Below, piece by piece: positions 1 through 64,000 of a DNA stretch of 64,000 nt. Made by a program: the position numbers and the translations under genes. Numbering within the stretch: the first letter of the stretch is position 1; each line of letters begins with the position of its first letter. The notes under the pieces were generated by a model, which had not been told where the DNA came from, did not search any database, and saw only the letters and a program-made list of their open reading frames with translations. The stretch lies in assembly GCF_006345805.1 (NCBI RefSeq), contig NC_043005.1, positions 87,792,001 to 87,856,000 on the forward strand, in the 5' to 3' direction. This DNA is from Octopus sinensis. Taxonomy: Eukaryota.

Positions 1-371
1 ATTTTTAAGACGCTTCGGCGAAAATTGAAGGAGATCTGCTTGATAATTCAGCAGGTCACCAACCGAACTGACATCTCCTGCGTTGTAGTTTATTGCATTT
101 TCCATTCTAATCAAATAAGTACCTTCGCTTTATTGCAATCAAGCGGTGAGGATTTTTTTCTTAAAATTTGTTTCGATTTCTTTTAAGGTTATTGTGACAT
201 CCAATGGGAAACATTTGCCTTCTTTGGTTTTCTTATTGATCTGTTTCCAATACTGCTTGGTATTTGTTTCAAATAAAATATTCTTACGAGAAGGAAGAAT
301 TATCGGTTAAGATTTTGCAGAGTTCCCCAAGTATTCCTTTGCTTCTAAACTTTTGTCATAATATAATATAA

Positions 372-987
372 GGCGGCGAGCTGGTAGAAACGTTAGCACG
401 CCGGGCGAAATGCTTAAAGGTATTTCGTCTGCCGTTACGTTCTGAGTTCAAATTCTGCCGAGGTCGACTTTGCCTTTTATCCTTTCGGGGTCGATAAATT
501 AAGTACCAGTCGATTTAATCGACTTAATCCATTTGGGGTCGATTTAATCGACTTAATCCATTTGTCTGTCCTTGTTTCTCCCCTCTGTGGTTAGCCTCTT
601 GTGGGTAGTAAAGAAATAGGTATTTCGACTGCCGTTACGTTCTGAGTTCAAATTCCGCCGAGGTCGACTTTGCCTTTCATCCTTTCGGGGTCGATAAATG
701 AAGTACCATTTACGCATTGGGGTGGATATAATCGACTTAATCCGTCTGCTCGTCCTTGTTTGTATCCTCTGTGTTTAGCCCCTTGTGGGTAGTAAAGAAA
801 TAGGTATTTCGTCTGCAGTTACGTTCTGAATTTAAATTCCGCAGACGTCGAATTTGCCTTTCATATTTCGGGGTCGATTGAATAAGTACCAGTTACGCAC
901 TGGCGTCGATGTAATCGACTTAGTCCCTTTGTCGGTCCTTGTTTGTCCCCTCTAGGTTTAACCCCTTGTAGGCAATAAAGAAATAAA
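372..987 (+). mobile_element. tRNA-derived SINE (family S1, tail type 1): one full unit followed by two head-truncated tandem units
   Basis: A-box-like GAGCTGGTAGAAACG, B-box GAGTTCAAATTC, core CCTTTCGGGGTCGATAAATTAAGTACCAG and tail TGTGGGTAGTAAAGAAA. GGTATTTCG recurs at 419, 619 and 803. Many dispersed copies in the window. Confidence 0.9.
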
Positions 988-1208
988 TATTTGGTGCGCT
1001 TGCTTATCTTGTGTGTTTTTTTCATATCTTTATCACTCTGTTATTCTTCCTACATTCGTTGAGTAAGATTTGGTGATGTTTACGGTGAGTAAGGTTCAAC
1101 CGTTACTAGGGTGCGTAAGGATAACCCTTTCTCTCGCTGAACAAGAAGAAATCAATATTTCGCTGGAAAGAAGAGAATGAGCATATAATCATTATCGAAA
1201 TAATCGTA

Positions 1209-1350
1209 GAGAATTCACAGAATCGTTAGACCATCAGAAATAGCATCTTGTGGTATTTCTTCTGGCTCTTTGGTTTCTGAGTTCAAATCTCAGCGATGGC
1301 AACTTTGCCTTTGATCCCTTCAGAGTGGTTAAATTAAAGTACCAGTCAAG
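1209..1350 (+). mobile_element. diverged S1 SINE head and core
   Basis: CAGAATCGTTAG...GGTATTTC...CTGAGTTCAAATC...CTTTGCCTTTGATCCC...AAGTACCAGTC matches the S1 copies. Confidence 0.7.
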
Positions 1351-2189
1351 TATAAAACTTCAACATTAAAAAAGAGACCTTCAGTAATATTCATTTGGAA
1401 GTTTAAAACCCGACGTCGCTAACGGGAATATGAAGGAGTGTAACTAAATAACAGAAAGGCTTTTTGTTCTCGTATATATATCATAAAATTAATATCTGAG
1501 AAAGTCGCCTAAGCCTAGATGAAAATAATATTGCCCGAATTTAGCTCAAGGTCTTTGTTTACGAGGCAACTTGACTGTATATCTGGAGGCGTTCTTTCTG
1601 CTAGAAAAAACCAACCATATTTAGAGTAGGAATTGATGTCAGCATTTTAAAATATGGATAAATGATCTTATTTTTAAGCTGATTGCAGATTATGTACATT
1701 TATGTATCCTATTCGGAGGGAAACCACATCTTTAGAAGAAAACAGAGTAAAGCTGTTAGTCTGGTTTCTTCTTCAGAAAAGCGTCCTTGAAAATGCTCCG
1801 CCCATAGTCTTTCTCCACTTTTGTGATGAAAACCACAACACTTCCTGGGAAATCGTCCAAGAATGTCCTCCATATGTTTATAGGTAATTTTCTTAATAAT
1901 CTGTCAATCAGTGTTTTCGGGATAATTTTGTAAATCGTCTTTCTATTGTTTTCTTATGTAATCCATTAGCCTATCGATGTTTTATTTTATAAAGCTTACT
2001 TGATAACATTTTCGTTTATTTCTGATTTTCTTTCATGTCATTCTGCTTTCCGTTGGTGTTTTATGAGTGATGTCTGTGGGTTTTTTTTCCTTTTTGTTGT
2101 TAGCATTGTTGTAAAAATGGCTGTTACATTATTTATTTCAGGTTTTGCTGTTTATTGCTCTTGTTATTCCACGAGACAATACACTGTTT

Positions 2190-2556
2190 TACAGGAAACT
2201 GGCGGAGGGCAAGCGCAGGAAAGGCGGATAGGAAAAGCGCTTCAAGGACACACTAAAGATCTTTGAGATCAACCCGGACACTTAGTAAATGCAATCACGA
2301 GACTGCCGCATCTGCCGTCAATCCACCAACAGAGGAATCACCTAAGAACAGACCAGGAGAATAGATGTACAAAGAAAAGGCGAACTACGCAAGTACAAAG
2401 CCAACTCCTTGCCTTCGGCCCCAACAGACCACCAGTGCCCGACCAGCAGCAAAGCCTTTCTAGCAGACACAAGACTGATTGGGCACAAACGGACACACCG
2501 TGACCCGTCTTCTTTTCCTATGGGATGCCCTTGGTCATCGTCGACAACAACGGACG
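2190..2556 (+). mobile_element. RTE-clade LINE 3' end (decayed)
   Basis: Broken translation YRKLAEGKRRKGG*EKRFKDTLK...PTDHQCPTSSKAFLADTRLIGHKRTHR (decayed C2H2 finger typical of RTE C-termini), then tail GGTCATCGTCGACAACAACGGACG. Confidence 0.75.
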
Positions 2557-3037
2557 GCCTATTTGTTGTTTCGCTACTAATACTGGTGTAATTATTTTGT
2601 GGGTTTTTGTGTTCTTTCGTTCAGCTTTCTTAGGGGGCAAGAGTGGTTGGGCGTACGCTGGGGCTATGGCATTTTACTCCCTTTGGGGCAAGGGCCCTCA
2701 GGTAAATATTTACCATTTTCCGGGTTCATTTCTCCTCCCATCAGTTGCCTACGAGTCGTTGAGGACAGACTCGATTAAATGTGCGTGCGCATTTTTCGTC
2801 TTGATTTTCTGTTATCATTGGTGCTGTTCTTCATGTTGTTCATACAGTTCTTCACATGTCGGAAGTGGCTTCAGCAGTAAAGGATGCTTTCTGTGCGAAA
2901 GCAGAAAAAAGTACTTCTCATGAAATGGTATTTTCCCCACCATAGTATGGAGAGATTGGAGGCTATCATCACAGAATTACTCACCGAACTACATCCGAAC
3001 AATAGGCTGACTAACTGCGTAGATATGTTCTTGTTTA

Positions 3038-3335
3038 TAAGGTATCCGTCTCGCGATCGTAAGGTCGGCAGTTCGATTTCCAGCAGCGCGTTGTGTCCTT
3101 TATTCCAATTTATTTCACGTTGCTCCAGTCCGCTCAACGAGCGAAAATGAGTTGTACTTGTAATTCAATGGGCCAATCTTGTCAAATTCGGAGTTGCATG
3201 CTGAAACTTCCTCAGATCTGCATTATGGGTACCTGTGTCTGTGTAGTGGTCAATCAGTTGCACGTTGAGTTTACGATCAGACGGTTTTGTTGATCGGATC
3301 AACAGGAACGTTGTCGTTGTAACCAACGGAGAGCC
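3038..3335 (+). mobile_element. tRNA-derived SINE (family S2, CORE-like), diverged
   Basis: tRNA-like CTCGCGATCGTAAGGTCGGCAGTTCGATTTCC, then GCGTTGTGTCCTT...TTTATTTCACGTTGCTCCAGTCC...AAAATGAGT; tail GTCGTTGTAACCAACGGAG. Recognised from memory as a common octopus SINE; single copy here. Confidence 0.65.
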
Positions 3336-4030
3336 GGGCCATACGTACATCTTAGTCTTGTTGCTCAGCTATGATCAGGGGTAGAATTTTAGGGTAGACC
3401 ATCTTAAAAGTTCATTGGGTTCTTGTTCGATTTACAAAAACTTAATTTTAAGCAAAATCCCCTTCATTTTATACCCTACAGCCTGTAAAATTTCAATAAC
3501 CCATTGGATAAATGCGTAACCTGTGGTAAACTTCCAAAGGAAAGAAAAACTGGTCCTGCTTACGTCACACTTAACAATATACCTACCGAGTCATGATTGA
3601 CCTATGGTTAAAAATAACCACAACAATCAACCGCTACAACCCTGCACGTTGAAAATGAACAGTACTCGAGTGTTTTATTCGTTATTAAACATAGACATAA
3701 AATTTAATATCACAAGTGCTTTTTTCCCTTTCTTTTATGTCTTTGCATTTTTCATTATCATTTTTTTTCTCTATAATCTTTATTAATATTCTCAAAGATA
3801 GAAATATTGACAATTTCCAAATACAAGTATAATGACCATTAATTATTATTTTTTCACCGTCTCTCATTATCAGTTTCGAAAATTAACGCAAGACCAATTC
3901 ATTTTAAAACAAATTGCACTATAATTAATTGTCTCAACAAGTAAGAGAGTTTTTTTTTTTTTTGATCACTTTTACCACAACACTATTTAACTGTATGTTA
4001 TTGCTGGAGATTATTCTATATTATTATTAT

Positions 4031-4602
4031 TGAGTGAGAGAGCAGTTCATGCCATCAAAGTGACACTGAGGTAAAATATACGAAGCCCAAAATACCCGTC
4101 ATGACTACCCGTCTTATAAGGGTACACCAGGCACATGCATCACAACCATATGTGCGCGACATGGTGATCTCATAAAAAGATAAACAGCACATGTCCTTGC
4201 AGGTGGGGCCCAGTTAGAATTTTCTTCAGGTCGAGTAGCCCATCCCGCTCAAAAGGTCCATGAATAAGGGTTGTTTAAGGATGTTGAAAGAACCACCCAT
4301 GTTTCCAGAGGTGAACTATTCAAACCCCAAAGAATCCCTCTCAACACATGGCTATGATGCTCCCCAACTACTTCTGCTCGTGATCAGAGATGCACTTATC
4401 GTCAGCCACTAAGGGACATGCTGAAGTGGTTAAAGTCAAACAACTGACAAGCAAATCTGTGGTATTGATGATTCTTTATTTGTCAAGCAAATCTGTGGTA
4501 TTGAGCAGAATATTTGGTGTAGCCCATCTTTTATACCAAGACAAAACAATGTACATGATAACACTTCCAATCAGATAAGATCAGAAGCCATGAGAGCCAC
4601 TC

Positions 4603-4603
<1 letters not shown>
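4031..4603 (-). mobile_element. ~560-bp (AAT)n-tailed non-coding retroposon, copy 1
   Basis: Reverse complement of 56815-57371; (ATT)n on both sides; internal ~35-bp duplication around 4445-4505. Confidence 0.85.
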
Positions 4604-4650
<47 letters not shown>

Positions 4651-4986
4651 TGAGTGAGAGAGCAGTGCATGCCTTCAAAGTGACACTGGGGTAAAATAGA
4701 CGAAGCCCAGTATACCCATCATGACTACCCGTCTGATAAGGGTACACTAGGCACATGCATCACAACCATATGTACGTGACATGGTGATCTCATATCAAGA
4801 TTCCCAGCGCAAAACCTTTCAAATGAGGCCCAGTGAGAATATTTTCTTCAGGTCGAGTAGCCCATCCTGCTCAAAAGGTCTCTGAATAAGGTTTGTTTAA
4901 GGATGTTGAACGAAACACCCATGTTATCAGAAGTGAATTATCCAAGCCCCAAAGAATTCCTCTCAACACATGGCTATGATGCTCCT
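4651..4986 (-). mobile_element. ~560-bp (AAT)n-tailed retroposon, 5'-truncated copy 2
   Basis: Same 3' end (TGAGTGAGAGAGCAG on + strand) as copy 1, separated from it by an (ATT)n tract; similarity stops near 4986. Confidence 0.85.
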
Positions 4987-5065
4987 CCAATATGTCATTA
5001 TTATCATCATCATTATTATTATTATTATTATATTATTATTATTATTAGTATTATTATTATCAGAT

Positions 5066-5230
5066 TGGACGAAATGCTTAACGTTATCTCGCCCATCACA
5101 ATGCTCTGAGTTCAAATTCCGCAGAGGTCGACTTTGGCTTTCATCCTTTCGGGGTCAATTAAATAAGTACCATTTACGCATTGGGTTGATGTAATCCCTT
5201 CCCCCAAATTTGAGGCCCTATGCTTCCTGT
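5066..5230 (+). mobile_element. S1 SINE with an alternative tail, between trinucleotide microsatellites
   Basis: GACGAAATGCTTA...GAGTTCAAATTCCGCAGAGGTCGACTTTG...; tail CCCCCAAATTTGAGGCCCT; (ATT)n left, (ATC)(ATT)(AGT)n right. Confidence 0.8.
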
Positions 5231-5263
5231 AGAATAAATCATCATCATCATTATTATTATTAT

Positions 5264-5325
<62 letters not shown>

Positions 5326-5339
5326 ACAGCAGCAGCAGC

Positions 5340-5370
<31 letters not shown>

Positions 5371-5509
5371 ATGGTGGTGTTTGTGGTCGTGGCGGTCCTG
5401 ATAGCAACTTTGAAATATTGGTACGCCCCTGCTGTTCGTTATATATGAATGTAAACACTGATTGATGCGCAGAAACGTTTTATGATATTTAAATATATAT
5501 TATTATTAC

Positions 5510-5893
5510 AGCAAACATGGTTGTGTGGTAAGACGTTTGCTTCGCAACCATGTGATTCCGGGTTCATTCTCATTGCGTGGAATCTTTGGCAAGTGGTCTT
5601 CTACTGTAGCTTTGGGTCAACCAAAGCCTTGTGAGTAGATTTAGTAGACTGAGTTGGAAGATAGTATATGTATAATGATGTAGTATATGTTTGTGCGTTT
5701 TTGAGTGTATGTCTGTGTGTGCGTCTTTGCGTCGTGCGTTACATAACTGGGACATAGCGGTTCGGTAAAAAAGGCCGATAAAATAAGAACCAGGCTTTAA
5801 AAAATTAGGTACTGGTGTCGATATTTTCGACTAAAATTCTTCAAGGCGGAACTCCATCATGGCCGTCCGCAGTCTAATGACTGAAATATTAAA
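5510..5893 (+). mobile_element. tRNA-derived SINE (family S3) with internal simple repeat
   Basis: Homologous to 20892-21292 and 60305-60695: TGTGTGGTAAG...CCGGGTTCA...CAAGTGGTCTTCTACTGTAGC...GCAGTCTAATGACTGAAA. Confidence 0.8.
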
Positions 5894-6090
5894 AAATATG
5901 TATAAGTTCAAATTTACGCTGTATTGTGCAAAAATTGATTGATTCTCTCTTTACAGAGTCTAAAAGAATTAGCTAAATAAGGTGTGTGATCGGGTTTTGT
6001 TTTATTTTTAGAATGAAAGTCATCGCTTCCTTCAGGTCAACCACGGACAAAACTTTTCGCTTGATATTACAGGCGAGGCCAGGACAAGAC

Positions 6091-6292
6091 AGAGAGCCGG
6101 CAGAATCGTTAGCACGCCGGGCAAAATGCTAAGCAGCATTTCGGCCGTCTTCACGTTCTGAGTTCAAATTCCGCCGAGGTCCGAATTTGCCTTTCATCTT
6201 TTCAGGGTCGATAAAATAAGTACGTTGGGTTCGATATGACTGACTTGTCCTCTATTCGAAATCTGTGGCTTTGTGTCAAAATTTGAGAGCAA
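6091..6292 (+). mobile_element. S1 SINE, tail type 2
   Basis: GAGCCGGCAGAATCGTTAGCACGCCGGGC head; tail GGCTTTGTGTCAAAATTTGAGAGC. Confidence 0.8.
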
Positions 6293-7479
6293 TATTTGAC
6301 GCTAGGCCCCTCTAAAAACTAAAAAATGTACAAACATATTTCGTAGACAAAAAATATTTTAATTCCAACAGAAAATATTAACTATAACCACGAACAAATT
6401 GGAAACTTTTTGAATAGATATCTAACTTGCTTACATTCACCCGAAAACGATAGAAGATAAGTGAACGAGTGAAAAAAAAAACGAAAAATACCTTCTGAAA
6501 AAACAGTTTCTATCGCGACGCTTTGAAAGAAGAAATTAACGAGATTCTTCTGGACAATGGCACTTCTGTGTACCATTCTAGTGACAGCACCATCACTACT
6601 TTTAACACATTCACTTTTAAAATACAGTTAGATTCCAATAATGTCATTTTAAAAAGTAAGATAAAAAAAATAACTCCTGAAATAATTAAAAGTTTAATAT
6701 CTTTGAATCAGACAAATAGAAATAATGGACCGGCTTTTTCTTTTCTTTTCTTTAAATTGGAAGCGGTTTTGCACATATCGCTTGTCTACGTGAACTCGAT
6801 CTAAGATGTAGCAGCAGCTATTTATTAAACCAGGATATCTCTCTGTACTGGAGTGATATAACACCGAGTAAAGAAGAAACTGACATGGTTCTGCTTCTGA
6901 AAATAAGTGGCCACGTCCTCAGTACACCTTCAAAATGTAAATAAAGAAAGCTCTGTCCGATAATGGGGTTGATGTAGTCATCGATACTGAAGGATATCTG
7001 GAATGGTCTGCTCATTTTTCAATACCTATGACAACGTAGGGTGACAGGCCACACTAGTGCACCGAGCCACCGACCATATAAAGCAGTGTGCGTTCCGGTG
7101 CAGAAGAAAGACATGCAGGGCCAGAAGAAGTGTGGCGAACAAGCTCCAAAGGCGGCTGTTTTGACGGGACCACCAGTCAAAGACCGATCGGAGCTCTAAG
7201 AATCGTTGGCATCTGGACACCGTAGTTTTACAATGATAGATAAAAATTTCCTAAGAGGCAGATATTCTCTACAATTTCAAAGTCAATGGCCGAAGTCAAT
7301 CATCGAAGAAGTCACTCAGCGGCGATGTCAATCATCGGCGAAGTCGCACATTTTATACCAGAATTTTGAGGAGGAAACTTACTCATTTATGCTTCCAAAA
7401 GAATGACAGTAACTTCCATATGCTCCAAGAACTGCAACGAGAATACACATCATCTGAATTATAACTTCTAATATTACAA

Positions 7480-7890
7480 TCAAAGCTGGATAATTAATCT
7501 AAGTATAGTTCCTGTTCAGTATATTTCTATACGTATGCCCTGGTGGAAAATGGTGTTCTCTTAAATTATTACTTCTTTAGCTTTAGTTTTTACTGCAAGG
7601 ATTTGATTGACGATTAAATATTCGGTTTCCTATTTCTAATCCTTCCCTAAGTTTTCCCAGAGATTTTTACGTATTTGATCTTATCAGAGAACCCACTATT
7701 TCTACGCGACTCATTCACCAATAAAAGCATCTTGATCGGAAAATAAGAAAAAATGCCCCTTTTACTAATATTGTCAGCCACATTCCTCAAATTATCAGGT
7801 GGGTGATTAGTTATATAAACTAACTTCTCATATATTTTGAGGTATAGTCTAAAACTATCATTGTCCAGTCTTAACGTTGCGCCAAGAAAA
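7480..7890 (-). mobile_element. Penelope-like element RT/thumb relic
   Basis: Minus-strand translation FLGATLRLDNDSFRLYLKIYEKLVYIT-NHPPDNLRNVADNISKR...SGFSDKIKY...HFPPGHTYRNILNRN resembles the PLE motif series FLDVTL..FRPY.K...YI...SNHPP..I.KR...KHFP..H..RKIFNRN. Confidence 0.65.
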
Positions 7891-8292
7891 TTATATGTGT
7901 GTATATACGTCTATAAAATATAGAGAAAGGGACCTAGAGATAAATAAACAGACAGACAGACAGATACATACATACATCGTTGAAGCCTTTAAGTAACAAA
8001 ATCCTTTATAATCTTTAAATATTCTACTAATTTATACTCAATCTTTAGTATAATCTCGCATCTAAACTGTCATTTCTCAGTTCTTTTCAATTTACGTCCA
8101 ATTTTTATATGGTTACATCATCAACAAGTTAAAACCTCTTCACGTTGTTCTCATCCTAAGATTTAACTAAATTGATTAATTAAAATTATTTATCTCGTCT
8201 TAAGATGCCAATTTTCAGATATATTTCATTAAATTGTTTCTGCTTTTTATCTTCAGAATATGTTTTAGATTTTAATCTTCAGGCCAACACAG

Positions 8293-8323
<31 letters not shown>

Positions 8324-8593
8324 TACGTTTATTTATATATATATATATATATATATCTATATATATACACATATATATATATATACATACATACATACAT
8401 ATATATATACATACATACATATATATATATACATACATACATATATATATACATACATACATATATATATACATACATACATATATATATACATACATAC
8501 ATATATATATACATACATACATATATATATATATATAATATATATATATATAATATATACATATCGATAGACAGACAGATAGATAGAAAGAAC

Positions 8594-8668
<75 letters not shown>
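8293..8668. repeat. compound microsatellite (CA)n/(TA)n/(TACA)n with ~20-bp higher-order unit, then (GATA)n
   Basis: Directly visible. Confidence 0.95.
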
Positions 8669-8669
<1 letters not shown>

Positions 8670-8810
8670 TCGCCTTGTTACCAATAATTTATAGTATTTA
8701 CTACAGGCCTCTTACTGAGTCTGTTTCTGCGTTCACTTCTTCTCCTCCCTATACATACATACATACATACAAACATACATACATACATACATACTTTTAT
8801 ACTGCCATAT

Positions 8811-8879
<69 letters not shown>

Positions 8880-8883
8880 TACG

Positions 8884-8916
<33 letters not shown>

Positions 8917-8926
8917 CATATATACG

Positions 8927-8959
<33 letters not shown>

Positions 8960-8969
8960 CATATATACG

Positions 8970-9001
<32 letters not shown>

Positions 9002-9632
9002 ATACATATATACCTATATATATATATATATACATATACACACCCACATATATATATAGATAAATATATATACATACATACATATATATGTATATATATA
9101 TAGAAAGAGAGAGAGACAAATGAAAATACATATACATGTACACACATTTTTGCATAATGTAACGTATGTGTCCATTAATTTTATGTATGTATATACATTC
9201 ACACACACACACACGCGCGCACACACACAAACACATATATTTTTGTACACTACATGTATGTATATATATCTATATATACACCCACAGAGATAACACACAT
9301 ATACACATAATATACAAGATAAATGAGGTATTCGTGTCCATGTGATTTATCTGCGTGTATGAAAACGTAGGAAAGAAATCCATTAGCGTAGATTAACAAC
9401 ACATGACTTCCAACTGAATTCGATAGGCTGAGCTGCCAAGGGAAGGGGGGGCAGCGGAATTGTTGTGGTTGTGAGAATTCCCGTTGGTGGCGTAAATGGG
9501 GTTGGTGATGGTGATGCGAATGGTGGAAATGATGGTGATTGTTATAGTGGGCTTGTTGATGGTGAGCGCTGAGGATAGTAAATGAAATGGGGATGCAATT
9601 GCGTGTATATATGTGTGTATGTATATACATGC

Positions 9633-9676
<44 letters not shown>

Positions 9677-11182
9677 AGTATATTCGCCACCTAAATGTGG
9701 CTGACCCATATGGGACGATGCTACTGTAGTTTATAGCCCTAGGAAGACATTTCCTCCAGCTGGCTAATGACACACTGTCTGTGCCCTATCAAAGGGAAAT
9801 CATTGCTCCCATCCCTAGCATGAAGTGATATACATGGACCCGGGTTTCCAGCTGTTTCCAGGATATTTATTATATCCCTTAATCGGAGACGCTGTGAGAG
9901 GATGGTTAAGAAATAGGTAATTTAGATAAGATATAAAATAGAGAGTGAAGTGGAGGAAATAAAAGAAAATAGATGTGAGATATGCAAGGATATTGCATTT
10001 GTAGATTCATTCTTTTCAAGCAGAATGGTATACATATAAGATTCCAATAACTTATGAGTAAAATCCAATAGTATTTAAAATTGGTCATTCCAAATATACA
10101 GTTTATACAAAGTGTTATTGAATCAAGGGTTTTATTTAAAGTAACCTAAAAATGCGAGTATATTAGTAGTTTCAAATCGAAAACAGGATGAGAGGAATGA
10201 AGAAAGAGAAAAAGAAGAGAAAAAAGAGAGAAGGAAAAGAAACTAAGAAGAAAAATAATAAAATAGCAACATGATATAATAAGAATTTTTAAAAGACAGG
10301 ATAATATAAGGAGAAAATTTAAAAAATAATAAAATAATAAAATATTTATAAAAGCTAGTAAAATGGTAAAAGAGTGTATACAAATAGATACACATATGTA
10401 TATGAAATTCATGCATACATGTATGAATATACGAATATTTATATACATTCATAGATATACATAGGAATAGGACTATATGTAATCTGAAATATATATATAT
10501 ATATATGTGTGTGTATGTGTGCGTATATATTATATAATATCTATATCAGTAATAATTCTATATTCGTGTACACACCGTACAATATGCCGTTTACAGGTTG
10601 TTCACAGTATTCGGCTACCTGATGTCATCAACAGTACTGCATTATATGCCACTTCATTTGCTTCGGGGATTTTTTGTAACCGTGGAGTTTACGATAATAT
10701 AAGTGAATGAAAGATGGAGTTAATGAGACCCTTTATTCACCACAATCTTTTCTATCCATCGTTCACGGGCGATCCGCATTAGCGATACGGTAGAAACAAT
10801 TGCGGTACATCATAGGTGCAGATATGTGTCTGCAGGTAACATGTGAAAAGGTGCCTCACTTTTTACTCGCTGTTTTTTTTTTATTTCTATGACAGTCCAT
10901 TTTAGTAGTAGCGAACTATTTTAGTAGTACAAACAATCGAACGTAAAAAAATAGTAGTACATGAATCGAATAAAATATTATAAACCGATAATAAAATTCA
11001 GTAAAATAAATCGTTAAAAAGTTATAAAAGTCGTCGTACAATCTTGACAAAACAAAAAGAAAACAATCAGATATTCACATATACACATTCATATATATAT
11101 ATACATACATATATATACATATATATATATATGTATGTATGTATATGTATATATATATACATATAAATATATATATACATAC

Positions 11183-11229
<47 letters not shown>

Positions 11230-11285
11230 TATACATATATATATATACACAAACACATACATACATATATGTGTATATATATATA

Positions 11286-11343
<58 letters not shown>

Positions 11344-11890
11344 ATATATACACACACACGTACGTATAAATTCTAATATGAAATTGAAGAAGCCCAAATG
11401 TATTAAACATTATCATCTACATGTACTTAACGCACGTGAACATAGTTTTTGCCGCTAGGCTGCCAGCTGGCGTGGTGAAGAACACTCTCTGAGAGCATCG
11501 GGTGTTAAAACACCTGAAGTTACAGACATGCAAGATAGTTCACCACAAATCAGATGCAGGAATGATGGACATCGATGTTTTCACCATATTTGTGGTTTTT
11601 CATCATCACGTACCCGAACAGGATCGGAGATAAACCATCTCTCTAGTCCATGACTTATGTTCATGTAGCATCAAAGCTATGCACACGTAAGAAAACATTC
11701 AAGTATGAACCACAAGAAGAACTAGAGTAATAAACATTATCAGCTGATAGACTAATATCCCTGTAGACTAACATTATGTGTTGGTAGACTAAGATTTGGT
11801 GTTGTGGAAAACAGGCTCTCAAAGTGCCATGTGGATACCCGTACATAGTTTGCACGCTATATGTATACACGTCGTGGTCTGTCGAAATTA

Positions 11891-12204
11891 TGCGAAAAAC
11901 CTACATATATGTTTCGATCCATACCCCTAGGTGATACATAATACTAAGCATTTGGTCATATGCTAAGAATTGGCCTCATTTTCAGGTATCTGGTGCAGAA
12001 TCTCGTCAGAGTTTTAAGAGCTTGTGTTTTTTTCATGCATCCTTTCAAGAAACATATTAACCTTTGTTCTATAAGCTCCTAAATCCCTGATGATATTCTT
12101 CCCTAGATAGTTGAGAATGCTACTAATTCTTAGCATATGACCAAATGCTTAGCATTATGTATCACCTAGGGGCATGAATCGAAACATATATGTAGGTTTT
12201 TTGC
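11891..12204 (+). mobile_element. fold-back element (arms ~11891-11973 and ~12123-12204) containing a hammerhead-like motif
   Basis: Near-perfect ~82-bp inverted arms; CTGATGA at 12087, GAAAC-ATATAT-GTA at 12181-12194. Confidence 0.75.
12085..12196 (+). ncRNA. type I hammerhead-like motif with ~87-nt stem II (degenerate)
   Basis: CUGAUGA; stem II ATTC/GAAT and CCCTAG/CTAGGG with a U.C mismatch at the closing pair; palindromic stem III ACATATATGT; GUA site; stem I only CC/GG. Confidence 0.45.
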
Positions 12205-12974
12205 ATCTGCCATTTCTTGTACAGCTGCACAATTTTATATCATACAAATGAATTATTTATACAACCACCTTTCTCTATTTGCTTCCTCTTAATATTAATA
12301 ATATGTATTACTATAATAATACCTAACATATCGCTGAGACTCTCTTTATATGATAGTGATTAACCAGTGGAATTGTTTAGATTATTTAATGCCTAATGTG
12401 GATCTCACACCCTCGAATTAATCATACATATATATGTATATATACATATATATGCATATATACATACATACGTACATACATACCTACGTACATAAGTACA
12501 TATACACAGTCAGGCACAGATATACGTACTCACATGCCTACACATGACATTTATTTGCAAACATATATGTGCACCTACGCATATTTCTATCCACACATGT
12601 AACCATATTCGACAGCGCAGATATGTACTTCCATATGAATGTTATTATTCTATAGATTAAAAAGTGTTAATAATTCTATTCTTATTGCTGGTGTTGTCGT
12701 TGTTCATGTTTTTCCATGTTTATTCATAACTAGCAGTAATACCCATCGTTGATCGGGTAATTACTTTTATTCTTTCTCGGAAGCCACGTGCAAAATGTTA
12801 TTTTAATTTTAGATTTACTCCTCCTGTATGTGTGCATTTTATAAAAAGAAAAATACATATAATTCAAGTAGAAAAATATCAATTTCATACACGAACTTGT
12901 TATATGACAACAATAAGTGAGTTGTATGTGTTATTTTATATATGTATACAGTAATGGCAATTATATAATTCATC

Positions 12975-13092
12975 AGGCTTTGGTCGGCCCGGAGCTGTAA
13001 TGAAAGAGAATTGCCCAACGTGCTGCACAGTGAGACTGAACCCGAGTCGACTTAGTCGGAAAGCAAGCTTCTCAACCACACAGCCACGCCTC
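12975..13092 (-). mobile_element. S3 SINE 5' fragment
   Basis: Reverse complement GGCGTGGCTGTGTGGTTGAGAAGCTTGCTT...CGGGTTCAGTCTCACTGTGCAGCACGTTGGGCAA. Confidence 0.7.
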
Positions 13093-13228
13093 TAAAGGAG
13101 AGATACATTTTGGATAATATACTCCTTGATACAATATGCTTAACAAAAAGATGGGATGTTTACAGCAAGAAGACCTTTGATTTTGATATTTACTCGAGCA
13201 ACTCAACAACTAACACCGCTACACCATA

Positions 13229-13707
13229 CAGGGTGTTTCAGAATTAACTATCTGTTAATTGAGCAATTTTTTTAAAAAACTGAAAGAATGTTATGTTTAT
13301 TAGCAAAACAAATAGATTTATAAATCTTACGTCAAACCTTTATTGAAAATTTGCAACATGTCTGTATCCCTGCTGCATACTTCAAATCTCTCTTTAGTTT
13401 TGTGAAACACATTTTGAAGCATTTCAGGAGTTACCTTCTGCACTGCTAACTGAATGCGTTCTATAAGCTCAGCTAAACGATTGCTCCGTCTTGGGGATGG
13501 AGGTAAAGAAAATGACTGCTGCTAATTGAAAAGAAAGATGTGCCCGACAAATAAGAGGGGTCCAACAGGAATGAAAATAAAATTATAAACAAGATTCAAA
13601 ATTTATACACTTTTAACACATATTAAACATGATAAGCATAAATAAAAGTGGGCTTTTAAAAAGGCATCCGATTTCATACAAATCATTATTAATTCTGGGA
13701 ACCCCTC
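13229..13707 (-). mobile_element. Tc1/mariner non-autonomous deletion derivative
   Basis: TA at 13227-28 and 13708-09; imperfect TIRs CAGGGTGTTTCAGAATTAA / TTAATTCTGGGAACCCCTC; minus-strand remnant LAELIERIQLAVQKVTPEMLQNVFHKTKERFEVC resembles a mariner-type transposase C-terminus. Confidence 0.75.
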
Positions 13708-14095
13708 TATTTACTCGTCCGACTAAACGGGGGAGGGTACACAGTGGGGTATAATTGCAGGTGACGACCGTAGCTTCCAGAAGTCGTTACGCGGTCAAAC
13801 TCAAATGGCTGTGAGTCACAACAGCAGTTTTTTTTTTTTTGTATGAACATTTTGAATTATATCGTTCAGACATGGATGACATAGAAAACAGATATGCTGC
13901 CGGGCCATTCTGCCGGGTCATGGTCCGTTATGCAGAAATGGATACGTGAAACATCAACAGGGCACTTCTAAACTATGGATGAATGGGTTTCTTGTGCCTT
14001 TACCCTGCTGCACAGGATTGGTAACATGAAGTATCAACAGGACGCCGAGAAAATATCGTAATGTTCTCATTTCCTCTGCCAAATTGGACAAAAAA

Positions 14096-16885
14096 GTTTC
14101 CACCTACTATGATAGGAATTGTTTCTGTTTTTAGATTCCACATTCTCGTTACCTCTATTTCCAGGTCTTTGTATTTTGAAAGTTTCTCCATTTCTTTTAG
14201 AGACACGTTGTCATCTGCCGGTATTGATACATCAATTAGAAAGCATTTTTTTTCCTCAACTATATCTGGTCTGTTGGCCTTAATTTCTCTATCTGTGTGT
14301 ATCGGCATATCCCAGAGTATGGTTGCTTTCTCGTTTTCTGTGACCTTTTCTGGTGTGTGCATATACCATCTTTTTTCTGTTGTTATTCCATAATGTTGGC
14401 ATAGCTTCCAGTGTATATAGGTCCCACTCTGTCGTGCCCATGAATATATTCCTTCTTAACCAGGACTGGCCAGCCAGAGATAATATGATTTATTGTTTCT
14501 TGTCCATCTCCACATATTCTGCAGTTACTTGTAATATTTCTTTTCATTACATGTTTTTGGTAATTTCTGGTGGGGAGGCTTTGGTCTTGTGCTGCAATTA
14601 AAAATCCCTCTGTTTCTGCTTTGAGTCCTGAGCTTCTCAACCATTGCTGGGATTTTTCTTTGTCTATTTCTTTTGCGTTTAGTTTAGTCCAGTATTTACC
14701 ATGCTTTTCTTGCCATCGTTTTATCATGGCTCGTTGCTGTTCTATTTTTAGTTTGGATTTCATTTGCTTTATAGCTTTTGTTGTTTCTTCATCTTCTTCA
14801 TATTTATTAGGTGGTATGGTTTCTTGTTTGTATTTGTCAGCTTCCTTAAATACTGAGAACAGTTTTTTTGTTTTGCTCGTGTTTTGCCGCTATTTGTATC
14901 AGTTTTCCTTCCTTCTTTTGCAGTCCTATGTTGGTTATTTTATAGTAGTTTCCCAGCTGTATAAGGCCTCTACCATCTTCTATACGTTGTATATATAGTC
15001 TTTCTATGTCAGATTTTGGGTGATGCATCCTAGATCCTGTCATTATTTTTCTTGTTTTCCTATCTATTTTGGTCAGTTCATTTAGTGTCCAGTTAAGGAT
15101 ATTGTAGCTGTAACTTATAACTGGGACAGCTAAAGTGTTAATACCTATTATCTTGTTTTTTAGCATTGAGCTCTGTTTTTAATATTGATCTAACTCGTCT
15201 ATAATATTCTTCTTTATTTTCTCTTTCATTTGTGTGTGTTGTGTCTTATCTAGTTCATAAATTCCTAAGTATTTGTAAGTTTGGCTTTGGTCTAATTCTT
15301 TTATTTCATTGGTTTTATCTAGTGTGATGTTGCTTCTATTAACTAGTTTTCCTCTTTTCAGAGTTACTTTGGCGCATTTTTCTAATCCAAATTTCATATC
15401 TATTTCTTTGGTAAATCCACGAACTGTCTTTAATAGTGTTTCCAGCTCTTTGTCATTTGCAGCGTATAGTTTTAGGTCATCCATATATAAAAGGTGGCTG
15501 ATCGTTTTGCCGTAACATTTATATGCGCATCCAGTTCTATTTAGCATATCAGATAGAGGTGACAGTGCCAAGCAGAAAAGGAGTGGAGAGAGCGTGTCTC
15601 CCTGGAATATTCCTCTTCTAATGGGGATGTCTTTGGTTTTCATGAGTTCCTCTTTTGTTTGGAGCTTTAGCACTGTTTGCCATTTAGTCATAGAGTGCCC
15701 TATGAATTTTATAATTGTTGGTGCTACTTTGTTAATGGCTAGTGTTTCGAGGATCCATATGTGGGGGATGCTATCAAACGCCTTTTTGTAGTCGATCAAG
15801 GCCATACTGAGGCCTTTCTTCTTTCTGTGGCTGTCTTCAATTATGGCTTTATTAATCATTAGTTGATCTTTACAGCCATATGAGCCTTTGCGGCATCCTT
15901 TCTGCTCTTCTGGAAACAGGTTGTTTTCGTCCAGGTGCTTGTTCAACCTTTGCGATATCACTGCAGTAAATGCCTTGTATATTGTAGGGAGACAGGTTAT
16001 TGGTCTGTAGTTTTCTGGTTTTGCTGTCTCATTTGATTTAGGAATTAAGATGGTTTTCCCCTTCGTGAGCCATTCAGGCATTGTCTCTGGCTCTGCTAGT
16101 ATGTTGTTAAAGTTTGCAGCCAGCTTTTTGTGCATTCCTGTTAGATATTTCAACCAGAAGTTGGGGATCTTGTCATGCCCAGGTGCCTTCCAGTTGCTTA
16201 GTCTTTGCAATGCCTGGGTGACCTCTTCAGTTGTTATGGGGGTCCAAAGTTGCTCAGATGCTGAGTTTGTTGTTTTAATACTCCTTTTTTTGTTGTTCGT
16301 TCGCCGACCATATTTCTCTCCAGAATTCTTCCAATTCTTCTGCCGTTGGTGCTGCAGTGATTTCTATTTTATTTTTGCCAAGTTCTTGGTAGAACTTTTT
16401 GTTTTGTTCAAAGAAGCGCTGGCGTTTCTCGTACCGGCGGATCCTTTGTGCTTTGGCAAGGATATCTTGCTTCAGCTTTTCTTTTATCTCAGGTAATTCT
16501 TTTTCTGTGATGTTATATTTGCGGAGTATTCTTGTTTTCTTTTTGTTGCTTAGTAGCGTTGATTGTCTACTGATTTCTTTAAGAATCGACAGATCTTTTC
16601 TCATTTTTTGTATTTTGTATTGGATGTTATTTATCCACAAGGTTTGTTTGGGTGGTTGTACTCCTGTTTGGATGGGTTTGAGTTAGTATCCAGCTTCTTT
16701 TGTGGCTGCAGTGGCTGCTGCGTATACTAAGTCATTTAGCTCAGTGATATCGCTTTTTGTTTCAGTGGCTATTAGTTTCGTGACGGCTAGGTTTATGCTG
16801 TTTATAATTAGTGTTGTTGTTTCGTCTATTTTGATTTTTGGGAGGTATGGTCGGTGGTCCATTTTGAGCTCTATGGTTTTCTACA
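14096..16885 (-). mobile_element. R4/Dong-like RLE non-LTR retrotransposon, family A, truncated at both ends
   Basis: ORF pieces with RT motifs (YRPITCL, QKGC, DYKKAFDS, GIFQGD.LSP, YMDD), zinc knuckle CRICGDGQETINHIISG and RLE motif RPDIV...FLIDVS...EKLSKY; ends at PIIVG with no 3' UTR. Confidence 0.93.
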
Positions 16886-17113
16886 AGGGCAAGCTATGTC
16901 GATTATCATACATGTTCTTTTTTATTCACCACAACAATGTCCAGTTTCCTATGTCTGGTCGGGTAAGCGCAGTAGATTATTGCATCCCACAGGATTTTGC
17001 AGTTCTCATTTTCGGTGACTCCTTCTGGAGTTTACTCATACCAGGTCTTTGTTCTTTGTAGGCCGTAATTTCCACAGAGCTCCCAATGGATCACTCTTGC
17101 CACATTATCATTG
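16886..17113 (-). mobile_element. RLE-region fragment of a different R4-like family (D)
   Basis: DNVARVIHWELCGNYGLQRTKTWYE*TPEGVTENENCKILWD...LDIVVVNKKE..MIIDIACP (one frameshift); clearly diverged from family A. Confidence 0.75.
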
Positions 17114-17447
17114 ACCAAAAATTAAGTAGATTGACAAGTTTATTTTTTGAACCCGTAGAAGGCACGTTTTTACTTGCATGTGTGCGTGCGTGACTGAGTG
17201 AGTGAGTGAGTGTATGTGTGTGTGCTGTTTGAACCTACTTACGACGCGTTCAACATGGATCGTATCGGGTTTCATTGATTTACAAATTCATGTTACTGCA
17301 TTTACAGGCAATCTCTGTCTTGTTTATTGCCTGAAAACATTGTACATTTTATTGGTCAATGTTTTTGACATCTGCTCGTCTTCGTGTTTTTCTCTCTTTT
17401 TCTGACTTCCTCTATTTTCTCTCTAGATCTGGATATATATATATATG

Positions 17448-17483
<36 letters not shown>

Positions 17484-17490
<7 letters not shown>

Positions 17491-17741
17491 ACGTAACAAT
17501 ATAAACGTACAGAAAATATATAGCCATACACACATACATAGATACATGCATGCATACATACATACTTACATACCTATGTATATATATGTATATTGATCTA
17601 ACTATCTATATATATATATATACGTAGATCTGTATTTATATCTTTTTATATATGCATATATACGCATATGCCTGCATAAACTTATGTATGTATATACATA
17701 CATACGCACACATGCACACATGTACATACATACATAATTAC

Positions 17742-17813
<72 letters not shown>

Positions 17814-18071
17814 ATTATGTATGTATGTACATGTGTGCATGTGTGCGTATGTATGTATATACATACATAAGTTTATGCAGGCATATGCGTATATATGCAT
17901 ATATAAAAAGATATAAATACAGATCTACGTATATATATATATATATAGATAGTTAGATCAATATACATATATATACATAGGTATGTAAGTATGTATGTAT
18001 GCATGCATGTATCTATGTATGTGTGTATGGCTATATATTTTCTGTACGTTTATATTGTTACGTTGATATAT
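17484..18071. repeat. near-perfect ~290-bp-arm palindrome centred on a (TA)n tract (~17781)
   Basis: CAACGTAACAATATAAACGTACAGAAAATATATAGCC... mirrored by ...GGCTATATATTTTCTGTACGTTTATATTGTTACGTTG. Confidence 0.92.
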
Positions 18072-18366
18072 CTGTTCGAGTATTCAAATACACACGAAAT
18101 TCGCTATACGTGTGTGTGTATATATGTGTGTGTCTGTGTCTGTGTGTGTGTATGTGTGTGTGTGCGTTTGTACGCATAGCTGAACGTATGTACGCATAGA
18201 TGTATCTATAATCACATATTTTAGTTGCATTTGTATCTCACTTCTTTTGTTTTTTCTTCATCGCTTCCACCTCCCCCTACAAACTTCCCAAAGTTTCAAC
18301 AGTCTCGCTCTTCATCTATACACACACACACATGTACGTATGTATATCTGTGTGTGTGTATGGTTA

Positions 18367-18943
<577 letters not shown>

Positions 18944-19567
18944 TGTATATAACTCCATATCTATGTAGCCTTTCTCTCAGTCGCCCTATAATAAGACAAT
19001 CCAACGGAAGTAAGATTAACGACCAGCATTCTCCGTGATTTATGCACGTATTGCACAGCGAGGCAAATGATGCATTAGCGAAAATTAACAATGAAACTGC
19101 GACCCGACCACTAAGATCTGGATGTGACATGAAAGGCTGTTTTATGTGTGGTTCCAAGGGAAAGCTTTGCCTCCTCTTTGATCATGCCATGAAATGTGAC
19201 GAAGATTTAAATCATATTATGTTTTAACATGTTTTTCGTGGTGTTGTTTTATATTCTATCTTGATTTTTTTTTGCTATATATATATTTACATCGTAATTT
19301 ACTCCTTATTTTCACTTTTCTGTATATTGCAGATATTTATTATATACATTTGTACTTTTTCTTTTTTCTGGGTTTTTTTTTTGGTATTTTCTTGTTCGTA
19401 TTTTCTTCACAACTTCTTTATCGATATGTCCTCTATAACATCCGTCGACCATTTTAATGCAAGCTGGAGGCCGGATTGGTTTTCAAATTGAGACACATAT
19501 ATCACGACCTCATTCATTTTATGTTATTCTCCTCTTCTACTGTATTCATTATATATACACACACATC

Positions 19568-19644
<77 letters not shown>

Positions 19645-19657
19645 GTATGCATGTATG

Positions 19658-19707
<50 letters not shown>

Positions 19708-19809
19708 CATACATATACGCATATGTATATGTATGTATATATAATATATAAATACACATACATACGCGCACAACCATATATATATATATATAATATATAC
19801 ATATATATA

Positions 19810-19856
<47 letters not shown>

Positions 19857-20891
19857 CTTATTTCTGTTAATTTTTATTTTAGCATTTCATTGTTTTGATT
19901 TATTGGTGAGCTGCTTCTTGCATACGTATGTTTTGAATATATCAACTAACTATATGCGTACATATACATGTGTGGGCATACATATACAAAATAGATATAG
20001 AGATGTATATATATATATATATATGTGGGGGGGTATGCATATGTACACATGTATATGTATGTGTGTGCGCACGCATGTATACATGAAGATAACATCGGTC
20101 AGTTGTCCATATATTGGTAAAAATATACATTCGAAATAGTTTCTTTTTTTGCGGGGGAGAAGTTATATTTTATGTAGGCAAGTAGTATAATGTTAGTTAT
20201 GGTCAGTCAGAAAGTTACTATCGGTTTCGTGTCTAATATAGCAACTCATGAAACCAGGTGCCCGGCGGCACGTAATTTTGTTACGAATAGAAATATAAAT
20301 AAAATCTTAGTTTGGTCGTGAAAAAAACCCTGAAAGGAAAGAAAAAAACATGTCCTAATATACCAATACTGAGAACGATAGCGTTACTTCTTTTTCAACG
20401 ATACCAAGTGTGTGAGAAATGGGTCGGTTATGTACGGGTTTCGTTCACTACTCTGCAGGCACGACACACCACTTTTCGAAAATGAATATCCTACCATACA
20501 GGCACAAACTTCTTGAATTCTATACAGTACTTTTTTAATCCGAAATAACACTGAATTATGAAGGGGTTAATAGTCTCCGTCCATCAGGCCTGATCGGGAC
20601 GTAGCGACAAGCTAAGCATTTCGTACGGCGTGCTAACGATTCTGTTACCGAATGATGAAAATGTTCGGTTTGTGATCATGATGTGCTTGGTTCGAACTCA
20701 CTTCGTGGTATCACTCATAAGTTACATTTTCTATAGCCTGGCGTAAACTCATAACTCGTGATTGAAATTCAGTGTACAGAAACTGTACGGAAGCCCGTCA
20801 GATGGATTTTTTTACGTTGTAGTTCAAAATATACGGACTGGTCGGCACACTCGGTGGCAGGTCGATTCTGTCTACGAATTGCATCAAATGT

Positions 20892-21054
20892 AGGTGCAGG
20901 AGTGGCTGTATGGTAAGTAGCTTTGTTACCAACCACATGGTTCCGGGTTCAGTCCCACTGCGTGGCACTTTGAGCAAGTGTCTTCTACTATAGCGTCGGG
21001 CCGACCAAAGACTCGTGAGTGGATTTGGTATACAGAAACTGAAAGAACCCCGTC

Positions 21055-21106
<52 letters not shown>

Positions 21107-21292
21107 CTGTCTGTGTTTGTTCCCACAACATCGCTTGACAACCGATGCTGGTGTGTTTACGTCCCCGTCACTTAGCGGTTCGGCAAGAGAGATGATAGAA
21201 GAAGTAAAGAATAAGTCCTGGGGTCGATTTGCTCGACTAAAGGCTGTATTCCAGTATGGTCGCAGTCAAAGACTGAAACAAATAAAAGAACA
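20892..21292 (+). mobile_element. S3 SINE, full length, with internal (TA)n
   Basis: Head GGTGCAGGAGTGGCTGTATGGTAAG...CCGGGTTCAGTCCC; tail GCAGTCAAAGACTGAAACAAATAAAAGAA. Confidence 0.85.
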
Positions 21293-21877
21293 AAAGAAAA
21301 GAAAGAAAAGGGAGTATTTGTGAAATAAACCTTAATTCAGGAGCATGTAACTCATTCGAAGTAACAACTGAATCCTCATCGTTAAATGACTGAGATCCTT
21401 TAATATAAAAACACAATCCAACATCAACGCATACCAACAGTTAGTCAACTGATCCTCGTCACCTCGATCCACTGAAAACAGCATTAATCCGATTACAGTT
21501 CTCGCCCGAGCCACGCTGTGCAGGAACTAAATATGAATATTTAAAACGTTTGCAAACACCAAAATATACATTTGAAGCAGAACAGAAACCAGACATAATC
21601 ATGAGCTGCAAATTCACATTAAGCCACAATTTCGCATCATTAGTAATCAATCTTAGCAATCTTTAAACTTTACTCCAAGCTAAATGCTCTCCCAGTTTCA
21701 TTCTGAGTACGGATATTCGTTTTCTAAATGAGTTTATCTCATTTCATCTAGATGTCTCTTCGCCTTTCCTCCGATACTGTATGTTATTATTTTCGTCATC
21801 ATCATCATCATCATCATCAACCTCATCATCACCATCATTATTATTATTATTATTATTGTTATTATTATTATTATTAT

Positions 21878-21930
<53 letters not shown>

Positions 21931-22037
21931 TAGTATCATTATTATCACCATCTTCATCATCATTATTGTTGTTTTTGTTATTGCCGATCTGGGCAATTTT
22001 ATGTGTTTACATGCATATGTATATGCATAAATACAAG

Positions 22038-22114
<77 letters not shown>

Positions 22115-22175
22115 ATATATATATATATATATTATGTGTACATACATATATACACACATATTTGTTTCTCTTTAG

Positions 22176-22209
<34 letters not shown>

Positions 22210-22250
22210 TTGTATATCTTTATCTGTATTTATATACATTTATGTGTGTG

Positions 22251-22293
<43 letters not shown>

Positions 22294-22542
22294 ACATACA
22301 TACATACACACACACAAGCATACGCACATGCATGCATACTTACATACATACATATGATAAAGAGAGATATCAGAAGGCATACACATACAGAGAATTTATA
22401 TAACGTTATATAATAAATGCAAGGTTCAAATGCACACATACACACACCTGTGCGCAAATGAATGTGTGCAGATACATACACATCACACTAGCCTAAACTA
22501 AACGCATACACACAGACAGACAGAAGTACATACATACATACA

Positions 22543-22573
<31 letters not shown>

Positions 22574-22574
22574 G

Positions 22575-22627
<53 letters not shown>

Positions 22628-23319
22628 ATATATATGTATATGTATATATGTATACATATATATATGTGTGTGTGTGTTTATAGAAAGAAGCATGTGCACA
22701 TACATAGACACACAGAACACGAAAATAAATATCTTTGCAGTTATATGAAAGTTATTTCAAAAACTTTGATCTTTTTTCCAAATCTCTTGTAGAAGAAAGT
22801 AAAATAAAGCAAAACAAAAACAATCTAAATCAATCACGGAGACTAAAATATGTTTATTTTCAAGATAGAATCTGATAGTTTTGTGGGAAAAATCTTTGGA
22901 GGGCAGCCAGTTGATGCCCCCCCCCACACACACACACACACATATATAATATATATATTTACATGCAAAAGCTGACTTGTCATATTTTTTTCTTTTACGA
23001 TAGGAGTTGATTGAAGAATGCAATGAAAATAAATATACGGGTGATGATAATGATGATGATAATGGCGACGACAGAGATGGCGGTAGTGGTGGCGGCGACG
23101 AGGATAATGATGATGATGGGGACATGTATTGCAATGGTAGTGATTAATTGGGGGATTTTTTGCAGCGGGGGCGGGAGTTACAATACTAGTTTTAAGAATA
23201 TTTCCTTTGTGGTTTTGATTTCTAATTCTTTTGTATGAATCTTTATTGCTATATATTCTTAATGGTAAATTATGAATTTCCTCGTACAATAAATGCCATT
23301 ATCCTTATCATTGTTTCCG

Positions 23320-23467
23320 GTACAATCATAACCATCATCATCATCATCATCATCACTATCATCCTCATTATCACCATCATAACCATCATCATCATCATCA
23401 TAAACACCATCATCATCATTACCATCACCACCACCATCATCATCATCACCATCATCATCATTACCAT

Positions 23468-23515
<48 letters not shown>

Positions 23516-23615
23516 CATCCTCATCATCATCATCCTAATCATCATCATCATCATAACCATCATCAACTTCATCATCATCATCATCATCATCACAGTCATC
23601 ACCTTCATTATTAAT
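23320..23615. repeat. long imperfect (ATC)/(ACC)n array
   Basis: Directly visible; abuts the 3' tail of the family A LINE copy. Confidence 0.95.
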
Positions 23616-23627
23616 ATTATTATTCAG

Positions 23628-26247
23628 TAGTTCTATTTTTATAGCGTGCTTTCACTTCACTACCGAGCGCAGCTCTGTGTGCCTTGGGTATGTGCTGTGA
23701 TTTGTTGTGATGCTCTGATAGTTATTGTATGGAAAGTGTTCTGCGTAGGATGTGTGCAGTGCCTAGTAGTGCAATTTTCTGTATGTTATATGTGTTTGTA
23801 AGTCCTGGTGTTTTTGTTATGTATTTGTCTGAATCTTTTTTTATCATGCCTAATGCACCTACTATGATAGGAATTGTTTCTGTTTTCAGGTTCCACATTC
23901 TAGTTACCTCTATTTCCAGGTCTTTGTATTTTGAGAGTTTCTCCATTTCTTTTAGAGACACGTTGTCATCTGCCGGTATTTATACATCAATTAGAAAGCA
24001 TTTTTTTTTCTTTATGATCTCTGACAACTATATCTGGTTTGTTGGCCTTAATTTCTCTATCTGTGTGTATCGGCATATCCCAGAGTATGGTTGCTTTCTC
24101 GTTTTCTGTGACCTTTTCTGGTGTGTGCCTATACCATCTTTTTTCTGTTGTTATTCCATAATGTTGGCATAGCTTCCAATGTATGTAGGTTCCAACTCTG
24201 TCATGTCTGTGACTATATTCCTTCTTAGCCAGGACTGGGCAGCTAGAGATAATATGATTTATTGTTTCTTGTCCATCTCCACATATTCTGCAGTTACTTG
24301 TAATATTTCTTTTCATTACATGTTTTTGGTAATTTTGGTGGGGAGGCTTGGTCTTGTGCTGCAATTAAAAATCCCTCTGTTTCTGCTTTGAGTCCTGAGC
24401 TTTTCAACCATTGCTGGGATTTTTCTTTGTCTATTTCTTTTGCGTTTAGTTTAGTGCAGTATTTACCATGAAGGGGCTTTTCTTGCCATCGTTTTATCAT
24501 GGCTCGTTGCTGTTCTATTTTTAGTTTGGATTTCATTTGTTTTATAGCTTTTGTGTTTCTTCATCATCTTCTTCTTCTTCTTTGTGTTTATTAGGTGGTA
24601 TGATTTCTTGTTTGTATTTGTCAGCTTCCTTAAATACTGAGAACAGTTTTTTGTTTTGCTCGTGTTTTGCTGCTATCTGGATAGGTTTTCCTTCCTTCTG
24701 AAGTAGGTATTTTTGCAGTCCTATGGTGGTTATTTTATAGTAGTTTTCCAGCTGTATAAGTCCTCGACCACCTTCTATACGTTGTATATATAGTCTTTCT
24801 ATGTCAGATTTTGGGTGATGCATCCTAGATCCTGTCATTATTTTTCTTGTTTTCCTATCTATTTTGGACAGTTCATTTCGTGTCCAGTTAAGGATATTGT
24901 AGCTGTAACTTATAACTGGGACAGCTAAAGTGTTGATACCTATTATCTTGTTTTTAGCATTGAGCTCTGTTTTTAGTATTGATCTAACTCGTCTATAATA
25001 TTCTTTTTTATTTTCTCTTTCATTTGTGTGTGTTGTGTCTTATCTAGTTCATGGATTCCTAAGTATTTGTAAGTTTGGCTTTGGTCTAATTCTTTTATTT
25101 CATTGGTTTTATCTAGTGTGATGTTGTTACTCTTAACTAGTTTTCCTCTTTTCGTGGTTACTTTGGCGCATTTTTCTAATCCAAATTTCATATCTATTTC
25201 TTTGGTAAATCCACGAACTGTCTTTAATAGTGTTTCCAGCTGTTTGTCATTTGCAGCGTATAGTTTTAGGTCATCCATATATAAAAGGTGGCTGATCGTT
25301 TTGCCGTAACATTTATATCCGCATCCAGTTCTATTTAGCATATCAGATAGAGGTGACAGTGGCAAGCAGAAAAGGAGTGGAGAGAGCGCATCTCCCTGGA
25401 ATATTCCTCTTCTAATGGGGATATCTTTGGTTTTCATGAGTCCCTCTTTTGTTTGGAGGTGTAGGACTGTTTGCCATTTAGTCATAGAGTGCCCTATGAA
25501 TTTTATGATTGTTGGTGCTACTTTGTTAATGGCTAGTGTTTCGAGGGTCCATATGTGGGGGGTGCTATCAAACGCCTTTTTGTAGTCAATCCAGGCCATA
25601 CTGAGGCCTTTCTTCTTTCTGTGGCTGTCTTCAGTTACGGCTTTATTAATCATTAGTTGATCTTTACAGCCATATGAGCCTTTGCGGCATCCTTTCTGCT
25701 CTTCTGGGAACAGTTTGTTTTCGTCCAAGTGCTTGTTCAGCCTTTGCGATATCACTGCAGTAAATGCCTTGAACATAGTAGGGAGACAGGTTATTGGTCT
25801 GTAGTTTTCTGGTTTTGTTGTTTCATTTGATTTAGGAATTAAGATGGTTTTCCCCTTCGTGAGCCATTCAGGCATTGTCTCTGGCTCTGCTAGTATGCTG
25901 TTAAAGTTTTCAGCCAGCTTTTTGTGCATTCCTGTTAGATATTTCAACCAGAAGTTGGGGATCTTGTCATGCCCAGGTGCCTTCCAGTTGCTTAGTTTTT
26001 GCAGTGCCTGGGTGACCTCTTCAGTTGTTATGGGGGTCCAAAGTTGTTCAGATGCCGAGTTTGTTATTTTCATACTCCTTTTTTTTGGCTGTTCGATCGC
26101 CGATCATATTTCTCTCCAGAATTCTTCCAATTCTTCTGCCGTTGGTGCTGCAGTGACTTCTATTTTATTTTTGCCCAGTTCTTGGTAGAACTTTTTGGGG
26201 TCGGAGTTGAACTTTTTGTTCTGTTCAAAGAAGCGTTGGCGTTTCTT
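23628..26247 (-). mobile_element. R4/Dong-like RLE retrotransposon, family A, 5'-truncated with intact 3' end
   Basis: 366-aa RT ORF (24973-26073), CRICGDGQETINHIISSC knuckle, KPDIVVRD and IALLGTAHILRRTLSIQ* C-terminus, ~90-nt 3' UTR ending ...CTACTGAATAATAAT; 5' junction in (AAT)n(AAG)n. Confidence 0.95.
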
Positions 26248-26308
26248 CTTCTTCTTATTATTATTATTATTATTATTATTATGACTATTATCATTATTAT
26301 TATTATTA

Positions 26309-26358
<50 letters not shown>

Positions 26359-27162
26359 GTCATATCCATCGAGTTCGTCATCATCATTTTTATCGTCAAA
26401 TACAATAAGCATATAACTTGCATAACATCCATTACATCCATGTCCTACATCAGATTGGCTGCTCACCTTGAGGAACAATAAAACATCTGAGACTAGTTTT
26501 AAAGAACAGCTACAGGTAAACTACCAATTATTATTTACTTAAGTCCTTCGCCCTCAACGAAACGTAGGCCAGCGTCCTACTTTACTGTTCTCGGCATTAG
26601 GTTACTGTTATGTCCCTCCATTCCCAGATTTTATTGGTTTCAAATTCCTACCAATGTTTTTGTAATTATGCTTTCGCTTCGGCCCCAGAGAAACTCATTT
26701 TTACCTCTGCAAACAGATGGTCAATATTAAACTAGCTTCTATCCTTTTAATCTGTCCGGCGTGGGAAACTCTGTCAAGCGCTTGCACTCCGCTGGTATAG
26801 ACCTGAGAATCACTGAGGTGCAGAAGGAATCACACTGCATTGACGGTTGGACCTTTTGAACAACCTTTTTTGAAGAAGTCAGTAAAAGATGAAATCCATC
26901 GCTTACAAGATTTCCATCAGTGACAAAATGGATCTGAAATTAAACAACAATATTGGATACTGCAAACGGATTCTGTGGTTAAATTAACGCAAGATACTAG
27001 AAAATGTTTCAATGATGCCAATTCAACTTGGCAAAATCTATTGCGACGTAAAAAATTATGATCGGATACTTGACGAAAAATAACACCCTTTCGCCGTGAG
27101 TCTTCCTCAGGCATAAGATCAAGCAAGCAATACTGTTTGATATGCTCCGTACTGTGTTCGAG

Positions 27163-27243
27163 GACAAAGAACATTCAATGACACAGAACACTCGAGAACA
27201 CAGAATATTCAAGGACACAGAACATTCGAGAACACAGAACATC
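27163..27243. repeat. 17-bp minisatellite, ~5 copies with alternating variants
   Basis: GACAAAGAACATTCAAT / GACACAGAACACTCGAG / AACACAGAATATTCAAG / GACACAGAACATTCGAG / AACACAGAACATC. Confidence 0.85.
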
Positions 27244-27353
27244 CTTTACTCTTTCTAGTTTTTTCCTTGATTGAATCTCTAAAAATTATTCGAGCAAGAA
27301 GACAGTGTCTTTTCTTCGTTTAAGTTTCCACAGTAATATTTGGGTCTCTGTTA

Positions 27354-27525
27354 AGGTGGTGAGCTGGCAGAGTCGTTAGCACCCCGGAACAAATGCTTTG
27401 CGTCATTTCGTCCATCTCTGCGTTCTGATTTCAAATACCGCCGATAAAATATGTAACATTTGAACACTAGGGTCGATGTGATCGACTGATACCGACGCAG
27501 CCCCACTAAATTGCTGAAGGTCTAT
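27354..27525 (+). mobile_element. diverged S1 SINE
   Basis: GGTGGTGAGCTGGCAGAGTCGTTAGCACCCCGG...GGGTCGATGTGATCGACT...AAATTGCTG. Confidence 0.7.
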
Positions 27526-28088
27526 GTTCTGATCATATATTAAAATCTGGGGAAAAACGCTCCTATTTGAGATCAGGCTCAGCAACGTTTGAGTTTTTGT
27601 ATGAGAGTCAGTCTTGCGTCGTGGATGATGTCTTTGTTTCTGATGTCAGAATTTTGAATTTTATTTAGAAGCAACTCTAAAATGTAACGCTTATCGATAT
27701 CTCATAAGTGTGTGACATCGATTATGTCTGCATTTTCAGTTTCTTAATCATATATGTTCCACTGTGAAGTACTTTTGATTGTGATTTTACTGTTTTGCGT
27801 TTGCAACAATGTATACTTTCGGTGGTGCTGCCTAGTTGACTTCAATTTGTCGTGAATCTATTTGAAATCAACGTTCGAGATCTTTGATAAAATCCTATTA
27901 ATATGTTGTTTTTTATAATATCGATCAAATAAAAAATTATTTGACTCTAACAAATATTTTACATGTATTGACACAAACATATAAAAATTATATTTATTCA
28001 CGAAACGTTTCTTTCGTGACATTTTAAATAAGATTTTGTTTATCCAAAAGCCAATCTCAGGAGCAAAAGGTTATAGTCGTACAAACCG

Positions 28089-28140
<52 letters not shown>

Positions 28141-28141
<1 letters not shown>

Positions 28142-29090
28142 TCTTTACTGGCCACCAACGTCGAACACAAAACATGAAGGACGATACACAGACGAGGGGC
28201 AATGGGGTTAAACGTGTAAATAGCAAAAAACACAATTAACAAGGAGATTAAACCAACAATATACTTCCCTAATAAGGTGGAGGTTCACCAAGAGGTGACC
28301 AAAAAAATCTCACGCACTTTGGATCTGCTACGACCAAAGACACCTCAGGTACGCACCCCTATCCTTCTCATTCCATCCAGCCTACAGGCGCACAAATAGA
28401 GTAGGCCCATTCACACGTGCCATTCTTGCTACATTCACTCACCTTTCAAAAAGATTACTCGGTAACAGCACCTCACTCTCCAGCATCACTTTCCTTTTAA
28501 AGTGGAATCAACAGGGCCTTGGAAGAGGAGAAAGGTACCCTCTTCAACCCTATAAATCGCATCCACGACACAATCTCTTTCGCCATAGCCACCAGAGAGA
28601 GAAAAGCTGCCCGTCCTTCACGGCCAAAGGAAGGAAGTGGGGCGATCCTCACGATGGACGCGGACGATAGCGGCATCCGTCCTACATGTCACAATAACTA
28701 TTCGACAAAGCTCCACAAATAAGTAATGCCTGGACACTGTACGAGAGCATGCAGAACGGTTTCATTGCTCTGCGTGCATCTCGGACAAGCCCGTCTGACT
28801 GCACACCCGTGCCTGTACAGCTGATCACGAACTGGCAGAACCCTCCGGTAGCACTGCCAGGCCAGGGATTTCTGGAAGTTATCCATAGGCCTCGTTCCGA
28901 AAGTCTTCCGGAAGAGACCAGCAAGTTGATCCCTCTCGAAGCCCAGGACCTCTCCAAAACTATCGTTACTCTTGCCCTCCATTAATCCCATATAGAACTC
29001 CAAGGTGGTTTTTCCACTGACCGTATTGCCCGACAAACCGAGGGCTGTGAACGCTTGGGGACACTCTAGGTACCGAACGCCCTATCTCAG
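28141..29090 (-). mobile_element. Tx1/L1-clade LINE 3' fragment (subfamily T1) in an (AAT)n tract
   Basis: MDNFQKSLAWQCYRRVLPVRDQLYRHG...CPRCTQSNETVLHALVQC (zf-RVT-type C-terminal knuckle); tail ...GGCCAGTAAAGAAA; (AAT)n on both flanks. Confidence 0.8.
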
Positions 29091-29118
29091 TCTATAATAA
29101 TAATTATAATAATAATAA

Positions 29119-29209
<91 letters not shown>

Positions 29210-29235
29210 AAGAAGAAGAAGAAGAAGAAGAAGAA

Positions 29236-29735
29236 GATTTTAGAATACAATGTGACATCGTAATCGAAGGTTGGAGTCCAGGTATTGAGGTAGATTAGGA
29301 GAAAAGAAAACACAAGGTCATAGACATTGCAACACTTGGAGATGCACGCGTAAGTGACAGAGAACTAGAAAAGATTGAAAAGTACAGATTACTAACAGAC
29401 GATATTGCAAGAATGTGGATTATGAGGAAGAGTGTCTGTCATTCTAGTAGTTGTCTGTCATTCGGAGTATTAACAACCAAGTTCGAGAAATGTGTCAAAG
29501 AAATCGCAATTGACATGAGAGCAGAGCAATCTCCAGAAACTGTCCTACTGAGGATAGCTAGGATTCTGAGATTGGTACATGGATGCTGAATATCCACCAC
29601 GATAATTACCAACCAAGTATCAAATCTTATCATGTGAGAAAAGAGACCCCGCAAAACCTCTGAAAACGGGCAGCTGTCCGCTCTCAAAGAATCTACCAGA
29701 ACAAACAAGACGGAGCGCTCTGAGAAGTTAAACAC
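29236..29735 (+). mobile_element. R4-like RLE retrotransposon 3' end, family C, heavily 5'-truncated
   Basis: DFRIQCDIVIE...VIDIATLGDARVSDRELEKIEKYRLL...LLRIARILRLVHGC* (29236-29589); 3' UTR followed by (GAT)n; 5' junction in (AAT)n(AAG)n. Confidence 0.75.
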
Positions 29736-29755
29736 TGATGATGATGATGATATTT

Positions 29756-29786
<31 letters not shown>

Positions 29787-30347
29787 GATGATGACGATGA
29801 TGACGATGACGATGACGATGACGATGATGATGATGATGATTTCTCTTATTGGTCACAAGAGCCCAAAACAAAGAAACAACATCTAAGGACGAGATAGAGC
29901 AGAGGATATAGCAAAGGAAATATAAATACAAGTTAGAGAAATAAATAATTAATAAATATATAAATAGAATGCTCAAAAGAAGAGAAGTCCACTCAGGGGA
30001 ATTTGAGATAAACCCCACGCAAAAATTCCAGTTTACTCTGCCATCCTCAATGCATGGCTAAATGTCATCCTCCAGTTTCTTTCCTTCTGCTTAGAAAAGC
30101 CTACTCAGAGACAATCCATCCAGCCTCACCAGCATTGCTACAGTTGTTCACTTTTTGATAAGTACACTAGAAACCCGCACCACCCTCTCTATCTTTAAAT
30201 TCCTAATCAAATGATATTTGAAAAAAACATTGATGAAAGCTAATAATAATAGTTACACAGTATATGCTTTTCCTGTTACAATCTCTTCCTCTACCGCTCT
30301 CCCTCTCTCTCTCTCTCTCCTCTCTCTCTCTCCTCTCTCTCTCTCCA

Positions 30348-31100
30348 GCAGACAAAACAATGAACGAAATTTTAAGCTCATACAAAATTATAAAAAGAAG
30401 AAAGCAACTGAAATCACTGAAAAAAATATTAACCAGCGCAAGACTATATGCACTAACAACAGAGCCAAAAGCGAAAAATGTGGACGTGCTAACTTCTGGA
30501 GGGTTCAGAATTTCACTTCAAACAAGGAGTAATATTTAAGATCAAATCAAATTTCACCTGCGCCTCAGAAAATCTAATCTATGTCATGACATGCATAGGA
30601 TGTGGTAAACGCTATATTGGACAAACGGGAATTTCACTCTGTCAAAGAACCACCAATCACAAGGAGCAAATCCGCCACCCACAATACAGACAGTTAAAGG
30701 TGAGTGAACACATAGAAAGGTATGCCAGGAATCTTAATCCCAATTTCCAAATCTTCCCCTTCTATCAATGTTCACAGAACACCACAATACAACAAAGGTT
30801 GAATAAAGAGGCATTTTTCATCCAAAAATATCTCCCCCAACAAAATATGGATACACAACTCAATACAGAACACCACGAACCCTTCAATTTAAACCACTAA
30901 CCCCTTTACACTCCCTACACCATTCACATTGCCTTATCCAGAATTATTTACCTCCCTTACAAATAATCCAGAACTATTTACCTCCCTTAGAAATAATATT
31001 TTTTCTCAGGATCTATTAGACCTGACGCCGTGTATTAGCCGGTGTTTTCAAAGCGATGAATAGTTTCTTGCTGAAACCATGGTTCGCTTTGTTCTCTTTC
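30348..31100 (+). mobile_element. Penelope-like element 3' part: GIY-YIG endonuclease relic and 3' region
   Basis: KCGRAN...FTCASENLIYVMTCIGCGKRYIGQTGISLCQRTTNHKEQIR...RLNKEAFFIQK (frameshifted); Cys-rich linker before the GIY-YIG; 5'-truncated at (CT)n. Confidence 0.88.
31049..31091 (+). ncRNA. degenerate hammerhead-like motif downstream of the PLE ORF
   Basis: Stem I CAAAGCG/CGCTTTG, core ATGAATA, GAAAC-CATG-GT-T with palindrome ACCATGGT; stem II does not pair. Confidence 0.3.
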
Positions 31101-31550
31101 TTTATTATCATCTTATAATCATCTCATAATAATGACTTTTATGACTCTTATGACTTCCTCAGTCCATCTAAATGTATATATTTGTCGTTACCTGTCATAA
31201 AAAGCCTTTTTTTACAATGTACATTTTCGTTGATTTTTCATATTTTACCCTTACATTTCCACGTGTATTTTGTATTTTTATATTTTCTATTTCTCTTTTA
31301 TAACATATATTTCTACTAATATATATATATATTATATATATATATATAATACATAAATGTATATATATATAATATATGTAATATATATATATATAATAAT
31401 AGTTATCGCCATACTAATAGGCCATTCTAAAAAATAAGAAAAAAAAAGCTGTCGCTTATTAGCTCCATGAGGCCATCGCCTTAAGTTAGCTATTTGATAC
31501 ACAAACTGTATCCATATATCCTTCGAACAAGGGAGGTCAGTCGCTCCACA

Positions 31551-31621
31551 CTACTTGACCGGCAGCTACAGACGCGTTTCGGGGTATTGCCCCTTTTCAA
31601 TGCAGCGTAGCCAGCCAGTAG
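31551..31621 (-). ncRNA. type I hammerhead ribozyme, U3:A8 variant (inverted copy)
   Basis: Same motif on the minus strand; proximal stem I fully paired (GCTGCA/TGTAGC); one extra A in the distal stem. Confidence 0.75.
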
Positions 31622-31920
31622 GTGTCGCTTCCGACAATCTCTGTTCGATGGTTTTATTTATCTAGTTTCGGTGGAATACATCCACTTGTTTTCAATAATA
31701 GAAATATTAAAATAACTAATAAAAGCGGACAGCTTTTTTCTTATTTTTATAAGAATGCCATATTAGTATGGCGATAACTATTATTTTCCGGGAACGCTGC
31801 CGCTGTTCTCTTTTAGAGAGACTTAGTTATTTTAATATTTCTATTATTGAAAACAAGTGGATGTATTCCACCGAAACTAGGTAAATAAAACCATCGAACA
31901 GAGATTGTCGGAAGCGACAC

Positions 31921-31990
31921 CTACTGGCTGGCTACGCTGCATTGAAAAGGGGCAATACCCCGAAACGCGTCTGTATCTGCCGGTCAGTAG
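31921..31990 (+). ncRNA. type I hammerhead ribozyme, U3:A8 core variant
   Basis: TTGAAAA, GGGG-CAATA-CCCC, GAAAC-GC-GTC (palindrome ACGCGT, cleavage after 31971); stem I GCTGCA/TGTATC (one mismatch) extended by CTACTGGCTGGC/GCCGGTCAGTAG (12 bp with wobbles). Confidence 0.75.
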
Positions 31991-32300
31991 TGTGGAGCGA
32001 CTGACCTCCCTTGTTCGAAGGTTATATGGATACAGTTTGTGTATCAAATAGCTAACTTAAGGCGATGGCCTCATGGAGCTAATAAGGCGGACAGCTTTTT
32101 TCTTATTTTTATAAGAATGCCATATTAGTATGGCGATAACTATTTTTTCGGGACCTGGTCCGCTGTTCTCTTTTAGAAGACTTAGTTATTTTAATATTTC
32201 TATTATATAGATAATATATATTATATATATCTATAATATAATATAGATATATATTATATATATATATTCTATATATATATATATATATACATACCCGAAT

Positions 32301-32890
32301 CAAAAGTGTGGCCTCATTAGCAATTAGAAACAAATGGCAAAATTAATAGAGGTCACAAAAGTGACAGAGGGTGCTTACTAGCACCGCCTTTCCTAAAGGT
32401 AAGTGTTGAATTAACTTCAACGCCATAAAACCACCATACTTAATGACTGACAAAGGTAGGTAAATCTCTAGCGTATAAAGCCGTATCACGATTTCAAATT
32501 TTCGTGTCTTTGGAGTTAATTTAACTTTTGTTTTAGCATAAACGGTGCTAGTCAGCACCCTCCGTCCCTTTTGTGACCCCTGTTAATTTTTGCCTTTAGG
32601 TTCTAATTGCTAATAAACCCCACTTTTTATTTTTGTTTTATGCCGATTTGAATATATGCTCATGTTTTCAACGGTTTTTCTTATAAGGTTGACAAATGAA
32701 GTTGAGTTTAAACCTAAACGTTAAGAGTCGCTCATCAGAATTGAGGTGGTCTAAATTGCGATACGGCTCTATACGCTAGGGACTTACCTTCCTTTATCTG
32801 TAAATATAATGCCTTAGTGGCTTTGGAGTTAATTTGACTCATATTTTAGCAAAAGCGTTGTTAGTCAGCACCTTCCATCACATTTGTGAT
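32301..32890. mobile_element. MITE/fold-back-like composite with imperfect ~85-bp inverted repeats
   Basis: 32301-32387 is the reverse complement of ~32543-32628; further inverted and direct copies of internal segments at ~32755-32885. Confidence 0.6.
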
Positions 32891-32907
32891 ATATCTCCAC
32901 ACACACA

Positions 32908-32952
<45 letters not shown>

Positions 32953-33936
32953 ATATATATATATATATATACCATATACATATATATACATATATATACA
33001 TATCTATATTTTGTAAATGGCAGATGTTTACGCGTACGCTCATGAGCGCAAACTGCCTGAGGGAGTATGCATGTCGATTTAATTGGCTTCCATAGGATCC
33101 ATGAATATTATAAATAATATTTAATAATATCCTATGAATATGGTGAGATGGTCTCATAAAAATACATGTCATGCCGAAACATATGTAGGAATGCATTAAT
33201 AAAACTCTTGAACGTGACATGCATCATATTTCACTGGTTGAAATTATGGCTTTAATAGATTAACTCAGATGTGTCTAAGTGTAAACAACCGCCACCGTTA
33301 AGTAGTGCTTTTGATACGCGACCAGTAAGTATGAGTTTATTTGGCTATGCATTAATTGGAGGTCTGTTAGATATTACAGCAAACGGTTGATTCCGCACGA
33401 CAGACAGCTACTTTGTAAAAAAAAAACCTTGATATTATAGCCAGATTGCGGTATCTTAGACATGCTTTTCAATGCAAAGATCCGTTATGGAGGGGTCGTT
33501 TTAAAAAGAAGTTTATGTATGGATCCAGTCCACAATCAGAACACAAACTATTATTTCGAATTAGGCAACATCGCCTTTACACAAATTTTAGCCTTTCGAT
33601 GTGTAAGGTATTAATGTTATTCACTATTGGCTGGACGAGAATGTTATTCAATTTGCAGCCCACGTTTTTTGCATTGCTTTAGCAACTGTTGAAATGGGGC
33701 CACCAGGCTATTAGTCCAAGATGCAATTACCGTGGATGTGGCACTGCCCAGATAAGATTTTATGATGACTGTTTTGCCACATCGGTCTCAGATCATGTGG
33801 CTGGCTAGATACATACAACTCTGAAACGCAAAACCGCGCGCGAGCACGCACACGAACTCACACACACACACACACACCTACACGCATAAACAGAGAAATA
33901 TAGTAATCAGAAAGGTATATATATATATATGTGTGT

Positions 33937-33987
<51 letters not shown>

Positions 33988-34539
33988 GTGTGCGTGTGTG
34001 TGCGTAAAGAGAAGGAGATAGAGGGAGAGACAGAAATAGATAGACAGACAGGTAAAAGGATAGATGGATACATAGATCTTGATGCATGTGTTCGAGACAC
34101 GGACGTGTGAATTTATGATTTTTTATATCTGTTTAACACCGGTAAAATATGTTGTGTGTTTTGGAGGGTGTAACGTTCTATATATTGCCAGCGTTTCTTT
34201 ATATGGACATAGAAATAGGGTTGGTGAAATTGAATCATGGGAAAGCAGAAGCAGGAAAAGAAACAGTGAACTGGAGAGGAAGTAGAGATCTAAGTATATA
34301 TCTATATAGATTTTTACGTTGTTAGAAAGAGAGGGGGGAAAGGGAGAGAAAGAGAAAGAAAGAGTGAGGAAGAGAAACAGAGAGAGGGAGTGAGCGAGGG
34401 GTAGAGAAACTCAGGCAGATAGAGAGAGAGATATATAGAGAGACAGAGAGATAGATAGATAGATTATACATACATACATACATACATACATACATACATA
34501 GAAAGATAGGTAGACAGATAGATAGATAGATAGATAGAC

Positions 34540-34692
<153 letters not shown>

Positions 34693-35928
34693 TGTTTCTT
34701 TATTAGCCACACAGGGCTGCACACAGATAGAACAAATTACAAGGTAGAGCTTTTCTTTTGAAGGTTTAAAAAAAAAAATAAAAAATAAAAAAAAAAAAAA
34801 ATAAAAAATAAGAAAAAAAAAATAAAATAAAATAAAATAAAATAAAAAGGGGGGGGTCGATCAAAAGGGATCGTAAAAGGAGAAAAAGGACAAAAAAAAA
34901 AAAAAAAAGGGGGGTTAAAAAAAAAGGGGGAGAGGAAAAAATTGATCAATAGGGATCGTTATCACAGAAATGTCAATATGAATGTAAAGGGGGGACAGGT
35001 GAGGTTTACCCGTGGAAAGAAAAGCCTACGGAAAAGACCACGGTAACCTCGGTCAATGAAGTCACATGTTATATTTCTTTTTTTTTTTTTTTTTTTTTTT
35101 TGCAAATAAGCAACTCTCTGTATTATTTTTACGGTTCATAGAATCATAGTCAAGGTGGCTTCGTCATTCATACGTGCCATCCTTGCTACATTCACCCATC
35201 TTTTTTTAAAACATTCACTAGACAAACTTGCCTCTCTACTCTCACTTTTTTCTTAAGTGATACTTGAAGAAGTTGATGAGAGATTGACCAGAGAGGAAAG
35301 TTTGTCTCTAATCCTTTCAGACGCGTCCACCATACATTCTTTCGCCATAGCCACAAGTATGATAAAAATAGCTCTTCCTTCCCGTTTGAAGGAAGGAGGC
35401 GTGACGATATTACGATAGACTCGGCTGATAAACCGACACGTCCCACACGTGACAGCAGTCGTTCGACATAAGCCCACAGGTGGGAAATTGCTGGACACTG
35501 CACGATTGCGTGCAGAGCGGTTTCGTCGCTCTGCCCGCATCTCGGGCAGGTCGGCCCCGTGTTTCTCGAGCCATGCCTATAGAGCTTATCCCGAACGGGT
35601 AGCGCTTCTCGGTAGCACCGCCAGGCCAGGGATCTCTGGAAGTTGTCCATGGGTCCCGGGCCGAAAGTCGTTTGAAACAGGCGGGTCAGGTATTCCTCGT
35701 CGACGCCCAGGTTTGCCCCGAGCTCGTCGTCGTACCTCCCCTCCACTAATCCCCTATAGAATGCTTTGGTTGTGTTGAAGTCACTCAAGGTCGACCCGGG
35801 ACGGCAGAGTTGCTTGAGAGCAACGCGACACTCGCGGTGCCCACGCCCTTCTTCGGCCTCTTTTTGATCCACGACTGTAGTTCGGTCATGGAGACGAGTT
35901 GCGGGAATGCGTGCCTCACAAACGGCGA
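34693..35928 (-). mobile_element. Tx1/L1-clade LINE 3' fragment (subfamily T2) in a (GATA)/(GACA)n tract
   Basis: 226-aa ORF with CPRCGQSDETALHAIVQC, continuing after frameshifts to KRWVNVARMARMNDEATLTMIL*; long 3' UTR ending GGCTAATAAAGAAA; (GATA)n left, degenerate (GACA)n right. Confidence 0.85.
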
Positions 35929-36567
35929 CAGACAGAAGGACGGACAGACAGACGGATAGTCAGACAGACAGATAGTCAGAGAGGGGAAAGGAAAGAGGCG
36001 AAGGATAAAATAATCCCAAAATAAGTGACAGAATGGAAAGAGCATGTAAATGTATTAGACTGTTGGGAAGCAAATAACAACCTCAAATAGATAGAAATAA
36101 ATAGAAGAGTACAAGAGGAGAAGAAATGGTAAAATAAAAGAGAGCAGAGGGGGAGGAGACAGAGAGAAGAAAGATGAAGAATGAATAAATATAAAAAGAT
36201 CAGAGTATCAAGTTGATAACAATCAGCAATTACTTCTTTCATTTCATCATTTTTTTTGTCTCTTTGAAAAAAAGATTATATAACAAAGAATAGCAAAAGC
36301 AGTTTATATACTCATATATATATATGTGTGTGTGTATGTGTGTGTGTAAGTGTGTGATTTTGTACATTTATATATATATATGTGCGTGTGTATGTGTGTG
36401 TGTGTATGTATGTATGTATGTATGTATGTATGTATGTATGTATGCATATAAGCACACATATATATATGTATATACACATATCTCTCTGTATAATATATAT
36501 ACATATATATATATATACATATATATATATTTACATTTATATATATATATATAATATATTATATATA

Positions 36568-36639
<72 letters not shown>

Positions 36640-37167
36640 TATGGAAAGAAAACGCAGAAAAATGTCTATATGCTTTGTTTATATTTGTCTCTGTATTAGT
36701 TGTTTATTTATTTTCAGAAAATAAACTAACTTCTGAATCAGAATTTCTAGACAGATGTGATAAAATATATTTTAGTGAGAGACTGTGCGAATAAAATGGA
36801 ATATAAAAAAAAAAGAAGTGGAATGGATGTCTGGGTGAAGGAAGGAAGAATGACGGAAGGAAGAAGAGAAGGAAAGGAAGGAAGGAAATGAAGAAAAGTG
36901 CCGAAGAAAAAAGAAAGAGAAGTAAATAAAGATAATCTCATTCAAATCAGCAGTTTTTAGACGAGATATTGTCGTTTTTGTAAGTTTTACTAACTGTGTG
37001 TAAGAGTCGGAGTGTCTCTATCAGAGGCATGTTGTAAATCGGTTCTTCTCATCTTTTCTCGCAATATACTTCTACTTTATTGCCTCTCACACTACGTACA
37101 CCTAGCAATATGTCTGTATCCAAACTCACATATATACGTACATACATATATATAGATAGATATAGAT

Positions 37168-37215
<48 letters not shown>

Positions 37216-37236
37216 GTAGATAGATAGATAGATGAT

Positions 37237-37275
<39 letters not shown>

Positions 37276-37309
37276 TAGATATATAGATAGATATAGATAT
37301 AGACATATA

Positions 37310-37401
<92 letters not shown>

Positions 37402-37454
37402 TATTTATATACATATATATATGCACATAACATGTATATACATGTATAAATATT

Positions 37455-37496
<42 letters not shown>

Positions 37497-37683
37497 TACA
37501 TATAAATACTTATCTGCACATACCGGTGTGCACATACAGGTGGCTTTGTATATAAAAAATGAATACATATATGTCTCTCTCTATATATCGCAGACACACA
37601 CATCCATATGCATATATTATATAGAGAGAGAGAGATAGAGGGGAAGATATATATATATACATATATATATATTATATATATAT

Positions 37684-37714
<31 letters not shown>

Positions 37715-38220
37715 GAGAGAAGAGAGAGAGAGAATTGCAAATTAACGTTAATACTTTCTTACAGTGTCGAACACTGACATGCCAATTGGTGTTTTATCGA
37801 AAGAGAATAACGTACCCTTTAAGATGAATGAGTGTGTGCCACATTCGTTGCATCGATAAACCCATTTGCATCGAATCTGAGCGATCGTTTTAAGGAAACA
37901 TATGCAAGACATTGTTCAACAATGCTTCCTTCACGACCTTACACGTTCCTCCTCTAACATGCTTTGTGGTTCGTACCTGATGAATGTGCGCAGATGTTAC
38001 ACATGATATAATTCATTATCTGGCATGTACTCAGCGCAAGAAACTAGCAGTAGCTCATTTGTGCTTGTGTTTATCAAATAATATTTATCTCACCGGACGG
38101 AGTACTTTTTGTTGATCTTACCATCGCGGAACAGTATATTATATATAATATAAGAAGGACTCGACAGACTTCAATCCATATTTACACATTTGAGCAATTA
38201 CATTACACACACACACCCAT

Positions 38221-38269
<49 letters not shown>

Positions 38270-39741
38270 ATCAAAATAAGCAACAAGGATATCCTGAGGT
38301 AATGCAGTACAATCGTTTCATGCGACTCCATTTAATTGAACAAAGCAAACATTACATCAATTTAAAATGTAGAGCAATCTTCAGCTACACAAAAAACATA
38401 GAATTTGATTAAATTTGAAGGACACATTAGTATAATTTTATCTAAAATCTCCAAGAGGATAAGGAGATAGACAACATCACAACAACATATTCTTTGTCGG
38501 CTCCTTTTTTCCCTAAAGATATGATTTTTTTCTTCAGGTAGTTTATACCATAAATTTTAAATAATATGTAAAGACAGACGGAAAGGTTTCTAAATGTTTA
38601 TTATCTGTCCTGCTAAACACACGGCATATTTTGCCTTGCCTTCTCCTTCTCACCGATTTCACACCTACCAGGAAATGTTGAAAACTGTATGAGGGTCCCA
38701 ACTAAATCTCCTTTACTTACATTATTTTGGGAGTACTGCCGGGGATCTCTACAGGCTTCTTTTAAGATTTTAAGCTCTTTACATTTATTGCTTTCCATGT
38801 TTCTTTGCTCTTTGTCCTTTTCCGTTTATCGTTTACGTGTCCCATTTTTCATACAGATACGCGTGTACGTATTTATGTATGCATGTATAATATATATGTG
38901 TGTGTGTATAACTATGTGTGTGAATATGTGTGTATGTTGTATGTACGTGTGTGTACACGGGCGTTCGAGGATGCTTGCATACATTCATGTATACAAATGT
39001 GCATAAAAGAGAAACTAAACGCATATACATATTCTCAACGATTGGCACACGGTGACATGCGTATACACATTTACTCTGAAAGTATTTCAGTAATGTCTAC
39101 AACCTGCTTTAGAAATTATTAACAGAAAAAAAAACTTATCAAAAAAATATATAAACTCTTTACAAACTGTCATGATACTGAGAGAACAAAGTACGTATAT
39201 ATATATACATACAAATATATGTGTGTGCTTGTGTGAGAGTGTGGAGGATGCTGTTTCTGTGAGTAAAGAAAGAGAGAGAAAGAGAGAAATAGAATGATAT
39301 ATACCAGCTCTTATTTCACACACAAGCAAGCATATATATTCACATACAATCGTGAAATATACATACACATACATACACACCCACACACCCACACATGCAC
39401 ACACAGAAATGTGTTTGTGTGTTTGTAGGTATACATGTAATTATTCAACTGCCTATGTAGATCTACTTATATTGATACACCTATTCACCGAAACAGCCTC
39501 GTCAGTAACCGCATTCTCGCCCACATTAAAGTGTGCTTATACGCACATGAACATAAATATTCACCAGTAGAAACATCAATGGCGTTAACAGACATGGCAC
39601 GCAAAATCACAGCTACTCACACGCACATACAAACACACACACGCTCACTATTTCATGCATGCGTGCACACACACACACACATTAAAATCAATAAACTACA
39701 CATACGCCCACACGTACTTATATACAAATACATTTATATGC

Positions 39742-39795
<54 letters not shown>

Positions 39796-39922
39796 GATAT
39801 ATATATATATGAATATGTATATTATATATCTTATATCTATATACGTATGTATGTTAGAGTCTACATATATATATATATATATATATATGTAGCACATACA
39901 CACACCACACATATATAGATAT

Positions 39923-39973
<51 letters not shown>

Positions 39974-40307
39974 ACATATATACATGCTGTTTTGTCGCTG
40001 CATATTCATGTCTATACATGAATATACATATTTGTATAGAATATAGGAACATGTTTTGCATATTCATACTTCTGTGAAATATACATATAGTTTCCTTTTG
40101 TACAAACTCAAACACGCAGAGCCATACATTTATATGTTTACATAGTGGGAAGTTATTCCAAAAACCTATAAACTTTACTCACATACACACACGCACTCAC
40201 ACACACACCAGTGGCATCAACAAACTATTTCATGCAAACGTACTTAGTGGTCCTTTGCATAATCTATTCAAGAGCTGTAGGATATATATATATATATATA
40301 TATATCT

Positions 40308-40350
<43 letters not shown>

Positions 40351-41249
40351 AAGGAATTAAAATGAAAGTGCCCGAGAATCGTAAACTATAAATGTTTGTA
40401 TTTTAAATAAGAAATTAAAAGGATAAAGTATTAAATGAGATAACTAGCAGGTTGGGAACAAATGAACGATGACTGATATGGGTGAAATTATATTCTCAGA
40501 TTGAAACTACACTGTGTAAGAAGGATATTTTTCGGTGCAAATCAAGTTTGGTTGGTCTCGATGACTTTTTGCTCAGCTAAATGTGACTACATTACCTGGA
40601 TGCAATTGGATTAATCGATAATATTGGTCTTAATTTTAACTCACCAGGAGGGGTTAAATGTTGGTATGAATTCAGTGTGTATGAAGGCTACTTTAGTGGA
40701 GTGATTAGATATACATTTTTCATTGGTTGTTCAGAATGTTTAGTAGGTTGCGCGTATAAGACAATGACCACACTGAAATTTAAGTGAATTCTCAAATATT
40801 TTATTAACCTACAACGCTATATTTACTAATGTGTATCAAATATATTAATGAAACAGCTTTCAACGAATATAGCACTTACGAAATTTCTGTATATAACTTG
40901 CTGGATTATATTTTGAATGTAGAGCAAATAATTTATATCAATTAATGTGCGTTATTTGACATGCGCGTTAAGATTAGACATTGAAATGTTATTCAAGAAA
41001 AGTGAAAGATGGATACAGAGACCACATCACTGTTGTAAATGACACAGATCACATTAGAGGGCTTAGTGGCTCCCTGGTTTGGGACTGAATTTCCCAGCTT
41101 TTATAACTGTAAGCCACCTCCCAGAATTTTCGGCCAAATTGTTAAGTGGGAAAACTCACTCCGTTTCTTTCAAGTCTCCCGCGCAAACTTCTCTTTTTAT
41201 TTAGCTACATTAGGTCATGGTTCTTGCGTGGGAACATCTGAGAACTTTA

Positions 41250-41850
41250 GATTTGTTTTTTCTAGCCCCGAGCTGCGTAAACTAATAAGGAGAGTATAGG
41301 AGGCGGTCGAAAAAGCCAGCTTCTATATATGGCTGAAGCGGAAAGACCGAAAATGGCTTGAAAGTCATAAACACGCCGACAGGAAATAACATCATTAGGT
41401 GAGACAAGCTGACTGAATCAGCTTCGTTGACTGACAGGTGACGGTCGTTTAGAAAAAGGGCGGGCTAAAACTACGCGCCTTCAATAGTCAGTTAAGGTGA
41501 GACATTGTCACGTGACAACTTGCTGGGGCTGCCTGCTGGGGCCTATGCGCCAGGTATTTAAAGGGAGAAATTTGACAAGACAGTCAGTCACCGGCTGACA
41601 CTCGCTGTCGATACATCGAAGAGGCCAGGGAACAGAAGAAAGAAGACATGCACCCAACACCAGAGCTGAAGACACCTCCGAAAGGGGGGGGGCGCCACGT
41701 CAAAACGGTAGAGGAGTAGGGGCCGAAACCGGACGTGGTTCCTCCTGATGATGTCTTGAGCTAACTGGATCCTATAAAGGAGCTGTTGTGGTAGCAGACC
41801 ACGAAACACGGTTGTAATTCCTCCTTCAAAACCAATGCACCGAAACAATG
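41250..41850 (+). other. GC-richer island, possibly an LTR/pseudo-LTR, with TATA-like box and two broken hammerhead-like motifs
   Basis: TATTTAAA ~41555; CTGAAGA...GAAAC and CTGATGA...GAAACACGGTTGTA, but stems incomplete. Confidence 0.3.
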
Positions 41851-42286
41851 CTCTATATTCTCTGTATCCGTCTCATCTTATATTACCCAAGTCTTTTATT
41901 CGTGAGTTATACTCAGGGCTAAAACAACGGGCATATAACAACTTTGCTTTATTATTACCAGAAGGTACTGTTAATTCATTACCAATTGTGGCGCTGTAAT
42001 CTATAACCTAAGGTAGGTGGACATAGTGTTTTTCAAGTAGATTAGGATCAACAAACAGTGGTATTGAACAGATAGTAACTGCACCAATGCTCATCATTTG
42101 AAGTTCTCACTCTCAGATGTTGACACAAGTCCAAAGCTTTGGCTAATAAAAACAAGACTATTACTGATGTGATGCATCTAGCAATGTAGGGGCTACATGG
42201 GTCTTGAGATGAGTATACAGAAAATAGATACATTATTTACATTATTTACATTTGACGGATATTTGTCGTCAACTTGTTTGCTTTTC

Positions 42287-42330
42287 ACACAACGTTTCGG
42301 CTAATATATCCTCCAGCTATCATCAGGTGT
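42287..42330 (-). ncRNA. minimal hammerhead motif (one closing-pair mismatch) in a PLE-like terminal repeat (~42235-42380) next to (ATT)n
   Basis: ACAC-CTGATGA-T-AGCT...AGCC-GAAACGTT-GTGT. Confidence 0.5.
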
Positions 42331-42404
42331 CTTGAGGAAATTTTCGAACCTAGGTTCTCATTCCTAAGGCATTTTCGATGTTATCATCATCATTATTATT
42401 ATTA

Positions 42405-42468
<64 letters not shown>

Positions 42469-42497
42469 CATCATCATCATCATTATTATTATTATTA

Positions 42498-42563
<66 letters not shown>

Positions 42564-42894
42564 CTTCTTTTTTCAAATTTTCTTCCGTTTCTCGCCGAGT
42601 GTTTCCCGTACACTGTTAATGGATGCCCAGAGATAATATGTGTGAATAAATTACAATTGGATGGTCACGTATGAAACGCCTTTGATGATAAAATCTGTTA
42701 GAACAGATCTGGCATGGATCTAAAAACACGACAATAACAATAACGGTGTGGAGTCTTTGAAAGTGTGCCTCCTCCCCAATTTAACCTAGTCTGTGTGTAT
42801 ACACACATACACATATATATATTGTATATATATATATACATACATATATATATATATATGTATATGTATGTATGTATATATATATACATATATA

Positions 42895-42942
<48 letters not shown>

Positions 42943-43089
42943 CATACATATATATATATGTATGTATGTATATACATATACACCTATATATGTATACATG
43001 TACATATATTTATACATACATATATATATATATATGTATACATATATAATATATATATATATATCTATAATATATATAGATATATATAT

Positions 43090-43709
43090 ACACACATATA
43101 TATATACATGTATATATATATATCCACACACGCACACACACACGCCCATTCACACACTGATTACACTATAGCGAATATAACTATACGCAAGCACACAAAC
43201 ATCTGCACGAAGACACACATAGGCAAAACGAACGCAAATACACACACACACAAGCATACACACACACACACACACACCACACCCATGCACACATACACAC
43301 TCCAAAGCACCCTGACAAATAGAGGCAGGCTCATATTATACAGGAAAGGATTTTAGAATCACTTATATCCCTTAGCCTTTGGATGCTCTTCACACATTCA
43401 TTGCCTCTCATCAATAGGATTCACATTGAACATCAAAAATCTGCACATCGTTCAGAAGCGTCGTTATCGTGTGCAGTAATGGTTATCTGCAGTGATGCCT
43501 ATCGATAGAAAATGCATCGTTATCAGGGCTGGAGCTGAAACTGATAGAGAGATCAAAGGTGGCACGTGTAAAGCGGACTGTGTATTATCATCAACAGTTA
43601 CACACGTCAGCAGTTACCAACAATTATGTTCTACTACCATCACTTGTAGAAAAACGTCTGTACATTTATGTATATTTATACATACACACGTACATATATT
43701 ATATATATG

Positions 43710-43800
<91 letters not shown>

Positions 43801-43999
43801 CGTACATACAAAAATGCAAATTTATACAGGCGTATGGGGGAGCATGTTTATACGCATACATATACGAAATTAATGTATATATAGGTATGTAGATTTATAT
43901 GTGTATGTGTGTCTGCCTGTTTGTGCGTGCATATTTACATATTATTTATATTTATACAGAACTAAATGCACATTTATTTTGTTTATATATATGTATATG

Positions 44000-44030
<31 letters not shown>

Positions 44031-44639
44031 ATATAACATGTATATATATATCCACACACGCACACACACACGCCCATTCACACACTGATTACACCTATAG
44101 CGAATATAACTATACGCAAGCACACAAACATCTGCACGAAGCGACACACAAGGCAAAACGAACGCAAATACACACACACACAAGCATACACACACACACA
44201 CACACACACACCCATGCACACATACACACTCCAAAGCACCCTGACAAATAGAGGCAGGCTCATATTATACAGGAAAGGATTTTAGAACACTTATATCCCT
44301 TAGCCTTTGGATGCTCTTCACACATCATTGCCTCTCATCAATAGGATCACATTGAACATCAAAAATCTGCACACTCGTTCAGAAGCGTCGTTATCGTGTG
44401 CAGTAATGGTTATCTGCAGTGATGCCTATCGATAGAAAATGCATCGTTATCAGGGCTGGAGCTGAAACTGATAGAGAGATCAAAGGTGGCACGTGGTAAG
44501 CGGACTGTGTATTATCATCAACAGTTACACAAGTCAGCAGTTACCAACAATTATGTTCTACTACCATCACTTGTAGAAAAACGTCTGTACATTTATGTAT
44601 ATTATACATACACACGCGACATATATATATATATGTATG

Positions 44640-44691
<52 letters not shown>

Positions 44692-44930
44692 TTAATAATA
44701 TATATACATTATATTATATATATATATATACGTACATACAAAAATGCAAATTTATACAGGCGTATGGGGGAGCATGGGGGGAGCATGTTTATTATACGCA
44801 TACATATACGAAATTAATGTATATATAGGTATGTAGATTATATATGTGTATGTGTGTCTGCCTGTTTGTGCGTGCATATTTACATAATTATTTATATTTA
44901 TACAGAACTAAATGCACATTTATTTTGTTT

Positions 44931-44950
<20 letters not shown>
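43090..44950. repeat. ~930-945-bp tandem duplication
   Basis: TCCACACACGCAC at 43123 and 44051; unique core repeated with mostly single-base indels. Confidence 0.92.
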
Positions 44951-44973
<23 letters not shown>

Positions 44974-45182
44974 CTATATATATATATATACATATATATA
45001 TATACATATATATTATATATATATATATTATTATATTATATATATACATATATATATATATTACTTCCGTGTATAGAATTATTAATATCCTACAAACTCA
45101 TACGCACACACACGCATAATATATATATCTACTTACAAATGTACACCTGTAAATAGCCATTTGTGCATACACATATGCATAT

Positions 45183-45223
<41 letters not shown>

Positions 45224-46478
45224 GTATGGATATATATTTATGTCTATAGATATATATATGTGTGTGTGTATGTATTTATATACATACATATATCGAACTT
45301 GTACCACTACATTGGTACAAAAAAGTGTGTGTGTGTGCTTCAATATGTATGCGTGCGTGTGTGTGTGTGTATGTGTACGTTTGTGCGTCCGGCTATGCGT
45401 GGCCGTGAATGCACACATCTGTAAGTCACACACGCCCCATACACCTTCATATCTTAATATCGAGGATGTTTTTCCCTTTCACATATCATGATAGAAACTG
45501 GTTTACGATGTGACATGTTTCCAACTGTCTCAACTCTTCTTATAACTTGTTATATCGAATCTACAACACTTATCGATTTCCGTCGAAGTTAATCGAAACC
45601 GATGATGGAATATTACCGTATCTCTTGACTAGCAAACGACAGTAGCCAATTCACGATAAAAATCACACATTCTTTTGCTAAATGATAGAAGGATAATGTT
45701 ATCGTAGACTGCAACTGCGTAATGTCGAATTTATCATTCTTTTTGTACATGTTTTTCCTATACTGCATAAAAAATCCAGCCTTTTAGCCATAGGACACAA
45801 AAAGGTGCATATGAAAACCTTTTTCTATATAAAAGGCTTGAAACAACATATCATTCTTTGTTTTTCCTACTTACCACAGGTTTGTATAAATTAGATACGC
45901 CAAATTCACCTTAAGAATGCATATATCAATATAATCTCACACGATCTGTGATATAAAAACATTTCTTGTGTGAAAAGATGTCGTTATAGTTTTATTCTTC
46001 ATATATATATAAATTCATAAAATACAATATAAACGAAAATATTAATGCATTTTCAATTTTTCTTAATATTTTTCATGTATATAGATAAAGAGATAGATAG
46101 AGAGTTAGAGAGAGAGAGTGAGATAGAAAGACAAACAGTGATACAGATATAGATTTATACACATAAAGCTTTTAGCTTGCTTTCAAAGTTCGTCTACTGC
46201 TACGGGTTAAGAAATACAGCTTGATCCTTCGTATCACTGGAATTTCGTAATATCCATAGAGTGTTTTAAAAAAAACTAGAAAGTGGATTGAGCAACACGG
46301 TTTATCGCATAACACTACAAGAATTTAGTGAGGGAAAAAAACGGTGAAAGAATTGCAATGTTTTGTAGTAAATCACGTTCATCAAACTGTTTTCTATCAT
46401 TCTTATTACTGTATCTGTCTGTCTGTCTGTCTATGTATCTATCTATCTATTTAATTATGTATATATATGTATATATAT

Positions 46479-46524
<46 letters not shown>

Positions 46525-46553
46525 AACACACAAACACAGACACACACACACAC

Positions 46554-46680
<127 letters not shown>

Positions 46681-47007
46681 GCCTTCTGATTGACTTTAGA
46701 GTACCTAATTCGCAGAATTCTTTCTACCATCAGATTATATTACTTTCTTCATTCGGAATGCGCCATTTCTGCACCTTGATCGTGAATCATTATAATTTGT
46801 CCGTCAGTCTTCCACTTTAACTCGTCTTCCCTCAATCTATCTACTGTTCTAATTCCACTCACCTTGCTTTTCCCCATTCTCTTTTCCATTTTGTCGCCAT
46901 TAGCCACACCTACACCGACATTCACACACTCCCACAATGTCTGTCAAAATGTGAATAGTTGACGAATTCTTTTCCCTCTGTATTCCGTTTCTATTGGACT
47001 TAGCTCT

Positions 47008-47042
47008 GTTTCTGAGGAAGAGCTTTGCTCGAAACGTTAAAT
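47008..47042 (+). ncRNA. minimal hammerhead motif with canonical core
   Basis: GTTT-CTGAGGA-A-GAGC-TTT-GCTC-GAAACGTT-AAAT; weak stem I. Confidence 0.5.
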
Positions 47043-47204
47043 CATCTTGCTTTACATGTACTAGGTCCTAACGTTGTTGTTTTTTTGTGTTTCTTCTTCG
47101 TTTTTTTAATTATATATATATATATCAAATACATATTTTGTGTGAATGGAACAGTGCCAGGTAGTAGAAAGCAACTTACAAAAGGAAAAGACACCTAGCA
47201 AAGA

Positions 47205-47478
47205 AACGAGCAAGGGACAGCAAACAATGCACACTAACTAACTGCCCCATCCGTGAAACAGATTGATGCCAACGGGTATAGAATACAATATAACAAATGC
47301 AACAAGTTCTGTGGGTAGCACAACAAGACCGTTACACATTCGCATCAAAGAACATCTGAACACGAGAGCCTCCTCCTTCAGAAAACAGATGCCGGAACAC
47401 TGACAAAAGTATAACAGTCACAAGTGAAGCCAATGAAAGAAATTTGGGTAATTTAAGAATTAAGGAAGCTATTTACAA
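47205..47478 (+). mobile_element. second PLE GIY-YIG relic
   Basis: CTLTNCPIR...NKCNKF..VGSTTRPLHIRIKEHLNTRASSFRK...NLRIKEAIY across frameshifts. Confidence 0.7.
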
Positions 47479-47743
47479 TGGATATAGGGTACCCATTGGG
47501 TTTCAATATCCCTAGGAAGCGTGTGGTGTGGGTCGCCTTGTCCCCTGTCCTGCTGAACTTGCTCTGGATGCGTGCAAGTTCATTTCTGGCGTATACTATA
47601 TTGGCATCGAGACGTGGCCGCCCTCACGCCCTTCTCATGAAGAATTCCAGAAGGAACTTCGTGAAACCACTGCAGAGACGCTTCCGGGAAGGAAATTTCA
47701 GTAAGTGTTGGAAAACTGATCATAGCAGTGACTCGATCAACTT

Positions 47744-47803
47744 CTAGTGATATCTGAAGAAGGAATTTTTGTATTCCGAAATATCATTATTATATCAGAC
47801 TAG
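47744..47803 (+). ncRNA. type I hammerhead ribozyme ~270 bp downstream of the PLE endonuclease relic
   Basis: CTAG-TGATAT, CTGAAGA-A, GGAAT-TTTTGT-ATTCC, GAA-ATA-TCAT-TAT-T, ATATCA-GA-CTAG. Confidence 0.6.
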
Positions 47804-48478
47804 GGATAATTAAATTATAATAGTTATTTTAGTCCGCTCTGGATTTTTGGTGTGTCATTCGAGACACGTTATATTTTACAAACAACACCCAGTACTTCAA
47901 GCGAACTACAATACTCCCATATATATATGCATGTGTGTTTGTGTGTGTATGTGTGCGTGTGTGTGCGATAATTGTCAGCTCATTACAACTGACTCTTATG
48001 TAACTTTTTAACATGTGAGTGAGAATATTACATCATTATAAAAAGCCGTAATCATCAGATAAGAAGTAATTTTACAAAGCATAAGAATATCCAGGAATGT
48101 GTCCGTCGAGACCAACTATTAAATGGGATAATGAGCAATCATGTTGGCACAGTAAAGAAATAGGTTAAGGTGCAGTTCTTGAAAGTGCGAATTGTAGGAG
48201 AAATGTATTGTAGCAGGTAATGAGTTGTGGTAAGTAAGGAGGGGGTTATAAAACAATTAAGGATACGGGGGGAAAGTAAAGAAATATAAATCAAACTTAA
48301 TGGTGAAAGACAAATAAAAAAATTAAGGCATACGAACTGATCAGATATGGGAGCCTCTTGCTAATGGTAAATGACCAGAGAAGGGGGATAGAGAAACAGA
48401 AATATAGGGGTGTTCGGTAGATATTGGCTGGAAGTGAGGAAGAATGATACGGAGGGAATCAAATAATAAGATCGGAAG

Positions 48479-48707
48479 GACGGCGAGCTGCTGGAATCGT
48501 TAGCACGCCGGGCGAAATGCTTAGCGGTGTTTCGTCTGCCGTTACGTCTGGGTTCCAATTCCGATGAGGTCGACTTTGCCTTTCATACTTTCAGAGTCGA
48601 TTAAATAAGTACCAGTTACGCACTGGGGTCGATGTAATTAATTTAATCCCTTTGTCTGTCCTTGTTTGTCCCCTCTATGTTTAGCCTCTTATTGGCAATA
48701 AAGAAAA
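48479..48707 (+). mobile_element. full-length S1 SINE (tail type 1) with ~14-bp TSD
   Basis: AATAAGATCGGAAG (48465-48478) and AATAAGATCGAAAG (48708-48721) flank the copy. Confidence 0.9.
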
Positions 48708-49310
48708 AATAAGATCGAAAGTAGTGCAACATATCATTAAGGAATTTTAAAAATTAGAAATTTAAAGCAAGATGGGGTTATATAATGAACACCTAGTAAG
48801 GGGTTGGAGGAAATAGCAGATCGAGATCAGGAAGGGCAATGATAGGGAATAGTCTAATGATTAACTATGGAATGTTAAACGAGTGATGATGATATCAACA
48901 TTGGATGGTAGAAACATTTTCGTGTGAATCAGGTGAAGCAACCCAAGATGATAAGTCGCGGGTGCGGGGTTGGGATAATGTATTCTATCAAGTCTATCAC
49001 GAGCGCTGCCCGCAAAACTGTATGTTGGTGTCAGCAGTATATAAGTAGTAGAAAATGGAAACGAACTGTCTCGGGTGTGCTACTAGGAGTTAAGTATCAC
49101 TGTCATCGTTATTGCATAATACCGGGCACACCACAGATAGAATGGTTAATTCTTCCTTCAATATAGCATAGCATAGAAGTATAATAAGAGCGTTTAAAAG
49201 GTAAAGGTAATGGGGAAATTAGTCTGGGAGGGCTCAGAAACGAATGGGTAGATCGATAGGCTGAGAGTCAGTGAGAGAGGGAGTAAATTGGATCGAACCT
49301 AGGTTGTATG

Positions 49311-49355
<45 letters not shown>

Positions 49356-49378
49356 AAATGCATGCATCCACATTACCT

Positions 49379-49605
49379 ATTTCTTTATTATCCACAAGGG
49401 GCTAAACACAGAAGGGACCAACAAGGACAGACATAGGTATTAAGTCGATTACATCGACCCCAGTGCGTAACTGGTACTTAATTTATCGATCCCGAAAGGA
49501 TGAAAGGCAAAGTCGACCTCGGCGGAATTTGAACGCACAACGTAACGGCAGACAAAATACCGCTAAGCATTTCGCCGGGCGTGCTAACGTTTCTGCCAGC
49601 TCTCC
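49379..49605 (-). mobile_element. full-length S1 SINE (tail type 1)
   Basis: Reverse complement of S1 from GGAGAGCTGGCAGAAACG to GATAATAAAGAAA. Confidence 0.9.
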
Positions 49606-50134
49606 AGCTCTCCGCCATCAGTGGTGTTATGCAGGAAATGCAAACACATAGAAAAGCACCAACTACGCAAATGGCAAATAAAACTTCTACCTAACTATCC
49701 TCTGATATATACACAGATTCATAATAATGCTTTACATTAGCTATTCTTTTCCAATCATTTCTCTTTCAGTCTTTCCTTTACTCCATATTTTTAGTTTTAG
49801 TTTTTTCTGCGTAAGACAAACTTTATATCGTTCTGCTTATATAATTCCCCGCGTCGTGGTTGGTTAATATACCTTAATAATATTGAATTCTTTTGCTTTT
49901 CCCTTAACTTCAAGCAATTACGTCATTTGTTTTCAAATGTTTCAATGTCGTAATTAATGGAAAATTCTCCACACTTTCTGAAAATGATTTATTCACCTGG
50001 AAGCAAGCGGCAGTTTAAGACGCTCACATACACGCATGCACGCACACACAAACACACATATACACACATAAACACGAACACACAAATATGTAAGCACAGA
50101 CATATAAATATATATAGGCGTATATATATGTATT

Positions 50135-50750
<616 letters not shown>

Positions 50751-51101
50751 ATGTGCTAGCTAGAGTCAAATGAACCTGCAAAAGCTACATATCTACATAT
50801 AAATCCATTTAAATGGTGAATTTACTCACTGAGGGCAATCTACAAATAATTTGAAATTTGTTGAAGCATAGAAACGAAATGATTATAAGAGAAAAACTGA
50901 CACTGGACGTGAGAGAGTGAACAGAAACAGAGAGACTGGAAGAGACTTGAGCGCGCCTAAAGGTTACATACACAGAATGGAAACAATTCAGAAAGGATAC
51001 ATACATAGATGCACACACATACATACATACATACATGCACATACATACATATATATATATATGCACATATATATATATAAATGAAAGTTTGTGTCTATGT
51101 A

Positions 51102-51157
<56 letters not shown>

Positions 51158-52054
51158 TATGTGCATGTGTGTATTAGATACATATATATGAATACAGATC
51201 TATAAACGCACACCTACACACACAGATATAAATATATATATATGTACACAAGTCTCGTCAAACACGCTCATTACGCAACTCTATTTGGTGTCACACACTC
51301 ACCTCTTCCCTCGACCTTTCCTAGTTCTTCGCTTCATATTCTTCCTTATATTACATTTAGATTGGTCGGCCATTTCTGCGGTGCGTTGTACAAATCCGTA
51401 TCAATTTTCATGTTTTGAATTATGTAGCTGTGAGAATAAGAGAGAGGAGGAAATGGAGAGAGTGGGCTTGTGTGCGTGCGTGTGTGTGTTTTGTGTGTGT
51501 GTGTTTGTGTGTGTGTGTTTGTGTATGTGTGTAAATGATGTGTATGTTTCGATGGTTGTGTTTCTGTATGAATATTTGTAAGCGAGTTTTCTTTAACATT
51601 ATATGAAGACACTATAACTTTGTTGTGGCTGAATTTGTTCATGTTCCTAGTGTTGTGCTGCTGCTGATGATGATGGTGGCGGTGGAGGTGCTGCTGATGA
51701 TGAGAATGATGATGATGAGGAGGAGGAGGATAACGACGACGACGACGAGAATGACATAATCTGGTAAGAAAAAGAGGACAAAAATATAAAAGCGGTTGAT
51801 GAGGATGAACATTATAAGCATGATAAGATAATTATGATATTAATTACAAGTTTATTCAATTTTGCTCCCAGGAACGAGTTGGTGGCAATTCATTGACAGA
51901 ATCTTTTGATGTTCTTTTTTTTATTTTAATTTTCGTAGTTATGTATATTTTTACGTACAATAATTGCATGAGAATGAAGTGTTCACATATATCATGATAG
52001 ATCGCTAGTCACTACACATTCTTTATTTTCTCTCCCTGTTTCTTTCTGTGTTCC

Positions 52055-52088
52055 TTTCTGTCGAAGAGCGTAGGCTTGAAACGTTAAA
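52055..52088 (+). ncRNA. degenerate minimal hammerhead motif (A6 altered)
   Basis: TTT-CTGTCGA-A-GAGC-GTAG-GCTT-GAAACGTT-AAA; same layout as the 47008 motif. Confidence 0.35.
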
Positions 52089-52669
52089 CACTTTTTCACT
52101 TCCCGAGCGTTAAACTAATACATCTTTTTGTTCTCTACACCACCTGTCTTCTTCTTTTGTCTTTTTTTTTAAATTACCTTTTATTAAATTACCTTTTAAA
52201 TTACCTTTTATTGTAACAACACAATTAAATGCACGATAAAAAGTTATGGAATTAAGCACCTACTACTGAATTCAGAAATTTAAAAATATATACATAACAT
52301 TGAACTCAGAAAGTTATTTAAAAAAAAGAAAAAAAAATCTTCGACGAAAACATCAGATAATATGTGTGATTGAATATACTATATATACATATACATATGC
52401 ATGTGGTGAAGAAGAAAAGAGAACGAAAAAATAAATAGATAAATAATTAAACGTAAACAGGTTTGACCTTTTACTGACCATTAACGTCCTTTGTCCCCAT
52501 CTACCGTGGCTATTTATAGACCCAAAGAACATGAATTCTTTAACCACCCATTCTCCAACACAATGGAGTGTTGATGGTGGCTGTGGCTACACATTGAAGA
52601 TGATGATGGTGATGGTGATGTTGCTGATGATGGTGATAGTGGTGAAGATGATAGTAATAACAATAATAA

Positions 52670-55600
52670 CTAACAGATCCCGTCTTTTTCCCTTTCTTTT
52701 CGTTTCCTTCTCCGTATTTTATTCTCATTATTTCGAACTAATACAGACACAGTAAGCCTTGAAGAAGGAAGAGGAGGAAAGAAAAAAAAAATGTCGTCCG
52801 GAGATAAAACTATCAACAAAAAAATACAGACGAATATAGATCTGCTAGTCTTAAGAAGCGGCGCTATGAGCAATGCTTACATGTAGTGAACCCTAAACTG
52901 ACAGATCCATCTCCTAATATAAGAATGAATGCTCGTCATGCTTCAAGGTCAACAAATCAAACAATAAACCGCATTGGTCATTGCGCGGATTACAAAAGAC
53001 CACGTACCCGAAAATTGAACCAAATCCTGATTGAAAAATCAGTTACTGGATCAAATCTTCCCAACACACAGGAGCTGGACGAACCCCACAACCGGAATAT
53101 TCCAACAGATGGCCATCCATGCTCATCACCAAATAATCAAAAGAAAAAGAAGGAAAAATGGTCTAGGGAAGATAATAAAGAAGTTCTTGAGGCCTTCTAC
53201 CATGCCATATATTTCCCCACAGATAAGTCTAGCACTGTACAAGCATACTTAAACTGGAGACAGAAACACCCTGAAGTAAGACCCTACATAGACAGTAACA
53301 AGCTTGCCAATGTTAGAAGAAACATTATAAAAAAGAAATTACTGACTGAAGTAGAGATTGATCAGGTTAGACAAGCAATATCGGATAAAATGAACGAAGC
53401 TGCAGCTAGAGAAGATAATACAGAGGAAATGATTATAGACCAGCCCAGGGCGGATAAAAACGAAGAGAGGATTCAAAGAGTTAGTATAAGTGATAGGCAA
53501 AGTGAAATACGCCCTGAACCAATCATAAACACTAAGACAGATGAGCAAATATTGACCCAACAGAACTACATGAGCTAAAAAATCAAATCATGATTGAATG
53601 GCTGAAAATTAAAGAAACCAGCATGGATGAGCGTGATACACTTCCTAAAATCCGCAACTCTAACCAAAACATGAAAATAATTGGTAAAATCCGGCTTGCA
53701 CTTAAGGATATAATTTCAGTTAATGATGTTGATATCACAAACCTCAACCACTTATACTATGCATCCGCGAAAATCTCAACGATCCTATGTGGTGTAAAGA
53801 TTAGAAAACGGCAACAGTCCCACAAAAAGCCTTCTTGGCAAGAGCGTCTGCAACAACAAATTAAAGTATTTAGATCTGACATTAAATATTTGAAAAACCT
53901 TAAGGCTCACAAGACTACCAAACCTACAAAAACCCAAAAATTACTGAAAAAATACAATATGAAAACTATACTTGATATTGATGCCACCATAGAAACCATC
54001 AAACAAAAGGTATCTGCCAAAGCTGCCCGCATAGCGAGGTATGAAAAGCGTGTTAGATTTTTCAAGGACAACAACATGTTCAAAAATAACACCAAGAATT
54101 TTTACAGGAAGATAGGAAAAACAGCGTTTACTGCAGGGTCTGTACCATCAAAAGAAGAAGTGCAGAGATTTTGGAATAAAATCTGGGCAGAAGAAAAAAC
54201 ACACACAACGAAAAGGCCCCCTGGATTGACAGAATATCTACAGAACTGGCCCCTTAGAAGAGCAAAAGTGGGAGGGTGTCAAGGTAGAAGATATAAGATC
54301 TGCTCTCAGGAGGTCAAGCAAATGGAAGTCTCCAGGAAAGGATAAAATTCCTAACTTCTGGCTGAATGCCTTCCCAGAGAGCCATGAACTGCTAACAGAA
54401 CTGTACAATGATTTTGCAACACCCTAGTAGGATGCCTCCTTGGCTAGTTAATGGGTTAACATTCCTGCTTCCAAAAAGTGAAGAAACAAATGAACCAAAA
54501 AACTATAGACCCATAACCTGCTTAACAACTATGTACAAAACTAACATCTGTCCTGACGGAATATACCTATAGTTTTTTAACAGACAGCAGCATATTCCCT
54601 AATGAACAGAAAGGATGTAAACGTGGATCCTACGGCTGTAAAGACCAACTACTCATCAATAAGATGATCTTAGAAGATTGTCACAAACGACACAAAAACT
54701 TATCAATAGCCTGGATAGACTATAAAAAGGCTTTTGATAGCCTACCACATAGCTGGATTAGGAAATGCCTTGAAATGTATAAGATAGCACCACTCTGCGA
54801 AACTTCTTGACTGTAAGTATGAGATCATGGAGAACCACACTAACTCTGAACAGTGACAGTGAATCCCTAAATGCTGGTGATGTAAAAATTTCGTGTGGCA
54901 TTTTCCAGGGTGACTCACTGTCACCACTCCTCTTTTGTTTCCTTAATACCTCTCTCAAAGCTGCTCAATGACGCGCAGTACGGGTATAAAATGTTTGATA
55001 AAAATATAAATCATCTCGTTTACATGGATGATTTAAAGCTTTTTGCAAAAAATGATCAACAACTCAAGGGCTTACTAGCGATAGTCAAACAATTCAGTGA
55101 CGACATCAGAATGCAATTCGGCCTCGATAAATGTGCAAAGGCTACCTTTATCAAAGGAAAAATGACAGAAACATCTAACGTTAACCTTGACCAACAGAAT
55201 GTCATAAAAGAACTAGACCCAGCGGAGAGCTACAAGTACCTAGGGGTAATTGAAGGGAACGGAATAAGGCATTCAGAGATGAAGGAAAGGATCAGGAGAG
55301 AATGCTATCGAAGAGTGAGAGCAATACTCAAGACAGAGCTGAATGCAAGAAACAGGATCGAAGCAATCAATGCATTAGCTATACCAGTCGTGACTTACAG
55401 TTTCAATATTGTTAACTGGTCAATTACTGAAATATGTCAGCTCGACAGAAAAATAAGGAAACTGTTAACAATATATAGAATGCACCACCCTAAGGCAGAT
55501 ACAGAACGACTCTATCTGCCAAGAAAAGAGGGAGGCCGTGGTCTTTTGCAACTGGCAATAACAATGAAGATTGCTACAATTGGCCTAGACACCTACCTGA

Positions 55601-56812
55601 AAAACTCTGAGGACTGGATGTTAAAACTTGTCTCAAAACATGAAAACAAGAAAGCATCATACTCAGTCACAAAACAGGCAAAGGAATATCTAAGTGAATT
55701 CCGAATACAACCAATTTCGGAATTAGAGATAGACATACAAGAAACAAGCACAGAAAACTAGGCGCATGAAAACCCGTGCCAAAACTGCGGCCTTAGATAT
55801 TCTGAATAATAAATGGCAAGAAAAACCTCTCTATGGCAAATACCCAAAGAGAGCGAATAATGCAGATATCGACAAAGCCCTGACCCATCAATGGCTAATG
55901 GCCTCTGGCTTAAAATCTGAAACAGAGGGGTTTATCATAGCAGCTCAAGATCAATGCCTACCAACAAGAAACTACCAGGCCAACATATTAAAGATCAGAA
56001 GCAGTCCACGTGTCGTGTATGCAAGCAACAAAATGAAACCATTGACCATGTGGTCTCCAAGTGCAGTCTTCTAGCGCCTACAGAGTATCTCAACAGGCAC
56101 GATAGAGCTGCACAATATATTCACTGGGTAATCTGTAAAAACCTGGATTTGCCCCATGAAAAAAACTGGTGGGAACACAACCACCCCCAGTGCTTGAAAA
56201 TGACCACATCTCACTCCTCTGGAACTTCACCATTCAAACTGACAGGAAGATAGATGCAAATAGGCCAGACATCATATTGAAAGACTTCAAACAAAGAACA
56301 TGCCTCCTCATTGATATGACTGTCCAATTGATATAAACGTATCTGTCAGGACCTACCAAAAACTGAGCAAATATAAAGATCTTGAAATAGAAATCAGCAA
56401 AATGTGGAAGCTGAAGACTAAAACAATACCTGTTGTCATAGGTGCCCTGGGAATGATAGCAAAAGGGGCTGATAGCTACCTAACTCAGATACCAGGAAAC
56501 CCAAAAATGGCAGAAGTTCATAAGATAGTGCTCATGGGAACTGCTCATATCCTACGCAAAATACTCTCTATGTAATCAAGGTTTAAAAAAACACCTAATT
56601 TTCGGTTTAAAAAAAAAAAAAAAAAAAATTTTTTTTTTTTTAGACATTCATTAGTACAACACATCCCACCCCCCAAATATATGGCACACTAGGCATAACA
56701 ACAACATGAACTTCCACCCTGTTGTCTCTTGAGGTCTCTGGGTGAGACTTGGAGCCAACTTGTACAAATATAAAGCAAAAGTCAAACATAGAATAATAAT
56801 AATAATAATAAT
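52670..56812 (+). mobile_element. near-full-length R4/Dong-like RLE non-LTR retrotransposon, family B (frameshifted)
   Basis: N-terminal KWSREDNKEVLEAFY...NKLANVRRNII motif; RT (YRPITCL, DYKKAFDS, GIFQGDSLSP, YMDD); CRVCKQQNETIDHVVSKC knuckle; RPDIILKD...LIDMTV...KLSKYKDL; stop 56573-75; 3' UTR then (AAT)n. The 5' boundary is approximate. Confidence 0.93.
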
Positions 56813-56814
56813 AA

Positions 56815-57371
56815 TTGCCCTGATGCAGTACCAGGCAGTGGCTCTCATGGCTTCTGATCTTAACTGATTGGAAGTGTTATCATGTACATTGTTTTGTCTT
56901 GGTATAAAAGATGGGCTACACCAAATATTCTGCTCAATACCACAGATTTGCTTGTCAGTTGTTTGACCTTAACCAGTTGAGCATGTCCCTTAGTGGCTGA
57001 CGATATGTGCATCTCTGATCCCGAGCAGAAGTAGTGGGGGAGCATCATAGCCATGTGTTGAGAAGGATTCTTTGGGGTTTGAATAATTCACCTCTGGAAA
57101 CATGGGTGTTTCGTTCAACGTCCTTAAACAACCCTTAATCAGGGACCTTTTGAGCGGGATGGGTTACTCGATCTGAAGAAAATTCTAACGGGGCTCCACC
57201 TGCAAGGTCATGTGCTGTTTATCTTGATATGAGATCACCATGTCGCGCACATATGGTTGTGATGCATGTGCCTGGTGTACCCTTATCAGACGGGTAGTCA
57301 TGATGGGTATACTGGGCTTCGTATATTTTACCCCAGTGTCACTTTGATGGCATGCTCTGCTCGCTCACTCA
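56815..57371 (+). mobile_element. ~560-bp (AAT)n-tailed retroposon, longest copy, directly after the family B LINE tail
   Basis: Homologous to 4031-4603; (AAT)n before and after. Confidence 0.88.
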
Positions 57372-57423
57372 ATAATAATAATAATATACTATTTCAGCTA
57401 ACGCTGCCGCTCATGACTGATAG

Positions 57424-57466
<43 letters not shown>

Positions 57467-57511
57467 AATGATGATGATGATGGTGGTGGTGGTGATGGTG
57501 ATGACGCCAAT

Positions 57512-57690
57512 AATGGTTTCAAATTTTGCGACAAGGGCAGCAATTTTGGGGGATTAGATGAGTCGAATACATTACCCCCCAGTGTTCAACTGGTAATTAT
57601 TTTTATCGACACCGAAAGGATGAAAGACGAAGTCGACCTCGGCGGAATTTGAACTCAGAATGCAGCAACGGCCGTAACACCGCTAAAGCA
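57512..57690 (-). mobile_element. S1 SINE, tail type 2, inside a (GAT)n array
   Basis: Reverse complement ...CCCCCAAAATTGCTGCCCTTGTCGCAAAATTTGAAACCATTATT. Confidence 0.8.
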
Positions 57691-58210
57691 TACAACGATA
57701 ATGAAAACGATTCTAATGATGAGCAAGGTGGGAGTGATGACGATTATGATGATGACGACAGCGATGACGATGATAATGATGATAATGATGATGACGGTAA
57801 TGGCGTTGTTGATGGGGGTCTGGTTCCGCTGGTTGTGTTGGAGACAATGGCAGAGATAAAGAGTGGAATGAGTAAAATTGCGTTCTAGCACAATTACTTG
57901 AAATGATTTTGTTTTGTTTTTTTTAACAATGGGTACAAAAATTTTACAGATGAGAGATAGAAAACAAGATGAAAAATTTTATAATAATAAATTTGTGTTG
58001 GGGAGGGGAGCTCCTAGATTATTATAAATTAAATGAACACATCAAACAATGAGAAGAAAATTTATGAAGAAATTATTTTTTTAAACACTAAAATATAGGA
58101 GAATTATATATTATGATACGCATTATAGATTGTATGAAATAGATAAATATATATATATACGTATACTTATATGTGTGTGTATGTGTGTGTATCTATGTGT
58201 ACATATATAT

Positions 58211-58296
<86 letters not shown>

Positions 58297-58304
58297 TATA
58301 TATG

Positions 58305-58347
<43 letters not shown>

Positions 58348-58417
58348 ACATTTGTGTCTATGTATATGTATATATATAGGTATGGATATATATAAATAAA
58401 TTTGTGTGTATATATCT

Positions 58418-58452
<35 letters not shown>

Positions 58453-59178
58453 CACGCACAGAGACGTACTTGTGTATACATATATACGTACATGTATCTA
58501 TGTGTGTGTGTGCATGTGTAGACATGTATGAATGTGTAAGTAATAAGAACTGAACGCGACTTTGAGAGATGCAAAATGCATAGGTTTTGTTTTAGATCGT
58601 TGGTGCCTAGGCAGAAGTGCTGGGTGATGTGGATGTGGGTTATGGCGGTCATTAGGATGGTTACAGTAATGATGATAATAGAGCTGACGTTCATTATGCA
58701 GAAGATGAAGAAGCGATTAGAAGAAATACAATAGAAAGGAAGAAAGATCGGTTGAGTGCGTAGGCAGATTTAATACGTGAAAGAAAGTAGATAATAAAGC
58801 GACATTAAATATGAAGCCGCTGAAAAGAACGAAAGATCGTCTTCGAAAATTTAATAATAGTAAATTCTAAAACAAAATGTAAACTAAAGCGAAAAGTAAA
58901 TTTTTTCGTAAAGTGATAAAAATCAAATGAAGAAATAAATCAGTTTAAAAAATTCCTAAAAATATATTTGTGTCAAATGCGATTTTGATAAATCACCATA
59001 GAATGTGTAACACGATATCCAATGGTTAACACATTAACAATATACATTTTTTTTTTTATTAAGATTCATTATTGTTTTTGTTATTAATTAAATTGGGAAA
59101 AAATGGTTTAATTTTTGTATTTTTAATTTCAATATTTTTATAGATTTTCAGGTAATTTTTAGGCGATATAAATTTTAA

Positions 59179-59344
59179 GAGCTAACGATCCCATGATCGT
59201 CAGCACGCCTGGAAAAATAGCGGTATTTCGTCCGTATTTATGTTCTGGGGTCGATAGATTAAGTACCAGTTACGCACTGGGGTCGATGTAATCGACTAAT
59301 CCCCTACCCCGAAATTGCTGCTTTTGTATCAAAATTTGAAACCT
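59179..59344 (+). mobile_element. S1 SINE, tail type 2, internally deleted
   Basis: GTCAGCACGCC...GGTATTTCGTCCG...TTCTG|GGGTCGAT...CCCGAAATTGCTGCTTTTGTATCAAAATTTGAAACC. Confidence 0.75.
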
Positions 59345-59503
59345 CTGTTGTTATAAAGTCTCCTCATTGTTTTTCTTTTTTTTGCATATAGTATGGGTAT
59401 CTGCCTTCTCGTTTGTGGGTCACCTTCTTTCTACCAGGAATATAACTATATCGATTTATGGTCATTTGGTTTCAACTTGTTTGATTTTCAATCACATCCT
59501 TAA

Positions 59504-60017
59504 CCCATTGCCTGCCATGAGCCCCATTTGAGGATCTGCTCAAAACAGTCTCACTGCCTGTTGTTCGTTGTATTTAAGGTGAATTGCTTATGTACATTAC
59601 ATTTGCAGAGGTATGTTTAACAATATTCAGTAATTAAATTTTATCATTATTAGCTTTGGCTAATTTTAAAGGACATTTTATATCATAAATCACAATTTTT
59701 GAACCACAAAAATATCAACTGTTTTAAAAAGGGGAGGGGTTCCTTTCCCATCTTTATCATTCATTGCTACATACACATACACATTAGCATCTGATATTAG
59801 AGTTTAAAAAGAAAACTAAAATGTTTATTATTGCAATTGAATAGAAAAGAATATGCTTTCTTTCAGCAATCCCCATTTGACACTTTTCGAAAAATTTATC
59901 ATAATTTCCAAAATAATTCACATATGAAGAAAATTTAAATACTATATATTATTTTAACACCTAAGATACCTGACAAAGTCCCAAAAAATGAACAAAACAA
60001 ATATGGCAGTAAATGGA
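59504..60017. mobile_element. piggyBac-type MITE
   Basis: TTAA at 59500-03 and 60018-21; imperfect TIRs CCCATTGCCTGCCAT / ATGGCAGTAAATGGA. Confidence 0.6.
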
Positions 60018-60304
60018 TTAATTCCATATTCCATATTAATTTTCGGCGTATTTACAAACCATTTTCTTCGGTAACCTCAATTCTATTCGTTTGAATTTTA
60101 CATTTAGTAGAACTGAAGAATACAGGACTCAGTCGATGCTTTTTTGCACTTCGATACGTAATCCATTCCTGTACCATAACTTATCAAAATAGAATTCTGT
60201 CGAATTAGAATCTCCACGAAAGGCAGTTATTTTCATTTAGCAACTGACCTCTCATTCATGCTTTCAGATAAAGGATTAATTCGCCTAATACGTATATTCC
60301 TTTT

Positions 60305-60695
60305 AGCAGAGGTGGCTGTGTAGTAAGTAGCTTGCTAGCTAACCACATGTTTCCGGGTTCAGTCCCACTGCGTGGCAACTTGGGCAAGTGTCTTCTGCTA
60401 CAGCCTCGGGCCGACAAAAACCTTGTGAGTAGATTTGGTAGACAAAAACTGAAAGAAGCCCGTCGTATGTGTTTGTGTGTGTCTGTGTGTCTGTGTGTCT
60501 GTGTTTGTTCCCCCACCATCGCTTGACTACCGAAGTTGGTGTGATAACGTCCCCGTAACTTAGCGGCTCAGCCAAAGTGGTCGATAGAATAAGTACTAGG
60601 CTTACAAAGTATAAGTCCTGGTTTCAGTTTTTTTTTCGACTACAGGCGGTGCTCCAGCATGGCTGCAGTCAAATAGCTGAAACAAATAAAAGAAT
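60305..60695 (+). mobile_element. S3 SINE, full length, with internal (TG)-type repeat
   Basis: Homologous to 20892-21292. Confidence 0.85.
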
Positions 60696-61168
60696 AACTG
60701 CTTATTGTTTCATAATTCTTTAGTATAGATAATAAATTGACGCCTCCCGCTCCAGCTACAGCAATCATGGTGGAACATCGATGACGTGGCAGATATATGA
60801 AGTTGGTAGTATTGGCATTTCATTGGAAATCAATTTGTAAAATGTTAAATGAAATGCTTTATTCAAGATATCACCTTATTTTCAGAACAACCCCACCACT
60901 TACAACAACACCACATGTCTTGACGTCCGCTTGCTCGGTCTGTTTCTGTCTGTCCCACACAGTCTCTCTCTCTCTCTCTCACTCTCTTTCTCTCTCTCTC
61001 TCTCTTTCTCTCATCTCTCTCACTATTTCTATCTTCTCTAAATACACATGCATACATGCATATGTGTGTTTGTGTATATATGTATGTTGAAATATATAAT
61101 TATATATAATCATATATATATATGACTATATATGATTATATATTTCCACATACATATATACACAAACA

Positions 61169-61216
<48 letters not shown>

Positions 61217-61292
61217 TATATATGAATATATATATATGCATATATATGAATATATATATATATATGCATATATATGAATATATATATAATAT

Positions 61293-61321
<29 letters not shown>

Positions 61322-61323
<2 letters not shown>

Positions 61324-61644
61324 TAATAAATATTAGGGAATAAATCCAAATTTACAGGGAAAAAATCAGATTTAGGATTAAATCCAATTTTATAGTAAAA
61401 TATTATATAATATTATTAGAGACAAAACCACTATTTTGCAAAACAAACAAGGAAAGACTTATCAATACATAAAATTTTAATAAAAAGTCAAAAAAACCGC
61501 CACTACAATGTTTCTTGTCTTGATCGACAATCTTCAGGTGGACTTCCAATAAGTCAGTTTCAAATTATTGACTTTTTATTAAAATTTTATGTATTGATTA
61601 AGTCTTTCCTTGTTTGTTTTGCAAAATAGTGGTTTTGTCTCTAA

Positions 61645-61660
<16 letters not shown>
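61322..61660 (-). mobile_element. fold-back element (arms ~61404-61492 and ~61569-61657) with a hammerhead in the loop; (TA)n flanks
   Basis: Near-perfect ~88-bp inverted arms. Confidence 0.82.
61500..61541 (-). ncRNA. type I hammerhead ribozyme, canonical core
   Basis: CCAC-CTGAAGA-TTGTC-GATCAA-GACAA-GAAAC-ATT-GTA-GTGG (GUA site). Confidence 0.75.
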
Positions 61661-61692
<32 letters not shown>

Positions 61693-61959
61693 TGTCTGTG
61701 TATATATGTACATATGAATATAAATGTATATTTATATATATACATATACACTTATGTGTGTACTTGTTTATGCATGTGTGCGTATGTGTGTGTGTGTGTA
61801 TTAAATAACATACAATATAATTTCTTTGTATCGCAAGATGATTTCTGCATCCTAAAAAGGTAGAAAATTCTCAAAGAAGTAGATAGATACATAAATCATA
61901 CATATATATGAATATATGATGTGTGTATATGCATGTATGTATGTATGAATGTACGTACA

Positions 61960-62035
<76 letters not shown>

Positions 62036-62089
62036 ACATCGAAACTTCATTCTACTAAAAAGAACCGCGACCGTTATATCACGCCGAGA

Positions 62090-62430
62090 ACGTACCACCA
62101 GCATAGACCAAATGACCTTAACATGAGATTGAGACTTCATCCAAGGCTTGGCCTCACTACACAATTCAGGTACATCACCCATAAAGTGAAAATATCTTTC
62201 CCTCGACAGGTTCTGATCCATTAATCAATCAAAGAAGAAAAATATCTTATCACCTTCAAAAAAATGCCTAGACGAATTTCTTCAAGCGACACCGGATAAG
62301 CCACCTATACTTGGCTAGATCTCTGTCAACAACAACTCCCTGTTCGAATGGACAATGATACCACAAGATCTGTCTGAAAATGATTTAACAGACCTTCTCA
62401 GATGATGCTATCAAGTTAGACATGGCGTGA
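62090..62430 (+). mobile_element. CR1-like LINE 3' end (decayed)
   Basis: LHPRLG...IKEEKYLITFKKCLDEFLQATPDKPPILG*ISVNNNSLFEW resembles invertebrate CR1-group C-termini. Confidence 0.55.
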
Positions 62431-62479
62431 GCCAAACTTTGGTTGAAACATATAACACTAGCAAAATTAAATATATATA

Positions 62480-62692
62480 TTTCTTTACTGCCCACAAGGG
62501 GTTAAACATAGAGGGGATAAACAAAGACAAAGGAATTACAATGACCCCAGTTGCAAAACTGGTACTTTATTTATCGACCCCGAAGGATGAAAGGCAAAGT
62601 CGACCTCGGCAGAATTTGAACTCAGAACATAACGACAAACGAAATACCGCTAAACATTTCGCCCGGCGCGCTAACGTTTCTGCCTGCTCGCC
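62480..62692 (-). mobile_element. S1 SINE (tail type 1)
   Basis: Reverse complement GGCGAGCAGGCAGAAACGTTAGCGCGCCGGGCG...GTGGGCAGTAAAGAAA. Confidence 0.88.
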
Positions 62693-62737
62693 ATAAATAT
62701 AAATATATTATATATATTATATATATATATATATATA

Positions 62738-63019
62738 TAAGTTTATCTAAGTTATATATTTATATATTTAAATATACATATATATACATATATATACATA
62801 TGTATATGTATATGCAATCTATATATATATGTGTGTGTGTATATATATACATATGCAGTTATGTACGTATATATATATATATATATATATATATAAGTTA
62901 TCTAAGTTATATATTAATATTAAATATACATATATATACATATATATACATATGTATATGTATATGCATCTATTATATATATGTGTGTGTGTATATATAT
63001 ACATATGCATTTATGTACG

Positions 63020-63045
<26 letters not shown>
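62738..63045. repeat. ~155-bp tandem duplication of a TA/TACA-rich unit
   Basis: AAGTT(T)ATCTAAGTTATATATT...CATATGCA(G/T)TTATGTACG occurs twice. Confidence 0.8.
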
Positions 63046-63054
<9 letters not shown>

Positions 63055-63080
63055 GTATAGATATTTATACATATCCATGT

Positions 63081-63138
<58 letters not shown>

Positions 63139-63352
63139 GCATGTATATATTATATATATGTATAGATATTTTATATACATATGCATGTATATATATATAT
63201 ATATATAATATATATGCATAAACATATGTATGTATACAAGGAGATGTCCTTTTGGGATTAAAAATTCGCAGCAGAGTCCGCTCGAACGGACAAGCCATGT
63301 TAAAGTGGCTACCATATTACGTATATATGTATGTATGTGTATATATGTATAT

Positions 63353-63405
<53 letters not shown>

Positions 63406-63550
63406 GGGAATAGAAAGATGAATAATCTTGTAGTAGATTAATCAAAAGTTTAACCGATACCTTAGTAGCAAAAATCACAGCAGTAAACAGCACGGTTGGA
63501 GGTACAAATATGGTGTTGCAACCGTGCGTTGGTGCGGATAATAGAAATTA

Positions 63551-63856
63551 AAACATTATGGTGAATTGAAGAAATGGAGCTGAACGCAGATTGAACAGAA
63601 ATCGTTTTATTTCATTCTACACGTGTTTCGAAAGGGTTTCGCCATGGGCTCTTAGGAGCATAGTTCGATTTGTTTTTGCTCCGCCTCTGTTCTGTTTTTG
63701 TTTTTCCAACGGATTTCCTATTTTCTTCCTGAAGAGAAAGACACAATATGGTCCCATTATTCAATCGGATTTTGGTAATTTGTGCCTTTCGAAACACGTG
63801 TAGAATGAAATAAAACGATTCAGCGTTCAGCTCCATTTCTTCAATTCACCAATAAT

Positions 63857-63860
<4 letters not shown>
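63551..63860 (+). mobile_element. fold-back element (arms ~63551-63635 and ~63785-63860) with a hammerhead
   Basis: Left arm is the reverse complement of the ribozyme 3' half plus its downstream tail. Confidence 0.85.
63720..63811 (+). ncRNA. type I hammerhead ribozyme with ~55-nt stem II
   Basis: ATTTTCTTC/GAATGAAAT stem I (8 of 9 pairs), CTGAAGA, GAAAG-A-CACAA...TTGTG-C-CTTTC, GAAAC-ACGT-GTA (palindrome ACACGTGT; cleavage after 63802). Confidence 0.78.
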
Positions 63861-63897
<37 letters not shown>

Positions 63898-64000
63898 CAT
63901 ACACACAAACATGCGCAAACACATACACACATATATACATGAATGTATGTCTGTATACATATGAATGTGCACTCACATATATTTTTAGCAATAAAACTAT

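What the first reader, a model, noticed from the sequence alone, without database searches (positions are those of the whole stretch)
34693..34750. S1 SINE tail matches the 3' end of a Tx1/L1-clade LINE
Seen (manual alignment): LINE CCTTG-TAA-TTTGTTCTA-TCTGTGT-GC-AGCCC-TG-TGTGG-C-TAATAAAGAAA versus SINE (49379 copy) CCTTG-TTGGTCCCT-TCTGTGT-TT-AGCCC-CT-TGTGG-A-TAATAAAGAAA, 38 of 47 identical with one 3-nt gap. Both can form a small hairpin (AGCC/GGCT in the LINE, GCCC/GGGC in type-1 SINE tails) before AATAAAGAAA. Established: shared 3' tails mark stringent LINE-SINE pairs, typical of L2, CR1 and RTE and less often reported for L1/Tx1. Inference: this abundant octopus SINE is mobilised by a Tx1-like LINE.
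Basis: partly seen in the sequence, partly recalled or inferred. Interest (0 to 1): 0.75.

Follow-up and report, generated by a model that had tools for sequence, protein, structure and literature searches.

The report
Octopus SINE borrows L1-type LINE tail
A very abundant short repeat (SINE) in this cephalopod genome ends in the same ~50-base tail, with a small conserved hairpin, as an L1/Tx1-type LINE, which marks that LINE as the element that most likely copies the SINE; this is a well-known kind of partnership, here identified for the octopus SINE.

Summary
The last about 50 nt of a 5'-truncated LINE copy (minus strand, tail 34750-34693) match the 3' end of the window's type-1 SINE: 38/47 to the cited copy and 39/47 to the SINE consensus. 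Both alignments end at the elements' 3' ends, and 0 of 2000 shuffles score as well.

The tail is not a stray SINE fragment.
- Two more copies of the same LINE in the window carry the motif.
- So do relatives from Argonauta hians and other assemblies, at 48-68% protein identity.
- An Argonauta copy matches the octopus SINE better (44/52).
- No SINE body accompanies the tail in any LINE.

A near-full-length Argonauta relative has ORF1, an APE endonuclease, an RT and a zf-RVT domain. Its best solved-structure match is human L1 ORF2p, so the LINE belongs to the L1 superfamily. I could not test Tx1 versus L1.

A 4-bp stem with a CTTGT loop upstream of AATAAAGAAA shows modest covariation.

Two of the three window LINE copies sit between matching microsatellites, as some Tx1 elements do.

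Trans-mobilisation of type-1 SINEs by this LINE is the likely reading but is inferred. Type-2 SINE tails differ.

This is a new member of a known kind, of moderate interest.

The parts
34693..34750 (-). 3' tail of LINE copy A, shared with the type-1 SINE: CCTTGTAATTTGTTCTATCTGTGTGC-AGCC-CTGTGT-GGCT-AATAAAGAAACA (hairpin AGCC/GGCT)
   Evidence: 39/47 to SINE consensus; 0/2000 shuffles
34751..35135 (-). 3'UTR of LINE copy A, inflated by poly-T and poly-A low-complexity runs; colinear with the 3'UTR of relative L001
35136..35928 (-). C-terminal fragment of LINE ORF2 (copy A): zf-RVT CCHC domain. It has at least two frameshifts (~35845, ~35200); the stop by homology is at 35138-35136; it is 5'-truncated at ~35920
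34417..34692 (.). (AGAT)69, read as (TATC)n in the element's sense, directly after the tail of copy A
35927..35980 (.). Degenerate (GACA/GATA)13 repeat directly 5' of truncated copy A, the same repeat type as at its 3' side
28139..29093 (-). LINE copy B: ORF2 C-terminus (52% identical to Argonauta ORF2, E 4e-56), 3'UTR and decayed tail ...TGTATCGTCCTTCATGTTTTGTGTTCGACGTTGGTGGCCAGTAAAGAAAGT
28090..28138 (.). (AAT)16 directly 3' of copy B, read as (ATT)n in the element's sense
29094..29181 (.). (AAT/ATA)29 directly 5' of copy B, so copy B is bracketed by the same microsatellite
29841..30240 (-). LINE copy C: the last ~45 ORF2 codons, 3'UTR and tail ...GTTTTGGGCTCTTGTGACCAATAAGAGAAATC, followed by (ATC)n at 29736-29840
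375..985 (+). Three type-1 SINE units head to tail (375-622 full length; 619-802 and 803-985 both start at the same internal position), each ending ...CCCCTTGTGGGTAGTAAAGAAATA
48482..48708 (+). Type-1 SINE copy with a target-site duplication AAATAAGATCG
49378..49606 (-).
62478..62693 (-). Type-1 SINE copy

Best explanation
The window comes from an octopod-like cephalopod genome. It holds three dead, 5'-truncated copies of one non-LTR retrotransposon family of the L1 superfamily (the L1/Tx1 group). The family's architecture, read from a near-full-length Argonauta relative, is ORF1 with a CCHC knuckle, then ORF2 with an APE endonuclease, RT and a zf-RVT zinc domain.

The family's 3'UTR ends in a conserved module of about 50-60 nt. 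It consists of a T/C-rich box (TCTGTGTT), a 4-bp stem with a CTTGT loop (N1N2CC-CTTGT-GGN2'N1'), and AATAAAGAAAT. A short tandem repeat such as (ATT)n, (ATC)n or (TATC)n usually follows.

The abundant type-1 SINE of the window, which by eye has a tRNA-like head with a B box and a CORE-like middle, carries the same module as its 3' end.

Inferred mechanism, by analogy with stringent LINE-SINE pairs: the LINE's ORF2 protein recognises this 3' stem-loop and terminal sequence on RNA to start target-primed reverse transcription. SINE RNA carrying the same tail is recognised in trans and copied into new sites, leaving target-site duplications of about 8-16 bp.

What is shown: the tail homology, its terminal position, its presence and co-variation across diverged LINE lineages and several SINE families, and the L1-type domain architecture. 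What is inferred: RNA recognition by ORF2p and actual trans-mobilisation.
For: Tail identity.
- 38/47 to the cited copy by block count.
- 39/47 to the SINE consensus, z about 9.5, 0/2000 shuffles, terminal in both elements.
- blastn of the SINE finds nothing else outside SINE copies in the window that matches its tail.

The tail is integral to the LINE.
- Copies B and C in the window carry it.
- So do Argonauta L002-1 (44/52 to the octopus SINE, 0/2000), L002-2 (37/43, 0/2000), L004 (24/2000), L006 (6/2000) and L003.
- Used as a blastn query, the Argonauta LINE 3'UTR picks the octopus SINE tails as its best window hits (E 2e-6).
- The L001 3'UTR is colinear with copy A into the tail.

Hairpin.
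- 83% of cells pair, against 74.9 +/- 2.6 in shuffles (1/500) and 10-48% in slid registers.
- One stem position shows G-C (10), C-G (5) and A-U (2).
- The stem appears in every minimum-free-energy fold.

LINE class.
- zf-RVT in the window ORF.
- APE, RVT_1 and zf-RVT in the Argonauta relative.
- Human L1 ORF2p is the best solved-structure hit for both halves, while R2 scores far lower.
- The other LINE family in the window is only 24% identical in the RT, and no match to the SINE tail was found near its 3' ends.

Several Argonauta SINE families, including a short one whose head gives a sub-threshold tRNA match, end in GCCCTTGTGGCTAATAGAGAAATC.

The extent and identity of the homology meet the criteria used for bivalve SINE-LINE partnerships: 35-61 bp at 72-95% (PMC11481361).

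L1-Tx1 LINEs are reported as recently active in O. vulgaris (PMC13282606).
Against: - No experiment shows that the LINE moves the SINE.
- The in-window LINE copies are dead. Copy A matches the SINE less well than an Argonauta copy does, and the decayed copies B and C give no significant alignment. The actual octopus master LINE was therefore not seen.
- The stem is only 4 bp, fold energies are no better than shuffles (z -1.6 to +0.3), and copy A and L004 form the stem in a shifted register.
- The covariation counts include related sequences: all five C-G cells are octopus SINEs.
- LINE copies sit in or next to microsatellites, while the SINE copies examined have ordinary target-site duplications in AT-rich DNA, so integration behaviour is not obviously identical.
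- About half of the SINE copies in the window carry other tails.
- ARAGORN and Rfam do not call the octopus SINE head a tRNA.
Confidence: 0.8

Rival explanations
1. The tail at the LINE end is a piece of a SINE that inserted at, or recombined with, this one LINE copy. On this reading the similarity says nothing about the LINE family.
For: The window's copy A is a single decayed fragment, and its 3'UTR is interrupted by low-complexity runs. SINEs are very dense in these genomes.
Against: Seven or more LINE copies carry the tail motif at the end of their own 3'UTRs. They come from the window, from Argonauta hians and from other assemblies, and span subfamilies 48-68% identical in protein. No SINE body sequence lies upstream of the tail in any of them. 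L001 is colinear from unique UTR into the tail. Stem bases differ between LINE lineages in a compensatory way.
Confidence: 0.03
2. The resemblance is chance or convergence between two AT-rich 3' ends that both need an AATAAA-like signal.
For: Eleven of the 38 identities lie in TAATAAAGAAA, and the window is 65% A+T. The hairpin is small and not thermodynamically exceptional.
Against: 0/2000 dinucleotide shuffles reach the score for copy A, L002-1 or L002-2. The match is terminal in both partners every time. Identity extends through TCTGTGT and the stem-loop, well beyond AATAAA. An Argonauta LINE picks octopus SINE tails as its best window hits by blastn.
Confidence: 0.02
3. The tail is a shared module, but this LINE family is not (or is no longer) the enzyme source. 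Either the SINE is driven by another LINE clade that carries the same or a closer tail, or the LINE took the tail from the SINE, and the link is only historical.
For: The best match to the octopus SINE is an Argonauta LINE copy rather than an in-window one. All window LINE copies are truncated and decayed. SINE tails are exchanged in a mosaic way in other molluscs (PMC11481361). RTE, CR1 and Dong-R4 LINEs are also recently active in O. vulgaris.
Against: No match to the SINE tail was found near the 3' ends of the other LINE family in the window. The tail is conserved with the L1-type LINE across octopod lineages, alongside several SINE families, which is what a lasting functional link predicts. 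L1-Tx1 families are recently active in O. vulgaris.
Confidence: 0.12

Closest known systems
Stringent LINE-SINE pairs with a common 3' tail, e.g. eel UnaL2/UnaSINE1 and zebrafish ZfL2 (L2 clade; Kajikawa and Okada 2002, cited in PMC4494074; Hayashi et al. 2014, PMC4176376)
   Same: About 50 nt of 3'-terminal homology between LINE and SINE. A small conserved stem-loop lies just upstream of the terminus. Short tandem repeats follow the LINE end. The SINE is built from a Pol III-type head plus a LINE-derived tail.
   Different: The LINE here is of the L1 superfamily, not L2. The stem is only 4 bp. No binding or retrotransposition data exist.
Maize and sorghum L1-clade LINE1-1_ZM with ZmSINE2/ZmSINE3 (Ohshima 2012, PMC3472496; review PMC3747384)
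   Same: An L1-clade LINE lineage with a conserved structured 3' end that SINEs share. It shows that L1-type elements can be of the stringent type.
   Different: That is a plant lineage, while this is an animal (cephalopod) lineage. Here there is no poly(A), the ends are microsatellites, and the element may belong to the Tx1 branch.
Tx1-clade LINEs and their SINE clients: Kibi and Koshi and crocodilian Tx1 families inserted in (TC)n, (TTC)n and (TTCC)n; Tx1-Mar with SINEU (Kojima 2015, PMC4494074)
   Same: An animal LINE of the L1/Tx1 group. Copies are flanked on both sides by one microsatellite type (copy B by (ATT)n, copy A by CTAT/CTGT repeats). A SINE family is attributed to it.
   Different: The SINEU-Tx1-Mar link rests on shared targets and shared 5' heads, not on a shared 3' tail. 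Here the link is the 3' tail. Membership of the Tx1 clade was not tested here. The microsatellite types differ.
CORE-SINEs, including octopus OR1/OR2 (Ohshima and Okada 1994; cited in PMC4758252 and PMC4824008), and MIR with L2
   Same: A tRNA-type head, a conserved central domain and a LINE-derived tail. The octopus SINE's middle resembles the CORE domain; this rests on reading by eye and on memory.
   Different: Known CORE-SINE partners are L2, L3/CR1 and RTE (Table 1 of PMC3747384), and CR1 in bivalves (PMC11481361). An L1/Tx1-type tail on a CORE-SINE is not in those lists. I did not verify identity with OR1/OR2.

Membership tests
LINE-SINE pair sharing a 3' tail (stringent-type partnership) | Homology confined to the 3' ends of both elements and significantly above chance | tested here: met
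   39/47 (copy A) and 44/52 (Argonauta L002-1) to the SINE consensus. The alignments end within 2 nt of both termini. 0/2000 shuffles reach the score; see also blastn.
LINE-SINE pair sharing a 3' tail (stringent-type partnership) | The tail is an integral, conserved part of the LINE family's 3'UTR | tested here: met
   Present in the 3 window copies and in 5 copies from Argonauta and other assemblies. L001 shows UTR-to-tail colinearity.
LINE-SINE pair sharing a 3' tail (stringent-type partnership) | Conserved 3' stem-loop serving as the recognition element | tested here: inconclusive
   A 4-bp stem with a CTTGT loop. 83% of cells pair against 75% in shuffles (1/500), with G-C, C-G and A-U at one stem position. 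Fold energies are no better than shuffles, and two LINE copies use a shifted register.
LINE-SINE pair sharing a 3' tail (stringent-type partnership) | The SINE has a Pol III (tRNA-derived) head and target-site duplications | tested here: inconclusive
   A B-box-like GAGTTCAAATTCC is seen by eye. ARAGORN and Rfam do not call a tRNA in the octopus SINE. The short Argonauta SINE gives tRNA at 21.8 bits, below the 29-bit threshold. A target-site duplication AAATAAGATCG is seen for copy 48482.
LINE-SINE pair sharing a 3' tail (stringent-type partnership) | Trans-mobilisation of the SINE by the LINE's proteins | not testable with these tools
   This needs a retrotransposition assay.
L1 superfamily (L1/Tx1 group) non-LTR retrotransposon | ORF2 with an N-terminal APE endonuclease, an RT, and a C-terminal CCHC zinc domain | tested here: met
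   The window ORF has zf-RVT at E 5.6e-8. The Argonauta relative has Exo_endo_phos (5e-11), RVT_1 (2e-18) and zf-RVT (6e-8). The window copies themselves are truncated and keep only the C-terminus.
L1 superfamily (L1/Tx1 group) non-LTR retrotransposon | RT and EN closest to L1-type ORF2 proteins | tested here: met
   The best PDB matches are human L1 ORF2p: RT E about 5e-22, and EN through linker residues 5-525 at E about 1e-12. R2 proteins score 1e-13 or worse. The PDB holds no CR1, L2 or RTE proteins, so this ranking is coarse.
Tx1 clade specifically | RT domain groups with Tx1 references in a phylogeny | not tested
The only support is indirect. Octopus repeat annotations list L1-Tx1 as the only L1-type LINE class among those they name.
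Tx1 clade specifically | Target-specific insertion, e.g. into microsatellites | tested here: inconclusive
   Copy B is bracketed by (AAT)n on both sides, and copy A by AGAT/GACA repeats on both sides. Copy C has (ATT)3 at its 5' side and (ATC)n at its 3' side. With only three copies, tail-seeded microsatellites are not excluded.
CORE-SINE superfamily (octopus OR1/OR2) | Presence of the ~60-bp CORE central domain | not tested
   The resemblance of TTTGCCTTTCATCCTTTCGGGGTCGATAAATTAAGTACCAG to the MIR core is judged from memory only. The literature annotates octopus SINEs as tRNA-Core or tRNA-Deu.

The most novel reading that the evidence does not exclude
One L1/Tx1-group LINE lineage combines stringent recognition of a 3' stem-loop with integration into microsatellites, or into tails, that match its own 3' end. 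It has lent its tail to several unrelated SINE families across octopods: a CORE-type SINE in this genome, and short tRNA-SINEs and CORE-type SINEs in Argonauta. That would make it the engine behind the octopod-specific SINE expansion (about 8-12% of octopus genomes) and behind the head-to-tail SINE/LINE trains seen here.
Probability: 0.4. Interest if true: 0.6.

Novelty: new member of a known kind. Interest (0 to 1): 0.45.

Why it matters
SINEs are the largest repeat class in Octopus genomes: 11.6% of O. vulgaris (PMC13282606), with the main SINE classes annotated as tRNA-Core and tRNA-Deu (PMC8967140). The papers I could search do not name the autonomous partner. The 2026 O. vulgaris annotation leaves 893 recently active SINE families unclassified. 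The 2013 table of 58 SINE-LINE pairs has no octopus entry. Bivalve SINE partners are CR1, CR1-Zenon, L2 and Nimb only.

Pinning the type-1 SINE to an L1/Tx1-type LINE has three uses:
- It names the enzyme source behind the octopod SINE expansion.
- It adds an animal example of a stringent L1-group LINE.
- It provides a small hairpin plus AAUAAAGAAA element that mutagenesis can test directly.

Tried and rejected
Searches that found nothing.
- I looked for more LINE copies with the search for related loci in the metagenome, prokaryote-genome and viral collections. All three found nothing.
- Protein P0011 was not on record.
- L005, L007 and L012 end before the tail.
- L008-L011 are one locus seen in four runs. 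Its LINE ORF ends prematurely. The downstream sequence ends in AACCCTTGTGGTTTGAATAAA at the contig end. I used it only as an extra tail example.

Tx1 versus L1. I hoped for named Tx1 or L1 proteins among the homologues, but the hit lists carried almost no names. The subclade stays unresolved.

SINE head. ARAGORN found no tRNA in the window or in the Argonauta loci. Rfam on the octopus SINE region returned only microsatellite artefacts (miRNA families far below threshold).

Hairpin energy. Fold energies of the tails are not better than shuffles, so I rest the hairpin on conservation and covariation, not on energy.

Other candidates.
- A match between copy C's UTR and the SINE B-box region (19/22, 37/2000 shuffles) looks like chance and I dropped it.
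- I considered the other LINE family in the window as an alternative partner. It has a CCHC...RHD motif that I recall from R2/R4-type elements, so it is probably Dong/R4-like. Its RT is 24% identical to this LINE's, and no match to the SINE tail was found near its 3' ends.

Literature. The Albertin 2015 paper is not held, and SINEBase has no held supplements.
Full report
WHAT IS AT THE COORDINATES

The feature lies on the minus strand. Read 5'->3' on that strand, 34750-34693 is CCTTGTAATTTGTTCTATCTGTGTGCAGCCCTGTGTGGCTAATAAAGAAACA. An (AGAT)69 array at 34417-34692 follows it directly, reading as (TATC)n in the element's sense.

Upstream on the same strand lies a 3'UTR of about 440 nt, swollen by poly-T and poly-A runs. 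Upstream of that lies an open frame whose product hits Pfam zf-RVT (PF13966, E 5.6e-8).

tblastn with a full-length relative shows that only the last ~250 codons of ORF2 are present (35928-35201). There are frameshifts near 35845 and 35200, and the stop by homology is at 35138-35136. Copy A is therefore a dead, 5'-truncated LINE fragment.

The window has six SINE copies with this type-1 tail: 375-622, 619-802, 803-985, 48482-48708, 49378-49606 and 62478-62693. Their consensus tail is GTCCTTGTTTGTCCCCTCTGTGTTTAGCCCCTTGTGGGTAATAAAGAAATA.

Against the last 300 nt of copy A the consensus aligns at 39/47. The score is 45, against 19.3 +/- 2.7 (maximum 33) in 2000 dinucleotide shuffles. The alignment ends at SINE position 226 of 228 and LINE position 298 of 300.

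blastn of the SINE against the whole window finds SINE copies. The only other hits are the LINE tail (E 1.5e-4) and one short match to the SINE head region at 20644..20611.

THE TAIL BELONGS TO THE LINE FAMILY

This was the main risk, and it is settled by independent copies.

(a) Copies in the window. tblastn with the Argonauta ORF2 finds two further copies on the same strand.
- Copy B is 29093-28388 plus UTR (E 4e-56).
- Copy C starts at 30240-30103.
- Both end in recognisable, decayed versions of the motif...GTTCGACGTTGGTGGCCAGTAAAGAAAGT followed by (ATT)n, and ...TTTTGGGCTCTTGTGACCAATAAGAGAAATC followed by (ATC)n.

(b) Relatives found through the protein, with their DNA.
- Argonauta hians L002-1 ends ...GTCCCCTCTATGTTTTTGCCCTTGTGGCTAATAAAAGAAATA followed by (ATT)4.
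- A second fragment in the same locus, L002-2, ends ...TTTGGACCCTTGTGGTCAATAAAAGA followed by (ATT)n.
- A second Argonauta subfamily, L004, ends ...TCTGTGTCAGCCAGGTGGCTAAGAAAGAAAT.
- The metagenome contig L006 ends ...CCGGGCCCTTGTGGCCAATAAAAGAAATC followed by (ATT)n.
- L003 ends ...CCTCTTGTGGCCAAT....
- These elements are 48-68% identical to copy A in protein.

(c) The Argonauta LINE tail matches the octopus SINE better than copy A does: 44/52, score 54 against 19.0 +/- 2.7, 0/2000 shuffles. L002-2 gives 37/43 (0/2000), L006 gives 6/2000 and L004 gives 24/2000. Used as a blastn query, the Argonauta 3'UTR picks the octopus SINE tails as its top window hits.

(d) The closest relative, L001 (68% protein identity), is colinear with copy A from LINE-specific UTR blocks into the first ~25 nt of the shared region. 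Its contig ends there.

(e) No SINE body sequence precedes the tail in any LINE copy.

The decayed copies B and C and contig L003 do not reach significance on their own.

WHAT KIND OF LINE

Locus L002 of Argonauta holds a nearly complete element.
- ORF1 is 639 aa with a CHRCGLPGHIRSGC knuckle and no Pfam hit.
- ORF2 is broken once.
- Its first half has Exo_endo_phos (5e-11).
- Its second half has RVT_1 (2e-18) and zf-RVT (6e-8).

Both halves find human L1 ORF2p as the best solved structure. The RT matches at E about 5e-22. EN through linker residues 5-525 match at E about 1e-12. R2 proteins score much lower. This is the architecture of the L1 superfamily.

I could not separate Tx1 from L1 proper. 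The homology searches returned almost no named proteins, and I had no reference set.

Two indirect pointers favour Tx1.
- Octopus repeat annotations list L1-Tx1 as the only L1-type LINE class among those they name, with 13 recently active families in O. vulgaris (PMC13282606 and PMC8967140).
- The insertion contexts described below resemble those of some Tx1 elements.

HAIRPIN

All the tails share the pattern N1N2CC-CTTGT-GGN2'N1' just before AATAAAGAAA. The stems seen are:
- AGCC/GGCT in copy A and L004 (shifted register or different loop);
- GCC/GGC in L002-1;
- GACC/GGTC in L002-2;
- GGCC/GGCC in L006;
- GGCC/GGCU in the Argonauta SINEs;
- GCCC/GGGU in the octopus SINE;
- AACC/GGTT in the L008 tail.

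On a 22-sequence alignment the counts are as follows.
- 83% of cells pair, against 74.9 +/- 2.6 in shuffles (1/500).
- Registers slid by 1-3 columns give 10-48%.
- The second stem position shows G-C in 10 sequences, C-G in 5 and A-U in 2.

This is modest support. The helix is only 4 bp, the sequences are related, and the five C-G cells are all octopus SINEs.

The stem appears in every minimum-free-energy fold. It is usually extended by pairing of the TCTGTGTT box with AAUA(A/G)AGA. The energies are not better than shuffles (z -1.6 to +0.3).

HOW IT MOST LIKELY WORKS

By analogy with the stringent LINE-SINE pairs (UnaL2/UnaSINE1 and ZfL2, PMC4176376; maize L1-clade LINE1-1_ZM with ZmSINE2/3, PMC3472496 and PMC3747384), the steps would be these.
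- The LINE's ORF2p recognises the 3' stem-loop and terminal A-rich box of its own RNA and primes reverse transcription at a nicked target.
- SINE transcripts carrying the same tail are accepted in trans.

The following is shown:
- the shared, terminal, conserved tail;
- the L1-type protein set;
- coexistence in one genome;
- classic target-site duplications on SINE copies (AAATAAGATCG for copy 48482).

RNA recognition and mobilisation themselves are inferred.

The homology meets the working criteria used for mollusc SINE-LINE partnerships: 35-61 bp at 72-95% identity, at the SINE tail and within the LINE 3'UTR (PMC11481361).

- Copy B is bracketed by the same microsatellite: (AAT)16 at 28090-28138 and (AAT)29 at 29094-29181.
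- Copy A has (AGAT)69 on its 3' side and a degenerate (GACA/GATA)13 directly at its truncated 5' end.
- Copy C has (ATT)3 at its 5' side and (ATC)35 at its 3' side.

This looks like integration into microsatellites that match the element's own 3' repeat. That behaviour is described for the Tx1-clade Kibi and Koshi elements and for crocodilian Tx1 families (PMC4494074). With three copies it remains a lead.

In Argonauta, SINE tails are often followed within a dozen bases by the head of the next SINE. One locus reads LINE fragment, (ATT)n, SINE, SINE, SINE, full-length LINE, all head to tail. The window has a three-unit SINE array at 375-985.

LIMITS

- SINE copies at 57517-57691, 59247, 6092 and 27354 carry a different tail (...AAATTGCTGCCCTTGTCGCAAAATTTGAAACC). 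Copy 5070 carries yet another. The partnership therefore covers only the type-1 subfamily.
- The octopus master LINE was not seen.
- ARAGORN and Rfam do not call the octopus SINE head a tRNA. The short Argonauta SINE gives a sub-threshold tRNA hit.
- The CORE-like middle is judged from memory.
- The source species is not established. Cephalopod origin is inferred from the nearest named relatives, Argonauta hians and Acanthosepion pharaonis.

NOVELTY AND VERDICT

LINE-SINE pairs with common tails are textbook. L1-clade examples exist in plants. A Tx1-SINE link (SINEU with Tx1-Mar) has been proposed from shared targets and heads.

In the searchable literature I found no statement of the partner of the octopus SINEs. 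I could not check Repbase notes.

The finding is a well-supported new member of a known kind. It is useful for octopus genome biology and moderately interesting to specialists.

Noticed in passing
window 28090-29181 (copy B), 34417-35980 (copy A), 29736-30250 (copy C): The truncated LINE copies sit inside microsatellites of one type. Copy B lies between (AAT)16 and (AAT)29. Copy A lies between (AGAT)69 and a degenerate (GACA/GATA)13. Copy C has (ATT)3 at its 5' side and (ATC)35 at its 3' side. This suggests integration into repeats that match the element's own 3' repeat, as in microsatellite-specific Tx1 elements, or else microsatellites seeded by the tail.
   Followed up: partly
window 375-985 (+): Three SINE units lie head to tail. 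Units 2 and 3 both begin at the same internal position (GGTATTTCG...), right after the AAGAAATA end of the previous unit. The string AAGAAATAGGTA also follows the tail of the unrelated copy at 49378. Unit identities (85-93%) are barely above those of random SINE pairs.
   Followed up: partly
L002 2700-9200 and elsewhere in L002 and L004 (Argonauta hians): There are head-to-tail trains in one orientation: LINE 3' fragment, (ATT)n, three ~157-bp tRNA-like SINEs, then a near-full-length LINE. Roughly 7 of 22 SINE tails in L002 are followed within about 12 nt by another SINE (my count by eye), far more than the SINE density predicts. This may reflect insertion next to existing tails, or local duplication.
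   Followed up: partly
window 57517-57691 (-), 59247-59335 (+), 6092-6290 (+), 27354-27540 (+), 5070-5250 (+): SINE copies with the same body carry different 3' tails. Type 2 ends ...AAATTGCTGCCCTTGTCGCAAAATTTGAAACC. Copy 5070 ends ...TGTAGAATAAATC followed by (ATC)n(ATT)n(AGT)n. The SINE family is a mosaic and probably has at least one other LINE partner, which I did not identify.
   Followed up: no
window 14003-16700 (-), 23990-26520 (-), 52808-56250 (+): Three copies of another non-LTR retrotransposon have a C-terminal CCHC...RHD motif of the R2/R4 type, so the element is probably Dong/R4-like. Its RT is only 24% identical to the L1-type LINE's, and no match to the SINE tail was found near its 3' ends.
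   Followed up: partly
window 30493-30897 (+): An open frame reading ...VMTCIGCGKRYIGQTG...NHKEQIR... looks like a GIY-YIG nuclease domain and may be a fragment of a Penelope-like element. It was not analysed.
   Followed up: no
L008-L011 (Logan runs SRR11869384, SRR11869390, SRR11869391, SRR11869394): The same ~1-kb locus was recovered from four runs. It has a truncated LINE C-terminus, followed by unrelated sequence that ends in ...TTTAACCCTTGTGGTTTGAATAAA at the contig end. This is the tail motif with an AACC/GGTT stem. The species is unknown.
   Followed up: no
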